Part shown: piece by piece, positions 1 to 64,000 of the stretch
Numbering within the stretch: position 1 is the first letter of the stretch
Layout of the letters: each line of letters starts with the position of its first letter
Assembly: GCA_018657495.1 (NCBI GenBank)
Contig: JABHXA010000004.1
Span: 83,086-147,085, forward strand
Length of the DNA: 64,000 nt
Direction of reading: 5' to 3'
Source: Fidelibacterota bacterium
GTDB lineage: Bacteria > Fidelibacterota > Marinisomatia > SCGC-AAA003-L08 > JACNLC01
Translations under genes and position numbers: made by a program
Notes under the pieces: model-generated
Seen by the model: the letters and a program-made list of their open reading frames with translations, nothing else
What the model was told of the DNA's origin: nothing
Database searches by the model: none

Positions 1-1
1 G

Positions 2-355
2 AGGATAAAAAAACTGGTGGATTCAGGTATTATTAGACAGTTTAAAGCCGTTGTTGATCCGCGGAAAGTGGGATTAGATGTAGCAGCCCTGATAACAGTT
101 ATTTCTGAATCATCAGCAAATTATGAAAAAGTCACGGAAAATGCTCAAAATACCGTTGAAATCAAAGAATGTTATTCTACTACCGGGCGTGGCTCTCATG
201 TTATGCTTATACATACAAAAAATACAGCATCTCTTGAAATGTTGTTAAGAAAAATTCAGTCCTGGCCGGGAGTTGAGCACACCGAGACGCAATTAATATT
301 GTCTTCCTATAAAAAATTAAGTACAATTCACATTACTAAAATCAGTGGAGATTAA
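2..355 (+). CDS. Lrp/AsnC-family transcriptional regulator, 5'-truncated by the window edge
   Basis: Frame 2 is open from nt 2 (RIKKLVDSGIIRQFKAVVDPRKVGL...). This covers the end of an Lrp-type HTH plus a complete AsnC/RAM ligand domain. The TAA stop at 353-355 directly abuts the next ATG. Confidence 0.8.
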   Translation, partial: RIKKLVDSGIIRQFKAVVDPRKVGLDVAALITVISESSANYEKVTENAQNTVEIKECYSTTGRGSHVMLIHTKNTASLEMLLRKIQSWPGVEHTETQLILSSYKKLSTIHITKISGD

Positions 356-1366
356 ATGAAAATTAAAATTGAGTATATTTGGATGGACGGGCATGTACCC
401 ACAGCAAAACTCAGATCAAAAACAAAAGTCATTGAAGGGCCTGTAACGGATATTAGTGAAATACCTGAGTGGGGATTTGACGGATCCAGTACTATGCAGG
501 CAGAAGGAGAAGACAGTGACTGTATTTTAAAACCGGTAAGATATATCAGTGATCCTATCAGGGGAGGAAATCACCTTCTTGTCATTTGTGAGGTTTTTAC
601 TGCTGAAGGCAAAGCACATGCCAGCAACACGCGGGCAAAACTGAAAGTAATCGCTGATAAATATAGGGATCAGGAGGCATGGTTTGGCATAGAACAGGAA
701 TACACTTTATTTAAGGGCAGATCTCCATTAGGTTGGCCGGATGGGGGCTACCCGGCACCTCAAGGACCTTTTTACTGCGGTGTTGGGGCTGATGAAGTAT
801 TTGGTCGCGAGCTGGTTGAAACCCATCTTGACCGCTGTATAAATGCCGGATTGAATATTTCCGGGATAAATGCTGAAGTAATGCCGGGACAATGGGAATT
901 TCAGATTGGGCCATGTGGTCCCCTTGAAGCTGCCGATGAGATATGGCTTGCTAGATGGTTATTATATCGTACCGGTGAAGAATCCAAAGTGAGTGCAACT
1001 TTGCACCCAAAACCGGTAAAAGGAGATTGGAACGGGGCTGGTGCACATACCAATTTCAGTACAAAAGCGATGAGAAGTAATGGTGGTCTGGAACTCATCC
1101 ATGAGGCTTGCCGAAAACTTGAGAAGAACCATCATGAGCATATTCTCCAATATGGGGCCCATAATGAAGAGCGACTCACAGGACTCCACGAAACCTGTAG
1201 TTTCGAAGACTTCAGATACGGTGTAAGTGACAGGGGTGCTTCCGTTCGCATACCACTTGCTACAGCTCTTGCCGGGAATGGTTATTTAGAAGATAGGCGC
1301 CCATCAGCAAATATGGATCCCTATATTGTATGCCGGATGTTATTGGAAACAGTTTGTGGTGATTGA
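356..1366 (+). CDS. glnII: Glutamine synthetase type II (eukaryote-like GSII)
   Basis: The 336-aa length is typical of GSII. The N-terminus KIEYIWMDGHVPTAKLRSKTKV and GFDGSSTMQAEGEDSDCILKPV match the GSII pattern. A GGAG Shine-Dalgarno site lies 6 nt upstream, inside the Lrp 3' end. Confidence 0.9.
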   Translation: MKIKIEYIWMDGHVPTAKLRSKTKVIEGPVTDISEIPEWGFDGSSTMQAEGEDSDCILKPVRYISDPIRGGNHLLVICEVFTAEGKAHASNTRAKLKVIADKYRDQEAWFGIEQEYTLFKGRSPLGWPDGGYPAPQGPFYCGVGADEVFGRELVETHLDRCINAGLNISGINAEVMPGQWEFQIGPCGPLEAADEIWLARWLLYRTGEESKVSATLHPKPVKGDWNGAGAHTNFSTKAMRSNGGLELIHEACRKLEKNHHEHILQYGAHNEERLTGLHETCSFEDFRYGVSDRGASVRIPLATALAGNGYLEDRRPSANMDPYIVCRMLLETVCGD

Positions 1367-1489
1367 TGGCTGATATATTTTTAAATCAGAACGATAAACT
1401 AAAATTGTTTTTGTAACTTTACTGTATTAAAGAATTACAGTTGATATAAAATGACTTCCAATATTGATTGCCGGCAAAACTGTTGGTAA

Positions 1490-2161
1490 TTATTCTTTCT
1501 CAGAATATCCAAGTCTCTCAAAAGGATTCACAACACTGGATATTAGATTTCTGGAATGCGCCCCAATTCTTTTTAAGAATCTTGCATACAGGGCAAGGGA
1601 AGCGCTCTGATCTGTGGTGAGATCAGCAACTTTCCCGGAAACGATGCTGTGGGTTATTTCGTCACAGGAATTAGAAATTTTCTTTTTATATGTTTTCATC
1701 AATTTTTGGGCAGCAGGAATATCCTGGTTCTTAAATGCGATAATACTGCCCTCAAAAACGTCCGTCACCTTTTTTTCAATTGCTAATAGATCTTTCTCAA
1801 GACTTCCACCAACCAATTTGGTAGGATGATTAATGGCCATTTCATAAATATTTTTTGTGTAATCACCAATTCGCTCGATATCAATAACAACACTCACCAA
1901 TACTAAACCGGAGCCTAAATCTTTTGAACCGCTGATGGCAAGATGAGTCATAATTTTCCGTCGCACATCTCTCTCAAAGCGATTTATTTTTTTATCCAAT
2001 TTAAAAATATTTATGGACATTTCAGCATTGTCACTTTCACGCAGTGAATACATCGAGGCTTTGAACATGGTTAAATCAATATCCAACATTTCATGACATT
2101 CCTCAAGTGCCTGCTCGTATAAACTATCCGAACTAAATAACTGAAATATTTGTTTAAACAT
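1490..2161 (-). CDS. PhoU-like domain protein, partner of the upstream Na/Pi cotransporter
   Basis: Two PhoU-type helical repeats are present (IERIGDYTKNIYEMAI and LKRIGAHSRNLISSV). I prefer the ATG at 2161 (MFKQIF...), which has a GGAGG SD 8 nt upstream, over the track's TTG at 2176. Confidence 0.75.
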   Translation of the reverse strand: MFKQIFQLFSSDSLYEQALEECHEMLDIDLTMFKASMYSLRESDNAEMSINIFKLDKKINRFERDVRRKIMTHLAISGSKDLGSGLVLVSVVIDIERIGDYTKNIYEMAINHPTKLVGGSLEKDLLAIEKKVTDVFEGSIIAFKNQDIPAAQKLMKTYKKKISNSCDEITHSIVSGKVADLTTDQSASLALYARFLKRIGAHSRNLISSVVNPFERLGYSEKE

Positions 2162-2162
2162 C

Positions 2163-3263
2163 TTACTTTCCTCCAAAATAAATTATGGTAAATGGGATAA
2201 CTATAAATACAATAAGTAAATAGGCAAATGGAATAAGACGATTTTTTATCGAATATTCCGCCAATGTTTCTGCCAGTTTTATTGGAATATTGCGAATAAA
2301 TGGGATCGGATATATGATCAGTATTCCAAAAATATTAAATATTAAATGGGCAAATGCTGTCACAAGTGCTGTGACATTTAAAGATAATGCGGCAAGAAGT
2401 GCTGTTGCAGTTGTCCCAATATTTGCCCCCAGGGTATAAGGGAAAATCTGGCGCAGACTAAGAACTCCGGCCCCGGCAAGGGGCACAATCAGAGAAGTAG
2501 TAATAGAAGAGCTTTGAACCATGAAAGTCAATAACATCCCAAACAATAATGCTCTGATAGCGGTCTTAAATATATATTTATCAAAGAAGACTTCAACCTT
2601 TGATAATACCATTTTTCTCAACACTTTTACTATCATATACAACATAAATAATGTGAGCAATACACTTAGGATTAAGTAAAATATATTATTATCAAATGAT
2701 AAAATTTCTATCTGCTTAGAACCCCATTTAACGGCAGTTTTTATTGGGCTTTTCATTACTTCATTGGAAGAGATATTCCCAAAAAGGAATTCTCCTAATC
2801 CAATGGCAGATTTCTGGATGAAATGAAATTTTAATTCCAAAGGAAACATGATCAGAACACTGAGCATATTAAAAAAGTCATGCACAGTGGAAGCGGCAAA
2901 AGCACGTTTAAATTCATTTCCTCGGCTGATATGTCCCATTGATACAATTGTATTGGTAACAGTGGTACCAATATTGGCCCCCATAATCATAGGAATGGAA
3001 CCTTCAATGGATAAAACACCAGCACTTACCATACCGACAATAAGAGAAGTTGTTGTCGAAGAACTTTGGAATAACACTGTAGCAAAAGTACCGATAAATA
3101 AAGCAAGAAAGGGATTATCAGTTGTGGATAAAACGGTATCTGCGAATCCGCTGCCAAAATGTTTGATTGCCGAACTCATTCCATTTATCCCAACCAAAAA
3201 TAAATACAGGAATGCAATGATTGAGATCGAATTGATGAGGGTTCTCTGAAGCTCTTTACTCAT
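2163..3263 (-). CDS. Na+/phosphate cotransporter family protein (NptA-type membrane domain)
   Basis: It is a polytopic membrane protein with the duplicated signature GANIGTTVT / GANIGTTAT. Its stop lies 1 nt before the PhoU-like ATG. Confidence 0.85.
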   Translation of the reverse strand: MSKELQRTLINSISIIAFLYLFLVGINGMSSAIKHFGSGFADTVLSTTDNPFLALFIGTFATVLFQSSSTTTSLIVGMVSAGVLSIEGSIPMIMGANIGTTVTNTIVSMGHISRGNEFKRAFAASTVHDFFNMLSVLIMFPLELKFHFIQKSAIGLGEFLFGNISSNEVMKSPIKTAVKWGSKQIEILSFDNNIFYLILSVLLTLFMLYMIVKVLRKMVLSKVEVFFDKYIFKTAIRALLFGMLLTFMVQSSSITTSLIVPLAGAGVLSLRQIFPYTLGANIGTTATALLAALSLNVTALVTAFAHLIFNIFGILIIYPIPFIRNIPIKLAETLAEYSIKNRLIPFAYLLIVFIVIPFTIIYFGGK

Positions 3264-3688
3264 ACCATTTTACCTGTTGATAAAGATTCTTCACGGGTGA
3301 ATCCTAACAGCCAAGTCTGAATTTGATCCCTTACCTTTCTATAAATATTTATTATTTCCTCACTGCTGCCAACAGCATGATAAGGATCCTGAAAATTATG
3401 ATGAATCTTTTTCCCAACGCTGTTTGGAAAAACTGGACAAGTTTCGTTGGCATGGTCACAAACGGTAACTATCACATCGAAAATATCATTTATATATTCA
3501 TCAACATGATTTGACTCTGATTTGGAAATATCTATTCCAATCTCTTTCATCACCGCAATGGCATTTGGATTCACAGGCGTCGGTTCTACTCCGGCGCTGA
3601 ATGCCTGCCATCCCATGCTTTTAGCTAATCCCTCTGCCATTTGTGACCTGCATGAATTTCCAGTACAGATAAATAAAATTTTTTTCAT
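3260..3688 (-). CDS. arsC: Arsenate reductase, thioredoxin-coupled LMW-PTP type
   Basis: The P-loop ILFICTGNSCRSQMAEG is followed by a downstream Cys pair, TVCDHANETCP, spaced as in the Staphylococcus/Bacillus ArsC type. Confidence 0.8.
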   Translation of the reverse strand: MKKILFICTGNSCRSQMAEGLAKSMGWQAFSAGVEPTPVNPNAIAVMKEIGIDISKSESNHVDEYINDIFDVIVTVCDHANETCPVFPNSVGKKIHHNFQDPYHAVGSSEEIINIYRKVRDQIQTWLLGFTREESLSTGKMV

Positions 3689-3899
3689 GAATAACTAATT
3701 ATATTTTGGATTAAAACAATTGGAAAAGTTAATACAGCTATTAATAATGATCCCGATAAAAACATCAAGATTATAAAAATATTATATTGATTTTCAGATG
3801 GATTGATAACATTATTTGAAAACAAATATTTTACAATATTCAGGTTGATGAATCATCTTAAATACTTTTATAGGAAAAGGATATCTCTTAAATTTATCG

Positions 3900-4379
3900 A
3901 TGTGTCAACCCGTTTTAATCAGCGCCTGTCTTCTGGGTGACAATTGTCGCTATGATGGATGCAACAGTCTCATCAGCCAACTGAAAAATGCCTCTATTAA
4001 CTGGATACCCGTTTGTCCTGAAATTGAAGGGGGCATGCCGACCCCAAGATTAAAATCTGAATTTCAGGATACTGCTTCTAATATTCTTAATACTGGAAAA
4101 GGTATCTTAAATGAAGTTGGCGAGGATAACGCTGATGCATTTATAACCGGTGCCAAAAAATCATTACAAAAAATATCAGGTCAAACAGTCAAATATGCTA
4201 TCCTGAAATCAAAAAGCCCCTCTTGCGGATTTGAACAGGTTTACGATGGTTCCTTTTCTGGGAAATTGATTCAAGGGAATGGAATATTGACACAGTTAGC
4301 AATGGATGCTGGAATAAAAGTTATATCCTCTGATGATACAGAAAAATGGTTCGAATTATTGGATAGGAAAATTAAATGA
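3900..4379 (+). CDS. DUF523 / TudS-like [4Fe-4S] protein (2-thiouracil desulfurase family)
   Basis: The N-terminal ISACLLGDNCRYDG, plus PVCPE and SPSCG, are the cysteine positions typical of DUF523. Confidence 0.7.
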   Translation: MCQPVLISACLLGDNCRYDGCNSLISQLKNASINWIPVCPEIEGGMPTPRLKSEFQDTASNILNTGKGILNEVGEDNADAFITGAKKSLQKISGQTVKYAILKSKSPSCGFEQVYDGSFSGKLIQGNGILTQLAMDAGIKVISSDDTEKWFELLDRKIK

Positions 4380-6178
4380 TCCTCACTGGTGACATGATTA
4401 TCCTCCTTCTCGTAATTGTAGCAGCAATTATCATGTTTGCTGTTGAGATAGTTCCCATAGAAGTCACCGCCCTAACCACCACAGGTATTTTATTATTATT
4501 CAGTGTAATCACTCCTGAAGAAGCAATTTCCGGTTTCTCCAATAAAGCGGTCATAACCATTGGAGCTATGTTTGTACTGAGTAGAGCGCTGGTAAAAACT
4601 GGATTTCTGGAGGTGATGTCAAATTCACTTTCTAAATCTGTAGGGGGGAGGAGCTGGCCGACATTTTTTATATTTTTTATAACTACTTCGCTTATCTCCG
4701 GATTCTTAAATAATACTGCAGCAGTTGCTATTTTTATACCGCTTGCTATTAATCTATGTCGAAAATTTCATGTAAGCCCCACAAGAATACTGATGCCTTT
4801 ATCATATGCGGCAATTTTTGGTGGCACCCTAACTCTTGTGGGTACATCCACCAACCTGGTTGTGAGTTCGGTTATGGAAGTTGAGGGGCTGCAGCCATTT
4901 AGAATGTTTGAGTTTACCAAATTGGGTCTGATATTCCTGGCAGTTGGGACTGTTTACAATATCGGGTTGGCCAGGTGGGCGCTGCCATCAAGATCTATTT
5001 TAAGTTCACTTGCCACAAAATATCATTTGGGTAGATATCTTACCGAATTTCGCATTGGTCCCGATTCGCCGATGATTTCAAAAACACATCATGAATTAAA
5101 TATCAGCGAAAAATATAATTTAAATGTCATCATGATAATCAGGGATAATGTGAGATATCGCTTTAATCTTAAATCACTGTATTTAAGAGAAGGTGATATT
5201 CTTCTGGTAAGACTAAATCTCAGCGAGATTTTAAAATTTAAAGATGAAATGAATCTATTATTGTTGACTGATGTGAAAATGACCCAGCAGGAATTATCTG
5301 GTGAAAATCACGTACTTATTGAAACGATTGTCAGTCAGGGGTCTAGCATTATCGGAAAGACTTTAAAGGAAATTGATTTTCGCCGTAGATATTATGGTTT
5401 TGTATTAGCGATTCGTCGTCATAGTGAAAACCTGATGCAGAAAATTGCCCGAATCCGTTTAAAGTTCTCAGACACCCTTCTGATTATGATACCCAAAAGT
5501 AAAATATCTGAGTTAAAAGCAACTACTGATCTGATATTGATGGAGGAACTGGATGTCAGTCTCAGATATGAAAAATACTGGTGGTTATCTATTTTGGTTA
5601 TTCCGCTAATTATGTTTCTCGCAGCTTTTAATATTATTCCCCTTGTGAAAGGTGCCGTTCTTGGATCAATACTATTATTACTGGTAAAAACGATATCAAT
5701 AGAAGAAGCATATGAAGCCGTCAATTGGCCGGTAATTTTTATGATCGCCGCTCTGGTACCCCTGGGCACCGCATTACATCAAACTGGAACAGATGTGATA
5801 ATTGGTAAATCCATTATCTACCTCGGTAATTTGTTTACAACCGGTGGAGAGGTGAATAACATTATCATGTTATCACTTATATATTTCTTTTCGTTTTTTC
5901 TCTCAGCCTTTATTTCAAATACTGCAATCGCCATTGTCATGACCCCTATAGCTATTGCGCTGGCAGTATCACTGGAAATTGATGCCAGACCATTTCTTGT
6001 TGCTGTGGCATTCGGATCATCTACCAGTTTCATGACCCCAATGGGATATCAGACAAATCTTATGGTATATGGACCCGGGCAATACAAATTCTGGGATTTT
6101 ATGAAAGCAGGATTCCCCCTTACTTTGATTTTTTGGGGCCTGGCGACCTATTTTATTCCTCGCTACTGGCATTTCTGA
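4376..6178 (+). CDS. SLC13/DASS-type anion permease with two central TrkA-C (RCK_C) domains
   Basis: Two multi-TM halves flank two soluble ~70-aa segments (LTEFRIGPDSPMISKTHHEL... and VLIETIVSQGSSIIGKTLKEI...) typical of TrkA-C. The start overlaps the DUF523 stop (ATGA). Confidence 0.75.
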   Translation: MILTGDMIILLLVIVAAIIMFAVEIVPIEVTALTTTGILLLFSVITPEEAISGFSNKAVITIGAMFVLSRALVKTGFLEVMSNSLSKSVGGRSWPTFFIFFITTSLISGFLNNTAAVAIFIPLAINLCRKFHVSPTRILMPLSYAAIFGGTLTLVGTSTNLVVSSVMEVEGLQPFRMFEFTKLGLIFLAVGTVYNIGLARWALPSRSILSSLATKYHLGRYLTEFRIGPDSPMISKTHHELNISEKYNLNVIMIIRDNVRYRFNLKSLYLREGDILLVRLNLSEILKFKDEMNLLLLTDVKMTQQELSGENHVLIETIVSQGSSIIGKTLKEIDFRRRYYGFVLAIRRHSENLMQKIARIRLKFSDTLLIMIPKSKISELKATTDLILMEELDVSLRYEKYWWLSILVIPLIMFLAAFNIIPLVKGAVLGSILLLLVKTISIEEAYEAVNWPVIFMIAALVPLGTALHQTGTDVIIGKSIIYLGNLFTTGGEVNNIIMLSLIYFFSFFLSAFISNTAIAIVMTPIAIALAVSLEIDARPFLVAVAFGSSTSFMTPMGYQTNLMVYGPGQYKFWDFMKAGFPLTLIFWGLATYFIPRYWHF

Positions 6179-6276
6179 TAATGAATAAATCCGCTACTAT
6201 AGGAATTATTTTCCTATATTTAAATAATTATATATAATACTATATACATATTATCCAAAAATGTTAAATTTCCGGC

Positions 6277-6570
6277 ATGACAAAAGAACTAACCTTAAAT
6301 AAAGTAACGTTGGCGGCGAAAACGCTGAAGGTACTGGCTCATCCAGTACGATTAAAAATTGTTGAATTCCTTGAAACTGAAGAAAAAAATGTTAGTGCAA
6401 TTCAGAAACATGTCAAACTCCAGCAGGCAGTAACAAGTCAGCATTTGAAATTGTTATATGTCCATAATTTGGTTGAGAAAAGACGACAAAAGAATTTTAT
6501 TTACTATCGTTTAAATAATGACATGTTATCTGGTATACTTAACTGCGTTAGAGATTGTAAATCAAACTGA
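6277..6570 (+). CDS. ArsR/SmtB-family winged-helix transcriptional regulator
   Basis: The sequence LKVLAHPVRLKIVEFL...NVSAIQKHVKLQQAVTSQHLKLL fits the family. There is no alpha-3 CVC metal site. The only cysteines are a C-terminal CVRDC pair. Confidence 0.85.
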   Translation: MTKELTLNKVTLAAKTLKVLAHPVRLKIVEFLETEEKNVSAIQKHVKLQQAVTSQHLKLLYVHNLVEKRRQKNFIYYRLNNDMLSGILNCVRDCKSN

Positions 6571-6749
6571 TTAAACGATTTCGCGGAGCTGCATTAGCCG
6601 CAGTCACCGGTGCTGCAATTGGTTTTATTTATTATAAAGTAATTGGCTGTCAAAATGGACAGTGCATGCTGACAGGAACTGTAGAAAGAAGTGTGCTCTA
6701 TTTTTCAATAGCCGGATTTATATCATTTTTTCCCTCCTTGAGAAAATAA
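6570..6749 (+). CDS. Small membrane protein, DUF6132-like; not in the ORF track and lacking a canonical start codon
   Basis: The open frame reads IKRFRGAALAAVTGAAIGFIYYKVIGCQNGQCMLTGTVERSVLYFSIAGFISFFPSLRK*. From memory, the pattern YYxxxGCxxGxCxxT between two hydrophobic helices matches DUF6132 proteins found next to ArsR genes. Only CTG (6567) or ATT (6570) is available as a start. Confidence 0.4.
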   Translation: MKRFRGAALAAVTGAAIGFIYYKVIGCQNGQCMLTGTVERSVLYFSIAGFISFFPSLRK

Positions 6750-6793
6750 CTTTGTAACGTATTTTTCTTTTTAAAGACTAATATGCAGACATA

Positions 6794-6859
6794 AATGGAT
6801 TTCAATTTTCCCGATCTCTCTGTGAGCTAATCGGGATAATCAATATTGAGAAATCCATT
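6794..6859. promoter_or_regulatory. Nested inverted repeat between the DUF6132-like and DUF302 genes
   Basis: A perfect 10-bp outer repeat, AATGGATTTC (6794-6803) / GAAATCCATT (6850-6859), encloses an inner 7-bp hairpin, TCCCGAT (6809-6815) / ATCGGGA (6830-6836). Confidence 0.3.
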
Positions 6860-6888
6860 ATAAAAAATTTATACAAAAGGAGAATGCA

Positions 6889-7275
6889 ATGTCTTACGGG
6901 TACTTCAAGAACATAAGTGCTGACTTCGATACTGTAGACGAAAAAATTCGTCAAACACTTGCCGATAATGGTTTTGGTGTTATTACGGAAATTGATGTGA
7001 AATCCACCTTTAAAACAAAATTAGATGCCGATTTTCAACCCTATAAAATTATTGGCGCCTGCAATCCTGCTATTGCTTACAAAGCATTATCTGAAGAACC
7101 GGATGTTGGTCTGTTACTTCCTTGTAATGTCGTTGTTATAGATAATTTGGATGGAACAATCAGGGTGGGTGCAATAGATGCTGAAAAAATGTTAACTATT
7201 TCTGGACGAGATGATTTGAAAATGCTCGCCGACAAAGTAAACTCCCTTTTAAAAATTGCTATAGACGCGGTGTGA
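6889..7275 (+). CDS. DUF302 domain protein
   Basis: Size and sequence (GFGVITEIDVKSTFKTKLD...YKIIGACNP) match my recollection of DUF302. An AAGGAGA SD is present. Confidence 0.6.
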   Translation: MSYGYFKNISADFDTVDEKIRQTLADNGFGVITEIDVKSTFKTKLDADFQPYKIIGACNPAIAYKALSEEPDVGLLLPCNVVVIDNLDGTIRVGAIDAEKMLTISGRDDLKMLADKVNSLLKIAIDAV

Positions 7276-7428
7276 ATATGAACGAATGGCTTCAAATAAT
7301 AATTTTTATTGTTTTGTGGATATCTTTAAATAGATATCTGAGTAAAAAAGGGTACCGAACATGAGCTTCTCCAATCCCCGGTGGGGATGAGCAAAATGAG
7401 AAAAATGAAAAATAAATTTTTTGACTTC

Positions 7429-7640
7429 TTGACCTAGTCCTTCAGACTGGGATTTAAAATCCCTTCGAAGAGAAGATATAAAAATAGGTCCATAGCTCAG
7501 TCCTTCAGGACTGTGGTTAAAGTTTAAGCGTTGGACAATTATGAGTTTGATTGAATCGATATTTTATGCCCTCTAAGCCAAGAAATATAATTTAGGTCCA
7601 TAGCCCAGTCCTTCAGGGCTGGGTTAACAGTCTCACCTGG
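7429..7640. repeat. Three copies of a conserved hairpin motif in a 436-nt ORF-free intergenic region
   Basis: The core is YAGTCC-TTCA-GRRCTG at 7433-7451, 7498-7513 and 7604-7623. Copies 2 and 3 share a ~37-nt unit, AGGTCCATAGCYCAGTCCTTCAGGRCTGKGGTTAA, spaced 107 nt apart. Confidence 0.6.
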
Positions 7641-7711
7641 GGTAAAAGTTTCAGGGCCTGGAGTTAGTAAGTCCATAATCGTTTCAGTAAAAAAAATAAT
7701 GGAGAATTAAA

Positions 7712-7936
7712 ATGCCGGTTTTTGAATATTCCTGCAACAGCTGTGGAAAAAAATATGATGCATTTGTCATTTCATTTTCCACACCAGATGAAGAATTGGA
7801 ATGTAGTCACTGTCAGGAGAAAAATTCCACGCGATTATTGTCGATGAAATCTACGATTGCCTCTTCTGTAGGGGGTTCAGCAGCCGGCGGTAATGCACCT
7901 GGATGCGGTGCGGCATCCGGCAGTCCATTTGGCTGA
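7712..7936 (+). CDS. FmdB-family zinc-ribbon protein
   Basis: It reads MPVFEYSCNSCGKKYD...ECSHCQEK (CxxC...CxxC) with a Gly/Ala/Ser-rich tail. A GGAG SD is present. Confidence 0.7.
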   Translation: MPVFEYSCNSCGKKYDAFVISFSTPDEELECSHCQEKNSTRLLSMKSTIASSVGGSAAGGNAPGCGAASGSPFG

Positions 7937-7982
7937 GCTTAAATAAGCTTCCTCTGGATGAAGATAACCATCTTAAATTTCT

Positions 7983-7998
7983 GTTGAAAATTTTCAAC
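7983..7998. promoter_or_regulatory. Perfect 16-bp palindrome GTTGAAAATTTTCAAC upstream of the PepSY-TM gene
   Basis: The sequence is self-complementary, lies 26 nt upstream of the ATG at 8024, and is followed by an ATATATATAAAT stretch. Confidence 0.25.
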
Positions 7999-8023
7999 AT
8001 ATATATAAATCTAACTGATCTCA

Positions 8024-8458
8024 ATGAAATACAAAACATGGCGACTGATCCATAGGTACTCTTTTGGTACATGGAAATGGTTTATGATTCTAACCAGTAT
8101 TATTCTCATTATCATTTCAATTACCGGTATTGTGCTTATACATGAACACGACACAAATTTCTTCTATAGAGTAAAAGTACCAACCGCAATATTACCTTCC
8201 CAATACGAGGAAAAAATTGACAATATCAGGGCAGCCCAGGGTTCCGCAAAGGCCCATTTCAACAAGGAAGCAAAATCGGTACCTCTTTCCTGGTTAATGT
8301 ATGATTTGCATTCTGGTGAATTCTTTGGTAAATGGACCTGGATTTACTACGATTTAATCTCTCTCGCTCTTATTGTATATAGTGTTAGCGGCATTGTCAT
8401 GTTTGTCGTTTTAAGAAATACTCATAAAAATCAACTGAAAAAAGGAAAACTCAAATGA
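8024..8458 (+). CDS. PepSY-associated TM-helix protein (short form)
   Basis: Two TM helices flank a soluble loop. The N-terminal WRLIHRY...ITGIVLIH and C-terminal LHSGEFFG...SGIVMF are typical of PepSY_TM proteins. Confidence 0.45.
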   Translation: MKYKTWRLIHRYSFGTWKWFMILTSIILIIISITGIVLIHEHDTNFFYRVKVPTAILPSQYEEKIDNIRAAQGSAKAHFNKEAKSVPLSWLMYDLHSGEFFGKWTWIYYDLISLALIVYSVSGIVMFVVLRNTHKNQLKKGKLK

Positions 8459-8886
8459 AAAAACTTTTTATATCTGTTGCAATTGTCTCATTAATCATTT
8501 TGTCATGTTCAGAAACCTCCTCAGGGAATTCTGATTTATATGGTGACAATATCACTATCGAGACATCAACAGCTCTTGCCACCATATTGGCTGATAGAGA
8601 TGCCAATGTGGGAATGGAATTTAAAATAGAAGGCGTCATGGTAGAGGTCTGCCAGAAAAAAGGCTGCTGGATAAATTTTAAAGATGGTGAAGAAATTATT
8701 ACTGTCCGTTTTAAAGACTATGGTTTTTTTATGCCAAAGGACGGAGCCGGCAGAAAAGCAAAAATCCAAGGATTTCTTGTTCACAATACTTTTGAAGAAA
8801 CGAATGATGCCGGCCAGATTATACGTACCGATTCATATGAAATAGTTGCAAGCGCCGTAGAATTGGCCAAGTCTGAAAAGTTCTAA
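8455..8886 (+). CDS. DUF4920-like periplasmic/lipoprotein
   Basis: It has a signal peptide with LSC, and the motif VCQKKGCWINF...RFKDYGFFMPKD fits my recollection of DUF4920. The start overlaps the previous stop. Confidence 0.5.
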   Translation: MKKLFISVAIVSLIILSCSETSSGNSDLYGDNITIETSTALATILADRDANVGMEFKIEGVMVEVCQKKGCWINFKDGEEIITVRFKDYGFFMPKDGAGRKAKIQGFLVHNTFEETNDAGQIIRTDSYEIVASAVELAKSEKF

Positions 8887-8917
8887 TATCTAAATATACT
8901 TACCGTAAAAAAATCTG

Positions 8918-8950
8918 GATGGCAGGATAATAATCCTGTCATCTTTTTTT
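8918..8950 (+). terminator. Rho-independent terminator
   Basis: An 11-bp stem, GATGGCAGGAT (8918-8928) / ATCCTGTCATC (8933-8943) with one G-U pair, is followed by T7 (8944-8950). Confidence 0.8.
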
Positions 8951-9061
8951 CATTTCGTTGCAACTTTTTACGTTGAACAGATGCCCATAAAGTGGTACTT
9001 TACAATTATCTATTTACGCCAAAATATATAAACAAAATTCCACTTCAAGGAGATTTAACAC

Positions 9062-9136
9062 ATGTCTGCTAAGAGATATTTTCTATTATTTGCTGTATGC
9101 GCTAGTTTATCCATATTTAACACCGCCTATTCTCAA
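9062..9136 (+). other. Signal peptide of the giant protein
   Basis: MSAKRYFLLFAVCASLSIFNTAYSQ has a basic n-region, a hydrophobic core and an AYS-Q cleavage-like site. Confidence 0.7.
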
Positions 9137-12100
9137 GATGATCCGCCTGCTGAATTTGAGTACAATCAGTCCTCCCAGCAGGCTTTTTATTTCCTACAAT
9201 CTGCCAATATTGAATCTGTTGAATTGGCAGCTGATGACTGGATAGCTGTATTTAAAAATGGCGTCTGCGTTGGTGCAGCAATCTGGGAAGGTCTTAATAC
9301 AACATTAACGGCGCAGGGAGACCAGGGTGAAGATTGGACAGTTGGTTACCTTGTTGACGGCGATATCCCTGATTTCGTTGTATATGATGCATCGGAAGGG
9401 ATATTTCTTGACCAAGTTATGGCCAGTGATGTCCATGATATTAATGATGTCCCTATTAGTCTTGAATGGCATAGTGGTGGTCCATTTATTTTCATTGGCT
9501 CATTAGATGCTTATATCCGACCACTTGAATTTATTTTTAATCAATCCTCCTTACAGGCAAATTATTTCATAATCTCAGCCGTGATCAATACCAGCGAAAT
9601 CAGTACGGATGACTGGATCGGTATTTTCAACGGTGATATATGCGTCGGTGCTGCTCAATGGGCCGGTGAATGGACCCTCGTTCCTGCCATGGGTGATAAT
9701 GGCTTAGACTGGACGGTAGGTTATATGGAAAGTGGGGGAATCCCATCATTCCAGATTTGGGATGCATCCATTGATTCAATTTTTACAACCACTGAAACCA
9801 CAGGTGTAGATCCAGGTCTCGAATGGGCCAATTTGGCTTTTATTAATATTGACCAATTAGCTGCTATAACTGTTGATTGTAATGGAGATGATGGCGGCAG
9901 CGCTATTCTTGATGAATGCGGTAACTGTGTTGAGGGTAGTACAGGTTTACTTTTTAATTATGCCATGGATTGTCTTGGTGTCTGTGAAGGAACAGCAGTT
10001 GAAGATTGTGCTGGCGTGTGTGATGGTTCGTCATTAGAAGATGATTTTGATGGTTGTTGTGAAGAGTTTACCACTTTTTATGCGGATACTGACATTGACA
10101 CCTTTGGTGATCTTGAAAATAGCATTCAGGCTTGTGACCTTCAAGATGGTTATGTTGCCAACTCCAATGACTGTGATGATACAAATGTAAATATAAATCC
10201 GGATGCTACTGATGCAAATTGCGATGGTGTTGATGATAATTGTAATGATGTCTCAGATGATCAATATGGTGCAACTGCTACTGTTTGTGGTGTCGGTGTT
10301 TGTGAGTCAAATGGTGTTTTAGATTGTATAGATGGTTTTGAAATCGATTCCTGCGTTGAAGGTGACCCTACCGGTGACGATACAGATTGCAATGGTTTTG
10401 ATGAAGATTGCAGTGGCACAGCCGATGATAATTATGTAGCGCCTGACACCGAATGTGGTGAAGGTGTATGTTTCTCAACTGGTATATTGGAATGTATTGA
10501 TGGTAGCCCATTTGATACTTGCGAAGAAGGATTACCCGCCGGTGATGATACCGATTGTAACGGTATTGACGAAGATTGCAGTGGCGGTGCAGATGATAAT
10601 TATGTAACGACTGACACTGAATGTGGTGAAGGTGTATGTTTCTCAACTGGTATATTGGAATGTATTGATGGTGGGGAAGTTGACTCTTGTGTTGAAGGAG
10701 ACCCTACCGGTTTAGATGATGATTGTAATGGTATCGACGAAGATTGTAGTGGCACAGCAGATGATAATTATTTGGCAACCGACACCGAATGTGGTGAAGG
10801 CGTATGTTTCTCTACTGGTACACTAGAATGTATAGATGGTGGGGAAGTTGACTCCTGTGTTGTAGGTGATATTACAGGACTAGATGATGATTGTAATGGT
10901 TTTGACGAAGATTGCAGTGGCACAGCTGATGACAATTATGTATCAACAAGCACAGAATGTGGTGAAGGAGTGTGTTTCTCTACTGGTTCTTTGGAATGTA
11001 TTGATGGTAGTCCATTTGATACTTGCGAGGAAGGATTACCTACTGGTGATGATACTGATTGTAATGGTGTTGATGAAGATTGTGCAGGTGGCGCAGATGA
11101 TAATTATCTTGCTGCCGAAACTGAATGTGGTGTTGGTGTTTGTATTGCAACAGGATTTTTAGAATGTGTAGATGGTGGGGAAGTTGATTCCTGTGTTGAA
11201 GGTGATCCCGCCGGTGATGATACCGATTGTGATGGGTTGGATGACGATTGCAGTGGGGCAGCGGATGATAATTATGTCGCCACTGCCACTGTTTGCGGAG
11301 TTGGAGTATGCGAATCGATTGGTGTATTAGATTGTATTGATGGCAATGAAGAAAATTCTTGTGTGGAAGGTGAAATAACAGGTGATGACACGGATTGTAA
11401 TGGGTTGGATGACGACTGTAGCGGTTTTGCCGATGATAATTATATCATTGATGATTCATGTTTTGTAGCTGGTGATTGTGTCATTGGCAATGTAGAATCA
11501 AGCTGTATAGATGGTACTCCAACTGAGTGCCTCGCAGGCGAAGATTTTATAGATGAATGCTCAGGTGAATGTTGTGATGGTGATACTGGTATTGAATGTT
11601 CATATTTTAATGCACAGGATGACTTCAGTGGATACTATGATTGTGCCGGTGTTTGTGATGGTTTTAGTTATGAAGATCCATGCGGTACCTGTGATGACGA
11701 TCCTTTAAATGATTGCACATATAGTTATTTTGAGGCAGTTTATGATACAATTCCCGATAATGGGACTTCTCAGTTGATTATTTTTGATGCTGGCATTACT
11801 TCATTATCAATTGGTGATGAAATTGCCATATTTGACGCCGCAGGACTAGATATTACCAATATTGAAAATTGTAATGGCAATATTGGTGAAGTAATGGTTG
11901 CGTCGGGGACATACTGGGGTGGTGTGCAAACTGAGATGGTTGCTACCGGATCTATTGATAATTGCGCCTTTGGCGGTTCAATGATGCCAGGTTGGATATC
12001 CGGCAATTCAATTGTTATCAGAGTATATAAACACGATGAAGAGATTGAATATGAAACTGTAGCCACATACAATGTGGGAAATGGTGTATTCGGTGATATT

Positions 12101-15100
12101 TTTACCAGCGTCGGCGAACTTACCTTAGTCGAAGATCAAAATATTGTTATAAACGAATTTTTCTTTAGAAACAGCAATTCTGATGTACCTGATTATATAG
12201 AATTATATAATACAGAGGATGTAGCTGTTGATTTGGCTGGATGGACAATTAATGGTGAAACAATAGTTTCAGGAATTATAGATTCTGCTGGATATTTCCT
12301 TTTAGCTACTGAAGATCCTTTCTATGATGCCAATGGCACTGAATATTTTGCCGGTGAAAATCTTCCAAACTCTGCCATGGTCGATATTAGCTTAGGTACC
12401 AGTTCCGATGGTTTAATCCTTGTCTCTGCTGTCGGCGCAGTCGTTGATGAAGTATCATATAATATTGACGAATGGCCAACCGGTTCTATTAATAGTGGGT
12501 ATGCTGTTGAATTAAAAAATGAGGATTTTGATAATTCACTGGCTGGAAACTGGGGTCAGGTTGAAGAAACACCAATTGGAACCTATATGTATCTTGATAG
12601 CGGTGACGACTGGGATTTTGGTTCTCCGCTGGCAATAAATACTGTATGGGAAGGACCTATAGAGGGGTGTATGGATTCTCAGGCATGTACTTATGATCCC
12701 TTGGCAAATATAAATGTACCCGAAGATTGCTTATATGATGCCATTTATTATGCCGATGTGGATGGTGATGGTTTTGGCGCTGGAGTTGGTGAGATTTTCT
12801 GTCCTGGTGATGAAACACCAGGTTGGGTCAGTAATACAGATGACCCCGAACCAGATTGCCCAAATATCACACCAGATATTTTACAGGTTGATGATTGTGG
12901 TGTATGTATTTGTTATGATGAAGATAATGAATTCTGTGAACCTACAGAATGGAATGAAGATATGGATTGTGCCGGAGAATGTTTTGGACCTGCTGTTTTA
13001 GACGATTGTTTGCATTGTTCCGGTGGCAACTCTGGACATATAGCCAATTCTGAAATCGATGAATGTAATGTTTGTCCGGAAGGATATTTAGCAATTGACG
13101 GAACTCCTCTTCCTCCTGATCCGGAATATATATATCTAGATGGTCCAGATTGCTTAGAAGTTTGTTTTGGTGATGCCGAGTTTGATGCCTGTGATATTTG
13201 TGAAGGTGGAAATGAAGAAATTCTCCCGGATTTCTGTGTTGGTCCCGACTGTGATTGTGAGGGTGTCTGTTTTGGTGATGCCGAGTTGGCAACATTCTGT
13301 TTAGACACCGATGGTGATGGTCTTGGAAACCCCGGGACAGAATATGAATATTGCGAGGGGCTTCCGGATGGCGGATATGTCCCAAATTGTGACGATGAAC
13401 ACCCTGATTGCTTCGAAAACTTCTTTGATTGTCTTGGTGAATGCGGTGGACCAGCTATAGAAGATTGTGCCGACGAATGTAATGGTAATGCACAAATAGA
13501 AGTTTTCTGTATCGATGAAGATCAGGATGGATATGGTGCATTTGGCTCAGAAACTGAATATTGTGATACCCAACTACCAGATCCAGATTTATGGATAACA
13601 GATTGTACTGACCAATGTGATGATATTTTTGGTATTGTATGTACCAATGTAATGGTAGTGGAAATTGATCCAACAGGTATATCTCAACTTATTATTTTTG
13701 AAAATACCATCACGGGTTTAATACCTGGAGATGAAGTTGGTATATTCGATCTAAATGGTTTGGATGCCACCAATGAAGGCAATTGTGAAGGAAATACTGG
13801 TGAAGTAATGGTTGGTGCCGGTTTATGGGAAGGTGACCAACTCAATATTGCTGCTATAGGTTCCGTTGACAATTGTGCCTTTGGTGCTACGATGCTGCCA
13901 GGTTATGTTAATGGAAATTCAATTGTTGTAAGGGTATACAGACCATCTGATGATATAATTTATGATACCAATCTCACCTTCAGTATAGGTAACGGTGTCT
14001 ATGGAGATATATTCTCTAACATTTCAGAAATTACATTTGCCCAATCTTATGATGTAGTTATCAATGAGTTCTTCTTTAGAAATCAAAATTCAGATGCTCC
14101 TGATTATGTGGAGCTTTATAACAATGAAACTGAAAATGTTGATCTGGCAGGCTGGACATTTAATGGTGAAGTAATTTCCTCTGGTACAATAAGTGCTGGC
14201 GGTTACTTCCTTATATCTATTGATGATCCTTTCTACGATGTCAGCGGTGAAGACTATTTTGCTGGTGTGGATTTTCCAAATAGTGCCTTTGCTGATATCA
14301 GCCTTGGTACCTCTTCTGATGAATTGGTTCTTGTTGCTAACGATGGCACCCCCATTGATGAAGTAAATTATAGTGCCGATGCCGGTTGGCCAACAGGATT
14401 GCCAAATCGCGGTTATGCCGTTGAATTGATTAGTCCAACACTTGATAACAGCCTGTTAATCAACTGGGCCCGTGCCCTTGAAGACCCTGTAGGCAGTTAT
14501 ATGTATAATCCCACTGGTGACGGCTGGGACTTTGGCTCTCCCCTTGAAGTAAATACTGTATTTGAAGAAGACGTCACAGAAGTACTAGGCTGTCCAGATG
14601 TTGATGCATGTAACTTTAATCCTGAAGCCAATATCGATGACGGCTCCTGTGAATACGATGCTACTTATTATGCCGATGTAGATGGTGATGGATTTGGTTT
14701 TGGTGATGGTGTGGTTTTCTGTGGCAATCCTGGCGAAGGTTGGGTAAGTAATAATCTCGATCAAGAAGAAAACTGCTGGAATCCAACACCTGAAACATTA
14801 CTTGTGGATGATTGCGGTGTCTGTAACGGAGAAAATGCCAGTATGGATTGTGCCGGTGTTTGTGATGGTACAGCACTAATCGATAACTGCGATGAATGTG
14901 TCCTCCCAGGAAATGAATGCGTACAAGACTGTAACGATGTTTGGGGTGGAAGTGGTCAACCAGATGCTTGTGGCGTTTGTGATGGTGACAACTACGAATT
15001 AGTCCCCGATTTCTTTGTTGGTCCTGATGCTGATTGCGCCGGTGTTTGTGATGGTGCCAGTTATGAAGATGAATGTGGTGTGTGTGATGATGACCCATCA

Positions 15101-18100
15101 AACGACTCATTCTATAACAGTTCTGAAGACTTTGGCGGAATATATGATTGTGCTGGTGTTTGTGATGGAGACAGCTACTTTGACGAATGCGGAGTTTGTG
15201 ATGATTTAGTCGAAAACGATAATGCTGATATGGATTGTCTTGGTGTCTGTTATGGTCCAAATCTGGAAGATGAATGTGGAACATGTGATGACGACACTCT
15301 CAATGATTGTATCCAGGATTGTGCTGGCGTCTGGGGTGGAGAATCATACCCGGATGAATGCGGTGTCTGTGATGATGACCCTGCAAACGATTCCTATTGG
15401 AATAGTTCAGCAGATTTTGGTGGAGTTTACGATTGTGCAGGAGATTGTTTTGGAGCCCTTATAGTTGACGATTGTGGTATTTGCGATGGTGACGGCAGCA
15501 GCTGCGATACGCCAATTGTCCTTGATCAGAGTTTATTTACTGACGAAAATACTGCACTTGATTTTGCCCTGACAGCACTCGATGTTGATCCATTAGAATT
15601 TCTACTTGTTGTTGATCCTCTCAGCGGTTCATTAGAATGCACTGATGGTACCGATATAAATTGTACCTATACACCAAATACAGGGTTTAGTGGAATTGAT
15701 CAATTCCAATACCAGGTGTTTGATGGTACATGGTTATCAAATCTTGGTACAGTGACAATCACTGTAAATAGCATTTCATCTCCACCAGTAGCTGAATCTT
15801 TTGGTCTGGAACTTGATGAAGATCAGGATCTTCTCTTGTATCTCATTGGCTCCAGTGGTGATGTTGATGATGATATGCTTGAATTCCAGATTACGTCATT
15901 TCCATCAAATGGTGACTTGAGCGCTGATCGTGCTCTTGAATCATATACCTATTCTCCATTTGACAATTACAATGGATCAGATAGTTTCACCTATACCGTA
16001 TTTGACGGTAACCTCACATCAGAAGAAGCGACTGTAGATCTAAATATCCTGCCTATGAACGATGCCCCGATTATAGAATCTGTTGATCCAGTTGGCGATA
16101 GCTTTGAAATTTTTGAGAATACATTTATCGATATAACCGTTAATGTTAACGAAGTGGATGGCGATGACTTTACTCTTGAATTCCCAGGTATGCCAGTCAA
16201 TGGTGAGCTGACTTATTTTGCAGGTCAGGATAACTTTATTTATACACCAACTCCTGGCTTTTCCGGTGGTGAGGTGATTACTGTACAAGCGGTAGAAACT
16301 GCAACTGGGGATTTACTTGCCTCCGCTCCAGCTGTAATTGAAATTACAATTCTACCTATCGAGCATACTCCAATTGCCTATGATGTCATTGAAGATTTAT
16401 TTGAAGATAGTGAAAATTTCCATATTTCTCTGATTGCCATTGATCCAGATGGGGATGCAATTGAATTCTTTATTGATCAGTCTCCAGATCATGGTTTACT
16501 GAATCTACATGGGGATTATGTGGAATATTCACCAGATGAAAATTATAATGGTACAGATGAATTCACATATTATGCCAGTGATGGTTCAAGTGATAGCGAT
16601 CCTGCAACTGTACATATTAATGTCATTCCTGTGAACGATCCACCAGATATTGCCGATGAGAATTTTACCGATGTCTCAGATGGATTTACATTTAACCTTC
16701 CCACAACTGACATTGATGGCGATGATCTTTCCGTAACATTTATTCCAGAAGTTGACGGTATTGGTCTCGCTTATCTTGGTGGTACGGTTACTCCACTTGG
16801 TAATGGTGAATATATGTACAATGTGGCAAATAATATGACAGACTGGGATATGATATTTATGAATGTTACTGATGGTGAAATAACCGTCAACGCCAGTATA
16901 CAGTTCAACATCACAGGTGGATTACAGCTTATGTCACGTGATGCGCCAAATGCCCTGGATCAATCAGTAGATGTGACAGAAGATGTTGTATCGGTTATCA
17001 CCCTCATTGGTGTTGACATTGGTTTTATCATGGATAATACTGCCACAGTTCAAATTACTCAGGACCCAATTAACGGATCAATTTCCGTACCGGTTCTGCA
17101 GAATGTTTTTGTCGAAAATGTCGCCAACTGGAATCTGAATTATACACCAAATGGAGATTTCTTTGGTTCGGATAGTATCAAATATCAGGTTACAAATCCA
17201 AATAATACCGATGGCAATACATCTGGTGAAGGAACCGTTTTGATAACTGTGCATCCAGTAAATGATATTCCATCTTTAACCGTTATTTCAAATACGGCAA
17301 TTGATGAAGATACTCAGACGACTTTAACGATGAATGGCACAGATCCCGATAATACATTAGTAATGACAGCCCTTTCAACGGATCCATCCAATCTGACCCT
17401 AGAGATTTCCGGTCTGGATTTGACTTTAGTACCGGCGGCAAATTATAATGGCGCTGTTGTGGTAACTGCAACCGTTACGGAAGCTGATGGCGATGATAAT
17501 TATACGGCTGTTCAGTCATTTACCTTGACGATAGATCCAATAAATGATACACCGGTAATGACACCGGTCACAGATATTTCAATGGCTGAAGAAGGTGTTT
17601 ATAATCTATCTATGAGTGCCTCAGATATTGATGGTGATAATTCCTTCACCTATAATGCTAGCTCAGATAACAATAGTTTAATTAGTCTGGCAATCGATGG
17701 CAATCAATTAACAATTACAGGTGAGCTAGATATGTCTGGTACAGCCACGGTTACTGCAAATGTAGATGACGGTGGCAATGTAAACTCTCAATCTGAGAGT
17801 ATTACTTTTGATGTAACTGTAAATAATACCAATGACGCACCGCTTGTAAATGTCAGCACGCCGGGAGCTGTGAATGAAGATGGCGCTAATGTTGTGCTCA
17901 ACTTTACACCAAGCGATGCGGATGATGATCAGGTAACTATAACATACAGTTATAATAATGATCAATTATTCCCAGAAGGATCGGTAGACTTAAATCTGTC
18001 TGTTGGAGATAGTGGTACTGCAAGAACGATTACAATGAATCCTGCTGAAAATGCCAGTGGAACGGCCATTTTAATTATTACTGCAGATGATGGTTCAGTT

Positions 18101-21100
18101 ACCTCATCTGAACAGGTAACTATTACTGTGAATGCAACAAACGATGCACCTGAAATGGTTGCCATTGGCAATCAAAATGTCAATGAAGACCAGGTGAAAA
18201 CAGTGGCTCTCGCCGCCAGTGATGCCGATAATCTTGCCAATGAACTGACATTCTCTGTTACCGCTGGAACAAATATAACCGCCTCTGTAAGCGGTAATGA
18301 ACTTACCTTGACCCCGGATGCAAATTATAACGGTTCCGAATCATTCACTGTAACCGTGACAGATGGTACCAATGAAGATTCTTCTACCTTCCTGTTGACA
18401 GTAGATCCAGTACCGGATTCACCAGTGATAACTTCAACTGCCGGTATAGAAGCTGTAGAAGGTATCGAATATACCTACCAGGTTGTTGCTACCGATGTCG
18501 ATGAAGAATCTCTAGAATATAGTTTATCCTCTGAACCTGCTGGTATGGCTGTTGACGGTCTCGGGTTAATCACCTGGACACCTGCAGACGGAATTTCAAC
18601 ATCCGGCACAGTGACACTCACAGTTGCCGATCCTGGTGGATTGGTGGCAATAGAGAATTTCACAATAAGTGTCAGTGATGTGGATTGTAATGGTCTTCAA
18701 GGTGGAACTGCGTTAGAAGATGATTGTGGTGATTGTGTGGACCCAGCAAACTTTAATGATGCCATGGATTGTAATGGTGTCTGCGATGGCACTGCTGTAA
18801 CAGATAATTGTGGTGACTGTGTCGAAGGTGATACAGGTTTAACATTTGATGGTGCCATGGATTGTAATGGCGTTTGTGATGGTACTGCTGTCACAGATGA
18901 ATGTAGTAATTGTGTTGATCCTTCCGACTTTAACGAAGCCATGGATTGTAATGGCGACTGTGATGGAACTGCCTTAACCGATGATTGTGGTGACTGTGTG
19001 GAAGGTAATACTGGCATCACATACAACGAAGCTATGGATTGTGCCGGTGTCTGCGATGGTGTCTCTTATGAAGATGATTGCGGCATCTGTGATAACAATG
19101 TTGACAACGATAATATTGATATGGATTGTGACGGTGTCTGTTTTGGTCCCAATCTGGAAGATGAATGTCTTACCTGCGATGACGATCCATTAAATGACTG
19201 TGTACAGGATTGTGCCGGTATTTGGGGTGGTACTGCATACGAAGATGAATGTGATGTCTGTGATGATGACCCACTAAATGACTGTGTACAGGATTGTGCC
19301 GGTGACTGGGGTGGTGATGCCTATGCAGATTTATGCGGTATATGTGATGATGATCCATTAAATGATTCGTTTTATATTGACCAAACAAATTTTGGTGGTG
19401 CCTATGACTGTAATGAAGTCTGCGAAGGAGATTGGGTCACTGATGACTGTGATGACTGTGTAGATCCTGAAAACTTTGATGAAGCCGATCTTGGTTGTGG
19501 CTGTGATGAACCAGCAGCAATTGAATACTGTCATGATACCGATAGTGATGGCAATGGTAATCCAGGCACTCAGACAGAATATTGTGCTGACGAATTACCA
19601 TTTGGCTGGGTAGTCAGTGATTCATGTGATGATCCCGATCCTGATTGTGCCACGGATGACACCGATGATTGTGGCGTTTGTGCAGGTAACAATGCCGATA
19701 TGGATTGCGATGGAGTTTGTTTTGGTAATTCATTGGAAGATATGTGTAACACTTGTGATAACAATCCTGATAACGACTGTGAACAGGATTGTGCTGGTGT
19801 TTGGGGTGGTGACTCTCTGACAGATGATTGCGGTATTTGTGATAATGATCCACTAAATGATAATGCTGACATGGATTGTGCTGGCGTTTGTTTTGGTGAT
19901 TCATTAGAAGATAATTGCGGAGTTTGTGATAATGATCCACTAAATGATGATGCCGACATGGATTGTGCTGGTGTTTGTTTTGGATCTTCACTTGAAGATA
20001 TGTGTGGAGTTTGTGATAATAATCCTGATAATGATTGTGAACAAGACTGTGCTGATGTCTGGGGTGGTGACTCACTGACAGATAATTGTGGTGTTTGTGA
20101 TAATGATCCACTAAATGATGATGCTGACATGGATTGTGCTGGCGTTTGTTTTGGTTCAAACCTGGTAGACGAATGCGGTGTTTGTGATGATGATGACACG
20201 AATGATTGTATCCAGGATTGTAACGATGTTTGGGGTGGTGATTCGTTAGAAGATGCCTGCGGTGTCTGTGATAATAATCCTGACAATGATAATTTAGATG
20301 ATGGTTCTGGCTTTATTACTGGACCTGATGCCGATTGCGCTGGTGTCTGTGATGGACTAAGTCTTGAAGATGAATGCGGAGATTGTGACGATGATGATAC
20401 TAATAATTGTGTACAGGATTGTAATGGCACATGGGGTGGATCATTTGTAATGGATGACTGTAGTGATTGTGTAGATCCTGCCGATTTAAATGGAGCCATG
20501 GATTGTAATGGTGTCTGTGATGGATTAGCTGTTACTGATGATTGCGGTGATTGTGTTGAAGGTGATACAGGTGCTGATTTCAATGATGCAATGGATTGTG
20601 CTGGAGTCTGTGATGGATTAAGCCTAGTAGATGAATGTGGCGTTTGTGATGATGATGACACAAATAATTGTACTCAGGATTGTGCCGATGTTTGGGGCGG
20701 TGATTCATTAGAAGATGCCTGTGGTGTCTGTGATAATAATCCTGACAACGATAATCTTGATGATGGTTTTGGTTTTATTACCGGACCTGATGCCGATTGT
20801 GCTGGTATATGTTTTGGAACTTCTGAAGTAGATGAATGCGGAGTCTGTGACGATGATGATACCAATGATTGTGAACAAGATTGTAATGGAACCTGGGGCG
20901 GATCATTTGTGATGGATGACTGCGCTGATTGTGTCGATCCGGCAAACTTTAATGACGCCATGGATTGTACTGGTCTTTGCGATGGTACTTCAATAGAGGA
21001 CGATTGTGGCGATTGTGTCGATCCTGCAGATTTTAATGCTGCCATGGATTGTAATGATGTCTGTAACGGTCTCAGTCTTGAAGATGATTGCGGTGTTTGC

Positions 21101-22183
21101 GATGAAGATCCATCAAATGATAATGATGATATGGATTGTGCCGGTGTTTGTTTTGGAACTGCTGCTGAAGACGATTGCGGATTCTGTGATGATGATAGCA
21201 GCAATGACTGTGCACTTGGTTGTATTGATCCATTAGCTGATAATTATGATCCTGATGCTGACACTGATGATGGATCATGTACATTTACCGATCTCATACC
21301 GCCAAATCAGTTTAATGATGTGACCTATTCGAGTCCAACTGGGGATATAACACTGTTCGTCCCCGGTAATAACCTGATGTTTGATGGAACAGCTCTTGTT
21401 GATTCAGTATTTTTCACTATCGGTTCATATATACCAGGTGGAATTGACCCGGATAAGGAAACATTAAAATCGTTTATTTCATCTGATTTCAGTGCTTTGC
21501 AGAATGTACTGATGTTCTGGCCTTATAGTATATATTTTGCCAATCCAGTTGAAATTACCATACCTTATGATATTTCATTGTCAAGAGGGGGGCAGGCCGT
21601 AACAAATGTTATACTTGGTCTTGATTCACCTTCAGATAATACATGGACAGTTGTTAATGGCAGTAATTGTGCTGCCGGCTCATGTAGCGGTAGTGTGAAT
21701 TCATTTGGAATTTATACCGTTGCTACCATGTTAGTGGATTGTAATGGTACACCTGGTGGTGAAGCATACGTTGATAACTGTGGTATTTGTAATGATGATC
21801 CAGATGATGATTGTATTCAGGATTGTGACGGCGACTGGGGCGGTACAGATGAAATTGATGATTGTGGTGTATGCGGTGGTGATAATTCATGCGCATTTGG
21901 AATCACAAACTTCCATGTTTATCCGAACCCAATAGATGCATCAGCTGATAGCTATTTCTATTTTGAAACAACAAAGGCCTTTGTCTTTGGCAGCATCAAA
22001 ATTTTTGATTTTGCTGGTAATGAAGTGGCTAAAATCTCTCTTGTCGGCGATGTTCTTGGTGAACAGAATATCCAATGGACAGATATGCAGGGGGTCGGCC
22101 GTGGAGGATATGTGGCTGTCCTTGTCTTGCGGGATGCTGATGGTACCAGGTTGAAGGCATATTCAAAAATTGCTGTCAAATAA
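9062..22183 (+). CDS. Giant (4,373 aa) secreted mosaic surface protein, putative T9SS cargo/adhesin
   Basis: A single uninterrupted 13,122-nt ORF with an AAGGAG SD, a signal peptide and a C-terminal YPNP-type tail. Internal modules are listed as separate features below. Confidence 0.9.
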   Translation: MSAKRYFLLFAVCASLSIFNTAYSQDDPPAEFEYNQSSQQAFYFLQSANIESVELAADDWIAVFKNGVCVGAAIWEGLNTTLTAQGDQGEDWTVGYLVDGDIPDFVVYDASEGIFLDQVMASDVHDINDVPISLEWHSGGPFIFIGSLDAYIRPLEFIFNQSSLQANYFIISAVINTSEISTDDWIGIFNGDICVGAAQWAGEWTLVPAMGDNGLDWTVGYMESGGIPSFQIWDASIDSIFTTTETTGVDPGLEWANLAFINIDQLAAITVDCNGDDGGSAILDECGNCVEGSTGLLFNYAMDCLGVCEGTAVEDCAGVCDGSSLEDDFDGCCEEFTTFYADTDIDTFGDLENSIQACDLQDGYVANSNDCDDTNVNINPDATDANCDGVDDNCNDVSDDQYGATATVCGVGVCESNGVLDCIDGFEIDSCVEGDPTGDDTDCNGFDEDCSGTADDNYVAPDTECGEGVCFSTGILECIDGSPFDTCEEGLPAGDDTDCNGIDEDCSGGADDNYVTTDTECGEGVCFSTGILECIDGGEVDSCVEGDPTGLDDDCNGIDEDCSGTADDNYLATDTECGEGVCFSTGTLECIDGGEVDSCVVGDITGLDDDCNGFDEDCSGTADDNYVSTSTECGEGVCFSTGSLECIDGSPFDTCEEGLPTGDDTDCNGVDEDCAGGADDNYLAAETECGVGVCIATGFLECVDGGEVDSCVEGDPAGDDTDCDGLDDDCSGAADDNYVATATVCGVGVCESIGVLDCIDGNEENSCVEGEITGDDTDCNGLDDDCSGFADDNYIIDDSCFVAGDCVIGNVESSCIDGTPTECLAGEDFIDECSGECCDGDTGIECSYFNAQDDFSGYYDCAGVCDGFSYEDPCGTCDDDPLNDCTYSYFEAVYDTIPDNGTSQLIIFDAGITSLSIGDEIAIFDAAGLDITNIENCNGNIGEVMVASGTYWGGVQTEMVATGSIDNCAFGGSMMPGWISGNSIVIRVYKHDEEIEYETVATYNVGNGVFGDIFTSVGELTLVEDQNIVINEFFFRNSNSDVPDYIELYNTEDVAVDLAGWTINGETIVSGIIDSAGYFLLATEDPFYDANGTEYFAGENLPNSAMVDISLGTSSDGLILVSAVGAVVDEVSYNIDEWPTGSINSGYAVELKNEDFDNSLAGNWGQVEETPIGTYMYLDSGDDWDFGSPLAINTVWEGPIEGCMDSQACTYDPLANINVPEDCLYDAIYYADVDGDGFGAGVGEIFCPGDETPGWVSNTDDPEPDCPNITPDILQVDDCGVCICYDEDNEFCEPTEWNEDMDCAGECFGPAVLDDCLHCSGGNSGHIANSEIDECNVCPEGYLAIDGTPLPPDPEYIYLDGPDCLEVCFGDAEFDACDICEGGNEEILPDFCVGPDCDCEGVCFGDAELATFCLDTDGDGLGNPGTEYEYCEGLPDGGYVPNCDDEHPDCFENFFDCLGECGGPAIEDCADECNGNAQIEVFCIDEDQDGYGAFGSETEYCDTQLPDPDLWITDCTDQCDDIFGIVCTNVMVVEIDPTGISQLIIFENTITGLIPGDEVGIFDLNGLDATNEGNCEGNTGEVMVGAGLWEGDQLNIAAIGSVDNCAFGATMLPGYVNGNSIVVRVYRPSDDIIYDTNLTFSIGNGVYGDIFSNISEITFAQSYDVVINEFFFRNQNSDAPDYVELYNNETENVDLAGWTFNGEVISSGTISAGGYFLISIDDPFYDVSGEDYFAGVDFPNSAFADISLGTSSDELVLVANDGTPIDEVNYSADAGWPTGLPNRGYAVELISPTLDNSLLINWARALEDPVGSYMYNPTGDGWDFGSPLEVNTVFEEDVTEVLGCPDVDACNFNPEANIDDGSCEYDATYYADVDGDGFGFGDGVVFCGNPGEGWVSNNLDQEENCWNPTPETLLVDDCGVCNGENASMDCAGVCDGTALIDNCDECVLPGNECVQDCNDVWGGSGQPDACGVCDGDNYELVPDFFVGPDADCAGVCDGASYEDECGVCDDDPSNDSFYNSSEDFGGIYDCAGVCDGDSYFDECGVCDDLVENDNADMDCLGVCYGPNLEDECGTCDDDTLNDCIQDCAGVWGGESYPDECGVCDDDPANDSYWNSSADFGGVYDCAGDCFGALIVDDCGICDGDGSSCDTPIVLDQSLFTDENTALDFALTALDVDPLEFLLVVDPLSGSLECTDGTDINCTYTPNTGFSGIDQFQYQVFDGTWLSNLGTVTITVNSISSPPVAESFGLELDEDQDLLLYLIGSSGDVDDDMLEFQITSFPSNGDLSADRALESYTYSPFDNYNGSDSFTYTVFDGNLTSEEATVDLNILPMNDAPIIESVDPVGDSFEIFENTFIDITVNVNEVDGDDFTLEFPGMPVNGELTYFAGQDNFIYTPTPGFSGGEVITVQAVETATGDLLASAPAVIEITILPIEHTPIAYDVIEDLFEDSENFHISLIAIDPDGDAIEFFIDQSPDHGLLNLHGDYVEYSPDENYNGTDEFTYYASDGSSDSDPATVHINVIPVNDPPDIADENFTDVSDGFTFNLPTTDIDGDDLSVTFIPEVDGIGLAYLGGTVTPLGNGEYMYNVANNMTDWDMIFMNVTDGEITVNASIQFNITGGLQLMSRDAPNALDQSVDVTEDVVSVITLIGVDIGFIMDNTATVQITQDPINGSISVPVLQNVFVENVANWNLNYTPNGDFFGSDSIKYQVTNPNNTDGNTSGEGTVLITVHPVNDIPSLTVISNTAIDEDTQTTLTMNGTDPDNTLVMTALSTDPSNLTLEISGLDLTLVPAANYNGAVVVTATVTEADGDDNYTAVQSFTLTIDPINDTPVMTPVTDISMAEEGVYNLSMSASDIDGDNSFTYNASSDNNSLISLAIDGNQLTITGELDMSGTATVTANVDDGGNVNSQSESITFDVTVNNTNDAPLVNVSTPGAVNEDGANVVLNFTPSDADDDQVTITYSYNNDQLFPEGSVDLNLSVGDSGTARTITMNPAENASGTAILIITADDGSVTSSEQVTITVNATNDAPEMVAIGNQNVNEDQVKTVALAASDADNLANELTFSVTAGTNITASVSGNELTLTPDANYNGSESFTVTVTDGTNEDSSTFLLTVDPVPDSPVITSTAGIEAVEGIEYTYQVVATDVDEESLEYSLSSEPAGMAVDGLGLITWTPADGISTSGTVTLTVADPGGLVAIENFTISVSDVDCNGLQGGTALEDDCGDCVDPANFNDAMDCNGVCDGTAVTDNCGDCVEGDTGLTFDGAMDCNGVCDGTAVTDECSNCVDPSDFNEAMDCNGDCDGTALTDDCGDCVEGNTGITYNEAMDCAGVCDGVSYEDDCGICDNNVDNDNIDMDCDGVCFGPNLEDECLTCDDDPLNDCVQDCAGIWGGTAYEDECDVCDDDPLNDCVQDCAGDWGGDAYADLCGICDDDPLNDSFYIDQTNFGGAYDCNEVCEGDWVTDDCDDCVDPENFDEADLGCGCDEPAAIEYCHDTDSDGNGNPGTQTEYCADELPFGWVVSDSCDDPDPDCATDDTDDCGVCAGNNADMDCDGVCFGNSLEDMCNTCDNNPDNDCEQDCAGVWGGDSLTDDCGICDNDPLNDNADMDCAGVCFGDSLEDNCGVCDNDPLNDDADMDCAGVCFGSSLEDMCGVCDNNPDNDCEQDCADVWGGDSLTDNCGVCDNDPLNDDADMDCAGVCFGSNLVDECGVCDDDDTNDCIQDCNDVWGGDSLEDACGVCDNNPDNDNLDDGSGFITGPDADCAGVCDGLSLEDECGDCDDDDTNNCVQDCNGTWGGSFVMDDCSDCVDPADLNGAMDCNGVCDGLAVTDDCGDCVEGDTGADFNDAMDCAGVCDGLSLVDECGVCDDDDTNNCTQDCADVWGGDSLEDACGVCDNNPDNDNLDDGFGFITGPDADCAGICFGTSEVDECGVCDDDDTNDCEQDCNGTWGGSFVMDDCADCVDPANFNDAMDCTGLCDGTSIEDDCGDCVDPADFNAAMDCNDVCNGLSLEDDCGVCDEDPSNDNDDMDCAGVCFGTAAEDDCGFCDDDSSNDCALGCIDPLADNYDPDADTDDGSCTFTDLIPPNQFNDVTYSSPTGDITLFVPGNNLMFDGTALVDSVFFTIGSYIPGGIDPDKETLKSFISSDFSALQNVLMFWPYSIYFANPVEITIPYDISLSRGGQAVTNVILGLDSPSDNTWTVVNGSNCAAGSCSGSVNSFGIYTVATMLVDCNGTPGGEAYVDNCGICNDDPDDDCIQDCDGDWGGTDEIDDCGVCGGDNSCAFGITNFHVYPNPIDASADSYFYFETTKAFVFGSIKIFDFAGNEVAKISLVGDVLGEQNIQWTDMQGVGRGGYVAVLVLRDADGTRLKAYSKIAVK
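9140..9870 (+). repeat. Two tandem A-type copies of an unnamed ~120-aa module
   Basis: FEYNQSSQQAFYF...DDWIAVFKNGVCVGAAIWEG...GYLVDGDIPDFVVYD aligns with FIFNQSSLQANYF...DDWIGIFNGDICVGAAQWAG...GYMESGGIPSFQIWD. Confidence 0.6.
10169..11551 (+). repeat. Eight tandem MopE-like putative metal-binding cysteine-rich units (~168 nt each)
   Basis: The first unit reads DCDDTNVNINPDATDANCDGVDDNC. Seven units of DDTDCNG[FIVL]D[ED]DCSG.ADDNY...ECGEGVCFSTG.LECIDG follow. The period of 168 nt was checked between 10376 and 10544. Stretches of more than 55 nt are nearly identical between units. Confidence 0.7.
11735..12660 (+). other. Module 1: B-type unnamed domain followed by a lamin-tail domain (LTD)
   Basis: The B-type part reads SQLIIFDAGITSLSIGDEIAIFD...NCNGNIGEVMV...DNCAFGG. 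The LTD signature is VINEFFFRNSNSDVPDYIELYNTEDVAVDLAGWTING. Confidence 0.7.
13655..14580 (+). other. Module 2: a second B-type domain + LTD pair
   Basis: SQLIIFENTITGLIPGDEVGIFD...NCEGNTGEVMV...DNCAFGA is followed by VINEFFFRNQNSDAPDYVELYNNETENVDLAGWTFNG. Confidence 0.7.
15500..18420 (+). repeat. Array of about ten cadherin-like / Ig-like ~95-105-aa domains
   Basis: Successive modules end in MNDAP, IEHTP, VNDPP, VNDIP, INDTP, TNDAP, TNDAP and VPDSP. Each contains a Y.P..(N/D)(Y/F).G.D.F.Y...DG pattern. Confidence 0.65.
18420..18680 (+). other. He_PIG / dystroglycan-type Ig-like domain
   Basis: PVITSTAGIEAVEGIEYTYQVVATDVDEESLEYSLSSEPAGMAVDGLGLITWTPA. Confidence 0.55.
18680..21230 (+). repeat. 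Long array of ~22-27-aa Cys4/Asp-rich units
   Basis: The recurrent pattern is DC[AN]G[VI]C[DF]G.[SA]..D[DE]CG[VDI]CD[DN][DN]P.ND. Shorter arrays occur at about 9870-10060, 11545-11730, 12860-13650, 14800-15500 and 21735-21895. Confidence 0.7.
21911..22180 (+). other. C-terminal Por-secretion-type (T9SS CTD-like) domain
   Basis: FHVYPNPIDASADSYFYFETT...IKIFDFAGNEVAKI...YVAVLVLRDADGTRLKAYSKIAVK* forms a ~90-aa beta-sandwich-like tail with the YPNP start. Confidence 0.6.
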
Positions 22184-22224
22184 GAATTAATTTTTATTCA
22201 TAATAATTTATAAATGGAAAGACT

Positions 22225-23178
22225 ATGAGAATATTCAAAAAGATCCAAATGAGCAGAAAGTTAATCATTATCGTTAGCCTTATGATGACGGGACTTATGG
22301 CAGAAGCAGATACCAATCCAGTTGCGCATACAGGCATGTTTGTAGATGCCCGGGCAGCCAGTATGGGTGGGGCTTATACTGCCGCCGCTTTTGGTGTTGA
22401 AGCTGCCTATTATAATCCAGCCGGACTCACAATGTTCGAAGGCAGGGAGTTTAGCTCTATGCTTTCAACAGGATTGGCATTCGACCGTAATTTTAGTTTT
22501 ATTGGTGTTGCCGCCAATCCTGGTTTCAAGAATAGAATGTCTGCCGCTGTCGCCTGGTCAAATGCCGGATGGGGAAATATGGATGGATATGATTCAAACA
22601 ATATGCCTGATGGTGATTTCGAAGTAAAGGAAAGCAGCTTGATGTTGAGTTTTGCTGAATATGTTGATTATCTGCGTCTTAGCTGGGGAACCACCATCAA
22701 AATGTTAAATTCTGACGTCGATGGTTCAAAAGCAGGTTTTGGATTGGATATTGGGCTTTTACATGAATTGGGTAATTTCCACATGTTCGAAGAGGTCATT
22801 GTTGGGGCTGTCGTCAAAGATTTCTATTCAAAAATTGATGATGAAAAATTGGATGCTGTCTATAAAATTGGTGTTTCTGGGTATTATTCACCGGAATTAT
22901 TCACCGTTTTTGATCTTGGTTTTGGCACTGGAGATAATAGTGAAACAACTTATGCACTTGGTGTGGAGTATCGCTATAATATCAGTGATTTGGGACCGGT
23001 ACAGAATATGTCGATTGAATCAGCAGATTTTCTGCCTCGATTCGGTATTAATACAGGTGATCTCTATTTTGGTTTTGGTCTCAACCTACCAAAGTTTTCA
23101 CTGGATTATGCCTTTATACCGGCACCAAATAGTGAATTCGATACATCTCACAGATTTTCACTAAATATTCCATTTTAA
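22225..23178 (+). CDS. PorQ/PorV-family-like outer-membrane beta-barrel
   Basis: It has a signal peptide, the motif FVDARAASMGGAYTAAAFGVEAAYYNPAGLTMF, alternating-hydrophobicity strands and a C-terminal ...FSLNIPF*. It is separated by 41-nt spacers from both flanking cargo genes. Confidence 0.6.
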   Translation: MRIFKKIQMSRKLIIIVSLMMTGLMAEADTNPVAHTGMFVDARAASMGGAYTAAAFGVEAAYYNPAGLTMFEGREFSSMLSTGLAFDRNFSFIGVAANPGFKNRMSAAVAWSNAGWGNMDGYDSNNMPDGDFEVKESSLMLSFAEYVDYLRLSWGTTIKMLNSDVDGSKAGFGLDIGLLHELGNFHMFEEVIVGAVVKDFYSKIDDEKLDAVYKIGVSGYYSPELFTVFDLGFGTGDNSETTYALGVEYRYNISDLGPVQNMSIESADFLPRFGINTGDLYFGFGLNLPKFSLDYAFIPAPNSEFDTSHRFSLNIPF

Positions 23179-23219
23179 TAAAGAAAAGAATTACAACTAA
23201 TAAACAAGGAGTTAAATAA

Positions 23220-26200
23220 ATGAGATCTATTTTTAGAATGTTTTCATTCGTCGTTTTGTTTGCAGCAGTGTCTGCACAATACTATAATGTTGAGATTGAA
23301 CAAACTGGAGAATATCAGTTAATATCATTTCAATCATCTATTACCGGACTACAGGTTGGTGATGAAATCGGTGTATTTGATACAAATGCTATCATGAATT
23401 CAGGAAATTGTGATAATGAAATTGGTGAATTACTCGTTGGTGCTGGTGTTTGGGATGGCAGCCAAATAAATATTTCAGCCATTGGCTCCCTTGATTATTG
23501 TGCCTTTGGCGGTGATCAATTTGCCGGTTGGGTTGATGGTAATCCAGTAGTCGTGAAAATCTATCGTCAATCAACGGGCATGGAATATGCTGCTACCGTA
23601 ACTTATTCTATTGGTACCGGGAGCTTTGGTGATTTACTACTTATTGTCTCTGAAATTACAATTGACGATACTCCTGTTGAAGATTATTATAACGTAGACA
23701 TTGATGAGACTGGTGAGTGGCAGTTGATTTCTCTCCAGACATCAATTACATTCCTGGAGCCTGGTGATGAAATTGGTATCTTTGATGCCAACGCCATTTT
23801 GAATTCAGGGAATTGCGATAACGATATTGGTGAATTACTGGTTGGTGCCGGTGTTTGGGATGGCAGTCAATTGGATATTTCTGCTATTGGATCTCTTGAC
23901 TACTGTGCTTTCGGCGGTGACCAGTTTGCTGGTTGGGTTGATGGCAATGAAGTAATTGTCAGAGTTTATGAGCCCGATACAGAAACAGAAACTGAAGTAG
24001 CAGCTACCTACCTTATTGGTACAGGGCACTTTGGTGATTTATTACTCATTATTTCTGAATTAACAGGTGATACATTTTGTGATGACATTGACGCATGTAA
24101 CTACGGCGCTGAAGAATCATGTTGGTATCCAGAAGATGAAGGCTGGTGCGATTGTGAAGAAAATGTCGAAGATTGTTTTGGCGAATGTGGCGGTACGGCA
24201 GAACTAGATGATTGTGGTGTTTGTGACGGATTGAATGCTGATATGGATTGTTCAGGTGAATGTTTTGGTGATGCATACGTAGATGATTGTGGTGTGTGTG
24301 ATGGAATGAATGCTGACATGGATTGTTCAGGTGAATGTTTTGGTGATGCCTATGTAGATGATTGTGGTATTTGTGATGGAATGAATGCTGATATGGATTG
24401 TTTAGGTGAATGTTTTGGTGATGCCTATGTAGATGATTGTGGTGTTTGTGATGGAATGAATGCTGACATGGATTGTTCAGGTGAATGTTTTGGTGATGCT
24501 GAGCTAGATGATTGTGGAGTCTGTGAAGGAATGAATGCCGACATGGATTGTTCAGGTGAATGTTTCGGCGATGCTTATGAAGATGATTGTGATGTTTGTG
24601 ATGATAATCCTGATAATGACAACGAAGATATGGATTGTGCTGGGGTATGTTTTGGTAATAGTTATGAGGATTTCTGTGGAGTCTGTGATGATGATCCTGA
24701 AAATGATTGTCCAGAATTAGTATATTTTACTGACTTGCCACCAGAAACTGGTGTCAGTTCATTAATCCTTGTAAATGTAACTGGCGGATTAAATGAGTAT
24801 GATGAAGTGGGTTTATTTGATGCTGCTGGTTTAATCAACTATAATGATTGTTCTGACCAATATGGTGAAATATTGGTGGGTGCATCTGCTTATCTAGGTG
24901 AGCAAATGGAAATTGTCGCTACCGGTTCAGTTGATAATTGCGCTTTTGGTGGTGTTCAGCTTTCAGGTTATGTCGCTGGTAATCCTGTTGATTATAAAAT
25001 TTGGAACAGTCAGGATGAAGCATGTGGAGAATATGCCATACCTGCTGATCAGGTCTCTTATGCGGTTGGTAATGGTGTATTTGGTGATATCATTACGGTA
25101 GCAAATCTTGACGCAAACCGTTATGGCTGTATGGATCCTGAATCTTTGAATTATGATCCATGCGCAACTGCTGAAATGGATGGTGATTGTCAATACTTCA
25201 CAATTCAAACTTTAGAATTGCTTGGACTAAGATGGAATAATATTTCATTTAATGTTGAACCTCTTGATCCTGCTGTAGAAAATTTATTCCCTGCTGATGA
25301 TGTATTGATTGTTACAAATGATCAATCTCAATTCTATCTTCCTGGATTTGGTGTCAACATGATTAATGACGTCCAATGCAGCGAAGGTTACTCAGTATAT
25401 CTAACTGGTGTAGATCCACTCATTATCGAGGTTGAAGGGGCAATGATTGTAGATTGTCCAATTGATTTATTTCCATTATTCTGGAATAATATCGCTTATC
25501 ATTGCACTGAAGCTATGGATGCTGCCGATGCCTTTAATGGCATTCCAGTTCTTCTTGTAACAGATGATAGTGGAAATTATTACTTACCTGGATTTGGTGT
25601 TAATACAATTGATTCCAATGGTGGAATGCAACCTGGTAAAGGTTATAGAGTTTATCTTGAGGGTTCAGACCCTGCAACTCTTGAATATGATTGTGGTGCA
25701 TCAATGGCGCGCGGTAATGACTACTTGCAATCACAGTTTGCTGCCACTCAATCTGACCAGTATCAGATAACAGAAACAGGTATGTCCCATCCTATTTTGA
25801 TAGAATCAATTGAAGGGAATGTGTCGGTTGGTGATGAAATTGTTGCTTATGCCAATGGTGATGTAGTTGGTGCAATAAAAATTACCGATCTTAATTCATC
25901 ATCTCTACTGGTTGCCTGGGAAGGTTACGAAAATTACAATATCTCATTGGATGGTTATACTGAAGGTGACAATATTGAATTAAGACTTTGGAGTTATGCG
26001 GAGAATACTGAGAAACATGTAGAAATGGATCTGAATAATTATCATTATGGTAGTACACCGCTCACAACGGGTAATATCATTGTAACTGATGAGTTGGCAG
26101 TACCTGAAAACTTTGCACTGTCTGCTGCATATCCAAATCCATTCAATCCAACTACCACAGTAAACTATAGAATCCCACAGGATTCCAATGTAAAAGTGGA

Positions 26201-26369
26201 AGTTTATGCTATGACTGGTCAGCTGGTTACCGAATTGGTTAATCAGAATCAGACAGCTGGTTATTACCAAATAACCTGGAATGCAGGGACTCAGCCAAGC
26301 GGTATTTACTTTGTAAAATTAACTGCTGGTAACTTCTCTCAAATTCAGAAAGTGATGCTGGTTAAATAA
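23220..26369 (+). CDS. Secreted 1,049-aa T9SS cargo, paralogous in modules to the giant protein
   Basis: The signal peptide is MRSIFRMFSFVVLFAAVSAQ. Three B-type modules lie at 23280-23670, 23685-24070 and 24711-25115. There are Cys4/Asp repeats, two ~80-aa modules (25200-25690), one A-like module (25760-26090) and a canonical CTD. Confidence 0.9.
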   Translation: MRSIFRMFSFVVLFAAVSAQYYNVEIEQTGEYQLISFQSSITGLQVGDEIGVFDTNAIMNSGNCDNEIGELLVGAGVWDGSQINISAIGSLDYCAFGGDQFAGWVDGNPVVVKIYRQSTGMEYAATVTYSIGTGSFGDLLLIVSEITIDDTPVEDYYNVDIDETGEWQLISLQTSITFLEPGDEIGIFDANAILNSGNCDNDIGELLVGAGVWDGSQLDISAIGSLDYCAFGGDQFAGWVDGNEVIVRVYEPDTETETEVAATYLIGTGHFGDLLLIISELTGDTFCDDIDACNYGAEESCWYPEDEGWCDCEENVEDCFGECGGTAELDDCGVCDGLNADMDCSGECFGDAYVDDCGVCDGMNADMDCSGECFGDAYVDDCGICDGMNADMDCLGECFGDAYVDDCGVCDGMNADMDCSGECFGDAELDDCGVCEGMNADMDCSGECFGDAYEDDCDVCDDNPDNDNEDMDCAGVCFGNSYEDFCGVCDDDPENDCPELVYFTDLPPETGVSSLILVNVTGGLNEYDEVGLFDAAGLINYNDCSDQYGEILVGASAYLGEQMEIVATGSVDNCAFGGVQLSGYVAGNPVDYKIWNSQDEACGEYAIPADQVSYAVGNGVFGDIITVANLDANRYGCMDPESLNYDPCATAEMDGDCQYFTIQTLELLGLRWNNISFNVEPLDPAVENLFPADDVLIVTNDQSQFYLPGFGVNMINDVQCSEGYSVYLTGVDPLIIEVEGAMIVDCPIDLFPLFWNNIAYHCTEAMDAADAFNGIPVLLVTDDSGNYYLPGFGVNTIDSNGGMQPGKGYRVYLEGSDPATLEYDCGASMARGNDYLQSQFAATQSDQYQITETGMSHPILIESIEGNVSVGDEIVAYANGDVVGAIKITDLNSSSLLVAWEGYENYNISLDGYTEGDNIELRLWSYAENTEKHVEMDLNNYHYGSTPLTTGNIIVTDELAVPENFALSAAYPNPFNPTTTVNYRIPQDSNVKVEVYAMTGQLVTELVNQNQTAGYYQITWNAGTQPSGIYFVKLTAGNFSQIQKVMLVK
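24207..24581 (+). repeat. Five near-identical in-frame 75-bp tandem repeats
   Basis: The unit GATGATTGTGGTGTTTGTGATGGAATGAATGCTGACATGGATTGTTCAGGTGAATGTTTTGGTGATGCCTATGTA encodes DDCGVCDGMNADMDCSGECFGDAYV. Copies differ at only a few positions. Degenerate copies continue to about 24715. Confidence 0.9.
26118..26366 (+). other. Canonical T9SS C-terminal sorting domain
   Basis: LSAAYPNPFNPTTTVNYRIPQDSNVKVEVYAMTGQLVTELVNQNQTAGYYQITWNAGTQPSGIYFVKLTAGNFSQIQKVMLVK*. Confidence 0.85.
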
Positions 26370-26390
26370 CAGCCATTATATAAAAACTTT

Positions 26391-26421
26391 AAACAGGGGC
26401 GGAACATTTTCGCCCCTGTTT
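26391..26421 (+). terminator. Hairpin terminator after the cargo cassette
   Basis: An 11-bp perfect stem, AAACAGGGGCG (26391-26401) / CGCCCCTGTTT (26411-26421), has a 9-nt loop. The T-tract is partly inside the stem and the A-tract on the other side suggests bidirectional function. Confidence 0.65.
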
Positions 26422-26597
26422 AATATTTGGGAATATTTTGATATCAGAGCTGCAATTGAATCAGGTTTTGCCTGATCCCAATTGATTATTTAATACGTAA
26501 ATAAGCTTTTCAATATCAAAACCCATAATTTGAATCTTGAGCTATAAAACATAAATGACATCTTCCAATTCAGCTTTTAGAACTGTTAAAAACTTCC

Positions 26598-28127
26598 ATG
26601 AGTAATATTAAAAAATTCATACTCATTATTCTTGATGGTTATGGTATCCGTGAAGAATCTGACGCCAATGCTGCTATCCTGGCCGAAACACCCAATCTGG
26701 ATTATCTGAAATCTGTTGGCTCCACAGTCAAACTGGAAACTTCAGGGGCAAATGTTGGACTCCCTGATGGTGTCATGGGCAACTCTGAGGTAGGGCATAC
26801 CAATATTGGTGCTGGAAGAATTGTAAAACAAGATTTGGTGAGAATAAATGATGCCATCAAATCCAATGAATTTAAAAATATTCCCGCTCTCAATAATTTA
26901 TTCAAGACGGTCATTGCCAATCATAGCACATTGCATTTAACCGGATTAATTAGTGATGCTGGTGTCCACAGTCATTTGGACCATCTCAAAGAAATACTTA
27001 TTTTAGCTAGGGATGCCGGTGTCCATAAGGCTGTAATCCATGCCATAACAGATGGCCGCGATACATCACCTACCAGTGGTATAAATTATATGACTATGTT
27101 CAGCGAATTTCTGACGGAGATTCAATTCGGATCAATCGCCACCGTCTGCGGAAGATATTATGCCATGGATCGGGATACCCGATGGGAACGAACAAAATTG
27201 GCCTACGACATGCTTATCTCCTGCCGGGGGGATAGATGCGATGATCCATTAAAAGCAATAACTGATTCGTACAGTATTGATATAACTGATGAGTTTATAA
27301 CCCCAAAAATCATCGGTGACGGATGCCCTGTAACTCAGGGTGACGGTTTTATAATGTTTAACTTCCGTGCCGATCGCATGCGTCAGATGGTAACAGCATT
27401 TACTGATGAGTCATTTGATCATTTTGACACCAATAATTTAGATCCACAACTGTTAAGCATGTCATCATACAGTGAGAAATTTACCTTCCCCGTTTTATTT
27501 CCATCTATTCCGCTGACAAATATCTTCCCTGAAGTTCTTGACCAAGCCGGCTACCGTCAGCTAAGAATCGCCGAAACGGAAAAATATGCCCATGTGACTT
27601 ATTTCATGAATGGTGGTGAAGAAAAAGTATTTCCTCACGAAAAAAGAATTCTAATCCCGTCACCCCGTGTTGCAACCTATGACTTGCAACCTGAAATGAG
27701 TGCTGTTCGAGTATGCGACAATGTGGTAGAATCCATTGAGTCTGAAACTTTTGATACTATCATTTTGAATTTTGCAAATCCAGACATGGTGGGGCATACA
27801 GGGAATTTAGACGCTGCTATTATAGCCCTGCAAACTGTTGACAATTGCGTCGGCAGAATAATCAAGTCCGTAAATAAATATGACTGGACGCTGTTCCTTA
27901 CTGCTGATCATGGAAACCTGGAGATGATGGAGGATCCCGTCACCGGAAAACCGCATACAGCTCACACGACTTTACCGGTTCCTTTCATTCTATTTGACCA
28001 GTCAAACTCATTTATACTGCACAGAGATGGGAAATTAGCAGACATTGCCCCTACTATTCTTGAGTATATTAATGTGCAAATCCCTGATGAGATGAACGGT
28101 GTGAGTTTATTAATGCGGAAGTCATGA
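26598..28127 (+). CDS. gpmI: 2,3-bisphosphoglycerate-independent phosphoglycerate mutase
   Basis: Motifs ILDGYG, GNSEVGHTNIGAGR, ITDGRDTSP and TADHGN are present, and the length is 509 aa. Confidence 0.95.
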   Translation: MSNIKKFILIILDGYGIREESDANAAILAETPNLDYLKSVGSTVKLETSGANVGLPDGVMGNSEVGHTNIGAGRIVKQDLVRINDAIKSNEFKNIPALNNLFKTVIANHSTLHLTGLISDAGVHSHLDHLKEILILARDAGVHKAVIHAITDGRDTSPTSGINYMTMFSEFLTEIQFGSIATVCGRYYAMDRDTRWERTKLAYDMLISCRGDRCDDPLKAITDSYSIDITDEFITPKIIGDGCPVTQGDGFIMFNFRADRMRQMVTAFTDESFDHFDTNNLDPQLLSMSSYSEKFTFPVLFPSIPLTNIFPEVLDQAGYRQLRIAETEKYAHVTYFMNGGEEKVFPHEKRILIPSPRVATYDLQPEMSAVRVCDNVVESIESETFDTIILNFANPDMVGHTGNLDAAIIALQTVDNCVGRIIKSVNKYDWTLFLTADHGNLEMMEDPVTGKPHTAHTTLPVPFILFDQSNSFILHRDGKLADIAPTILEYINVQIPDEMNGVSLLMRKS

Positions 28128-29716
28128 GATTAGTCTCACTGCTGTTTATAAGCGTAACAAATCTATCCATCATATTTGGACAGAATTTTTCGTATTCTGA
28201 AGACGACTGGGAAATATATTCTGAACCGGATAGAATTAACGCCATAACAGAAACCAGTTGGGAAATATATTTTGCTGCTGATGATGGTATTTATCGATGG
28301 GACAAATTTTATGAAACCATGGAATATTCCTCCTCAATGAGCCGGTACCTGGATGCAGAAATGATATATCATTTTTATTACGATCCCAATTCAGATTATT
28401 TTTGGGTAGTTCATAATGATGGCATCAGTTTTAAGTCATCCATAGCTTCTTATTGGCAGACCGCGAATATTTCTGTTTCAAGTCGCGGTATTAAGGATAT
28501 TGGCAGTACGGATGGTATTATTTGGATTGATTATGCCAATACCTATATTGCCGTAGACCCATACAGTGGTGTAGAGATAACACCAGAAGAAAATTTCAAT
28601 CCTGATTTTATTAAATGGGGATATTCACAATATGGCAGAGCCGGTCGGGATATAGAAGTTGATGAATATTTTTTTCAGGATGACGCTGATGATGATAATT
28701 ACCTGTTAAACCCCCGAAGAATACGTCAAAAACCAGTTATTTCAATGCAGGATTCTGATGGACGTTTATGGGTTGGAACAAATCTGGGTCAGATTTACAT
28801 GTCAAAAAATTACAGTCCTTATGGCACCCAAATTTATATGGGAATGCCCGATATAGATTTTATTACTGAGATTTATAATGATGGTTACGGGAACTGGTGG
28901 ATAACTGATAATGAATATAAACGGATAGGATATACTAAAATAAGACGTGAGATGAGTCCAATTTATCAATGGCGGAAAGATAGTAATGAATGGTTTGAAT
29001 TTATTGCTGAAAATACCGAGCGTCACCGGGATATAACCGTAAACAAAATGATTAGATCAGGATACTATTTATACATTGGTACATTGAATGGTTTGGTTAT
29101 CCTTGAGATATTAGAAAAAGAGTGGACAAATATTACAGAAGGATTGAATGATCCTGCAGTATGGGATATAGTGGAAAAAAGCGGTAAATTATATCTGGCT
29201 ACTGCCCGTGGAATTGATATAGTTAAGTTAAAAAACAATTCTCTCATTACCAATAAACCTCAGGTCATCAGCGAATTTGACGATGTTGAAATATATGATC
29301 TGGAAGTTTTAAACGATTTTCTCTATGTTGTATGTAAGAATGGCGTTTTCAAAATCAATTTGAAATCTGAAGAGGTCATCAAACTGACAGAAAAGGTATT
29401 TCGCTCTATCGAATGTACTGACGACTATACTTTACTTACAGGTGAGGGAATCTGGAAACTTGGTGAAGATAATACATTGGAGCAGGTATATGTTTATGAT
29501 GTATTCAAGATGTCTGTTTCAGGATTTTATGTATGGATCACCGATATGGACCAGGCAGTACTATTGAACCTGAAGTCGGGTCAAACATATTATTATAATT
29601 CCTTGGATGGAATACCAGGAAACCGGATATTCGAAATAGGCTGTGATGAAGCCTGGGTCTGGTTTGGCACAGATAGGGGAATGGCATTTTATAATTGGAG
29701 CAGGTATCATCAATAA
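28124..29716 (+). CDS. Secreted beta-propeller protein with Reg_prop-like repeats
   Basis: It has a signal peptide and recurrent blades LWVGTNLGQIYM, YLYIGTLNGLVIL and WVWFGTDRGMAFY. The start overlaps the gpmI stop (ATGA). No CTD is present. Confidence 0.5.
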   Translation: MRLVSLLFISVTNLSIIFGQNFSYSEDDWEIYSEPDRINAITETSWEIYFAADDGIYRWDKFYETMEYSSSMSRYLDAEMIYHFYYDPNSDYFWVVHNDGISFKSSIASYWQTANISVSSRGIKDIGSTDGIIWIDYANTYIAVDPYSGVEITPEENFNPDFIKWGYSQYGRAGRDIEVDEYFFQDDADDDNYLLNPRRIRQKPVISMQDSDGRLWVGTNLGQIYMSKNYSPYGTQIYMGMPDIDFITEIYNDGYGNWWITDNEYKRIGYTKIRREMSPIYQWRKDSNEWFEFIAENTERHRDITVNKMIRSGYYLYIGTLNGLVILEILEKEWTNITEGLNDPAVWDIVEKSGKLYLATARGIDIVKLKNNSLITNKPQVISEFDDVEIYDLEVLNDFLYVVCKNGVFKINLKSEEVIKLTEKVFRSIECTDDYTLLTGEGIWKLGEDNTLEQVYVYDVFKMSVSGFYVWITDMDQAVLLNLKSGQTYYYNSLDGIPGNRIFEIGCDEAWVWFGTDRGMAFYNWSRYHQ

Positions 29717-30899
29717 GAATTCAGCAATACTAATTTTAATAGCATTATTTACCGCGTGTTCAACGGGAAATCTCGATCGCAAAAGTCCCTTTAACAGTGC
29801 TCAACATAAGTTGTGGATCAATCACTACAAGATTACAGAAAGCGATAGTTTCCATGTTGATATAACCATTCATTCTCCAAATCCATTTTTTATTTTTTCA
29901 AAACATGATGATCATTTCAAAACTCAAGCAGAGTTCCAGCTCTCGGTTACTGATGTAGAAAGTGATAAGCAGGTATATCGTAAATCCTGGGTTGAAGATT
30001 CCGTTGAATTTTTCTACGAGGATACACGTCAACCTGAAAGATTCGTCAACAGTGAATTTTCAATTTATCTTGATGAGGGAAAATATGAATTTTCTCTTAT
30101 GGTTTTTGATAAAGATAGTAAGCATAATTGGAATGTCAAAAAAGAAGTGGATATATTGACAAAAACAAGTATGAGTGAAATATTCCCTGTATATTTAAAA
30201 GACTCTAAATATCTTTATACTGGTGATCAAATAAATCTTAAAATTGGCTCGTTTTTTCTAAGATTCCAAATCCCCCTTGAAAATGATGAAACAGAAATTC
30301 TGACAAAATATACGATTTCCGATATGGGGACTATTATTCTCAGCGATTCTTCAAATATACAAGTTGATGAAAAGGGTTTCATTTATCTTCCAATATCTAT
30401 TGATGAAGAATGGCTTGGTGTGATGGAATTTAAGGTAACTGCAGGAGGGTACAGCAACAATGTTGAATTATCCTTCATTAATACCTCAATAGACAAATAT
30501 TTTCAGGATATACCTCTGCTTGTACAGGTTATGTCTCTGATTCTTGAATATGATGATTATAAGGAATTATCAAAACTTGAACCTATCGATCAGAAACTCT
30601 ATGTGTATAATTACTGGCGCGATAACGATCCCACACCTGAAACGAAAGATAATGAGTTATTGATGGAATTCTACGGCCGGGTCGAATATTCCAATTCCCG
30701 TTTTGGCACGCTCTCATCAGGATGGAAATCTGATAGAGGAATTGTTTATATTCAAAATGGCAAACCTTCAACCGTCGAAGTTACAGGACGGGACAATTAT
30801 GGTAGAGCCTATGAGATATGGACTTACAGTGACCACCGACAATATGTTTTTCTGGATGATGGTTTTGGAGAATATAGACTATATAGGCAGACGAATTAA
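29643..30899 (+). CDS. GWxTD domain lipoprotein (start uncertain)
   Basis: The C-terminal FGTLSSGWKSDRGIVYIQNGKP...YEIWTY matches the GWxTD motif. A lipobox-like ILIALFTAC is present. The only ATG (29643/29646) overlaps the upstream gene by 74 nt. Confidence 0.65.
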   Translation: MMKPGSGLAQIGEWHFIIGAGIINKNSAILILIALFTACSTGNLDRKSPFNSAQHKLWINHYKITESDSFHVDITIHSPNPFFIFSKHDDHFKTQAEFQLSVTDVESDKQVYRKSWVEDSVEFFYEDTRQPERFVNSEFSIYLDEGKYEFSLMVFDKDSKHNWNVKKEVDILTKTSMSEIFPVYLKDSKYLYTGDQINLKIGSFFLRFQIPLENDETEILTKYTISDMGTIILSDSSNIQVDEKGFIYLPISIDEEWLGVMEFKVTAGGYSNNVELSFINTSIDKYFQDIPLLVQVMSLILEYDDYKELSKLEPIDQKLYVYNYWRDNDPTPETKDNELLMEFYGRVEYSNSRFGTLSSGWKSDRGIVYIQNGKPSTVEVTGRDNYGRAYEIWTYSDHRQYVFLDDGFGEYRLYRQTN

Positions 30900-30901
30900 T
30901 T

Positions 30902-31711
30902 ATGGGTTTTAAACCAAAAAATCATTATTCCTTCTCACAGATAAGTACATTTAAATCCTGTCGCGAACAGTATAAACTCGTTTATTTTGAGGGAATTCGG
31001 AAAAAGTCCGAAAGCATTGAAGCCTTCATGGGGAAATGTGTTCATGCTACCCTTGAATGGTTATATCAGAAAGAGAATATTGCCAAACCATATCTCACTT
31101 TCGACAGTATTTGCACCAAATATGATGATATCTGGGTTGGTAGTTGGCACAAAGATATTTTTATAGCTGATGTTCGGATGGGCAGCGATAATTATTATTC
31201 TATCGGAAAACGATGTCTGTCAAATTATTATCACAAATATGGTCCTACTTTTGACGAATATGTCGTTGGCACTGAGCTGGCATTGGATTTCAGAATGGAT
31301 GGTAAATATCATTTTAGAGGGGTCATAGATAGATTAGATCGACCTAAACCGGGTCGATATGTCATTCATGATTACAAAACAGGTAAACATCCACTAACGG
31401 TAAATTCTGCAAAAAATAATCTTCAATTGGTTATCTATCATCTATGTGTGCAAGAAAAATTTGATGATGTAAAGGATATCACTCTTACCTGGCATTTCCT
31501 GCGTCAAGGGGTTGAAGTGTCAATACATCATTCCGCAGATGAGATGATAAAATTCAAAAAGAAATTGAAAAAACAGGTTGACCAAATTGTTGACCTGACC
31601 TCCGATTCTGGTAATTTTTATCCGAAAGAATCGATTCTCTGTAATTGGTGTTACTACTGGCAGGAATGTTCGGCAAAAACTACTGGAAATCCTGTACGCC
31701 GGGCTGAGTAG
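30902..31711 (+). CDS. PD-(D/E)XK nuclease with a Cas4/AddB-like four-cysteine cluster
   Basis: The N-terminal part reads YSFSQISTFKSCREQY. The nuclease core is VIDRLD...VIHDYKTGK. The C-terminal CNWCYYWQEC plus the N-terminal Cys give four cysteines, as in Cas4-type Fe-S nucleases. Confidence 0.7.
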   Translation: MGFKPKNHYSFSQISTFKSCREQYKLVYFEGIRKKSESIEAFMGKCVHATLEWLYQKENIAKPYLTFDSICTKYDDIWVGSWHKDIFIADVRMGSDNYYSIGKRCLSNYYHKYGPTFDEYVVGTELALDFRMDGKYHFRGVIDRLDRPKPGRYVIHDYKTGKHPLTVNSAKNNLQLVIYHLCVQEKFDDVKDITLTWHFLRQGVEVSIHHSADEMIKFKKKLKKQVDQIVDLTSDSGNFYPKESILCNWCYYWQECSAKTTGNPVRRAE

Positions 31712-31718
31712 CATTATA

Positions 31719-32177
31719 TTGCCACCCCAAATCAAATCCAATTTGAAAATTACATCACCACTTTCTAAAGACGAATTCCAAAAATATTATCAAACGCGTT
31801 GGGAAATATTGCGTCAACCCTGGGGACAGATCCAGGGTACCGAGCGTGATGACAGTGATATACCATCCATCCACCGAATGCTGGTAACTGAGTCAAAGCA
31901 AGTTATCGCCGTTGCCAGATTGCATTTTAATTCTCCTGAGCAAGCTCAGATCAGATATATGGGTGTAACTAAGAAATTTCGCGGCACCGGAGCAGGCACA
32001 AAATTGATCAAAGATCTTGAAATAATTGCCGCTAAAAATAATGCCAAACAGATCATCCTCCAGGCTCGCGAAAATGCCGTGCAATTCTATCAATCCAATG
32101 GATTTACCATTGTTGAAAAAACCCATCTATTGTTTGGAACCATCCAGCACTTCCTCATGCAGAAAAAAATCAGGTAA
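31719..32177 (+). CDS. GNAT-family N-acetyltransferase
   Basis: The acetyl-CoA motif YMGVTKKFRGTGAGTKLI is present. The track gives a TTG start. Confidence 0.75.
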   Translation: MPPQIKSNLKITSPLSKDEFQKYYQTRWEILRQPWGQIQGTERDDSDIPSIHRMLVTESKQVIAVARLHFNSPEQAQIRYMGVTKKFRGTGAGTKLIKDLEIIAAKNNAKQIILQARENAVQFYQSNGFTIVEKTHLLFGTIQHFLMQKKIR

Positions 32178-32323
32178 ATACGTATTATTAGAGCTTTAAT
32201 GTAATTGATTAATTACTTCAAATATTATAAATCGTTAATCAACATTCGATATTCAAGGCATTTTAGTTTATTTTGTCCTCGAACACTAACAAATCAATTT
32301 TACAAGACGATAAAATAATATTT

Positions 32324-33460
32324 TCAAGTTGTATCCTTCGTTTTCTTTTCGGAGACTGCCAACTGCATAAATTCATCAAGTTTTTTACCAATAACCGCCC
32401 ATGAGTATTTAATTCCAATACTTCGACAAATATTTTCAATTGAATGATCATATCCCGTTAGTGTCGTTTCAAGTTTTCTCACTAAATCATCAAAGTCAGA
32501 ATAAAACAATTTATCGTGATATTCTTTTGGAATTAACTCTGGATATGATAGCCTAACAGGCAGGAGGGGTTGAAGCCCGCAATAAATTGCCTCAATAATG
32601 CTGATTCCGAAAAAGTCCTGATTGGAAGTTACGGGGAGGATGGATCCGCTCTGAAGTATTTTGGCATAATCTTCTATATTGTCGGCAAATCCGAAATGGA
32701 CAATATGTTCACAAAACTCCGATTGGATATCGCCAAATATCTTTGGTGAGTTATGATATTTCTCACCCAAAACCGCTAACTTGAATGGTATGCTATTTTT
32801 CTTTATTATTTTTAATGCTTTAAAGAATTCTTCAGGATTTTTATCATATTCCCACCGATGGTTCCAAATAATCAAAAGTGGATCAGATGGTTTGGCAGTC
32901 AATTGAAATAGATCAAATAATTCTGTATCAATCCCAGGATAGATGACCTTTGATTTGTTCCGGATATGTGAAACTTCTGAATAATTTTGGTAATCAGGGA
33001 ACGAATGTAAAAATGTCTCCAACGTAGAGGTGAAGGAATTTAAATGGAAATGACTATTGAATAGTATACCGTCACTAATCATAGCGGATGTATAATTGAT
33101 AAACCCATAATGTGCATCTCTTCCATTACCCACATCTGAATCGGCAGATGACCATGGGTAAGTTAATTGGTTTTCATGAAAATATGTAATCACTGGGATA
33201 TCACCAATTTTATGCCGAACTAATGAGATGAATAAAGAGACATCCAGCATGTCTGATGCAATAATTACATCTGGTAGTTGAGACAATTCGTTGAATTTTT
33301 CAGCAAGGGTGATTGCCCCGCCATGCATACGCCACTTCCAATGCCTGCCTGGTAAGCTCAGTATGCTTACATTGTGAATACTATTTTCAACATAACCCTG
33401 GGCCCAAATTGCATGAGATCCGGCAAAAAATGGTTCGACAATAAGAATATTTAGTTTCAT
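32324..33460 (-). CDS. DUF3524 + GT4 glycosyltransferase (GTDC1/QTMAN-like)
   Basis: MKLNILIVEPFFAGSHAIWAQGY...LSLPGRHWKWRMHGGA matches the DUF3524 N-domain of GTDC1-like enzymes, and a GT-B C-terminal half follows. I start at the internal ATG at 33460 rather than 33511. Confidence 0.7.
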   Translation of the reverse strand: MKLNILIVEPFFAGSHAIWAQGYVENSIHNVSILSLPGRHWKWRMHGGAITLAEKFNELSQLPDVIIASDMLDVSLFISLVRHKIGDIPVITYFHENQLTYPWSSADSDVGNGRDAHYGFINYTSAMISDGILFNSHFHLNSFTSTLETFLHSFPDYQNYSEVSHIRNKSKVIYPGIDTELFDLFQLTAKPSDPLLIIWNHRWEYDKNPEEFFKALKIIKKNSIPFKLAVLGEKYHNSPKIFGDIQSEFCEHIVHFGFADNIEDYAKILQSGSILPVTSNQDFFGISIIEAIYCGLQPLLPVRLSYPELIPKEYHDKLFYSDFDDLVRKLETTLTGYDHSIENICRSIGIKYSWAVIGKKLDEFMQLAVSEKKTKDTT

Positions 33461-33663
33461 AACAGGATAAAAATTACAATAGTGTGTGAGCATAATCCCA
33501 AGATTATACAATTTGAGAATGAATCTTCAATGTTTAAAAATCTACACTAAATTTGTGATGAAAATTCTCTTCGAAATAAGATATTGGCGATTGAAAAATG
33601 CCTTAATCTAAAAGTAATTTATTAGCTTGATTTCAATATAAAAAAACAAATTAAAAGCACCTA

Positions 33664-34668
33664 ATGTCAAAAAATAATATTCTGGTTGAGGTTAAAAACC
33701 TAAAAAAATATTTCCCAATACGAACTGGATTTTTATCAAAAGTTACTGGTCATGTAAAAGCTGTCGATGATGTTTCATTCAAACTGTATCAGGGAGAGAC
33801 CATGGGTCTTGTCGGTGAATCGGGATGCGGCAAAACAACAGTAGGGCGTTTAATACTAAAACTTCTGGCTGCCACCGAAGGCAATGTCTATTTCCAGGGA
33901 ATGGATCTATCAAAAACTGATAAACCTACTATGAGGAAACTGCGACGTGATATGCAGATCATCTTCCAGGATCCGTATAGTTCTCTTAATCCACGAATGA
34001 CCGTGGGAAATATGTTATCTGAAGCTCTAAAGGTTCACAAAGTGGTACCAAAAGATAAGATCCAGAAAGAGGTGGCGAGATTATTAGATATTGTTGGCTT
34101 GCCTAGAGAACATGCCTCACGATATCCACATGAGTTTTCAGGCGGTCAACGACAGCGAATTGGCATTGCCCGGGCTATATCGGTCAGACCAAAGTTGATC
34201 ATTTGTGATGAAGCAGTTTCGGCTCTGGATGTCTCGATACAGGCCCAGGTCATAAATCTATTAAAAGAGCTGCAAAAAGAATTCAATCTCACCTACTTAT
34301 TTATTGCCCACGATCTCACGGTAGTAGAATATATTTCTGATCGGGTTGCAGTTATGTATCTTGGTAAAATTATGGAGATTGCCGATGCCAGGGAGTTATA
34401 CAAAAATACACTCCATCCTTATTCTGAAGCATTATTATCTGCAGTCCCAATCCCTGATCCCACCAAGGTTTCAAAACGAATTATTTTGAAGGGTGATATA
34501 CCAAGCCCTTCAAACCCTCCTTCAGGATGTTCTTTTCATCCCCGATGCCATGTAGCTGCTAAAAATGAGGAGATAATGCAGGAATGCACTGCTGATGAAC
34601 CAGTTCTCATGGAAAAATCTGAAGAACATCAGGTAGCCTGCCATCAAGTTGAGTCAAAACTAAATTAA
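33664..34668 (+). CDS. Oligopeptide/dipeptide-type ABC transporter ATP-binding protein (OppF/DppF-like), solitary
   Basis: It has Walker A GESGCGKTT, signature FSGGQRQRIGIARA, Walker B LIICDEAVSALD, and an Opp-type C-terminal extension with CSFHPRC. Confidence 0.85.
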   Translation: MSKNNILVEVKNLKKYFPIRTGFLSKVTGHVKAVDDVSFKLYQGETMGLVGESGCGKTTVGRLILKLLAATEGNVYFQGMDLSKTDKPTMRKLRRDMQIIFQDPYSSLNPRMTVGNMLSEALKVHKVVPKDKIQKEVARLLDIVGLPREHASRYPHEFSGGQRQRIGIARAISVRPKLIICDEAVSALDVSIQAQVINLLKELQKEFNLTYLFIAHDLTVVEYISDRVAVMYLGKIMEIADARELYKNTLHPYSEALLSAVPIPDPTKVSKRIILKGDIPSPSNPPSGCSFHPRCHVAAKNEEIMQECTADEPVLMEKSEEHQVACHQVESKLN

Positions 34669-34685
34669 TAATCTGGGAAGCATTC

Positions 34686-35984
34686 TTGGGCACACCCTAT
34701 AAAACAATTGCATTTCATACCTTGGGCTGTAAATTGAATTTTTCAGAAACTTCCACTATATCAAGAGAATTCATTGAACATGGATATAAGCAGGTTAGAT
34801 TTTCTGAATCTGCAGATGTCTATCTTCTGAATACATGTTCTGTTACCGAAAATGCCGATCGGAAATGCCGCAAAGCAATCAGAAAAATTAAGCGTCGGAA
34901 TCCAGATTCAATCATTGCTGTAACCGGATGTTATGCCCAGCTTAAACCTGATGACTTATCCGCCATACCTGGTGTTAACTTAATTGTCGGTTCTGAAGAA
35001 AAATTTCATATTCCATCCCATATTGAAAATACATATTTTAATGGCGAGCCGGTAATATTTCACTCAGATGTAAATATGGTCAAACAATTTGTATCATCTT
35101 ATTCTGAAAGTGAAAGGACCCGGGCATTTCTAAAAATCCAGGATGGCTGTGATTATCCATGCACCTATTGCACTATACCCCTCGCCAGGGGCAGAAGTCG
35201 AAGCGATACTATTGAGAATGTCATCAAACAGGCAGAACAGATATCATCACTTGGACTAAAGGAAATTGTTCTCACCGGTGTCAATGTTGGAGACTTCAGG
35301 ACATCCAATGATGAAACTCTTATTGATTTATTATTTAACCTGGAAGAAGTAAATGGTATTGAGAGAATTCGTATATCCTCTATTGAACCAAATTTATTGA
35401 GTGATGAAATCATAGAATTTGCCAGGACTTCTCAAACTCTGGTGCCGCATTTTCATATACCGCTGCAGTCAGGATCGAATAAAATTTTAAAAATGATGCA
35501 GCGAAGATATAACAGGGAATTATATGAGGATAGGGTGAATTCTATTCATTCTATTCATAATAATGCCTGTATCGGCGCTGATGTGATTGTTGGCTTTCCA
35601 GGGGAAACAGATGATGATTTTCTTGATACTATCCAGTTTATTCAAAATCTGAATATTGCATATCTACATGTATTTTCCTATTCCAGCCGTGATAATACCC
35701 CTGCCAAAATGATGAAAAACCAGGTGGACAGGCAAGTATTACACGATCGAAGTGTGAAACTCCATGAAATATCCCGCACGATGAGAGAATCATATTATTC
35801 ACAATATATTGGAATAAAAAAAGAAGTGTTATTTGAATCTTTCCTGGATGGAGAAGCGATTGGACATACGGATAATTATATAAAGGTTCATTTAAAAAGC
35901 GATACAGATCTCTCGAATTCTATAAAAAATATTCGCCTAAAACCAAGCAATGCCGAATTCATGACTGGGGAGATAGTCGATTGA
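34686..35984 (+). CDS. mtaB: tRNA (t6A37) methylthiotransferase
   Basis: The N-terminal UPF0004 domain reads FHTLGCKLNFSE..NTCSVT, the radical-SAM motif is GCDYPCTYC, and a TRAM-like C-terminus follows. Confidence 0.8.
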   Translation: MGTPYKTIAFHTLGCKLNFSETSTISREFIEHGYKQVRFSESADVYLLNTCSVTENADRKCRKAIRKIKRRNPDSIIAVTGCYAQLKPDDLSAIPGVNLIVGSEEKFHIPSHIENTYFNGEPVIFHSDVNMVKQFVSSYSESERTRAFLKIQDGCDYPCTYCTIPLARGRSRSDTIENVIKQAEQISSLGLKEIVLTGVNVGDFRTSNDETLIDLLFNLEEVNGIERIRISSIEPNLLSDEIIEFARTSQTLVPHFHIPLQSGSNKILKMMQRRYNRELYEDRVNSIHSIHNNACIGADVIVGFPGETDDDFLDTIQFIQNLNIAYLHVFSYSSRDNTPAKMMKNQVDRQVLHDRSVKLHEISRTMRESYYSQYIGIKKEVLFESFLDGEAIGHTDNYIKVHLKSDTDLSNSIKNIRLKPSNAEFMTGEIVD

Positions 35985-36607
35985 AATCAGATGTATTTGT
36001 GGGAGTAGCCGGTAATATTGGTGTGGGTAAAACAACCTTCACAAAAAATATAGCCAAACATTTTGGCTGGGAAGCATTTTTTGAATCAGTTGTGGATAAT
36101 CCATACTTGAGTGATTTTTATGACAACATGAAGCGATGGTCATTTAATTTACAAATCTACTTTTTACATCATCGTTTTCAGACCCATATCGAAATGTCAA
36201 ATACGCAAACAGGGGCAATACAGGATAGAACCATTTATGAGGATGTTGAAATATTCGCTAAAAATCTTCATAAATTAAAATTTATGTCTGAAAGGGATTG
36301 GGATACGTATCAGCATTTATTCGAAAATATGACATCATTCCTCAGAAAACCGGATGTGATAATTTATCTTAAAGCAACAACCGACACCTTACTAACAAGG
36401 ATAAAAAATCGCAGTCGGGATTTTGAAAGTGATATCGATCCGGAATACCTCCACACCTTAAATATTTCGTATGATCGGTGGATAAAAAGTATCACTGATA
36501 TACCTGTAATGGTTATTCCAACTGATACATTCAATATTTTTACAGATAAGGATACATTGCAGGAAATTTATAAAGAAATTGAGAGCAGACTCACAATCAC
36601 AGAATGA
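35981..36607 (+). CDS. Deoxynucleoside kinase
   Basis: The P-loop VAGNIGVGKTTF is present, along with dNK-type FFESV..NPYL..FY and DRTIYED motifs. Confidence 0.8.
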   Translation: MKSDVFVGVAGNIGVGKTTFTKNIAKHFGWEAFFESVVDNPYLSDFYDNMKRWSFNLQIYFLHHRFQTHIEMSNTQTGAIQDRTIYEDVEIFAKNLHKLKFMSERDWDTYQHLFENMTSFLRKPDVIIYLKATTDTLLTRIKNRSRDFESDIDPEYLHTLNISYDRWIKSITDIPVMVIPTDTFNIFTDKDTLQEIYKEIESRLTITE

Positions 36608-37230
36608 CAATTACAAAAAATATTACTGTATTTGCATCCGGGGGAGGATCAAACTTCATTGCGATTCATAAGGAAATACTTTCTAATAATATCTCCGGCA
36701 ATATTCAGTTGTTGATAAGTAATAACCCAGGCTGCGGGGCAGTTGCCTACGCCAATGAATCAGGTGTCAGAACAATGGTGATCAATAAAATAAGGTATCC
36801 ATCAACCCAGGATTTAATAAATGTGATGATCAGGGAATTAGAAAAAGTAAAAACTGAGCTCATCATTTTAGCAGGATATATGAAATTGATTCCAAATGAA
36901 GTTATTAAAAAGTATAAAGATAGAATTCTCAACATTCATCCGGCACTGCTGCCGTCATTTGGCGGCAAGGGCTATTACGGGAAATTGGTTCATAGGGCAG
37001 TTATTGAATCTGGAGTAAAAACATCAGGAGTTACGGTTCATTTGGTTGATGAGGTCTATGATCATGGTAAAATTATTCAGCAGGTCACAGTCCCTGTTGA
37101 GAAGAGTGATACTGAAGAGATTTTAGCCTCACGCGTTCTAAAAGCAGAGCATAAGTTATATCCAATAGTAGTGAAGGCATTTTGCGAAGATAGAATTGAA
37201 TGGGTAAATAATATTCCATGGATAATATAA
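36604..37230 (+). CDS. purN: Phosphoribosylglycinamide formyltransferase
   Basis: Motifs VFASGGGSNF, NIHPALLPSFGG and SGVTVHLVDEVYDHG are present. Confidence 0.9.
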   Translation: MTITKNITVFASGGGSNFIAIHKEILSNNISGNIQLLISNNPGCGAVAYANESGVRTMVINKIRYPSTQDLINVMIRELEKVKTELIILAGYMKLIPNEVIKKYKDRILNIHPALLPSFGGKGYYGKLVHRAVIESGVKTSGVTVHLVDEVYDHGKIIQQVTVPVEKSDTEEILASRVLKAEHKLYPIVVKAFCEDRIEWVNNIPWII

Positions 37231-37249
37231 ATTTGGAGAATATGAATAT

Positions 37250-38779
37250 ATGATTAAAAGAGCATTAATAAGTGTCTGGTTCAAAGATGGTATTGTTGAA
37301 CTGGCAAATTTCCTCAATGAAAAAGGTGTTGAGATAGTTTCTACAGGCGGCACCCAGAAAAAACTCGAAGAGGCTGGAATTCCAGTTACACCGATCTCAC
37401 AGATTACCGGTTTGAACTCAGTTATGGATGGGCGAGTGAAAACACTGGATCCAAAGATATTTGGCGGCATACTTGCCGATCGGAATAATGTATCCCATAT
37501 GACAGATCTGACAAGTATAGGTGGATTACAAATCGATCTGATAATTGTCAATTTCTATCCCTTTGTTCAAGAAGCTGTGGATAAAAAACTTGAATTCAAA
37601 AAAGCCATTGAATATATTGACATTGGTGGGCCATCTATGATTCGGGCAGCAGCAAAAAATTATCATTCGGTTATACCGTTGTGCGACCCGTCACTATATA
37701 CAGATTTCATAAAACAATTTAATAAAAATGATGGGACTATTCCTCTCGAAATAAGAGAAAAATATGTTCAAGCAGTTTTTAAAATGACTTCTGAATATGA
37801 GTCAGCAATTTATTCATTCTTTTCCAACTCTGCTATGGAGCTTCAGGAAAACTTTTCAGTAGAAACAAAAAAACAACAGGATATGAGATATGGTGAAAAT
37901 CCTCATCAGAAAGCTGGATTTTTTATTTCCAAGGGAAAATCACTGCCTTGGTTTCAGCATCAGGGAAAAGATCTATCATATAATAATTATGCCGACTTGG
38001 AATCTGCTATAAACATTTCACGTGAATTCTCAGAACCTGCATGCACAATCATCAAACATGCAAATCCATGTGGTTTTGGACTCGGAACGGATAATCTGCA
38101 AGCCTATCAACGAGCTGTCTCAACCGATCCAGTCAGCTATTTTGGCGGTATTGTTGGATTTAATACAATCGTCACAGAGGGTCTGGCTGAATTGCTGGTT
38201 AAACCATTTCTGGAATGTATTGTCGCACCGGAATTTTCACCGGCAGCGCTAAAGATATTCAAAAAGAAAAAGAATCTCAGGGTGATAGAATTGAATAGTG
38301 AATATGAACCAGATTGTCAGGTGATAAAATCTGTTGCTGGTGGATTTTTAATTCAGGATAGGGATTCAGATCAGGGTGAAATTGAAGAATTAAATATTGT
38401 TACCAAACTGAAGCCAACAGACACTCAGATCGCTGCATTAAAACTTGGCTGGAAGCTGGTTCGTTATGTCAAGTCAAATGCTATTGTATTTGCCAATGAA
38501 AATCAGCTGCTAGGAGTTGGTGCTGGCCAGATGTCGCGGGTAGATTCAGTTAAAATCGCTATTCGTAAGTCTGGTGAAGCAGGGTTAAATTTAAGTGGGT
38601 CAATTCTAGCGTCAGATGCATTTTTCCCCTTTCCTGATAGTATAGAGCTCGCTGCCGAAACAGGGGCCTCAGCGATTATACAGCCAGGAGGATCCATCAA
38701 AGATGGTGAGGTGGTTAAAAAAGCAGATGAATTGAACCTATCGATGGTAATGACCGGAACCCGGCATTTTTATCATTAA
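37250..38779 (+). CDS. purH: Bifunctional AICAR transformylase / IMP cyclohydrolase
   Basis: The MGS-like N-terminus reads ALISVWFKDGIVELA...STGGT. RYGENPHQ is present and the length is 509 aa. Confidence 0.95.
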   Translation: MIKRALISVWFKDGIVELANFLNEKGVEIVSTGGTQKKLEEAGIPVTPISQITGLNSVMDGRVKTLDPKIFGGILADRNNVSHMTDLTSIGGLQIDLIIVNFYPFVQEAVDKKLEFKKAIEYIDIGGPSMIRAAAKNYHSVIPLCDPSLYTDFIKQFNKNDGTIPLEIREKYVQAVFKMTSEYESAIYSFFSNSAMELQENFSVETKKQQDMRYGENPHQKAGFFISKGKSLPWFQHQGKDLSYNNYADLESAINISREFSEPACTIIKHANPCGFGLGTDNLQAYQRAVSTDPVSYFGGIVGFNTIVTEGLAELLVKPFLECIVAPEFSPAALKIFKKKKNLRVIELNSEYEPDCQVIKSVAGGFLIQDRDSDQGEIEELNIVTKLKPTDTQIAALKLGWKLVRYVKSNAIVFANENQLLGVGAGQMSRVDSVKIAIRKSGEAGLNLSGSILASDAFFPFPDSIELAAETGASAIIQPGGSIKDGEVVKKADELNLSMVMTGTRHFYH

Positions 38780-38811
38780 TTATTGGCCAATCATTATTAC
38801 AGGTATAAAAT

Positions 38812-39831
38812 ATGTCTAAACTGTTAAATCTTTCAAATCTCGTATCAGGAGATATTGCAATTGACCTCGGTACAGCCAATACACTGATCTGGATAAAAGG
38901 AAAAGGAATTTGCGTAAACGAACCATCAGTCGTCGCCGTTAGTGTCATTGATGATAAGGTTATCGCTGTCGGCAATGAAGCAAATGCCATGGTGGGGAAA
39001 ACGCATAATGATATAAAAACAGTCCGTCCATTGAAAGACGGTGTGATCGCCGATTTCAAAATGACTGATGGCATGATACAGGGATTTGTCAGGAAAATTA
39101 ATATCAGTAGGATTGCCAGACCGAGGATGGTCATATGTATCCCGTCCGGGGTAACCGATGTGGAAAGAAGGGCTGTCCGTGAATCTGCAGAACGTGCTAA
39201 CGCAAGTGAAGTGTATCTCGTCGAGGAACCAATGGCTGCGGCAATCGGTATCGGGATTGATATAAGTCTGCCAAAAGGCAATATGATTGTTGATATTGGT
39301 GGAGGTACAACAGAAATCGCTGTCATATCTCTCAATGGGATTGTCGTAATACAGGCAATCAGGATTGCCGGTGATGAGCAGGATGAAGCCATCATCAGCT
39401 GGTTTAAAAATGAACATAAGCTGGAAATCGGCCAACGAACCTCAGAGAAAATAAAGTGTAATGTTGGATCGGCTATCAGAAGTAAAGGTACAACTATTGC
39501 CGTTAAAGGAAGAGATCTTGTTTCCGGAATTCCAAAAACGATAGAAGTTTCATCAGACGAAATCAGGCAGGCACTGGCTGATACAATTCATCAAATACAG
39601 ACTGCCGTAAAAAAAGCTCTTGAAAATACCCCTCCTGAACTTGCATCTGATATCATTGAGTATGGGATTATCCTTACTGGAGGTGGTGCAAAATTAAAAG
39701 GTTTAGATCAACATATCAGGAATAAAACCGGTCTTCCTGTACATGTATCTGAAGAACCGCTGCTTTCGGTGGTTAAAGGTACAGGGATGATCCTCGAAGA
39801 CATCAAGAAATATCAGGATATCTTGATTTGA
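38812..39831 (+). CDS. mreB: Rod shape-determining actin homologue
   Basis: IAIDLGTANTLI, EPMAAAIG and IVDIGGGTTEIAV are present. Confidence 0.95.
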   Translation: MSKLLNLSNLVSGDIAIDLGTANTLIWIKGKGICVNEPSVVAVSVIDDKVIAVGNEANAMVGKTHNDIKTVRPLKDGVIADFKMTDGMIQGFVRKINISRIARPRMVICIPSGVTDVERRAVRESAERANASEVYLVEEPMAAAIGIGIDISLPKGNMIVDIGGGTTEIAVISLNGIVVIQAIRIAGDEQDEAIISWFKNEHKLEIGQRTSEKIKCNVGSAIRSKGTTIAVKGRDLVSGIPKTIEVSSDEIRQALADTIHQIQTAVKKALENTPPELASDIIEYGIILTGGGAKLKGLDQHIRNKTGLPVHVSEEPLLSVVKGTGMILEDIKKYQDILI

Positions 39832-40087
39832 TTTTTGAACATCAGCGAAATTTATAATATTGCGCTGAGCTTTCTGCGTATTGATGTTTAGGATACATCG
39901 ATCTTATCTAATACCCTTAATCACAGCGTGATGATATGCCAGGTTTGTTCATAATTTATTAAGGAAAGAATCTTTTGAACATCTTATTTCTTAAGCAATC
40001 AACAAGCGATTTTATATTTAACTTTTTAATATTATTTTCTATTTTCTCATTGATTAAAACTCACTCAAGTTAGATTACTCAGAAAGA

Positions 40088-40864
40088 ATGCTGATTTTAA
40101 AAAAAATATATAACTACAAAGAAATTGTTGCAATTATCACAACATCATTTCTTTCGTTGATATTGTTTTTTAATGCACAATCCCCAAGGGTATCCGCGGT
40201 AAAGGCGGATATCGCCGATATAGTTACATTTATCTCAACACCAAAAACCTGGTATCAAGATTTACTGACAGTAAGAAAAGAAAATCAAATACTGAAGGAA
40301 TCTCTCGTTCAAATGCAGCTTTTGAATGCTAGGCTTTTCCATCATAAAAATGAAAATATCGCTTTAAAGGGAATGCTGCAATTCTCAGAACAATCCCCCC
40401 TTTCACTTAAACCCTGTGCTGTCGTCGATTTGGAGCTAACATCCTCAATACAGTCAATTATTGTGGACGTCGGTTCAAATGATTTTATTTTAAAAGAGCT
40501 TGGTGTCCTTGATATGAAAGGTCTTATTGGGAAAATAATCTCTGTGGGAAATAATGCTAGTTTTGTTCAATTAATATCTGATAAGAATTATCGGGTTTCT
40601 ATTCGTGTGGGAGAAGAAAGAACATTGGGAATATTTCTGCCTACACATGGAAAATTCGGAATATTGGAGGGGATACAGGAGAGCATCCATATTGAACCAG
40701 GTGACATTGCCTACACTTCAGGAATCTCCGATATTTATCCCATGGACATTCCAGTTGCCAGGGTTCTGACAACATTGAATAACTCAGAAAGTGGTTTTCA
40801 GGAAGTCAGTGTTGAGATTATCGCTGATATATATAACTTAAATTATGTTTTCATTATCCAATGA
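40088..40864 (+). CDS. mreC: Rod shape-determining protein MreC
   Basis: It has an N-terminal TM helix, a coiled-coil (LTVRKENQILKESLVQMQLLN), beta-rich C-terminal domains, and a position between mreB and mreD. Confidence 0.75.
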   Translation: MLILKKIYNYKEIVAIITTSFLSLILFFNAQSPRVSAVKADIADIVTFISTPKTWYQDLLTVRKENQILKESLVQMQLLNARLFHHKNENIALKGMLQFSEQSPLSLKPCAVVDLELTSSIQSIIVDVGSNDFILKELGVLDMKGLIGKIISVGNNASFVQLISDKNYRVSIRVGEERTLGIFLPTHGKFGILEGIQESIHIEPGDIAYTSGISDIYPMDIPVARVLTTLNNSESGFQEVSVEIIADIYNLNYVFIIQ

Positions 40865-41346
40865 ATATTAAAAAAATTCTGTTTTTCAGTCTGGTATTTA
40901 TAGCTGTGGTTATAATCCAGGCCTTATTGCCGAATATTATTGTTGTTCATCACCCGGTAAAATTGGACTTGTTTTTGCTTTATCTAACCGTGATTGCCCT
41001 AATGTATAACCAGCTATCGGCAATATTAATTGGATTTTTTATGGGATTAATCCAGGATATTTCAACACAGTCTTATATGCTTGGGGCATTTGCTTTCATG
41101 AAATCGCTCACCGGTTATTTACTGGGGGGTATAAATAACTTTAAACAAATATGGAACAGAAAAATTCGATACCTATTCGTTTTTGGATGTTACATTATTC
41201 ATTTTACAGTTTATCACTATATTTATCTTACAAGAAATCAGGAGTCGATGATAATCGGTATTAAACTGGTATTGATTCATTCTTTGATAAATATGCTGGT
41301 GCTCTGGTTTATAGATAAATTTATTTATCAATCAAAGCTAGTTTAA
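40861..41346 (+). CDS. mreD: Rod shape-determining protein MreD
   Basis: It is a 161-aa polytopic membrane protein whose start overlaps the mreC stop, in the conserved position. Confidence 0.7.
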   Translation: MNIKKILFFSLVFIAVVIIQALLPNIIVVHHPVKLDLFLLYLTVIALMYNQLSAILIGFFMGLIQDISTQSYMLGAFAFMKSLTGYLLGGINNFKQIWNRKIRYLFVFGCYIIHFTVYHYIYLTRNQESMIIGIKLVLIHSLINMLVLWFIDKFIYQSKLV

Positions 41347-41348
41347 TA

Positions 41349-43115
41349 ATGCGTCATTATCAGCTCATTCCTCTGCATCGAAAAAATATGATGTTGATCA
41401 TAATAAGTATCTTTATGCTTATTTTGGTATCTCGACTATACAGCCTTCAGATAAAGAATTATCAAAAATATCAAAGCAAGGCAAATGCCAATAGCATTCG
41501 TAAAATTCGATTAACTGCTTCACGAGGCGTGATTTACGATCGATTTGGCAGTAGATTGACAGATAATCGTCCTACTTATGATTTGAATGTTATTCCGGTG
41601 GATGTAAATGATCAATTCAATTATAATCTTCTTTCAGGAGTAATTAATAAATCCGAAAACGAAATAAAAACTGAAATTGAAAAACTCAAAAGAGGAATCG
41701 GGAGATTTCGACCACATCTATTAAAAAGACATGTGAATTTTGAAGATATGTCTCGCCTTGAGGAGTATAAATTGGATCTCCCCGGTGTAATGTTTAGTGA
41801 AATGCCGGCAAGAATATATCCTGATTCAGCGAAATTAAGCCATGCCCTTGGATATATGAGATCCATCACTGAGGAAATGATAACTGCTGCCGATCCCGAA
41901 TTAAATTATAGCTTTGACGAAGTTTATGGTGCTTCTGGACTGGAAAGAGTATATGAATCAGACTTGCGTGGAGAAAATGGCATTGAATTTCACCGAGTGG
42001 ATATTTACAATCGTGATCATGGTGTACTGCATAATGAAGAAAGATTCCCTCCCGTTCCCGGCAATCCGCTATACACAACGATAAATTCCCGTTTACAGCA
42101 ATTAACTGAATCCTTGATTTCAGAATATCGTGGAGCAGTTGTTGCAATGGATCCGGATAATGGCGAAGTACTGGTTTTCGCAAGTGCGCCGGATTATTCT
42201 CTTGATTCTTTTGTTGGTCCTATACCTATTGATATTTGGTCAGGCTGGAATACGGATGAAAATAAACCACTGGTCAATCGCGGAATAAACGGTTTATATC
42301 CTCCCGGTTCGACATTTAAGCTGGTAGCTGCCGCTCTCATAATGGAATCGGAAATGATTAATCCGTATTATAAAGTAAATTGCACAGGAAGTTATACACT
42401 CGGGGATCGAATATTCCACTGTTGGAATCTTGCCGGGCATGGCCAGGTAAATCTTAAATCTGCTATCAAGTACTCATGCAATGTCTATTTCTACCAGGTA
42501 ATTCAAGGACTTATTTTTGCCGAGTGGAGTAATATGGCCACAGATTTTGGATTTGGAAGTGTCACTGGAATTGATCTTCCATTTGAATCTGAAGGACTTG
42601 TTCCTACCAAAGCTTATCTAAATGAAAAATATACCAGTAGGGGTTGGTCAACTGGAAATCTCCTCACCTTTGTCATTGGGCAGGGAGATGTTCTCGCCAC
42701 CCCAATCCAGGTTTGCCAAATGATGAATCTGATTGCTTCAAACGGGGCAACAGCAAAACCACATTTTAATCTCAATGCAGAACTAGTTCCGTTTAAGATT
42801 AATTTAAAACCAAAAACATGGGATTTCCTTCAGGCAGCAATAAACGATGTAGTTAATGGCGAAGCAGGAACTGGCAAAAATGTCAAAATTGAGAATGGGG
42901 GAATCGTTTATGGAAAAACAGGCACATCCCAGAATCCCCATGGGGAAGATCATTCCTCTTTTGTTGGGTATATTGTAACCGATGATAATCGAAAGATGAC
43001 CCTTTATGTCATAATAGAAAATGGTGGAAAAGGATCTGGAATTGCCTCGGAAATAGCCAAACAAATATTCCAGGGATTTATTGATCAGCAGGACGAGGTA
43101 TCAGGTATTGATTAA
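41349..43115 (+). CDS. mrdA: Penicillin-binding protein 2 (elongasome transpeptidase)
   Basis: It has an N-terminal TM anchor and the motifs SxxK (GSTFK), SxN (YSCN) and KTG (GKTGTS). Confidence 0.9.
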   Translation: MRHYQLIPLHRKNMMLIIISIFMLILVSRLYSLQIKNYQKYQSKANANSIRKIRLTASRGVIYDRFGSRLTDNRPTYDLNVIPVDVNDQFNYNLLSGVINKSENEIKTEIEKLKRGIGRFRPHLLKRHVNFEDMSRLEEYKLDLPGVMFSEMPARIYPDSAKLSHALGYMRSITEEMITAADPELNYSFDEVYGASGLERVYESDLRGENGIEFHRVDIYNRDHGVLHNEERFPPVPGNPLYTTINSRLQQLTESLISEYRGAVVAMDPDNGEVLVFASAPDYSLDSFVGPIPIDIWSGWNTDENKPLVNRGINGLYPPGSTFKLVAAALIMESEMINPYYKVNCTGSYTLGDRIFHCWNLAGHGQVNLKSAIKYSCNVYFYQVIQGLIFAEWSNMATDFGFGSVTGIDLPFESEGLVPTKAYLNEKYTSRGWSTGNLLTFVIGQGDVLATPIQVCQMMNLIASNGATAKPHFNLNAELVPFKINLKPKTWDFLQAAINDVVNGEAGTGKNVKIENGGIVYGKTGTSQNPHGEDHSSFVGYIVTDDNRKMTLYVIIENGGKGSGIASEIAKQIFQGFIDQQDEVSGID

Positions 43116-44331
43116 AAAATTATTTATAATACCGCCGTCATTGAAGTTATACTGGAGGATAATACTTCCAGTAATATTCCTTTGTGTTGTTAGTTTATTT
43201 TTATTAAAAAGTACGAGTAATCAGGCTGCATTTTTCAATTCTACATTGTTTCGGCAAATGATCTGGATTCTCGCTGGCGCAATAGGTATAGTTATCATTC
43301 AATATTTAAGGATTCAGCTGTTTTATGAATTTGGATATTTCTTTTATGGATTCTTGATATTTCTATTAATTCTGACAATGTTTATGCCGACTATTTCAGG
43401 GGCGAAAAGGTGGATAATGCTGGGACCTATAAACTTTCAACCTTCCGAGATTGGTAAAATTATTGTCATTTTTGTTCTTGCTAAATTCTTATCAGATCGT
43501 CGTGAAATACAAAATTCATGGATGGTCATTTTAATATCGATAACTCTTGCCCTGGTGCCGGCCTTATTAGTATTTAAACAACCAGATCTGGGGACTGCAA
43601 TAGTCTATTTAGCGGTAACAATTCCAATGTTATACTGGGTTGGTGTCAAACCATTCTATTTATTTATTGTTATCGCTCCAATTGTGAGTATACTGGCGGC
43701 GTCAAACCTTATTTCATTTTATATATGGATCATCATTATCCTCATCACCCTGTTTATCATCCGGCCAAAACTGAAATACGGCATATTAATTCTGGTAATG
43801 AATATTTCATTTGGTACACTTACATCTTTTATATGGAGCAATCTTTATCCGCATCAGAGAGAACGGGTACTAACATTTCTTGACCCCATGAAAGACCCTC
43901 ACGGGGCAGGATATCAGATCATCCAGTCAATGACGGCTATTGGTTCAGGAGGACTTACCGGAAAGGGTTTTGGGCTTGGGACTCAAACCCATTTGAGATT
44001 TCTCCCAGTTCGGGATACTGACTTTATCCTATCAGTTGCAGGTGAAGAATTTGGATTTCTTGGGATCTTACTGATATTAGGATTATTTCTTTCATTATTT
44101 TTTTGGATGATAACGTATGCCCAAAAAATAACAAATAAATTTGCCAGCTTATCCATCATTGGTTTTGCATCCCTTTTATTTGTTCATCTATTTATAAATC
44201 TGTCTATGACAATTGGTATATTCCCTGTCACCGGTCTTCCGGCACCATTTATAAGTTATGGCGGTACCTTTCTACTTACCTGTCTTTGTATTATCGGTAT
44301 CACAAATAATATCATATCGCAAAACATCTGA
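43081..44331 (+). CDS. rodA: SEDS-family peptidoglycan polymerase RodA
   Basis: It is polytopic, with NFQPSEIGKI, the periplasmic loop PHGAGYQIIQS..AIGSGG..GKG and a C-terminal PFISYGG. The TTG start overlaps mrdA by 35 nt and may lie further downstream. Confidence 0.85.
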   Translation: MISRTRYQVLIKKLFIIPPSLKLYWRIILPVIFLCVVSLFLLKSTSNQAAFFNSTLFRQMIWILAGAIGIVIIQYLRIQLFYEFGYFFYGFLIFLLILTMFMPTISGAKRWIMLGPINFQPSEIGKIIVIFVLAKFLSDRREIQNSWMVILISITLALVPALLVFKQPDLGTAIVYLAVTIPMLYWVGVKPFYLFIVIAPIVSILAASNLISFYIWIIIILITLFIIRPKLKYGILILVMNISFGTLTSFIWSNLYPHQRERVLTFLDPMKDPHGAGYQIIQSMTAIGSGGLTGKGFGLGTQTHLRFLPVRDTDFILSVAGEEFGFLGILLILGLFLSLFFWMITYAQKITNKFASLSIIGFASLLFVHLFINLSMTIGIFPVTGLPAPFISYGGTFLLTCLCIIGITNNIISQNI

Positions 44332-44443
44332 TCTAACCTAAGACGTTGGAAACACCTGAATAAGTTCACTAAATTAACATGCTGTATCTGTTTCATTTTT
44401 TATTGTTAAAAGTACGATTATAATTAAACCAACTAATTCAAGA

Positions 44444-45163
44444 ATGATTAAAATAACTGTAGTATTAATGATTTGCGCTTTCATGACTGTGAATTGCTCA
44501 AACCCACCAATTATTGAACCCGAGTTGAGTTCTGATATGGAATCTTTTGTTTCTAATGATTCCATACCGGCAATCCACCTGGAATCCGAGATATTGGATG
44601 ATGCTAATGTCAAACCTGACTATGACAAAAAAATCAGAGTTCTGGAATATAGAACTCGGTATCTCGACAGTGTTTATTTTGAGCTTGCCGGACAGTTTAA
44701 ATCTCTTGAAAAAGAACTGAATGATATAAAATCTCCTGCCAGCAAATATGCTTCAGGATTTTCCGGTTTGAATAACAGTGAACCAATAAATGACGAAGAG
44801 TACAGGGCTAGATATATTGATGCTTTGGCAAATTACCAAAATGGAATTTATGATGTGGCCACAAAAGAGTTCAGCCAACTTATCGCAATAGATCAACATC
44901 ATGAGCTGTCTGATAATTGTCAGTACTGGATCGGTGAAATATATTATGATCAGAAGGAATTCATGAAGGCACTTTCAAGTTTCCAGCAAGTATTGGCTTT
45001 CCCTGGTGCAAACAAATCTGATCATGCGCAATTTAAAATAGGACTTTGCTATATCAATCTTGGTGACACAGATAAAGCAGTTGATGCATTCAAACTACAT
45101 ATGATCAACTACCCTTCCAGCGATCAATATAACTCATCAAAAAAATATGTTGAAAAATACTAA
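44444..45163 (+). CDS. YbgF/CpoB-like TPR protein
   Basis: It has a signal/lipoprotein-like N-terminus, a coiled-coil segment, then YbgF-type TPRs (YIDALANYQNGIYDVATKEFSQLI...NCQYWIGEIYYDQKEF...HAQFKIGLCYINLGDTDKA). Confidence 0.55.
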   Translation: MIKITVVLMICAFMTVNCSNPPIIEPELSSDMESFVSNDSIPAIHLESEILDDANVKPDYDKKIRVLEYRTRYLDSVYFELAGQFKSLEKELNDIKSPASKYASGFSGLNNSEPINDEEYRARYIDALANYQNGIYDVATKEFSQLIAIDQHHELSDNCQYWIGEIYYDQKEFMKALSSFQQVLAFPGANKSDHAQFKIGLCYINLGDTDKAVDAFKLHMINYPSSDQYNSSKKYVEKY

Positions 45164-45174
45164 GTGAGGATTTC

Positions 45175-46002
45175 ATGCCATTAAATTTATACTTTGCTAC
45201 TTCTGAGGTTGCACCCTTTTGCGGAGCATATTCACTGTCAACTTTTTCCAGACGTATTACGACTATTTATAATGAAGATCCGGATCTTAATATTCGGGTG
45301 GTTCATCCCAAATACGGCTTTATTAGCGAAAGAAAATATATTCTCCGTGAGGTAATAAGATTAAAGGATTTACCAATTGAGTTTGACGGCAAGGAAAATA
45401 TTATAAATTTGAAATCTGCATTTATTCCCGAATCTAGAGTACAGGTCTATTTTTTACAATATAATGAGTACTTTAAACCACTCCCTGAATTATTATATAA
45501 AGCACGTAATGGAAGAGTATATAAAGATAACGACGAAAAATTCTCATTCTTTTCAAAAGTGGCATTGTCGGCATTGAAAGATTTATTCTGGGCACCTGAT
45601 ATAGTGCTGTGTAACGATTGGCAGACTGCGATGATTCCAGGCCTACTGAACAATAAGTTCAAACAGGATGAATTCTATCAGGAAATGAAAACAGTCTTTT
45701 TGCTGCATAGCTGGAATGATACAAATCGCTATTATTCAAAAGATATTTTTGCCAAATTGAATATGGAACCTCCAACAAATGATAATGTACAGGACATGCT
45801 CAAAATTGCTATGGACAATTCAGATAGCATAATTATAATCGATAATGAGAAAGAAAAAGTGCATGAAAAAGCAATGGCTGATCCTGTGATTAGTAAAATT
45901 CTTGACAATAAAAAACATCATGTTATTCCTGTGCCTGCCAATCCAATTGGGAAATGGTCTGGAATAGCCAAATCAATCAAAACCGTCCTACAGGAAATAT
46001 AA
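45175..46002 (+). CDS. Glycogen-synthase-like N-terminal half-protein lacking the KTGGL motif
   Basis: LYFATSEVAPFCGAYSLSTF aligns to the GlgA start ...SE(V/M)APFxKTGGLADV, but KTGGLADV is replaced. The protein ends at 275 aa without the second GT-B half. Confidence 0.6.
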   Translation: MPLNLYFATSEVAPFCGAYSLSTFSRRITTIYNEDPDLNIRVVHPKYGFISERKYILREVIRLKDLPIEFDGKENIINLKSAFIPESRVQVYFLQYNEYFKPLPELLYKARNGRVYKDNDEKFSFFSKVALSALKDLFWAPDIVLCNDWQTAMIPGLLNNKFKQDEFYQEMKTVFLLHSWNDTNRYYSKDIFAKLNMEPPTNDNVQDMLKIAMDNSDSIIIIDNEKEKVHEKAMADPVISKILDNKKHHVIPVPANPIGKWSGIAKSIKTVLQEI

Positions 46003-46012
46003 CCCACAAAAT

Positions 46013-48829
46013 ATGACTAAAACTCTAAAAATCCTCTGCTTGGTTTTTGCAGGGGTTTTAATGATTAATACAGGATGCGACTCAAAACCTGTTAACATAG
46101 ACCTTGGTGATAATGGATACAAACTTGATTCATTCTATACCAATTCCAATTTTTCCAGATCAATACAAGATGGTTCTGGAATAGGCCATAGTTCACGCCT
46201 TTATCTAGGTAAACTTGATTCTGTTAGAAGTAGCTATGCACTCTTAAAACTCAATAAGGATGTTCTGGAGAATCATTCAGATATCTGCTCACTTCCTTCT
46301 GACAGCGTCATCTACAAAGAATCCTTCATTAGGTTGAATTCTGTAATACGTTTGACCACCCAGGGCGAAATTTCGGAATCTGATTCAGCTTATCAAGACA
46401 ACCATTTCGATTTTCATGAAGAGTTTCAATCGTTTCAAGCTTTTTGGATAAATTTTGATAATACAGATTTTTCCTGGAATGAGTTTTCCACTTTCAGCTT
46501 AAACGACTCCATAATTACTGAAATTGGAGAACTGTCAAATATCCAATCTTACAATAGCAATATTTCTGAGTTGGTAGTTACGGTTAAAAACTTTATTTTA
46601 GATATTCATCTGATTCCAACACTAGGTGGCAATAATAATTACCTATCAGATTTATGTGATGCGTCCTCAAGTGATAGTTATGGAATTTTATTACGTTACA
46701 ATAACCCAGATGAATATATTGAATTGTATTCAACAGATTATTCTATTTTATCGGGACAGCCGTATTTTGATGCCATGTATGAAAAATATACCGATGTTTT
46801 TCTAAATGAAAATAAATATGAAATATCCAGCGTAACTCCAATTGCTTTCGATTTAAATGGTATATTATCGGACCTCGAGTCAGCCAGCGCTGGATGGGGT
46901 ACTGTAATTGCCATGAATTTTGATCTAGACTCACCTCCATCAGGCACTATTAATCCACAGATTGGCATGATTGACAGTACCTTTGAACTCATGTCATTTG
47001 AGATCGACTTAATCGACCATGAAACTGATTCTTCCGGTTTAGTTGATATCTATCTTTCTGATATAATTTTAGCAAATATGGATATAGACCCCAGTAATGA
47101 TAATTACTCAGAAAATGATACTTTGGGAACGGAGAATAATTTTCTCCCTGACGATGGAGAATTATATTTTGATTGTGGGCTGGATGGTTTATGTGATGAA
47201 GATGAACCGGGATATTTCCCAGAGGGTACTGAAAATAATGAGTTATGGGATGATGGAGAATTCTTTAGTGATACCGGCATCGATAGTCTGTTTAATATAG
47301 ATGAGCCCAATTATGATGCAATTACAAATCCTGATCCAAATAGCGATGACTATAATATTGATCCGACAGAAGATAATTGGTTAGATTGTGGTTTTGATAA
47401 TATTTGCCCTGAAGATGCCAATTATATTGAATCCGATGAAGGTGAAAATAATGGTGAATGGGATTTTGGAGAGACTGGCGAAGAAGGGAATGGTCAATTT
47501 GAAAACGGTGAATTATATTGGGATTATGGCCTGGATGGGATTCACGACGTCAATGAACCCGGCTATGATGCTATTCTAAATCCCGATCCAAATAATGATA
47601 ATTGGGATGAAAACACCCAAACCGGAACAGAAGGCAATAACATATTTGACTGGACCGATGTAAATGATGATGACAGGATGGATGATGATGATGTATTTGA
47701 AGTTTTTATGGATGCTGGTCTTGATACACTCTGGAGTTTGAATGAGGATGGATTTAATCCTCTCGGAACAGAAGGTAATGGTTTATACAATTTTGGTGAG
47801 GGTTTCGAGGACTGCGGAATTGATATGGTGTGTGATGAACCTGACGATATTGATGATTACATACCTGATCCATCTGAAGATAATTATGATGTGGAAAATA
47901 ATCCTGATGGAACAGAAATAAACGGAGTTCTTGACTGGCAAGATTCAAATGACAATGGATTATGGGATATGAATGAAGGTGAAGAATGGTTTGACTGGGG
48001 TGTGGATCAAGTTCAAAATGAGTTAGAACCATATTATGGGGGGCGAAGAATAAACTTGCCATCAGCAATAAATTTTGTGGAATGGGATTTTGTCGATAAT
48101 CCCACGATAACATTTGACATGCCGACCTATAATCAGGATCAAGGGGAAGAAGCCGTAATTTGGATCTCATCAATCGAACCTGACGGTACACCGGAAAAAT
48201 ACATTGTCACCTTATCAGTGAATACATCAATTGCCTTACACGGATTTCAACTAAAGCTGAATCATATCCCATTTAGCTTCACTGAATCTCAGTTGACAGA
48301 ATTTCATACCGGTCTAAGATATATTGAAGGCGATAAACTTATCGAAGATGTATCATTGTATCAGCAACACGAGATTGATGAAGACAGCTTAATAAATACA
48401 CTTCAAATAAAATATGGCGATAATCTAAAAGCATATTTGGATTTTACTGAATTAATAGATTTCCAAATCGAACATCAGGATGCTATAATTTCAAAATCAC
48501 TTCTGACGCTTTATATCGATTCTTCAAGGACAGATATAGATGGCACTATATTCCTCAATGTTAATAGGATGACTGATCCACTGGAGCTGCCTGTTGATTC
48601 TCTAATGACAAATGAGATGAATAGCATAGTAGTGTCAGAAATAAATGATGGTATTATTCAAATCGATATCAAACCCTTTATTCAGGATATTGCTTTTGGG
48701 GAATATGAATTTTTTGGTCTTATTCTTGAAGCATCTAGCTTAGGCAATAATTTTTCAATACTTACAATAAATAATGATATGAGTCCAGATACACTGAAAC
48801 CCCAAATAGAAATTTTGTTCTCAGAATGA
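46013..48829 (+). CDS. Large lipoprotein with a central acidic repeat region (possibly DUF4270-related)
   Basis: The lipobox is LMINTGC. The central ~320 aa (nt 47078-48045) holds about seven [FWM]D.G.D...(E/D)P.Y(D/F)-type acidic repeats. Confidence 0.5.
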   Translation: MTKTLKILCLVFAGVLMINTGCDSKPVNIDLGDNGYKLDSFYTNSNFSRSIQDGSGIGHSSRLYLGKLDSVRSSYALLKLNKDVLENHSDICSLPSDSVIYKESFIRLNSVIRLTTQGEISESDSAYQDNHFDFHEEFQSFQAFWINFDNTDFSWNEFSTFSLNDSIITEIGELSNIQSYNSNISELVVTVKNFILDIHLIPTLGGNNNYLSDLCDASSSDSYGILLRYNNPDEYIELYSTDYSILSGQPYFDAMYEKYTDVFLNENKYEISSVTPIAFDLNGILSDLESASAGWGTVIAMNFDLDSPPSGTINPQIGMIDSTFELMSFEIDLIDHETDSSGLVDIYLSDIILANMDIDPSNDNYSENDTLGTENNFLPDDGELYFDCGLDGLCDEDEPGYFPEGTENNELWDDGEFFSDTGIDSLFNIDEPNYDAITNPDPNSDDYNIDPTEDNWLDCGFDNICPEDANYIESDEGENNGEWDFGETGEEGNGQFENGELYWDYGLDGIHDVNEPGYDAILNPDPNNDNWDENTQTGTEGNNIFDWTDVNDDDRMDDDDVFEVFMDAGLDTLWSLNEDGFNPLGTEGNGLYNFGEGFEDCGIDMVCDEPDDIDDYIPDPSEDNYDVENNPDGTEINGVLDWQDSNDNGLWDMNEGEEWFDWGVDQVQNELEPYYGGRRINLPSAINFVEWDFVDNPTITFDMPTYNQDQGEEAVIWISSIEPDGTPEKYIVTLSVNTSIALHGFQLKLNHIPFSFTESQLTEFHTGLRYIEGDKLIEDVSLYQQHEIDEDSLINTLQIKYGDNLKAYLDFTELIDFQIEHQDAIISKSLLTLYIDSSRTDIDGTIFLNVNRMTDPLELPVDSLMTNEMNSIVVSEINDGIIQIDIKPFIQDIAFGEYEFFGLILEASSLGNNFSILTINNDMSPDTLKPQIEILFSE

Positions 48830-50049
48830 AGTACATTTTAATTATTCTTCTAACCTGTTTTGCCTGGTCACAAACAAGCACATCATCTTTACTGGGTCTT
48901 GGCGAAAACATACAGTATTATGATCCATCCACTGTTGGAGCAGGAGGAAATACGTTATTTTCCTCCCATTCAGATGAATTCACATCTTCATCTCCAACAA
49001 CATTATGGAAAACAAATACTACACGATTGAGCATATCCACATCATTTAACAGGAATAGGACGGATGGAGGCGGGCGTCAGGAATCACAGCTGATAAATCA
49101 GATTTCATTTACCTTCCCCATTAAACCTATGAGCGCCATTTCATTTGGTCTTCGACCTCACACTCGTTCAGCATTTCAAATTCGTACCAATTACGATGAA
49201 GCCGAGCATGTCCAATTTGATGAAAATGTATTTGCCCCGGCATTTTATTATCACAGCAGTGGCGGAATCAGCAGATATTTTATATCGTATTCTAAGAAGA
49301 TTAATGATACCTACTCACTAGGAATCACATGGAATAATGAATTTGGTAATCTGTTTTTGACAGATTCAGTCCTTACTTATAAAGTAACTACCAATTCGGA
49401 ATCTGGGGCAACAGTTTATAGTTTATCTGATATTTCAATAAACAATCTTACTCAAAATTTTAATGGCAGCAGTATCTATTTTGAAGGTAGGTACACTCAA
49501 AACAAAAATCATATGGTCCTTGGTATTGAATTAGAAAATTCATTGACTATCAAATCAAAAAATTACAACCCGATTACCGGTAGTGAATCCACAACAGCAG
49601 AAACAATCAAAATGGAATTTACCGGGTTCAAAGGGGGATATGAGTATAAACATAACGAGACTATCAGCGGAATTGTTGAAGTTAATTATTACAAACCGCT
49701 CAAGACTGCAAATCCAATATTTGGCTTGAATAATATAAGTCAGTTAGGATTGCATACAGGTATTATAAAAAGAGTTAAAAATTCCAAATTAGGTCGATGG
49801 GACTTTTTAAATATTTCCACGGGATTATATTCGTATCAACATAAAACTTCAAATGGAAATTATAGTGATACAGGGATCAGCTTTGGATTGGGAATGGAAT
49901 ATTTCAATAAAAGAAATATGATTGATCTTGTTATTACTGCTGGAAAGCGTACGAGTCCATTTGATGAATTGACAAATGAAGAATATATAAACCTGATGGT
50001 AGGTATAACTACAGGGGAAACATGGTTTATAAAAAGGAGAAAAAAATAA
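48826..50049 (+). CDS. Hypothetical exported protein, possible outer-membrane beta-barrel
   Basis: The signal peptide is MKYILIILLTCFAWSQ. The sequence is Ser/Thr/Asn/Gly/Tyr-rich with alternating patterns. The start overlaps the upstream stop (ATGA). It has no terminal Phe. Confidence 0.35.
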   Translation: MKYILIILLTCFAWSQTSTSSLLGLGENIQYYDPSTVGAGGNTLFSSHSDEFTSSSPTTLWKTNTTRLSISTSFNRNRTDGGGRQESQLINQISFTFPIKPMSAISFGLRPHTRSAFQIRTNYDEAEHVQFDENVFAPAFYYHSSGGISRYFISYSKKINDTYSLGITWNNEFGNLFLTDSVLTYKVTTNSESGATVYSLSDISINNLTQNFNGSSIYFEGRYTQNKNHMVLGIELENSLTIKSKNYNPITGSESTTAETIKMEFTGFKGGYEYKHNETISGIVEVNYYKPLKTANPIFGLNNISQLGLHTGIIKRVKNSKLGRWDFLNISTGLYSYQHKTSNGNYSDTGISFGLGMEYFNKRNMIDLVITAGKRTSPFDELTNEEYINLMVGITTGETWFIKRRKK

Positions 50050-50053
50050 TCAT

Positions 50054-51307
50054 ATGAAAAAGCAATTTATATTATATGCGATAATTTTATTATTAATTGG
50101 AGTTGGATGTGTACCTCCTGAAACTACAGTTGAAGATGAAGATACTGGAATGACGGCTATTGAACGCAACAAAGAATGTGATTTGTATTTAAGTTTTGCT
50201 CATACAAATTATCAAAATAGAGATTATCGGAGTGCTATAAGAAATTTTTCAAATATTATCGATTTAGGTTGTGCAAAAAGAAATAGCCTGGAAATATTTC
50301 CGTGGATGACCAGATCTTATATCGAACTATCAAAAGATGAGAAAGAACCCAAATTAGCAACCGTATTGATGGATAGTTCGTATTGGTCCATTCGACAGGG
50401 TCTAAAATATTCTCCAGATGAAATGAGCATGCTGGAATTAGCCGCCTGGATAGCAGGAGATATGGGTAAAACAGATGACCAGATATATTATATTGATAAG
50501 ATCCTTTCCATTGATCCGGAGAATACTTCGATTCTTTGGAAAATCTTTGATATTTATTCTGAGCAGGATAATTGTACTGAAATGTTAAATATTTTAAACA
50601 TATTGTTAAATATAGATTCTGAAGATAAAAAAGCCCTCGGTGAATTACGCAATGTTTATGAATGCCTTGGCATGGATCCCATTGAGATTGACAAAGAAAG
50701 ATGCGAAAATGATCCGTCAAATGTACCGCTATGTTTTTCGTATGCCAAAGCATTACAGCAACGTAGTGATTATGACGAGTTATTGTATGTTTTACCAAGA
50801 TTACTGTCCCATGACCCATCCAATAAAGATATAATTCAAATGCTTGCAGAAACTTATAATCAATTGGATAAATCCGCTGATGCCCTAAAGGCTTATGAAA
50901 AATTATTTAACATCACAAGAGATTATAAAATTGCTCTGATAATATCCGAATTACATTTGGATGATGAGGACTTCAAAAATGCTCTGAAATGGGCCGAAAC
51001 AGCGATATCTGTCAGTAATGGAAAAGGTGAAGCCTACTATGGAAGAGGGGAAGTTTATCGTGAAGGTATAAGCGCCTGCAGTGGTGAGGGATTAACATTC
51101 TCTGATAAACTTGGCTATGAAATGGCCTTTGAAGATTATTCAACTGCCTTAGATAAAAAGTATTTCTCTGCAAGAGCAAGAAAAGAATCATTGAGCGAGT
51201 TTATTACAACTTCATCTGATTGGTTCATGCGTCCGGATGGTGAACGTGAGGCAAAACCGGAGGGAGCATGTGTCAATTGGATAACAAGGACAATTAAAAG
51301 AAAATAA
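50054..51307 (+). CDS. TPR-repeat lipoprotein
   Basis: The lipobox is LLIGVGC. Multiple TPR-like helical pairs are present (DYRSAIRNFSNII, ADALKAYEKLFNI, FKNALKWAETAI). Confidence 0.5.
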   Translation: MKKQFILYAIILLLIGVGCVPPETTVEDEDTGMTAIERNKECDLYLSFAHTNYQNRDYRSAIRNFSNIIDLGCAKRNSLEIFPWMTRSYIELSKDEKEPKLATVLMDSSYWSIRQGLKYSPDEMSMLELAAWIAGDMGKTDDQIYYIDKILSIDPENTSILWKIFDIYSEQDNCTEMLNILNILLNIDSEDKKALGELRNVYECLGMDPIEIDKERCENDPSNVPLCFSYAKALQQRSDYDELLYVLPRLLSHDPSNKDIIQMLAETYNQLDKSADALKAYEKLFNITRDYKIALIISELHLDDEDFKNALKWAETAISVSNGKGEAYYGRGEVYREGISACSGEGLTFSDKLGYEMAFEDYSTALDKKYFSARARKESLSEFITTSSDWFMRPDGEREAKPEGACVNWITRTIKRK

Positions 51308-51744
51308 TGGAAATAGCCATCGGAGCCGATCATGCCGGTTTCAAAGCGAAAATATTTCTTATTGCACATTTAGAAAGTAAGGGATATGGAATTCACGATG
51401 TCGGTACTGATTCTGTAAAATCTGTAGACTACCCACATTTCGCCCATGCCGTTGGAAAAATGGTTATTGACGGGCATGCCGATAAAGGAATTGTAATTTG
51501 CGGTACGGGTATAGGGGTATCCATATCTGCAAATAAAATCCCCGGTGTTAGAGCTGCCCTCTGTAGTACAAATGAAGATGCAGAGATGAGTCGAAAACAT
51601 AATAATTCAAATGTCCTGGCATTGGGGGCAAGATCATGCGGACCTCCCGATCTTGTTGCAATTACAGATACATGGCTGAATACAGCTTTTGAAGGGGGCA
51701 GACATGAGCGAAGAGTTAACCAAATAGAAAATATAAATATATAA
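51307..51744 (+). CDS. rpiB: Ribose-5-phosphate isomerase B
   Basis: [13 protein letters not shown] and [14 protein letters not shown] are present. The ATG overlaps the previous TAA by 1 nt. Confidence 0.9.
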
Positions 51745-51746
51745 TT

Positions 51747-53048
51747 ATGATTGACAAATTAAAAATATCCGATCCTCAAGTATATGCATCAATCCAGGGA
51801 GAATTGAAAAGACAGCAGTTTACTTTGGAAATGATAGCATCTGAAAATTTTACCAGTCCTCAGGTGATGGAAGCTGTTGGATCTATTATGACCAACAAAT
51901 ATGCTGAAGGATATCCTGGGAAAAGATATTATGGTGGTTGTGAACAAGTAGATATTGCTGAGGATCTGGCTCGGGATAGAGCAAAGAAATTATTCAATTG
52001 TGAATATGCAAATGTTCAGCCTCATTCAGGATCACAGGCAAATATGGGTGTTTACATGGCTATTTTAAAACCCGGTGATACAGTGCTTGGATTAAATTTA
52101 TCCCATGGTGGTCACCTTACCCATGGTAGTCATGTGAGTTTCTCAGGCAAACTCTATAATTTTGTATCTTATGGAGTTGATGCCCAAAGCGGTCGAGTTG
52201 ATTTCAACCAAGTGGCTAAACTCGCCAGGGAGCATAAACCAAAGATGATTATCTGTGGTGGCAGTGCATATCCTCGATTTATAGAGTTTGAACAATTTAG
52301 GGAAGTTGCCGATTCTGTCGATGCTTTACTAATGGCCGATATTGCCCATCCATCTGGTCTTGTTGCAGCAGGAATTCATCCTTCACCATGGCCACATTGC
52401 CATGTTGTTACCAGCACAACTCATAAAACCCTTCGTGGCCCCAGGGGAGGGATAATCCTTGTCGGCAAAGATTTTGAAAACTCGTGGGGTATGGTAGCAC
52501 CCAAATCAGGTCGTATAAAAATGTTTTCAGAACTTCTTGACAGTTCTGTAATGCCTGGAATTCAAGGTGGACCGCTGATGCATGTGATTGCGGGAAAAGC
52601 TGTGGCATTTGCTGAAGCACTAAAACCGGATTTCACCACCTATGCCAGGCAGATTACCTCAAATGCAAAAGTGCTGGCTGAAAAATTACTTTCGTTAGAT
52701 TATCAATTAGTCTCTGGTGGAACAGATACTCATCTGGTCTTAATCGACTTGTCAAAAGAAGGAATATCTGGTAAAAAGGCTGAAAGAAGACTTGAGGAGG
52801 CAGGGATTACTACAAATAAAAATATGGTACCATTTGATCAAAGAAGTCCTATGGTAACCAGTGGTATCCGAATAGGAACTCCTGCATTGACTTCCCGGGG
52901 TATGGGTATTGATGCAATGAAATTGATCGCTGGATTGATTGACAGCGTAATCAAAAATATTGATGACGATAGCGTAATAAAAAAGGTAAATGAAAAAGTC
53001 ATTGAGCTTTGTGATGGGTTCCCGCTATACCCTGAATTCAACGATTAA
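51747..53048 (+). CDS. glyA: Serine hydroxymethyltransferase
   Basis: [24 protein letters not shown] and [14 protein letters not shown] are present. Confidence 0.95.
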
Positions 53049-53200
53049 TTTGATTTAGTAATCGTCCTTTTTAGGCAAAATATTATTCATATTTGACTCA
53101 AGTATTTTAACGACTTTGGGTGTCTGAGATCAGCTAATTGTTCTCACTTATCTGAAATCCAATTCTTGCACTAAAACATATAAATGTAATATTATCGCAC

Positions 53201-53971
53201 ATGTTGAGAGTTATTTTATATCCTTTTACTTTGGCAATACGAATATTTGAGGATATCGGGCGCTACGTCCTGCTTCTCCTGAATATTTTTAGATCCATTC
53301 GAAATTGGCATCAGTATTTTGGGGTTACCATTGATCAGATGATTTTTATTGGTGCAAAATCAATTCCCATCGTGATTTTGACATCATTATTTTCAGGCAT
53401 GGTCACCTCTGTTCAATCAGCATATCAGTTCAGTAGTTGGGTTCCTTCCTGGTATGTTGGAAGTGTAGTTGGAGAATCCGTTTTACTGGAACTGGCCCCG
53501 ATGATTACCGGCCTCGTGTTAACCGGCAGAGTAGGGGCAACAATAGCAGCAGAATTAGGCACGATGCGAGTTACTGAGCAAATCGATGCTCTTGAATCCC
53601 TTTCTTTTGATCCCGTTTCCTATCTCATTTTACCCAGAGTCGTTGCTGGAACCGTAATGTTCCCTTTTTTAATTATCATCGCCGATATTTTTGGAGTTAC
53701 TGGCGGTTGGTTAGCAGCTTCCGTTTCTATGGATGTATCATCCTATGAGTTTATCAAGGGGTTTCGAACCTGGTTCCATCCGTTTGATGCATGGTTTGGA
53801 CTAATTAAAGCGACAGCATTTGGTTTTTCAATTACATCTATTGCCTGCTATCAGGGTTTTTATACCAAGGGCGGTGCAATGGGTGTAGGTAAGGCAACTA
53901 CCGTAACTGTAGTTGTATCCTGCGTGACTATAGTATTTCTAGACTATGTCTTGGCGACTTTAATGTTATGA
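53201..53971 (+). CDS. mlaE: MlaE-family ABC transporter permease
   Basis: The signature GRVGATIAAELGTMRVTEQIDALESL is present, the protein is polytopic, and an MlaF-like ATPase follows. Confidence 0.85.
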   Translation: MLRVILYPFTLAIRIFEDIGRYVLLLLNIFRSIRNWHQYFGVTIDQMIFIGAKSIPIVILTSLFSGMVTSVQSAYQFSSWVPSWYVGSVVGESVLLELAPMITGLVLTGRVGATIAAELGTMRVTEQIDALESLSFDPVSYLILPRVVAGTVMFPFLIIIADIFGVTGGWLAASVSMDVSSYEFIKGFRTWFHPFDAWFGLIKATAFGFSITSIACYQGFYTKGGAMGVGKATTVTVVVSCVTIVFLDYVLATLML

Positions 53972-54717
53972 TTCAAGTAAAAGATCTTCATAAAACCTTC
54001 GAAGGTAAACATGTTTTACGCGGTGTAGAATTCGATGTAAAAACGGGTGAGGCAATCGCCATTATCGGCATAAGCGGATCCGGAAAAAGTGTAATCCTAA
54101 AACATTTAATCGGATTACTTAAACCGGATAGAGGCGAGGTCTGGATGGATAATAATCTTGTAAGTGCAATGTCATTCAGAAAACTCCAGACTGTTAGAGA
54201 AAAAATTGGCATGGTATTCCAGTCAGGTGCTCTCTTTGACTCTATGAATGTTAAAGATAATATATCGCTGGCATTAAAAAAATTAACCAAGCTAAAGGGT
54301 AAATCACTTGAAGACAGGGTGAAGGAAAGTCTTGAAAGTGTGAATATGTCAGGGACCCAGGATTTGATGCCCTCAGAACTATCAGGTGGAATGAAAAAAA
54401 GAGTGGGGATTGCCAGGGCTATAGCAATAAAACCTGAATATCTTTTTTATGATGAGCCTACTACCGGGTTAGACCCTATAATGACAGATGTCATCAATAG
54501 ATTAATTATAAAATTCCAAAAAAGCGGTAATATCACCACCGTGATTGTAACACATGAAATGTCAACAGTTTATGATGTTGTTGATAGGGTGATTCTGCTT
54601 CATGATGGAAAGATCAGGTTTAGTGGTACTCCGGATGAAATCAAAGAATCAGAAGATGTGGTAGTAAAACAATTTATAAATGGTGACAGCACATTAATCG
54701 AACAGGAGATTGCATGA
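53968..54717 (+). CDS. mlaF: MlaF-type ABC transporter ATP-binding protein
   Basis: It has Walker A GISGSGKS, signature LSGGMKKRVGIARA and Walker B LFYDEPTTGLD. Confidence 0.85.
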   Translation: MIQVKDLHKTFEGKHVLRGVEFDVKTGEAIAIIGISGSGKSVILKHLIGLLKPDRGEVWMDNNLVSAMSFRKLQTVREKIGMVFQSGALFDSMNVKDNISLALKKLTKLKGKSLEDRVKESLESVNMSGTQDLMPSELSGGMKKRVGIARAIAIKPEYLFYDEPTTGLDPIMTDVINRLIIKFQKSGNITTVIVTHEMSTVYDVVDRVILLHDGKIRFSGTPDEIKESEDVVVKQFINGDSTLIEQEIA

Positions 54718-55721
54718 AGCTTTCAAGAGTATTTTGGGTGGGTTTTATCATCACTATTACATCAGTGGCATTCATTGGCGGCATGTTGTATCTTCAGGAA
54801 ATATCCTTTTCAAAATCAAATTTTACATTTACAATTATACTGGATAGCGTCCAGGGGCTGAATGAGGGTGACAATGTAAGTATGCTTGGTAAAAGAATTG
54901 GAAAAGTTACAAAAACAAAAATTATCGGACAGAAAATTGCCGTGGAATTATCAATAGATAACTCTTTTGCCTTTAGGATCCCTGTAGATTCAATAATTGA
55001 GGTAAAAAGTGAGGGATTGCTTGGTGAGAAATATGTTTCTATTTCCCCAGGGGTTGATACCAAACACTATCTATTAGAAGGGGAAACCGTTCAGGGTACA
55101 AGAGAGAAGGACCTATCTGAGATTACTCCTGGAATAATACCAATAACAAAGGATTTAGGTGCAATTGCCAGACGCTTACGCGCTACGCTTGGTGAAGATG
55201 AGAAAACACGGATTCAATCCACTATTAAAAATATCGAAAGTCTAACCGCCGAACTCAATCTATTGACTACAGAATTCAGAGGCACTATCAGTGAAGAAGA
55301 TAAAGAATATATACACGCATTTACTCTAAATATGAAATTACTATCAGATAGCCTGCGCACAGAATTTGATAATAGTTTTAAATCAGTTGATGCCATACTC
55401 TCAGATGTGAATGATATCACCTCAAGTGTAAAAAGTAAAACAGATACATTTAATGAATCTATCGACAAATTAAATCAAAGTGCTGAAATCCTTTTGAGTA
55501 CGGCCGAAACTTTTAATTCAATAACAAATGAATTAAAAACATCTATTGATAAGCTAAACGGGATGGAAGGGACCCTGCCAAGATTGTTAAATGATGACAA
55601 AGTCTACAATAATGTCGATAGCTTAATATTTGATATTCGATATATTGTCGACGATTTCAAGGAAAATCCCGGTAGATATCTTAAAGCATATATGAAAGCG
55701 AAAAAGACTGATGACGATTAA
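54714..55721 (+). CDS. mlaD: MlaD-like MCE-domain protein
   Basis: It has an N-terminal TM helix, an MCE beta-barrel segment (GLNEGDNVSMLGKRIGKVTK...EVKSEGLLGEKYVSISPG) and a long helical C-terminus. Confidence 0.8.
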   Translation: MKLSRVFWVGFIITITSVAFIGGMLYLQEISFSKSNFTFTIILDSVQGLNEGDNVSMLGKRIGKVTKTKIIGQKIAVELSIDNSFAFRIPVDSIIEVKSEGLLGEKYVSISPGVDTKHYLLEGETVQGTREKDLSEITPGIIPITKDLGAIARRLRATLGEDEKTRIQSTIKNIESLTAELNLLTTEFRGTISEEDKEYIHAFTLNMKLLSDSLRTEFDNSFKSVDAILSDVNDITSSVKSKTDTFNESIDKLNQSAEILLSTAETFNSITNELKTSIDKLNGMEGTLPRLLNDDKVYNNVDSLIFDIRYIVDDFKENPGRYLKAYMKAKKTDDD

Positions 55722-55887
55722 CGGTGAAAATAAATCGCAGGATTCTATGGAAGAACTTTTAGAGATAATTTGCTGTCCATACTGCAAACATGACTTATCA
55801 TATGAAACAACATCAAATTTAATCTGTCATAATTGTAATCAGAGATACTTAATTCAAGATGAAATACCGGTTTTACTTACAAAATAG
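55711..55887 (+). CDS. Trm112/UPF0434-family zinc-ribbon protein (58 aa, below the ORF-track cutoff)
   Basis: My own translation gives MTINGENKSQDSMEELLEIICCPYCKHDLSYETTSNLICHNCNQRYLIQDEIPVLLTK*. The pattern CPxC...CxxC...Y.I.D.IPVLL fits the family. The ATG overlaps the mlaD stop. Confidence 0.7.
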   Translation: MTINGENKSQDSMEELLEIICCPYCKHDLSYETTSNLICHNCNQRYLIQDEIPVLLTK

Positions 55888-56081
55888 GCTGGCTGAAATA
55901 AATTTGTATATAATCGTATCAATCATTGTATGATATTAAAAAGTAGCTATACATTTCACATCGAAAAAAATAGGAGATTTTACATAAACTTTCGTTAACA
56001 GGATGCATTATTCACACAGAGAACAGGTGGGAATAATTAATATAATATTATGCATGTATATCCTTAGCGAAAGGTACTTTG

Positions 56082-56116
56082 ACCGAGTAACCGATAGGAT
56101 GTACTCGGTTTTTTTT
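56082..56116 (+). terminator. Rho-independent terminator-like hairpin 195 nt after the last upstream gene
   Basis: A perfect 8-bp stem, ACCGAGTA (56082-56089) / TACTCGGT (56102-56109), is followed by T7 (56110-56116). Confidence 0.65.
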
Positions 56117-56141
56117 ATAGAAAATAGGAGTAATTATAAAA

Positions 56142-57518
56142 ATGAAGTGGTTGGTGAAAATAACAGCAATTTCAATGTTAATCACAAGCGCCTGGGCAGT
56201 TGGTGAAGCCGGTGCAATATTTCTGATGATCGCCCCCGGGGCAGGACCTGCAGCCACCGGTGAGGCTCAGGTAGCGAAGGTGGGAGATGCATATGCGTCA
56301 TATTATAATCCTGCCGGTTTGGGTTTCCTAAGCGGAAGGGAAGCAGCCCTTATGCATGTCAATTGGTTACCCAATTTGGCGGATGATTTGTTTTATGAAT
56401 TCATGGCTTACAGGCACGAAGTTCCAGGTTTGGGTACATTTGGTGGACATATAATATTTTTAAATCTTGGCAAGCAAATTCAAACAGATGAAAATGGAAA
56501 TCAAATTGGAGTTTTTCGCAGTAATATGTGGGCTATTACCGGAAGTTTTGGAACCATGTTGAACGCACGTTCATCTATTGGTGTGAGCGCTAAAATATTT
56601 CATCAAAAATTATTTGATAAGGGTGTAAGCGGAGAGGCCGGGAAAGGAATCTCAACAGATTTCGCCTTTGACCTTGGTTACCTGTGGAAAAGCGATAGAA
56701 TAAATTTTGGTATAAGCATCGCTAATATTGGGCCAAGCATCGCTTTTATCGATGAGAACCAGGCTGATCCTGCTCCAACAAATATGAGGATGGGAGTTAA
56801 ATTTGACGTTTTTAAAAATGAATTCAACCGTCTTGAATTGTTTTTTGACATGAATAAAATGCTGGTGGCATCCTATTCTGAAATGGATTGGGATGATAAT
56901 GGAGTTATTGGTGGTTATACCGATAATGGAAATGAATCATGGGGTGGCGATTACAATTCAGACGGTCAACAGGAAACTGCTTATAAAGACAAATGGTATA
57001 AAGCGCTTTTCACATCATGGTTAGATGATTGGTACCTTGGAGGAGACCTCAATCTGGGCGGTTGGACAACACAACAGGAAGCGGATAATGTCATTGGTGG
57101 TTATACATGGATAGATAATCCTTTAAATACAGATGATATCGGTGAAATTTATGGCAAAGGAGATTCACAGGTATCTAATTATGTATCTAGACCTGAATGC
57201 CCACAATGTGAAATTGTTGCTGAAGAAAATGGTAAATTAAATGAATGGGGTGTCAAAGAGATTGGCACAGGTGATGACAGAAAATTCTCCGCCGAATTTA
57301 AAGAAATGGTCTATAATTTTGGTGCAGAATATTGGTACACAGATAACTTTGTTCTAAGGGGTGGATTTATATATGATGAGGTAGGTAAAATAAAAGTTCC
57401 TACATTTGGTGCCGGTATTCATCTGGGCCAGTATGGATTCGATTTTGGCTACACCGCCGGCAAGAGTGGTCATCCCAGAGCAAACACGATGTATTTTTCT
57501 TTAAATATTGAAATCTAA
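56142..57518 (+). CDS. porV: T9SS outer-membrane shuttle protein PorV (LptO) family
   Basis: It has a signal peptide. GAIFLMIAPGAGPAATGEAQVAKVGDAYASYYNPAGLGFL is followed by MHVNWLPNLADDLFYEFMAYR. The C-terminus is ...NTMYFSLNIEI*. Confidence 0.7.
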   Translation: MKWLVKITAISMLITSAWAVGEAGAIFLMIAPGAGPAATGEAQVAKVGDAYASYYNPAGLGFLSGREAALMHVNWLPNLADDLFYEFMAYRHEVPGLGTFGGHIIFLNLGKQIQTDENGNQIGVFRSNMWAITGSFGTMLNARSSIGVSAKIFHQKLFDKGVSGEAGKGISTDFAFDLGYLWKSDRINFGISIANIGPSIAFIDENQADPAPTNMRMGVKFDVFKNEFNRLELFFDMNKMLVASYSEMDWDDNGVIGGYTDNGNESWGGDYNSDGQQETAYKDKWYKALFTSWLDDWYLGGDLNLGGWTTQQEADNVIGGYTWIDNPLNTDDIGEIYGKGDSQVSNYVSRPECPQCEIVAEENGKLNEWGVKEIGTGDDRKFSAEFKEMVYNFGAEYWYTDNFVLRGGFIYDEVGKIKVPTFGAGIHLGQYGFDFGYTAGKSGHPRANTMYFSLNIEI

Positions 57519-57530
57519 CCAAAATATCCG

Positions 57531-60176
57531 TTGAAAATATCTCCTATAATTATAAGTATTTCCCTTTGTCTTGCTGGGAATACGCCGGATTTTATCCTAC
57601 CATCAAGTACAGTAAATAATATTGCAAGTTATTCCACAGTGACATCAATAATTGGAGTCATGGTAGATTTTCAAATTGAAACTGAAGATTCACCGGATTT
57701 ACTTACAAGTGGCAACGGTGCTTTTCTACAAAGTTCAGAAGATGTGTTTGATGAACGATGCATTGATTTCCATGCCGATCCACCGCCTCATAATCATGCC
57801 TATTTTACATCACAGATAAAAGCCCTAAATAATTACTATAAAAATGTGTCGCAGGGAAGTATTGATTTATCTTACCATGTCATTGATTCAGTTTACCATC
57901 TTCCAAATATTATGAGACATTATGCCACTGAAGATACATCCCTTGGATTATTGTTTAATGATGCAGTTAATTTGGCTCAAGACTCTCTCGCTTATTATTA
58001 TGATGATAATACCATTGTTGTAATATTTCATGCCGGCATTGGGCAAGATTTTGCCATCCCGTTTCTTGATCCAACACCCTATGATTTAAAAAGTGCTTTT
58101 GTGGATGATGAGATAATGGCAGAGACTCCTTGGCCACAGATAAATGGACAAACACTATCCCGCGGAATTATTTTGCCTGAAACCCAAAATCATCTCTATT
58201 ATGATGTAATAGAAGAGATATTCTTTGGTGAAACCGATTATTGCGATTACCAGGTTGGCATGACCGGTACTTTTGCTTTTCTAATGGGTTATGCATTTGG
58301 ATTACCTCCGTTATTTAATACTGAAACAGGAGAATCCGGTATTGGTGTATTTGGATTAATGGATCAGGGGTCAAATAATGGACGCGGGGTTATACCAGCC
58401 CCACCAACTGCGTGGACAAGAATATTAAAAGACTGGGATCAATATGATGACATTAATCAGCAGGGATCACAGCAAATTTCAATTAATTATGACAGCGGAC
58501 AATTTCACGATATACATAAGATCAAAATTTCAGAGAGTGAATACTATTTATTAGAAAACCGTACAAACCGGGTAAATCGATTCGTAGACAAGAGCATAGA
58601 TGATATCCGCTATGACAATCGCGATTCTGATAATCGTAGAGCGCATTGGTTTGATACCGTTGAGGAAGAATTTACTCAAGCACAAATAGAAATCGATAGT
58701 GAAACTGGAGTAATCACCTGGTTTGACCATTATGATTATGGATTACCAGGATCAGGATTACTGATCTGGCACATAAATGAACCGGAAATTGACCATCTTA
58801 TGGATGGAATCAATAATGATCGCCAAAACAGATCAGTTCACCTTGAAGAGGCAGATGGATCTGTAGACATAGGTTTTGAAAGTTATGCCGTCTTTCAATC
58901 CGATGACCCCACAAATGGCCGTATTTGGGATATGTGGTACAGGGGGAATGGTGGATTTTTCTTCGCAAATGATACATTGCAAATACCACCAGGTGATGAG
59001 CCCTTTGGACCAAATCCATGGTTTAATGATTCTTCTTATCCAAATACAGAGTCCCAATCAGGTGGTAAAACTTATATATCAATAGATTCCATCAGTTATT
59101 CTGGTACAGCCATGAGCTATGTCTATGCATTAACTCCGCCATTTGAATCTCAATTTCTTTCTGATGAGGAAATATTTGTTTCAGGTGGATATATTGACGA
59201 AGAGGCCAGCGATGGCGGTTTATATTATATACTAAACGAGCAATTATTCAGAAGAAATCAGAATGAAATTGAATCGATTGCTGTTGGAAGCTGGTTGGGA
59301 TATGTCCTGACTTCTAGTGAATGCTTTCAGGACACATTTAACATTGATTTGGATCAATATACTGACCTTTATATTAATGAAGAAAGCTGCCAGGTTGAAT
59401 CATCCACAAACATTCTGCCAATGGCATATTTGAACGATGACACAATCCTTGAAGAAGTGGAAGTGGCAGATGCCCTGGGTGATATTGATATGGATGGCCT
59501 TGATGAAATAATTACCACTGAGAATGGCTCTATCTTTTCCAGAAATAGTAACAGTATAATGAATAATGGATTTCCTGTAGCAGGTAATTTTTATGGTAAT
59601 ATTCTGATTGCAAATGTTATTGGCAATGCATCTCCTGAAATCATTTGCCGTGAAAATGATAATATTGTCTTCATTAGCAACGGGGGTGAGAGGTTGTATG
59701 AAATTTCCTCATATCAACCGGAACAACCACTTATGACCATTCCTTATTGGTCAAATGACTCCATGGCGATAATCGATGGGAGAAGGATATTTTTATTTCC
59801 AAATGATTTAGATCATTCCTACTGGTTATTTCCTGGCGGAAGTCCATCAAATAATCTCGTTGTTACCGGTGCTCATCACACTTCTGCTATACCATCATTT
59901 GGATTTGATAAAAATCGGGCATACAATTACCCGAATCCAATTACAGATAATCGCACTACATTTAGATATTTTGTTGGTTCTGCCGCATCAATTGAGATAA
60001 AGATATATGATTCATCGGGGCACCTTATAAAAAATCTATACAATGATGATCTAACCCATAATGAGTATAATGAAACAGCCTGGATACCTGGAAAAATAAA
60101 TCCTGGATTATACCTGGCTGAAATAAAACCAGATGTGGGTTCTTCCAATATTATTCAAGTAGTTTATTTAAAATAA
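57531..60176 (+). CDS. CTD-bearing M6 (InhA)-like protein with the HExxH motif replaced (putative pseudo-peptidase)
   Basis: M6-like landmarks are IIGVMVDFQIE, VIFHAGIGQDF, GIILPETQ and GTFAFLMGYAFGLPPLFNTE...GVFGLMDQGS, compared with the M6 pattern G.FAHEFGHDLGLPDLYDT. An FG-GAP-like GDIDMDGLDEII is present. The CTD YNYPNPITDNRTTFRYF... spans 59922-60173. Confidence 0.55.
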   Translation: MKISPIIISISLCLAGNTPDFILPSSTVNNIASYSTVTSIIGVMVDFQIETEDSPDLLTSGNGAFLQSSEDVFDERCIDFHADPPPHNHAYFTSQIKALNNYYKNVSQGSIDLSYHVIDSVYHLPNIMRHYATEDTSLGLLFNDAVNLAQDSLAYYYDDNTIVVIFHAGIGQDFAIPFLDPTPYDLKSAFVDDEIMAETPWPQINGQTLSRGIILPETQNHLYYDVIEEIFFGETDYCDYQVGMTGTFAFLMGYAFGLPPLFNTETGESGIGVFGLMDQGSNNGRGVIPAPPTAWTRILKDWDQYDDINQQGSQQISINYDSGQFHDIHKIKISESEYYLLENRTNRVNRFVDKSIDDIRYDNRDSDNRRAHWFDTVEEEFTQAQIEIDSETGVITWFDHYDYGLPGSGLLIWHINEPEIDHLMDGINNDRQNRSVHLEEADGSVDIGFESYAVFQSDDPTNGRIWDMWYRGNGGFFFANDTLQIPPGDEPFGPNPWFNDSSYPNTESQSGGKTYISIDSISYSGTAMSYVYALTPPFESQFLSDEEIFVSGGYIDEEASDGGLYYILNEQLFRRNQNEIESIAVGSWLGYVLTSSECFQDTFNIDLDQYTDLYINEESCQVESSTNILPMAYLNDDTILEEVEVADALGDIDMDGLDEIITTENGSIFSRNSNSIMNNGFPVAGNFYGNILIANVIGNASPEIICRENDNIVFISNGGERLYEISSYQPEQPLMTIPYWSNDSMAIIDGRRIFLFPNDLDHSYWLFPGGSPSNNLVVTGAHHTSAIPSFGFDKNRAYNYPNPITDNRTTFRYFVGSAASIEIKIYDSSGHLIKNLYNDDLTHNEYNETAWIPGKINPGLYLAEIKPDVGSSNIIQVVYLK

Positions 60177-60205
60177 TTTTATTCATAATACAGTATATTA
60201 ATTAA

Positions 60206-63205
60206 TTGAGTATGACTTCTACAAGGAACCCACTTATTTCTATATTTAATTACATTTCTGACAATTTAAAATCTCATTCGCGATTTATAGTATATGTTAG
60301 TTTTCTGCTCACAACATTTATATATCCTCAAAGTTGGTATAACCATGTTGAATTGGATTGGCATACCATTGAAACAGATCATTTTTTCGTTCATTATCAT
60401 GATGAAACAGAAAGAAGCGCTAGAGAAGCGGCAGTCGTGGCCGAATTTATTTACGGACCTATCACCGGCATTTATAATTTTGAACCGAGTTCAAAAACTC
60501 ATTTGATTATAAAGGACGTTGATGATTATTCAAATGGTGCAGCATATTACTACGACAATAAAATTGAGATATGGGCTCGTCCTCTAGAATTTGATTTAAG
60601 AGGTGCGCATCGTTGGATGCAGGACGTAATCACCCACGAATTCACTCATATTGTTCAAATCCAGGCATCAATGAAATATCCGCGAAAAGTCCCTGGATTT
60701 TATTTCCAATCCCTCATGTACGAAGATGAAAAAAGAGACGACGTATTATATGGATATCCCAATGTAATCATATCTTACCCAATTCCCGGCACTGCTGTAC
60801 CGCCATGGTTTGCCGAAGGGACTGCACAGGTAATGTATAAAGATGCTAATTTTGATTTCTGGGATTCTCACCGGGATATGATTCTTAGGGACCGCACCCT
60901 AAACAATAATCTGCTTTCGTTTGATGCAATGAATACTTTTGGTAAAAAGGGCATTGGTAATGAATCCATATATAATCAGGGTTTTTCGTTTGTAAACTAT
61001 CTCGCCAATCGATTTGGTATGGATGTGCTCCATGATATCTCAAAGGCCTTGAGAAATCGCCTCAATTATTCGATTCGCAAAGCAATGAAGGATGCAACTG
61101 GCATCGATGGAGAGAATCTTTATAATGAATGGGTGAAAGATTTAAATACTAAATATGTTGCTAAAACAATACATCTCAATGGAAATATTCAATCAGGGGA
61201 TGTTATAATTAGGGGGGGTACAACAAATATCCATCCTGTATGGTCACCTAACGGAAATCGATTCCTGTATTTATCCAATGTTGAAAATGATTATTTTAGC
61301 CAGACAGATTTATTTTTATATGACTTCAGCGACTCCACGTCAAAAAAGATTTTTTCACGTATAGAAACTGCACCATGCTGGGTAAATGATTCCACTATCA
61401 TTTATACACGAAAGGATAAACCAAATAAAAATGGTTCCAGGTTATATGATCTCTTTCAATATGATCTGGTAGAGGAAGAAGAAACAAAACTTACACATGA
61501 CCAAAGATTGATTTCACCTGTTATCAATAGACAACTGAATATGATTGCAGCTATTACTACCTATGACGGGACATCCAATATATTGATAAGTGAATTAGAT
61601 AGTATTGATTTTAAACCTCTGACAAATGAAAAAAACGGTCTGCAAATGTTTTCTCTTGATTGGTCGGGAGAATCATTATTAGTAGATGCAACAGAACATC
61701 ATGGCCGGCAGGTATATGAAGTGCTTCCGGATGGTCAACTAAATATTAAATCAGCGATAGGATTTGATACCAGGGATCCGGAAAACTCTGAAAACTTAAT
61801 TATAACTTCAAATGATAAATCCGGGATTTTTAATCTTGAAATTCATGGTGATAATCAATCAGGCTACATTACCAATGTAACCGGTGGGGCATTTATGCCT
61901 GATATTTCGAATGATGGTAGAATTCTGTACAGTCTCTATCAAAACGGAAGTTACAATATCGCCTTAATAAATGATTATGATGTAATTGATTCAGAAATAA
62001 TAGGGTACGCTGACAATTATTTTGAGACATACCCAGAGTCAGATTTGATAGATTATGGAATTCGGGCAGAATCAAAATCATATGAGGATACATTCCCAAA
62101 TCCATTTATCCTGCCAAGATTGATGATGGATTATAAGACTTTAAAACCAGGGTTTTATCTGTTTAGCAGTGACATTCTAAATCGTCTGTTTCTTTTTGGT
62201 GGTGCTTCGCTAAATCGATTGGGTGATAAAGATATATTCCTTATCATTGAGTATGGAAAATGGAAACCAACATTTTACACAAATCTGTTTTGGATTTCAC
62301 GAAATACTGTTCAGAACACAACTTATAATGAAATCTATCCAACTAAAAGTGATCTTACAATTCAGTTCTTTTCAACAGATATAGGATTGAGATTTCCCTT
62401 TATGAACAATAAAATCTGGCTATACTATACCTATACAAAATATCGACAAGTAATTAATCAAGTTATTAATAATGATGATGGACATGTCGAGTCCTTTGGT
62501 GGTATTGCATTTGATTATTTTAGGACTCATATATTATCGTTGAAAGGCGAGTATTCAACGAGAAAACCAGAATATGCCGGTAACATGCTGCCTTCCAACG
62601 GATACGAAATTGAATTCTTACTTTCCCGGGAAAACAATAAGTTTATGGATGGTTTTGGGTTTAATGAAGAGTATAGCACCTTTGAAACATTTTTTAAAGA
62701 TCACTTCACCGAAAGACTTACAATCACTGGAAAAAAACATTTTACATTAAATCAAGAGAAAAAATTCGTCGCATCTCTTGAAACGCAGATTGGTTATTTA
62801 TCAAATAAACATGTTGATGATTTCTTTTATTTTTTTGCCGGTGGTTTACCAGGATTAAAGGGATATACATTTTATAATGAAGATTTGCACGGGCCGTATT
62901 TATGGGTGAATACCGGTACAGTCAGACTTCCATTATTTATGGAAAAAAGTTATTCCTTTGCACATATGAATTTTCAGAATATGTCAGTTGGCATGATCAT
63001 GCAAATGGGAGGTGGATTTGAAAGTAATCTATCAGGTTTTTTAAAGAATAAAGAATACAAAGTTTCTGGGGGTGTAGAATTCAGGCTAAGTGGATATTCA
63101 TTTTTTGGATATCCAACTGCAATAGCTTACGAATATCACAAGCCCATTGCAGATTCGGAAGAGTCTAAAGGTAAACAGTATTTAACAATACTTTTTGATT
63201 TTTAA
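60206..63205 (+). CDS. Fusion protein: HExxH metallopeptidase-like domain + PD40/TolB-like beta-propeller + Omp85-type barrel
   Basis: VITHEFTHIVQ lies at 60635-60649. PD40-like blades are PVWSPNGNRFLYLSN and FMPDISNDGRILYSL. The C-terminal FFAGGLPGLKGYTFY...VRLPL matches the Omp85 motif, and the terminal residues are ...ILFDF*. Confidence 0.6.
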   Translation: MSMTSTRNPLISIFNYISDNLKSHSRFIVYVSFLLTTFIYPQSWYNHVELDWHTIETDHFFVHYHDETERSAREAAVVAEFIYGPITGIYNFEPSSKTHLIIKDVDDYSNGAAYYYDNKIEIWARPLEFDLRGAHRWMQDVITHEFTHIVQIQASMKYPRKVPGFYFQSLMYEDEKRDDVLYGYPNVIISYPIPGTAVPPWFAEGTAQVMYKDANFDFWDSHRDMILRDRTLNNNLLSFDAMNTFGKKGIGNESIYNQGFSFVNYLANRFGMDVLHDISKALRNRLNYSIRKAMKDATGIDGENLYNEWVKDLNTKYVAKTIHLNGNIQSGDVIIRGGTTNIHPVWSPNGNRFLYLSNVENDYFSQTDLFLYDFSDSTSKKIFSRIETAPCWVNDSTIIYTRKDKPNKNGSRLYDLFQYDLVEEEETKLTHDQRLISPVINRQLNMIAAITTYDGTSNILISELDSIDFKPLTNEKNGLQMFSLDWSGESLLVDATEHHGRQVYEVLPDGQLNIKSAIGFDTRDPENSENLIITSNDKSGIFNLEIHGDNQSGYITNVTGGAFMPDISNDGRILYSLYQNGSYNIALINDYDVIDSEIIGYADNYFETYPESDLIDYGIRAESKSYEDTFPNPFILPRLMMDYKTLKPGFYLFSSDILNRLFLFGGASLNRLGDKDIFLIIEYGKWKPTFYTNLFWISRNTVQNTTYNEIYPTKSDLTIQFFSTDIGLRFPFMNNKIWLYYTYTKYRQVINQVINNDDGHVESFGGIAFDYFRTHILSLKGEYSTRKPEYAGNMLPSNGYEIEFLLSRENNKFMDGFGFNEEYSTFETFFKDHFTERLTITGKKHFTLNQEKKFVASLETQIGYLSNKHVDDFFYFFAGGLPGLKGYTFYNEDLHGPYLWVNTGTVRLPLFMEKSYSFAHMNFQNMSVGMIMQMGGGFESNLSGFLKNKEYKVSGGVEFRLSGYSFFGYPTAIAYEYHKPIADSEESKGKQYLTILFDF

Positions 63206-63231
63206 TTTTTGATATAAATAAAAGGCTAAAT

Positions 63232-64000
63232 ATGAAAAAATATCTGACAATATTATATATCACCATTAGTGTTATTGCTTCAATGAATTTTACATTCGGG
63301 GGTGAATTGGGTTTTAGTTATGATAAGATGCTTTTGATCAATAGCACATTAGATTCAACAATTACAAGCGATGAAAATCTAAGTCAAAATATTATAACAA
63401 ATAAAAAATATACCGGCCGGGCAATGTTGTATTCGGGTTTGTTGCCGGGGTTAGGTGAGTACTATACAGGTGCATGGAAGCGAGGACTTGTTTTTGCTGG
63501 AATAGAGATAGCTGCCTGGATGAGCTGGTCAAAATTTGAGAAAAAAGGAGATGATGCATCCGATGATTACGAATTATATGCAGATGATCATTGGGAATTC
63601 TCCAGATGGGTTGCAAATCATGACAATTGGGAAGGGGATACTTTATTCCAATCCATGTTCTCAAAAAATATAGCAGATGAAGGCGATGAACCTCTTTATT
63701 TGTATGAAGATATATGGGAAGGCAGCCACTCAATCGAAATTGCCTATACAGTTTATGAAGACGGTATTGAAAAAATAAAACTGCTTGATACCAATTCTAA
63801 AAGTGGAACAGGAAGTAGTGATAGTTACCTTTTTGAAGAATTATTTTATGACGGCTTTTTATTTGAACAGAATGGTATTCAATATAATTTTGTAAATATG
63901 TCTGATGAACAAATTGCTTGTTATATCGGGGAATATGAATGCGATCCATCTTTTGTAACAGATCCAAATTTTCAAGTAATTAAAGACAATACTTATTATG
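63232..64000 (+). CDS. Hypothetical membrane-anchored protein, 3'-truncated by the window edge (not in the ORF track)
   Basis: My own translation from the ATG at 63232 is open to the window end: MKKYLTILYITISVIASMNF...YSGLLPGLGEYYTGAWKRGLVFAGIEIAAWMSW... It starts 26 nt after the upstream stop. Confidence 0.5.
   Translation, partial: MKKYLTILYITISVIASMNFTFGGELGFSYDKMLLINSTLDSTITSDENLSQNIITNKKYTGRAMLYSGLLPGLGEYYTGAWKRGLVFAGIEIAAWMSWSKFEKKGDDASDDYELYADDHWEFSRWVANHDNWEGDTLFQSMFSKNIADEGDEPLYLYEDIWEGSHSIEIAYTVYEDGIEKIKLLDTNSKSGTGSSDSYLFEELFYDGFLFEQNGIQYNFVNMSDEQIACYIGEYECDPSFVTDPNFQVIKDNTYY

Follow-up and report, generated by a model that had tools for sequence, protein, structure and literature searches.

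Zincin peptidases with the motif HEXXHXXGXXD include family M6, which is assigned to subclan MA(M); the roles of the motif residues have been described, the third zinc ligand being the aspartate six residues past the second histidine (PMC3890501). A catalytically dead M6-like type is already catalogued, in that NCBI curates the family NF052323 (T9SSA_dep_M6i) as 'T9SS-dependent M6-like inactivated metalloprotease'. Proteins carrying a type IX secretion system (T9SS) C-terminal domain (CTD) can be held on PorV/PorQ/PorP-type barrels (PMC12365241, PMC9143113, PMC12618676), and attachment complexes made up of PorU, PorV, PorZ and PorQ are described in Porphyromonas (PMC12365241, PMC8545088). The literature, searched under the name of the family, for T9SS in Marinimicrobia/Fidelibacterota and for PorU beyond the Bacteroidota, yielded no paper on this family or on the gene cassette described here.

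The window analysed (the whole stretch of DNA, 64,000 nucleotides) encodes an 881-aa M6-like protein, hereafter the pseudo-peptidase, between a PorV-family barrel gene and the gene for a large HExxH protein. The relevant features are:

56142 to 57518, + strand: PorV/PorQ-family outer-membrane beta-barrel, 458 aa, 12 nt upstream of the pseudo-peptidase gene
57531 to 60176, + strand: M6-like pseudo-peptidase, 881 aa, TTG start, intact open reading frame
N-terminus of the pseudo-peptidase: signal peptide
Residues ~34 to 300: M6-like domain
58026 to 58085, + strand (residues 166 to 185): FHAGIGQDFAIPFLDPTPYD block, homologous to the M6 HAGxGQE block
58266 to 58319, + strand (residues 246 to 263): degenerate active-site helix, GTFAFLMGYAFGLPPLFN
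58338 to 58397, + strand (residues 270 to 289): Met-turn block, GIGVFGLMDQGSNNGRGVIP, aligning with WSIMSxGS of genuine M6
Residues ~301 to 420: beta-sandwich
Residues ~421 to 515: conserved linker carrying EEADGxxDIGF
Residues ~516 to 780: FG-GAP/VCBS-like beta-propeller, from Foldseek propeller matches and DxDxDG repeats
Residues ~790 to 881: T9SS type A C-terminal domain
59928 to 60128, + strand (residues 800 to 866): match to the T9SS type A C-terminal sorting domain
60206 to 63205, + strand: 999-aa HExxH protein, 29 nt downstream of the pseudo-peptidase gene

Degenerate active site of the M6-like domain

Pfam Peptidase_M6 (PF05547) gave no match on the pseudo-peptidase, even at E ≤ 1, and TIGR03296 scored 60 bits over residues 79–347, under its cutoff of 110.8 despite an E-value of 3.4e-16. 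A profile of the family (38 sequences) aligned by hhalign with one of genuine M6 at 95% probability (E 3.8e-8, 287 columns); an M6-related domain, as claimed in the preliminary description, is thus upheld by both comparisons. The genuine M6 set consisted of five full-length proteins annotated 'immune inhibitor A' (from Bacillus, Priestia, Clostridium, Pseudoalteromonas and Streptomyces), which were retrieved by tblastn against plasmids; a 42-aa bait peptide of InhA type gave short PF05547 fragments only, and these carry GVFAHEYGHDLGLPDEYDT. The H, E, H, G and D of the motif and the downstream Met are invariant across the five full-length proteins.

The catalytic-domain fold is homologous to that of M6 (PF05547/TIGR03296; InhA, PrtV), and the two share the V(D/E)F strand, HAGxGQ, (I/L)PE, GxFA, GLP and the Met of the Met-turn. 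By comparison with M6, however, all four catalytic and zinc-binding residues are substituted in the pseudo-peptidase, its C-terminus is a propeller followed by a T9SS CTD, and its hosts are Gram-negative bacteria of the FCB group from which export by T9SS is predicted. Positions 58266–58319 encode GTFAFLMGYAFGLPP, and the longer string originally quoted for this region stays in frame. In the hhalign alignment FAFLmGYalgLPP of the family lies over fAHEfgHdLGlpD of genuine M6, and F250, L251, Y254 and P260 occupy the four M6 positions, which agrees with the substitutions (His to Phe, Glu to Leu, His to Tyr and Asp to Pro) given in the preliminary description. With the zinc-binding helix changed in this way, the domain is not expected to bind the catalytic zinc or to activate water as M6 enzymes do.

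No HExxH or HxxEH occurs anywhere in the 881-aa protein, as had been stated for HExxH, and even the dipeptide HE is absent; a string given earlier as HEYNE proved to be HNEYNE, at residue 843 within the C-terminal sorting domain. HExxH was likewise missing from all 38 orthologues and from 13 distant relatives (0/38 and 0/13), and no other zincin motif was found in any family member examined. The orthologue check proposed at the outset showed the substitution to be common to all 38, the family helix pattern changing from HExxHxxGxxD to [F/L/Y][L/M]xGYxxxxx[P]. In every orthologue and distant relative an aliphatic or aromatic residue stands where M6 has the first His and the general-base Glu, and the third-ligand position is Pro, Asn or Ala; the second-His column is an invariant Tyr in the Marinimicrobia orthologues, with His kept in some KSB1-type relatives. 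Recent decay of the gene and sequencing error were both rejected, since the substitutions are kept family-wide, the reading frame is intact and a 100% identical protein is present on 53 contigs; the protein is a pseudo-enzyme fixed in its family. Judged from the aligned sequences, none of the M6 residues for zinc binding and catalysis survives in the pseudo-peptidase; this loss is genuine and old, going back beyond the divergence of at least three phyla. The earlier designation as a catalytically dead pseudo-peptidase stands, since the catalytic Glu has been lost along with all three zinc ligands.

The landmarks surrounding the lost site are retained. VDFQ, HAGIGQD and ILPE, which had been listed as kept, each align with a genuine M6 counterpart (LVEF, HAGxGQE and TIEPE respectively), and M277, the invariant Met of the Met-turn, pairs with the Met of SIMSxGS, which is itself invariant in genuine M6. 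No other 20-residue stretch is as conserved as residues 270–289 (0.92 versus 0.57 for the whole protein), and the former active-site blocks in general, at 0.84–0.92, are the most highly conserved parts. The cleft region also has a new invariant Cys pair. Constraint is strongest on the Met-turn, on the HAGxGQ and LPE strands and on the Cys pair, which points to a ligand-binding site that has been retained, with peptides as its probable ligands; such strong constraint on the cleft fits a binding role kept by the pseudo-enzyme. Two of these observations are new, namely that conservation in the protein peaks at the dead cleft and that the inactivation is older than the divergence of those phyla.

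Extreme conservation around the cleft, where a number of acidic, His and Tyr residues are invariant, could also be read as the mark of a hydrolase with a non-canonical site, built from conserved residues such as H167, E217, D278, Y254 or E440/D442/D446, and the second His that persists in some KSB1-type relatives might be taken the same way. We regard this as very improbable given the universal replacement of the general base and first His, the Pro, Asn or Ala at the third ligand and the lack of an alternative zincin motif among members; H167 is conserved in genuine M6 with a normal site and is therefore not a replacement ligand.

PDB searches by sequence, with the pseudo-peptidase and the family profile, recovered no M6 structure and matched only FG-GAP-like DxDxDG repeats of polysaccharide lyases. 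An AF2 model of the full-length protein (pLDDT 82.5, pTM 0.81), the secondary structure of which contributes to the domain layout listed above and in which the most conserved loop (269–281) has pLDDT < 50, matched beta-propeller proteins only in Foldseek. A domain-only model (residues 34–515, from a 14-sequence alignment) reached a modest pLDDT of 66; its Foldseek matches were a marginal one to the metzincin-type O-glycopeptidase OgpA (E 3e-3, probability 0.96) and low-probability ones to ADAMTS4, fragilysin and ADAM10, and no solved M6 structure was recovered by this fold search. The models weakly suggest a metzincin-like fold for the M6-like domain.

A shorter clade beside NF052323

NF052323 matched the pseudo-peptidase at E 4.3e-109 and 366 bits, below the 600-bit equivalog cutoff, with the match covering model positions 38–634 of 1043 plus a second stretch. 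Two bona fide members, P0190 and P0223, pass the cutoff at 662 and 630 bits, whereas the 38 Marinimicrobia orthologues do not score much better than the pseudo-peptidase (best E 3e-123). The M6-like halves are homologous throughout, with 32% identity to P0223 over residues 20–530. In both groups the first His and the Glu are lost and the same columns are degenerate, the Met-turn block GxFGLMDQGS is kept, an FG-GAP-type propeller is followed by a type A CTD, and the gene sits in a cassette of PorV, inactivated M6 (M6i) and HExxH-propeller genes.

The pseudo-peptidase is, however, ~180 residues shorter than NF052323 members, which is accounted for by the absence of roughly 270 propeller residues; it has an insertion of ~24 residues with an invariant Cys ahead of the degenerate helix that NF052323 does not share, and an invariant Tyr where some KSB1 members of NF052323 type retain the second His. 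The hosts also differ, being Fidelibacterota/Marinimicrobia for the pseudo-peptidase and KSB1/Calditrichaeota for NF052323. On these sequence comparisons the protein belongs to a shorter Marinimicrobia/Fidelibacterota clade, sister to NF052323 and present in at least 278 species genomes; a distinct, sub-threshold M6i clade in this abundant marine phylum is new.

The three-gene cassette

The 458-aa upstream barrel scored 228 bits with NF033709 (cutoff 90) and matched Pfam PorV at E 1.6e-22. The 999-aa downstream protein, which matches Peptidase_MA_2 and PD40, carries an intact HEFTH (residues 144–148) and E173, contains a propeller of PD40/Tricorn type and terminates in an OMP-like LLFDF. Its orthologues have HExxH in 63 of 63 cases with H144, E145, H148 and E173 invariant, and by these residues it is apparently an active zinc protease of gluzincin type (HExxH+E). 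The pseudo-peptidase itself ends in a CTD, as first described, and this is of T9SS type: TIGR04183 scored 25.4 bits, above its curated cutoff of 23, Pfam Por_Secre_tail matched the C-terminus at E 2.7e-4, and a CTD match is present in 34 of the 38 orthologues. A second PorQ-like and CTD-protein pair lies within the same 64-kb window.

The order of PorV-family barrel, dead M6 and ~1000-aa HExxH protein is kept in essentially all of the 80 Marinimicrobia loci with enough flank. It also occurs at two loci of other lineages (L087 and L088), at L088 next to a bona fide NF052323 member whose close relatives are from KSB1 and Calditrichaeota. Promoter and terminator scans over 55600–64000 found nothing beyond shuffled expectation, so that operon structure is argued from spacing and synteny alone. 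The linkage of the pseudo-peptidase gene with PorV and with an apparently active outer-membrane zinc protease is new, and the binding or scaffold role put forward in the preliminary description, which we likewise infer, is strengthened by the conserved cassette, though gene order by itself is no proof that the products are in contact.

Large multidomain surface proteins bearing propellers and CTDs are common among T9SS cargoes, and the pseudo-peptidase could be an ordinary secreted adhesin or binding protein whose neighbours reflect gene order without functional coupling. The second PorQ-like pair in the window favours this, as does the partly conserved flank of Mla genes upstream, which means that general synteny is high in the phylum. 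The trio is, however, intact in the two other-lineage loci although the wider flanks there differ, its intergenic gaps are just 12 and 29 nt, and most of the more distant loci have lost the Mla genes yet keep the three together; we consider uncoupled gene order improbable.

Candidate function of the trio

The reading that we prefer, at a probability of about 70%, is that the pseudo-peptidase is a catalytically inert M6 descendant, exported by T9SS, that serves as a substrate-binding or regulatory subunit together with both neighbours. Homology to M6, loss of the catalytic residues, conservation across the family, the sorting domain and the synteny are shown, while export itself, attachment to PorV, assembly of a complex and any binding role are inferred. 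The gene is co-inherited with those of the barrel and the 999-aa protease and would be co-transcribed with them. The protein is predicted to enter the Sec pathway through its signal peptide and to be routed across the outer membrane by T9SS through its type A CTD. At the cell surface it would dock, via the CTD, on the adjoining PorV-family barrel and there serve the neighbouring metallopeptidase as a substrate-binding or regulatory partner with no catalysis of its own, that metallopeptidase being a predicted large outer-membrane protein with an apparently active gluzincin-type site and a Tricorn/TolB-like propeller. Alternatively, the CTD could be cleaved off and the protein released.

Such an arrangement would resemble the PorU-PorV, PorZ-PorQ and SprB-SprF type pairs, which likewise combine a type A CTD, an adjoining PorV-family barrel gene and a large propeller surface protein (PMC12365241, PMC9143113, PMC8545088). 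The trio might instead be a T9SS accessory or attachment module of the non-Bacteroidota FCB group, and not cargo, in which the pseudo-peptidase stays permanently bound to PorV, in the manner of PorU and PorZ, and the HExxH partner processes cargo. PorU and PorZ retain their CTDs. In keeping with an attachment module, the tight linkage to a PorV-family gene spans phyla, the large N-terminal domain, beta-propeller and CTD resemble the architecture of PorZ, and the cassette is surrounded by core envelope genes (Mla, BamG-like, YbgF-like) and not by a polysaccharide- or protein-utilisation locus; the Porphyromonas complexes (PMC12365241, PMC8545088) offer a parallel. Two orthologues also faintly matched the PorU model (E 4.5e-5), although this match is very weak and probably lies within the CTD. 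Neither the PorU C25 domain nor homology to PorZ was detected in the pseudo-peptidase by family models or Foldseek, CTD retention and barrel binding are putative for the pseudo-peptidase, and the NCBI name 'T9SS-dependent' denotes cargo. We hold an attachment module to be unlikely.

PorU is the cysteine-protease sortase of Bacteroidota. A bolder and quite unlikely proposal is that the trio forms an ancient T9SS outer-membrane module of non-Bacteroidota FCB bacteria (Fidelibacterota, KSB1, Calditrichota), with the pseudo-peptidase as a PorV-docked receptor or regulator and the metallopeptidase carrying out processing or attachment of PorU type.

Core genes (purH, mreB, pbp2, rodA, SHMT and Mla) flank the locus, and an origin as a mobile island or by horizontal acquisition was rejected for that reason. 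The cassette provides an example of a pseudo-enzyme coupled with an apparently live enzyme of a different peptidase family. Its hosts are regarded as important in the breakdown of organic matter in the sea, and in these Marinimicrobia/Fidelibacterota the cassette is a testable candidate for a complex that carries out proteolysis at the cell surface or assists secretion.

The degenerate active site of the M6-like protein

The pseudo-peptidase gene is an intact open reading frame with a TTG start that encodes 881 residues (57531–60176, + strand), and the 36-residue string quoted in the preliminary description was found in frame in its product. The degenerate motif is located as follows:

58266–58319, + strand: degenerate motif, residues 246–263, GTFAFLMGYAFGLPPLFN

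Real M6 sequences were gathered for a residue-by-residue comparison. Short InhA fragments annotated PF05547 read GVFAHEYGHDLGLPDEYDT...W(S)xMS, and an M6 profile was built from five full-length proteins annotated 'immune inhibitor A' on Bacillus, Priestia, Clostridium, Pseudoalteromonas and Streptomyces replicons; H375, E376, H379, G382, D385 and M404 are invariant in all five. An alignment of 38 Marinimicrobia/Fidelibacterota orthologues of the window protein (A1), reaching down to 35% identity, matched this profile in hhalign with 95% probability (E 3.8e-8, 287 aligned columns), placing tFafLmGYalgLPP on vfAHEfgHdLGlpD and GLMDxGS on SiMsxGS. The column match therefore gives F250 for the first His, L251 for the Glu, Y254 for the second His and P260 for the Asp, exactly as had been claimed; the Met-turn Met is kept as M277. 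Other M6 landmarks are likewise retained, with HAGIGQD corresponding to HAGxGQE, VDFQ to LVEF and ILPE to TIEPE in genuine M6 proteins.

In HEXXHXXGXXD zincins the zinc is ligated by both His residues and the Asp, and the Glu is catalytic; the same source counts M6 among the Met-zincins, MEROPS subclan MA(M) (PMC3890501). The window protein, although likened to and derived from M6, fails three of the four catalytic features that define the M6 family. At the level of sequence, the comparison establishes both its M6 ancestry and the loss of all zinc ligands and the general base. HExxH and HxxEH are absent from the protein, which has not one 'HE' dipeptide; the 'HEYNE' reported previously is in fact HNEYNE (residue 843). 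The substitutions are common to orthologues, as none of the 38 representatives has HExxH anywhere: position 250 is F, L or Y, 251 is L or M, G253 and Y254 are invariant and 260 is mostly P. Hydrophobic residues at the His and Glu positions speak against the protein being a cryptic hydrolase whose site has been rebuilt.

Family placement and age of the inactivation

In Pfam the window protein did not match Peptidase_M6, the sole match being a weak one to Por_Secre_tail, and the M6 domain model TIGR03296 scored 60 bits (E 3.4e-16) against a cutoff of 110.8. The T9SS type A sorting domain TIGR04183 was above its cutoff (25.4 versus 23 bits), bearing out the proposed C-terminal sorting domain (CTD). 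NCBIfam model NF052323, 'T9SS-dependent M6-like inactivated metalloprotease', matched residues 32–623 (model positions 38–634 of 1043) with 366 bits (E 4.3e-109), the equivalog cutoff being 600 bits. As NF052323 matches under that name, the kind of protein inferred previously is already curated, the window protein being a sub-threshold relative, and the pseudo-peptidase type itself is therefore little new. The two are clearly homologous, and have inactivation, sorting domain and gene neighbourhood in common; the window protein falls under the curated threshold because its propeller is shorter and its sequence has diverged. All 38 A1 members match NF052323 (best E 3e-123), whereas cutoff-passing members reach approximately 1e-190, far stronger than any in A1. 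The window protein is best filed in a Marinimicrobia/Fidelibacterota sister clade of the curated family.

A word-indexed search found 1426 relatives; the top matches were all Marinimicrobia, Neomarinimicrobiota or Fidelibacterota, and included a 100% identical protein on 53 contigs. Scanning one genome per GTDB species gave relatives in 278 genomes, and among the best 80 the lineage, where named, was always Marinimicrobia/Fidelibacterota. An exhaustive profile search with the M6-like region against 1.84 billion representatives returned 645 matches at E <= 1e-30 and 2940 at E <= 1e-10, with a large block of 1000–1090-residue proteins ranking below the group of ~880 residues. Nine of these longer relatives were scored with NF052323: scores of 662 bits for P0190 and 630 bits for P0223 exceed the cutoff, and the other seven scored 520–573 bits. 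Close relatives of these longer proteins carry the names candidate division KSB1 and Calditrichaeota. The longer relatives examined also have no HExxH, with aliphatic residues in place of the first His and the Glu, and some keep the second His (e.g. GTAALMFGHQLGLPNLF); for this reason the inactivation is older than the divergence of these lineages. Judged from these alignments, the loss is fixed across the lineages sampled, including Fidelibacterota, KSB1 and Calditrichaeota.

The window protein is 32% identical to P0223, a bona fide NF052323 member, over residues 20–530, and 28% identical over residues 648–866 (811–1044 of P0223). By comparison it has ~270 propeller-region residues missing and a clade-specific insertion of ~24 residues, bearing C238, directly ahead of the degenerate helix. 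Genuine M6 enzymes lack C238 (58242–58244, + strand) and C77 (57759–57761, + strand), which are invariant among the 38 family members; the two may pair as a disulfide in place of metal-dependent stabilisation.

Constraint and predicted structure

Mean per-column conservation of A1 is 0.57. Ranked by conservation, the top four 20-residue stretches all belong to the former catalytic centre:

Residues 270–289: GIGVFGLMDQGSNNGRGVIP, conservation 0.92
Residues 212–231: GIILPETQNHLYYDVIEEIF, conservation 0.84
Residues 243–262: GMTGTFAFLMGYAFGLPPLF, conservation 0.84
Residues 166–185: FHAGIGQDFAIPFLDPTPYD, conservation 0.83

The propeller (0.50) and CTD (0.60) are far less conserved. The strongest selection, as read from A1, thus falls on a cleft now unable to bind zinc in the M6 manner, which argues for a retained binding function rather than a passive scaffold. 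Together, the M6 alignment, family-wide loss, sorting domain and constraint support the interpretation in the preliminary description of an exported, catalytically dead binding or scaffold subunit, the observation behind it being confirmed.

An AlphaFold2 model built from A1 (pLDDT 82.5, pTM 0.81) predicts the following domains:

N-terminal: alpha/beta domain, in which helix 244–255 is the degenerate 'active-site' helix
Residues ~305–420: beta-sandwich
Residues ~516–760: beta-propeller
C-terminal: beta-sandwich

Foldseek returned propellers alone for the whole model. For a domain-only model (pLDDT 66) the best match, a marginal one, was OgpA, a zinc O-glycopeptidase (E 3e-3, probability 0.96), followed by ADAMTS4, fragilysin and ADAM10 at low probability, which is weakly consistent with a metzincin-like fold. 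Solved M6 structures sought by sequence and by fold were not recovered. Residues 269–281 (Met-turn region, 58335–58373, + strand) form the most conserved block, yet have the lowest confidence in the M6-like domain (pLDDT < 50); this loop may become ordered only on ligand or partner binding.

The conserved gene trio and its surroundings

The pseudo-peptidase gene is flanked at 12 nt (5') and 29 nt (3') by the following genes:

56142–57518, + strand: 458-residue PorV/PorQ-family barrel (NF033709, 228 bits, cutoff 90; Pfam PorV, E 1.6e-22)
60206–63205, + strand: 999-residue partner with HExxH+E, PD40/Tricorn-like propeller repeats and C-terminal LLFDF

The partner matches Peptidase_MA_2 and PD40, with no curated family above threshold. 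Its HExxH is intact in 63/63 orthologues (HE[FYL][TAV]H), in which H144, E145, H148 and E173 are invariant, the position of E173, 25 residues further on, resembling that in gluzincins; those inspected have an OMP-like LLFD[FY] at the C-terminus. The partner appears to be a zinc peptidase anchored in the outer membrane.

The flanking proteins were used in tblastn against 80 related loci: where the flank was long enough, virtually all loci had both genes in the same order, and both are more strongly conserved (46–67% and 40–64% identity) than the pseudo-peptidase (31–55%); upstream MlaEFD genes are kept in only a subset. The same trio surrounds P0165 (locus L087) and P0223 (L088), so the partner stays beside the pseudo-peptidase in Marinimicrobia and at two loci of other lineages, where it has Tricorn_N/Tricorn_2nd/PD40 matches and reads HEFTH...YEKEK or HEFSH...YEPEK. 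Gene order thereby shows an obligate linkage of the pseudo-peptidase to a PorV-family barrel and an HExxH-bearing, apparently outer-membrane protein. That linkage across lineages counts against an unrelated secreted adhesin, which is disfavoured.

We infer that the T9SS would export the pseudo-peptidase and that the adjacent barrel might hold it at the surface via its CTD, by analogy with Bacteroidota, in which PorV, PorQ or PorP-type barrels hold CTD proteins (PMC12365241, PMC9143113, PMC12618676). It would then serve the neighbouring, apparently active metallopeptidase as a ligand-binding or regulatory subunit without catalysis of its own. A rival reading, also by analogy, makes the trio a T9SS accessory or attachment module with the pseudo-peptidase as a possible PorU/PorZ analogue. 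Our literature search found no paper on this family or on the cassette, and the conserved trio therefore merits attention; the remaining interest lies in the pairing of PorV, pseudo-peptidase and putatively active peptidase.

Compared with its L088 counterpart, the PorV-like protein has an insertion of ~80 residues (~297–378), rich in G, D, N and W with GGY..., DxNG-like strings and a CPQC pair, presumably an extracellular loop. The region 5' of the cassette (46013–53048, + strand) encodes a 938-residue protein with no family match, a sub-threshold BamG-like protein, TPR, RpiB and SHMT. As locus L087 (1–4869), which is not from Marinimicrobia, has the order ~400-residue protein, TPR, RpiB, SHMT ahead of its cassette too, an old envelope-biogenesis neighbourhood is suggested. 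More widely, the window is made up of core chromosomal genes (glnII, purH, mreB, pbp2, rodA, SHMT, Mla, BamG-like and YbgF-like), and scans for consensus promoters and terminators gave no informative signal. A second pairing of a PorV/Q-family barrel with a CTD protein lies at 9062–26369 (+ strand):

9062–22183, + strand: 4373-residue giant protein with tandem-95 repeats
22225–23178, + strand: 317-residue PorQ/PorV-like gene product, sub-threshold match
23220–26369, + strand: 1049-residue protein that strongly matches the T9SS type A sorting domain

The gene at 29643–30899 (+ strand) encodes a GWxTD-domain protein (TIGR04514, E 1e-26) and overlaps the end of that for a 530-residue protein bearing a two-component-regulator-propeller repeat.

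Follow-up and report, generated by a model that had tools for sequence, protein, structure and literature searches.

A WD40-like Omp85 protein with a predicted metallopeptidase domain, encoded beside a PorV-family gene and a T9SS substrate gene in a Fidelibacterota bacterium

Described proteins closest to the fusion protein

Omp85 proteins which do not carry POTRA domains were grouped by Heinz & Lithgow in 2014 into several subfamilies, including noNterm, Metallo and WD40-like (PMC4104836). About 100 WD40-like members were listed in Table S3 of that paper, with Phyre2 matches to a barrel (BamA 4K3B or TamA 4C00), to a TolB-like propeller (2W8B, 2IVZ) and, in the N-terminal part, to aminopeptidase or collagenase structures (1Z5H, 4KXD, 4AR1, 4AR9 and 3QNF), POTRA being absent (PMC4104836). 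These members came from FCB-group phyla among others, and Vibrio, Geobacter and Myxococcales accessions were included (PMC4104836). The main text dealt with the WD40 part only and proposed a BamA-BamB-like scaffold, while a conserved active site and a T9SS or PorV gene neighbourhood were not mentioned in the paper (PMC4104836). The same subfamily was restated elsewhere as having "WD40 and peptidase domains" (PMC11358297). In the literature, only the 2014 classification and the papers citing it were found, and no functional study of any member. The phylum Marinimicrobia was, to our knowledge, essentially unsampled in 2014.

A gene for a protein of this kind was identified in the window, the whole stretch of 64,000 nucleotides analysed here. 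By its architecture and fold families the product is a member of the WD40-like Omp85 subfamily, the fold searches matching the same structural families as the Phyre2 table. The original prediction had implied that a metallopeptidase and propeller in the place of POTRA domains was a new architecture; it was already published (PMC4104836, Table S3; PMC11358297).

The fusion gene and its product

The open reading frame and every motif quoted in the original prediction were located in the sequence:

60206..63205, + strand: whole peptidase-propeller-Omp85 fusion gene, 999 codons counted from TTG
60212..60328, + strand: signal-peptide-like region read from the sequence, an n-region followed by hydrophobic FIVYVSFLLTTFIY, without Cys

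An ATG was present at 60212 inside the listed frame, and the two nearest homologs (94% and 87% identity) were 997 aa each, so this ATG is probably the true start, giving a product of about 997 aa; the listed TTG is mechanical. The fusion into a single chain was upheld, and the length of 999 aa given for it should probably be 997. More than 3000 homologs were found, the majority aligned across the full length, and a profile search gave 1132 clusters (50% identity) at E<=1e-30. A chance long reading frame, or a fusion made by assembly, was ruled out by this full-length conservation in thousands of sequences.

The full-length AlphaFold model had a pLDDT of 88.9 and a pTM of 0.86, with residues 1-43 (pLDDT <50) disordered or helical. 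The N-terminus looks like a cleavable signal peptide judged from its residues, and not of the lipoprotein type since Cys was lacking. For the rest of the chain, the three-part layout proposed originally was confirmed, with a peptidase domain carrying HExxH followed by a propeller of TolB type and then by a POTRA-less Omp85 barrel.

Metallopeptidase domain

The first part of the protein was assigned to the gluzincins (clan MA):

60335..61180, + strand: gluzincin metallopeptidase-like domain, residues about 44-325 (Pfam, NCBIfam, Foldseek)
60635..60649, + strand: HEFTH zinc-binding/catalytic motif with H144, E145 and H148
60806..60820, + strand: WFAEG motif with the putative third zinc ligand Glu204

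Peptidase_MA_2 matched the query just below the Pfam cutoff (7e-7, 29.6 bits vs 32.4), and relatives exceeded this cutoff, with 34.6 bits in P0113 and 44.9 bits in the Chitinispirillales ortholog. An NCBIfam flagellinolysin HExxH match (4.7e-7) was also obtained. For the fold search a separate model of residues 44-332 was used, with a pLDDT of 71, lower than these residues have in the full-length model; in Foldseek it resembled peptidases of families M1 (IRAP, ERAP1, F3, PepN), M9 (ColG/H/T) and M61.

The HEFTH motif, lying in RWMQDVITHEFTHIVQ (residues 136-151), was invariant in 60/60 aligned homologs, and HExxH was kept in all 97 wider-family representatives of at least 900 aa. The WFAEG motif began 57 residues past the first His of HExxH, and its E204, which sits on helix 200-209 of the predicted model, was conserved in 59/60 close homologs; W-x(1,2)-E-G was found in 95 of the same 97 representatives. 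From the comparable gluzincin motifs of M1 and M9, Glu204 is assigned as the putative third zinc ligand. The HExxH is thus found in a peptidase fold together with a candidate third ligand, the point on which the original prediction had made itself dependent. Because HExxH was kept in every full-length representative, the protein is predicted to be active, and probably is an enzyme rather than a mere BamB-like scaffold. A barrel-anchored protease, as first suggested, is a reasonable reading; the substrate-capturing gate suggested beside it gained no support.

Beta-propeller

The second part was a propeller of 22 strands, forming about six blades in the model:

61193..61975, + strand: TolB/tricorn-like PD40 beta-propeller, residues about 330-590 (profiles, Foldseek, DSSP strands)

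The two blade segments quoted originally were PVWSPNGNRFLYLSN (residues 344-358) and FMPDISNDGRILYSL (residues 563-577). PD40 was significant on the query (5e-8), TolB chains were matched by the family profile among PDB sequences, and tricorn was the top Foldseek match of the full model, TolB being matched also. PF26549 (Tricorn_N) was among the precomputed Pfam domains of the homologs. The TolB model TIGR02800 matched at 1.4e-6, with the blades alone aligned and 27.6 bits against an equivalog cutoff of 343; with this score, and with the N-terminal alpha/beta domain of TolB unmatched, a true TolB ortholog was rejected. Some database relatives were labelled "TolB family protein", a label which holds at the domain level only.

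A PD40-type propeller coupled to a peptidase is also seen in tricorn and in S9 prolyl-oligopeptidases. Those are soluble serine peptidases, whereas the fusion protein is membrane-anchored and has a metallopeptidase N-terminal to the propeller.

Linker and Omp85-type barrel

The propeller was joined to the C-terminal domain by a short linker:

61976..62104, + strand: propeller-barrel linker, residues 591-633 (secondary structure in the model, conservation)
62105..63202, + strand: 16-strand Omp85-type beta-barrel, residues 634-999 (model, Foldseek, PF01103 in relatives)
62801..62896, + strand: L6-like loop of 32 residues (866-897) between strands 11 and 12 (model)

With 43 residues the linker was too short for a POTRA domain, and its secondary structure in the model was wrong for one; no POTRA was matched by Pfam on the query or seen in the model. 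PFIxPRLMxDY was conserved just before and into barrel strand 1.

The original prediction depended on a C-terminus folding as a 16-strand Omp85 barrel. In the model, 16 long strands spanned residues 634-996, and BamA barrels were matched in Foldseek at E~1e-6 to 1e-7 with target-normalised TMt of 0.50-0.56, in agreement with that prediction. The hallmark and terminal Phe claimed with it were confirmed as well. FFAGGLPGLKGYTFY occupied residues 876-890 and GTVRLPL residues 903-909. G883-L-K-G-Y887 in the L6-like loop was the counterpart of the Omp85 (V/I)RG(F/Y), and the family form of this motif was G-[LIVM]-[KR]-G-[YF] at 883-887 (G883 60/60, K/R885 59/60, G886 59/60, Y/F887 58/60). The chain ended in ...LFDF, within a beta-signal-like Y-x-x-x-L-F-D-F, and a C-terminal F/Y was found in 60/60 homologs.

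By sequence, Omp85/Bac_surface_Ag (PF01103) gave no match on the query in the Pfam and NCBIfam scans. It was matched above its cutoff of 24 bits in the full-length relatives P0079 (32.6 bits), P0113 (31.3 bits) and P0064 (24.9 bits), and in P0231 it reached 44.1 bits over model positions 9-293 of 325. A PDB sequence search with the single protein gave no match, and the family profile found TolB propellers only among PDB sequences, with no peptidase and no BamA. On the basis of the predicted structure and of transitive homology through the Pfam matches of relatives, the C-terminal domain is placed in the Omp85 superfamily.

BamA and TamA share with this protein the 16-strand barrel, an L6, placed after strand 11 and before strand 12 and carrying a motif of RG[FY] type, and the C-terminal aromatic residue. 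They differ from it in their POTRA domains, five of them in BamA, the N-terminal module here being an enzyme with a propeller, and the sequence similarity was insufficient for Pfam on the query and for hhalign, in which the family profile showed no similarity to a genuine 954-aa BamA (locus L087, probability 0.3%). A true BamA ortholog was rejected on this value and on the missing POTRA.

The PorV/M6i/fusion gene trio

Directly upstream, on the same strand, two genes were identified which form a trio with the fusion gene:

56142..57518, + strand: PorV/PorQ-family outer-membrane barrel gene, first of the trio (NF033709, Pfam PorV)
57531..60176, + strand: gene for an M6-like inactivated metalloprotease (M6i) of 881 aa bearing a C-terminal sorting domain (CTD) of T9SS type A, second of the trio

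The first gene scored 228 bits with NF033709 PorV_fam, whose cutoff is 90, and matched Pfam PorV at 1.6e-22, which bears out the placement of the fusion gene in a porV row. The second product matched NF052323 at 4.3e-109 (366 bits, under the 600 set for the equivalog); TIGR04183 Por_Secre_tail was matched with 25.4 bits (cutoff 23), and no HExxH was found in its sequence. The pair resembles PorV-PorU and PorQ-PorZ in being a PorV/PorQ-family barrel with a large CTD-bearing (pseudo)protease protein, and differs in that the partner is M6-like and without HExxH. In the known pairs the partners are a C25 cysteine peptidase (PorU) and a double propeller (PorZ). We know of no Omp85 component in the described T9SS attachment complex.

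The loss of HExxH in the M6-like protein bears on whether the fusion protein might be a non-proteolytic assembly factor of BamA-BamB type, in which the N-terminal domains would serve as scaffold or chaperone and the barrel would insert or assemble particular outer-membrane clients, for example the PorV-like barrel encoded nearby. The first gene product of the trio would itself be a beta-barrel client, and the L6 [KR]G[YF], the short first and last strands and the beta-signal are hallmarks of a functional Omp85; a reading of this sort was published for the WD40-like subfamily (PMC4104836). It appears quite improbable here, since HExxH in 97/97 and the Glu motif in 95/97 representatives over deep divergence are hard to explain without catalysis, and dead sites decay in the same context, as in the M6-like neighbour. 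A POTRA for beta-augmentation of substrates is also lacking.

The M6i gene ended 29 nt before the fusion reading frame, and among Marinimicrobia loci the median gap between them was 48 nt. The one-strand order PorV-family, M6i-CTD, fusion was found in 55/56 Marinimicrobia loci with sufficient upstream DNA, and M6i was syntenic with the fusion gene in 63/64 loci. Order and strand were preserved at 42-65% protein identity, and the very short intergenic gaps suggest co-transcription. The trio was observed in addition in Candidatus Raymondbacteria, in one unassigned JGI metagenome contig and in Chitinispirillales bacterium ANBcel5, the last from a genome whose record is not labelled metagenome-assembled. 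Its flanking genes were all different across phylum-level distances, the upstream Mla genes being shared by close relatives only. This synteny, in Marinimicrobia and in other phyla, strengthens the link of the fusion gene to the porV row, and the trio context appears new.

The neighbourhood was rejected as a trait of the whole family. Six more distant members, from Chitinivibrionales, Latescibacteria and other groups, lie apart from any PorV gene and have nuo genes, a tRNA synthetase or BamA as neighbours, and in Fibrobacter sp. UWB5 no fusion gene was found beside the M6i homolog at that locus. The T9SS link may thus hold for one subclade only.

These contexts outside the trio subclade would also suit a protease for general housekeeping of the envelope, one without a dedicated T9SS role, for which the PorV/M6i neighbourhood would be an inherited gene order in a few related lineages. 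We know of no T9SS in Vibrio, Geobacter or Myxococcales, and accessions from all three stand among the listed WD40-like members. Such a general role is somewhat unlikely for the protein described here, because the order and strand of the trio are held in nearly all loci despite the divergence of the proteins, because the trio is kept at phylum-level distance while all its flanks change, and because the gaps hint at one transcript.

Orientation and proposed role

As in BamA, L6 connects strands 11 and 12 in the model, which would make strand 1 begin on the periplasmic side. In this case the barrel would anchor the peptidase-propeller module to the outer membrane on its inner face, and by strand parity and topology rules the N-terminal domains are inferred to be periplasmic by default.

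The opposite arrangement would be a type Vd-like self-export, the barrel moving its own peptidase-propeller to the surface for nutritional proteolysis of environmental protein or, next to a surface-located PorV-M6i pair, for trimming of T9SS cargo or CTDs. PlpD, in which the enzyme exported is joined to the N-terminal side of an Omp85 barrel, offers a precedent (PMC4104836); the PorV-family and CTD-bearing partners would be expected on the surface or in the outer leaflet, and T9SS cargo genes are numerous in the window. Self-export is nevertheless considered unlikely. A folded two-domain passenger of about 550 residues would have to pass through a 16-strand barrel, the compact and confident model (pTM 0.86) together with strand parity puts these domains by default at the periplasmic face, and the TolB proteins, nearest relatives of the propeller, are periplasmic. 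PlpD and the fusion protein have in common an enzyme domain fused N-terminally to an Omp85 barrel. The POTRA between passenger and barrel in PlpD, and its patatin lipase passenger, are both missing here, and with these defining features lacking a PlpD-type autotransporter was rejected.

With moderate confidence we favour an outer-membrane-anchored, periplasm-facing protease, whose clients would most likely be T9SS-related, both orientation and substrate being inferred. The clients are proposed from the other trio members, one a CTD-binding barrel of the PorV family and the other an M6-like pseudo-protease secreted by T9SS. As in tricorn and prolyl-oligopeptidase-type enzymes, the propeller might restrict or present extended polypeptides to the metalloprotease. 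The clients could be T9SS-related outer-membrane proteins undergoing processing, quality control or clearance, comparable to the action of BepA on BAM substrates.

BepA is an outer-membrane-associated zinc protease for stalled outer-membrane proteins (PMC8423444, PMC13067283). Like the fusion protein in the favoured reading, it is an HExxH protease working beside an Omp85 machine on the periplasmic side of the outer membrane, with an interaction domain attached (PMC8423444). BepA is a soluble, separate M48 protein with TPR repeats which docks on BAM, whereas here an M1/M9-like gluzincin is joined covalently to the barrel and a propeller takes the place of TPR. The two are alike by functional analogy only. 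It would be very doubtful to go further and let the fusion metallopeptidase stand in for, or work beside, the PorU of Porphyromonas in CTD processing or cargo clearance, as the first Omp85 assigned to T9SS.

Significance

The fusion protein belongs to a catalogued, functionally orphan branch of Omp85 with more than 1000 clusters at 50% identity, found mostly in FCB-group bacteria and including the globally abundant marine Marinimicrobia. In one subclade the gene is tied to those of a PorV-type shuttle and of a T9SS substrate, forming the trio. If the trio link is not functional, the protein does not stand out within a class already known. If it is functional, the trio would join Omp85 and T9SS, two outer-membrane systems so far treated separately, and would give the WD40-like subfamily its first testable role.

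Fusion gene and its homologs

In the window sequence, 60206-63205 on the + strand was a single open frame without interruption. All peptides quoted in the original prediction were found in this ORF, together with the final Phe.

Domains and quoted peptides of the fusion protein (residues; gene on the + strand)
~44-325: peptidase domain
136-151: quoted peptide RWMQDVITHEFTHIVQ
~330-590: propeller
344-358: quoted peptide PVWSPNGNRFLYLSN
563-577: quoted peptide FMPDISNDGRILYSL
634-999: barrel
876-890: quoted peptide FFAGGLPGLKGYTFY
903-909: quoted peptide GTVRLPL

The TTG at 60206 was a mechanical start call, and an ATG was present two codons downstream, at 60212. Since the closest two homologs, at 94% and 87% identity, were both 997 aa in length, the product is most likely a 997-aa protein started from this ATG. 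Its N-terminus, KSHSR and then FIVYVSFLLTTFIY, resembles a signal peptide that lacks the lipobox Cys.

More than 3000 homologs were retrieved by word-indexed search, the majority spanning 91-100% of the query, by which a chance ORF was ruled out. In an exhaustive profile search, 18448 proteins matched the family profile at E<=0.001; at the stricter E<=1e-30 there were 1132 50%-identity clusters, many of them being 950-1200 aa and aligned end to end. The database labels of the relatives were uninformative or domain-level only, including 'hypothetical protein', 'TolB family protein', 'Tol biopolymer transport system component' and 'Bacterial surface antigen (D15) domain-containing protein'.

The predicted fusion of three domains, of which we are highly confident, was real and correctly described, but its architecture, which had been regarded as unusual, is already known: Heinz & Lithgow (2014, PMC4104836) set up a 'WD40-like' Omp85 subfamily. 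About 100 members were given in their Table S3 with three Phyre2 hits apiece: the barrel matched BamA/TamA, the propeller matched TolB, and the N-terminus was assigned a 'best aminopeptidase hit' (1Z5H, 4KXD, 3QNF, 4AR1 or 4AR9). Fold searches with the fusion models led to identical structural families. The fusion protein was assigned to this subfamily from the match of all three defining domains, not from sequence clustering with the published entries. The class was described in 2024 as Omp85 proteins 'with divergent WD40 and peptidase domains' (PMC11358297), and no functional work on any WD40-like member was found in the literature.

Peptidase domain

Pfam Peptidase_MA_2 gave 29.6 bits (E 7e-7) on the fusion query, slightly below the cutoff of 32.4, which was exceeded in relatives (34.6 bits in the full-length homolog P0113 and 44.9 bits in the Chitinispirillales ortholog), while the NCBIfam flagellinolysin HExxH model covered residues 138-325. 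The domain modelled alone (pLDDT 71) was used for fold search and matched M1 aminopeptidases (IRAP, ERAP1/2, tricorn-interacting factor F3 and PepN), M9 clostridial collagenase peptidase domains and one M61 enzyme, all of them gluzincins, with E of 1e-4 to 1e-3 and query-normalised TM of ~0.5.

H144, E145 and H148 were invariant in 60/60 aligned homologs, and E204, part of WFAEG on helix 200-209, was kept in 59 of the 60. Among representatives of at least 900 aa in the wider family, HExxH was present in 97/97 and W-x(1,2)-E-G in 95/97. As far as the alignments tell, the metal site is intact and deeply conserved, with putative zinc ligands. The gluzincin fold matches and the conserved HExxH/E204 speak against a non-peptidase fold lacking a third zinc ligand, in agreement with the predicted HExxH peptidase.

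A BamA-BamB-like scaffold was proposed for the WD40-like subfamily by the authors of PMC4104836. If the fusion protein were a BamA-BamB-like assembly factor working without catalysis, the complete retention of HExxH would be hard to account for, whereas the site of the neighbouring M6-like gene has decayed.

Propeller and barrel

The TolB-like propeller was also recovered, with PD40 repeats at 5e-8 in Pfam and, when the PDB was searched with the family profile, hits to a dozen TolB chains. In the full-length AlphaFold model (mean pLDDT 88.9, pTM 0.86), the best Foldseek matches were the propellers of tricorn protease, TolB and S9 peptidases, and 22 strands (DSSP) fitted about six blades. Identity as a TolB ortholog was rejected; the TolB model aligned to the blades only, with 27.6 bits vs an equivalog cutoff of 343, so the likeness is one of fold.

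The barrel model was composed of exactly 16 long strands, plus a 3-residue strand (916-918) in the turn of strands 12-13, and matched BamA barrel structures with target-normalised TM of 0.50-0.56, consistent with the Omp85 barrel that had been read from the C-terminus. Its features were of Omp85 type. The sole long loop (866-897) was situated between strands 11 and 12, at the position of Omp85 L6, bearing G883-L-K-G-Y887, a counterpart of (V/I)RG(F/Y) which was kept in 58-60 of 60 homologs. The C-terminus was Y-x-x-x-L-F-D-F, and the last residue was aromatic in 60/60 homologs. PF01103 did not match the fusion query in the Pfam scan; full-length relatives gave 32.6, 31.3 and 24.9 bits (cutoff 24), and another gave 44.1 over nearly the whole model. 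No similarity was detected between one genuine BamA and the fusion-family profile. Judging from these comparisons, the barrel is strongly diverged in sequence.

Only 43 residues separated propeller and barrel in the full-length model, and no POTRA was present between them. The protein might otherwise be taken for a surface protease exporting itself in the manner of type Vd; the absence of POTRA and the very large folded passenger both argue against such export.

Conserved gene neighbourhood

By the names of its closest relatives, the source organism belongs to the marine Marinimicrobia (Fidelibacterota / Neomarinimicrobiota). The 'porV row' in which the fusion gene had been placed was supported by a PorV/PorQ-family gene upstream on the same strand.

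Genes upstream of the fusion gene
53201-55721, +: MlaE-MlaF-MlaD lipid-transport operon, immediately upstream of the PorV-like gene
56142-57518, +: PorV/PorQ-family barrel gene (NF033709, 228 bits vs cutoff 90), under the PorV equivalog cutoff
57531-60176, +: M6-like gene, 881 aa (NF052323 'T9SS-dependent M6-like inactivated metalloprotease', E 4e-109, under the equivalog cutoff)

The 881-aa M6-like protein contained a type A T9SS C-terminal sorting domain (TIGR04183, 25.4 bits vs cutoff 23), and HExxH was absent from its sequence.

This neighbourhood with T9SS-type proteins was conserved in the 80 related genome loci sampled. The M6-like gene was directly upstream of the fusion gene on the same strand in 63/64 loci with at least 2.7 kb upstream, and the full order PorV-family, M6-like, fusion was found in 55/56 loci with at least 4.3 kb, persisting down to 42% fusion-protein identity. 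M6-like and fusion genes were separated by a median of 48 nt. The exception was L067 (8001-10640 of CP070787.1, the Fidelibacterota bin1478 chromosome), which had no PorV or M6-like genes upstream and whose match began only at query residue 119; paralogy, truncation or rearrangement may account for this. MlaD was syntenic in 24/80 loci, all from closer relatives.

Outside Marinimicrobia, the trio was identified in Candidatus Raymondbacteria (L081; M6-like genes 28% identical, E 4e-33), in an unassigned JGI metagenome contig (L089) and in Chitinispirillales bacterium ANBcel5 (L091, a record without MAG label), whose fusion ortholog aligned across peptidase and propeller (E 6e-65). A housekeeping envelope protease in an incidental neighbourhood would be harder to reconcile with a gene order that is kept across phyla while the flanks change. 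No published description of the trio was found.

The PorV-family partner was 730-799 aa in L081 (2344-4536) and L091 (5550-7949), vs 458 aa in the window, and its N-terminal extension gave a weak PorZ match (NF052228, 5e-11, residues 341-426) and Reg_prop repeats; this partner may be a fusion of a PorV-like barrel with a PorZ-like propeller.

The trio is not a trait of the entire fusion family: it was absent from six more distant members, whose genes were free-standing in unrelated neighbourhoods, and no fusion gene followed the M6-like homolog of Fibrobacter sp. UWB5. A canonical POTRA-bearing BamA (954 aa, 996-3860 of locus L087) was seen once, about 4 kb upstream of a distant relative's fusion gene, a proximity that is probably coincidental.

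Other T9SS- and BAM-like genes in the window

9062-22183, +: giant 4373-aa ORF with Big_9, cadherin-like and lamin-tail domains
22225-23178, +: second PorV/PorQ-family gene (NF033709 77.6 bits, under cutoff)
23220-26369, +: 1049-aa protein with a strong T9SS type A CTD
28124-29716, +: 530-aa protein with weak matches to Reg_prop and the PorZ N-terminal beta-propeller
46013-48829, +: 938-aa ORF, its end overlapped by the 407-aa ORF
48826-50049, +: 407-aa ORF with a weak BamG match (NF053685, E 2e-20, under cutoff 250)
50054-51307, +: TPR protein, after the BamG-like ORF

The second PorV/PorQ-family gene and the 1049-aa gene directly followed the 4373-aa ORF, and the three seem to form a further arrangement of the 'barrel plus CTD cargo' kind. 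The 530-aa protein may be a further T9SS-related component. BamG is the FadL-like subunit of the BAM complex in Bacteroidota; the 938-aa ORF had no Pfam or NCBIfam matches, and the genes at 46013-51307 could form a BAM-accessory cluster, perhaps BamH-like.

Proposed function

To our knowledge, strand 1 starts at the periplasmic face in every characterised Omp85. Strand 1 of the fusion barrel would start there as well, given an even number of strands and the position of L6 between strands 11 and 12, and the peptidase-propeller module would then be periplasmic unless threaded through the barrel, an orientation that we moderately favour. Extended polypeptides could be gated by the propeller, or presented by it to the gluzincin site, in the way of tricorn and of enzymes of the prolyl-oligopeptidase type, while the barrel would keep the enzyme at the outer membrane.

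PorV-PorU and PorQ-PorZ each consist of a CTD-binding barrel and a CTD-retaining surface protein. Because the trio resembles these pairs, the clients of the enzyme are probably T9SS-related proteins, on which it might act at the outer membrane in processing, quality control or clearance; the chances of a T9SS-linked role appear about even. BepA at the BAM complex would be an analogue in function (PMC8423444, PMC13067283). The fusion protein belongs to a kind already known but functionally orphan; what is added here is the universal conservation of the active site, together with the PorV/M6-like/Omp85 trio.
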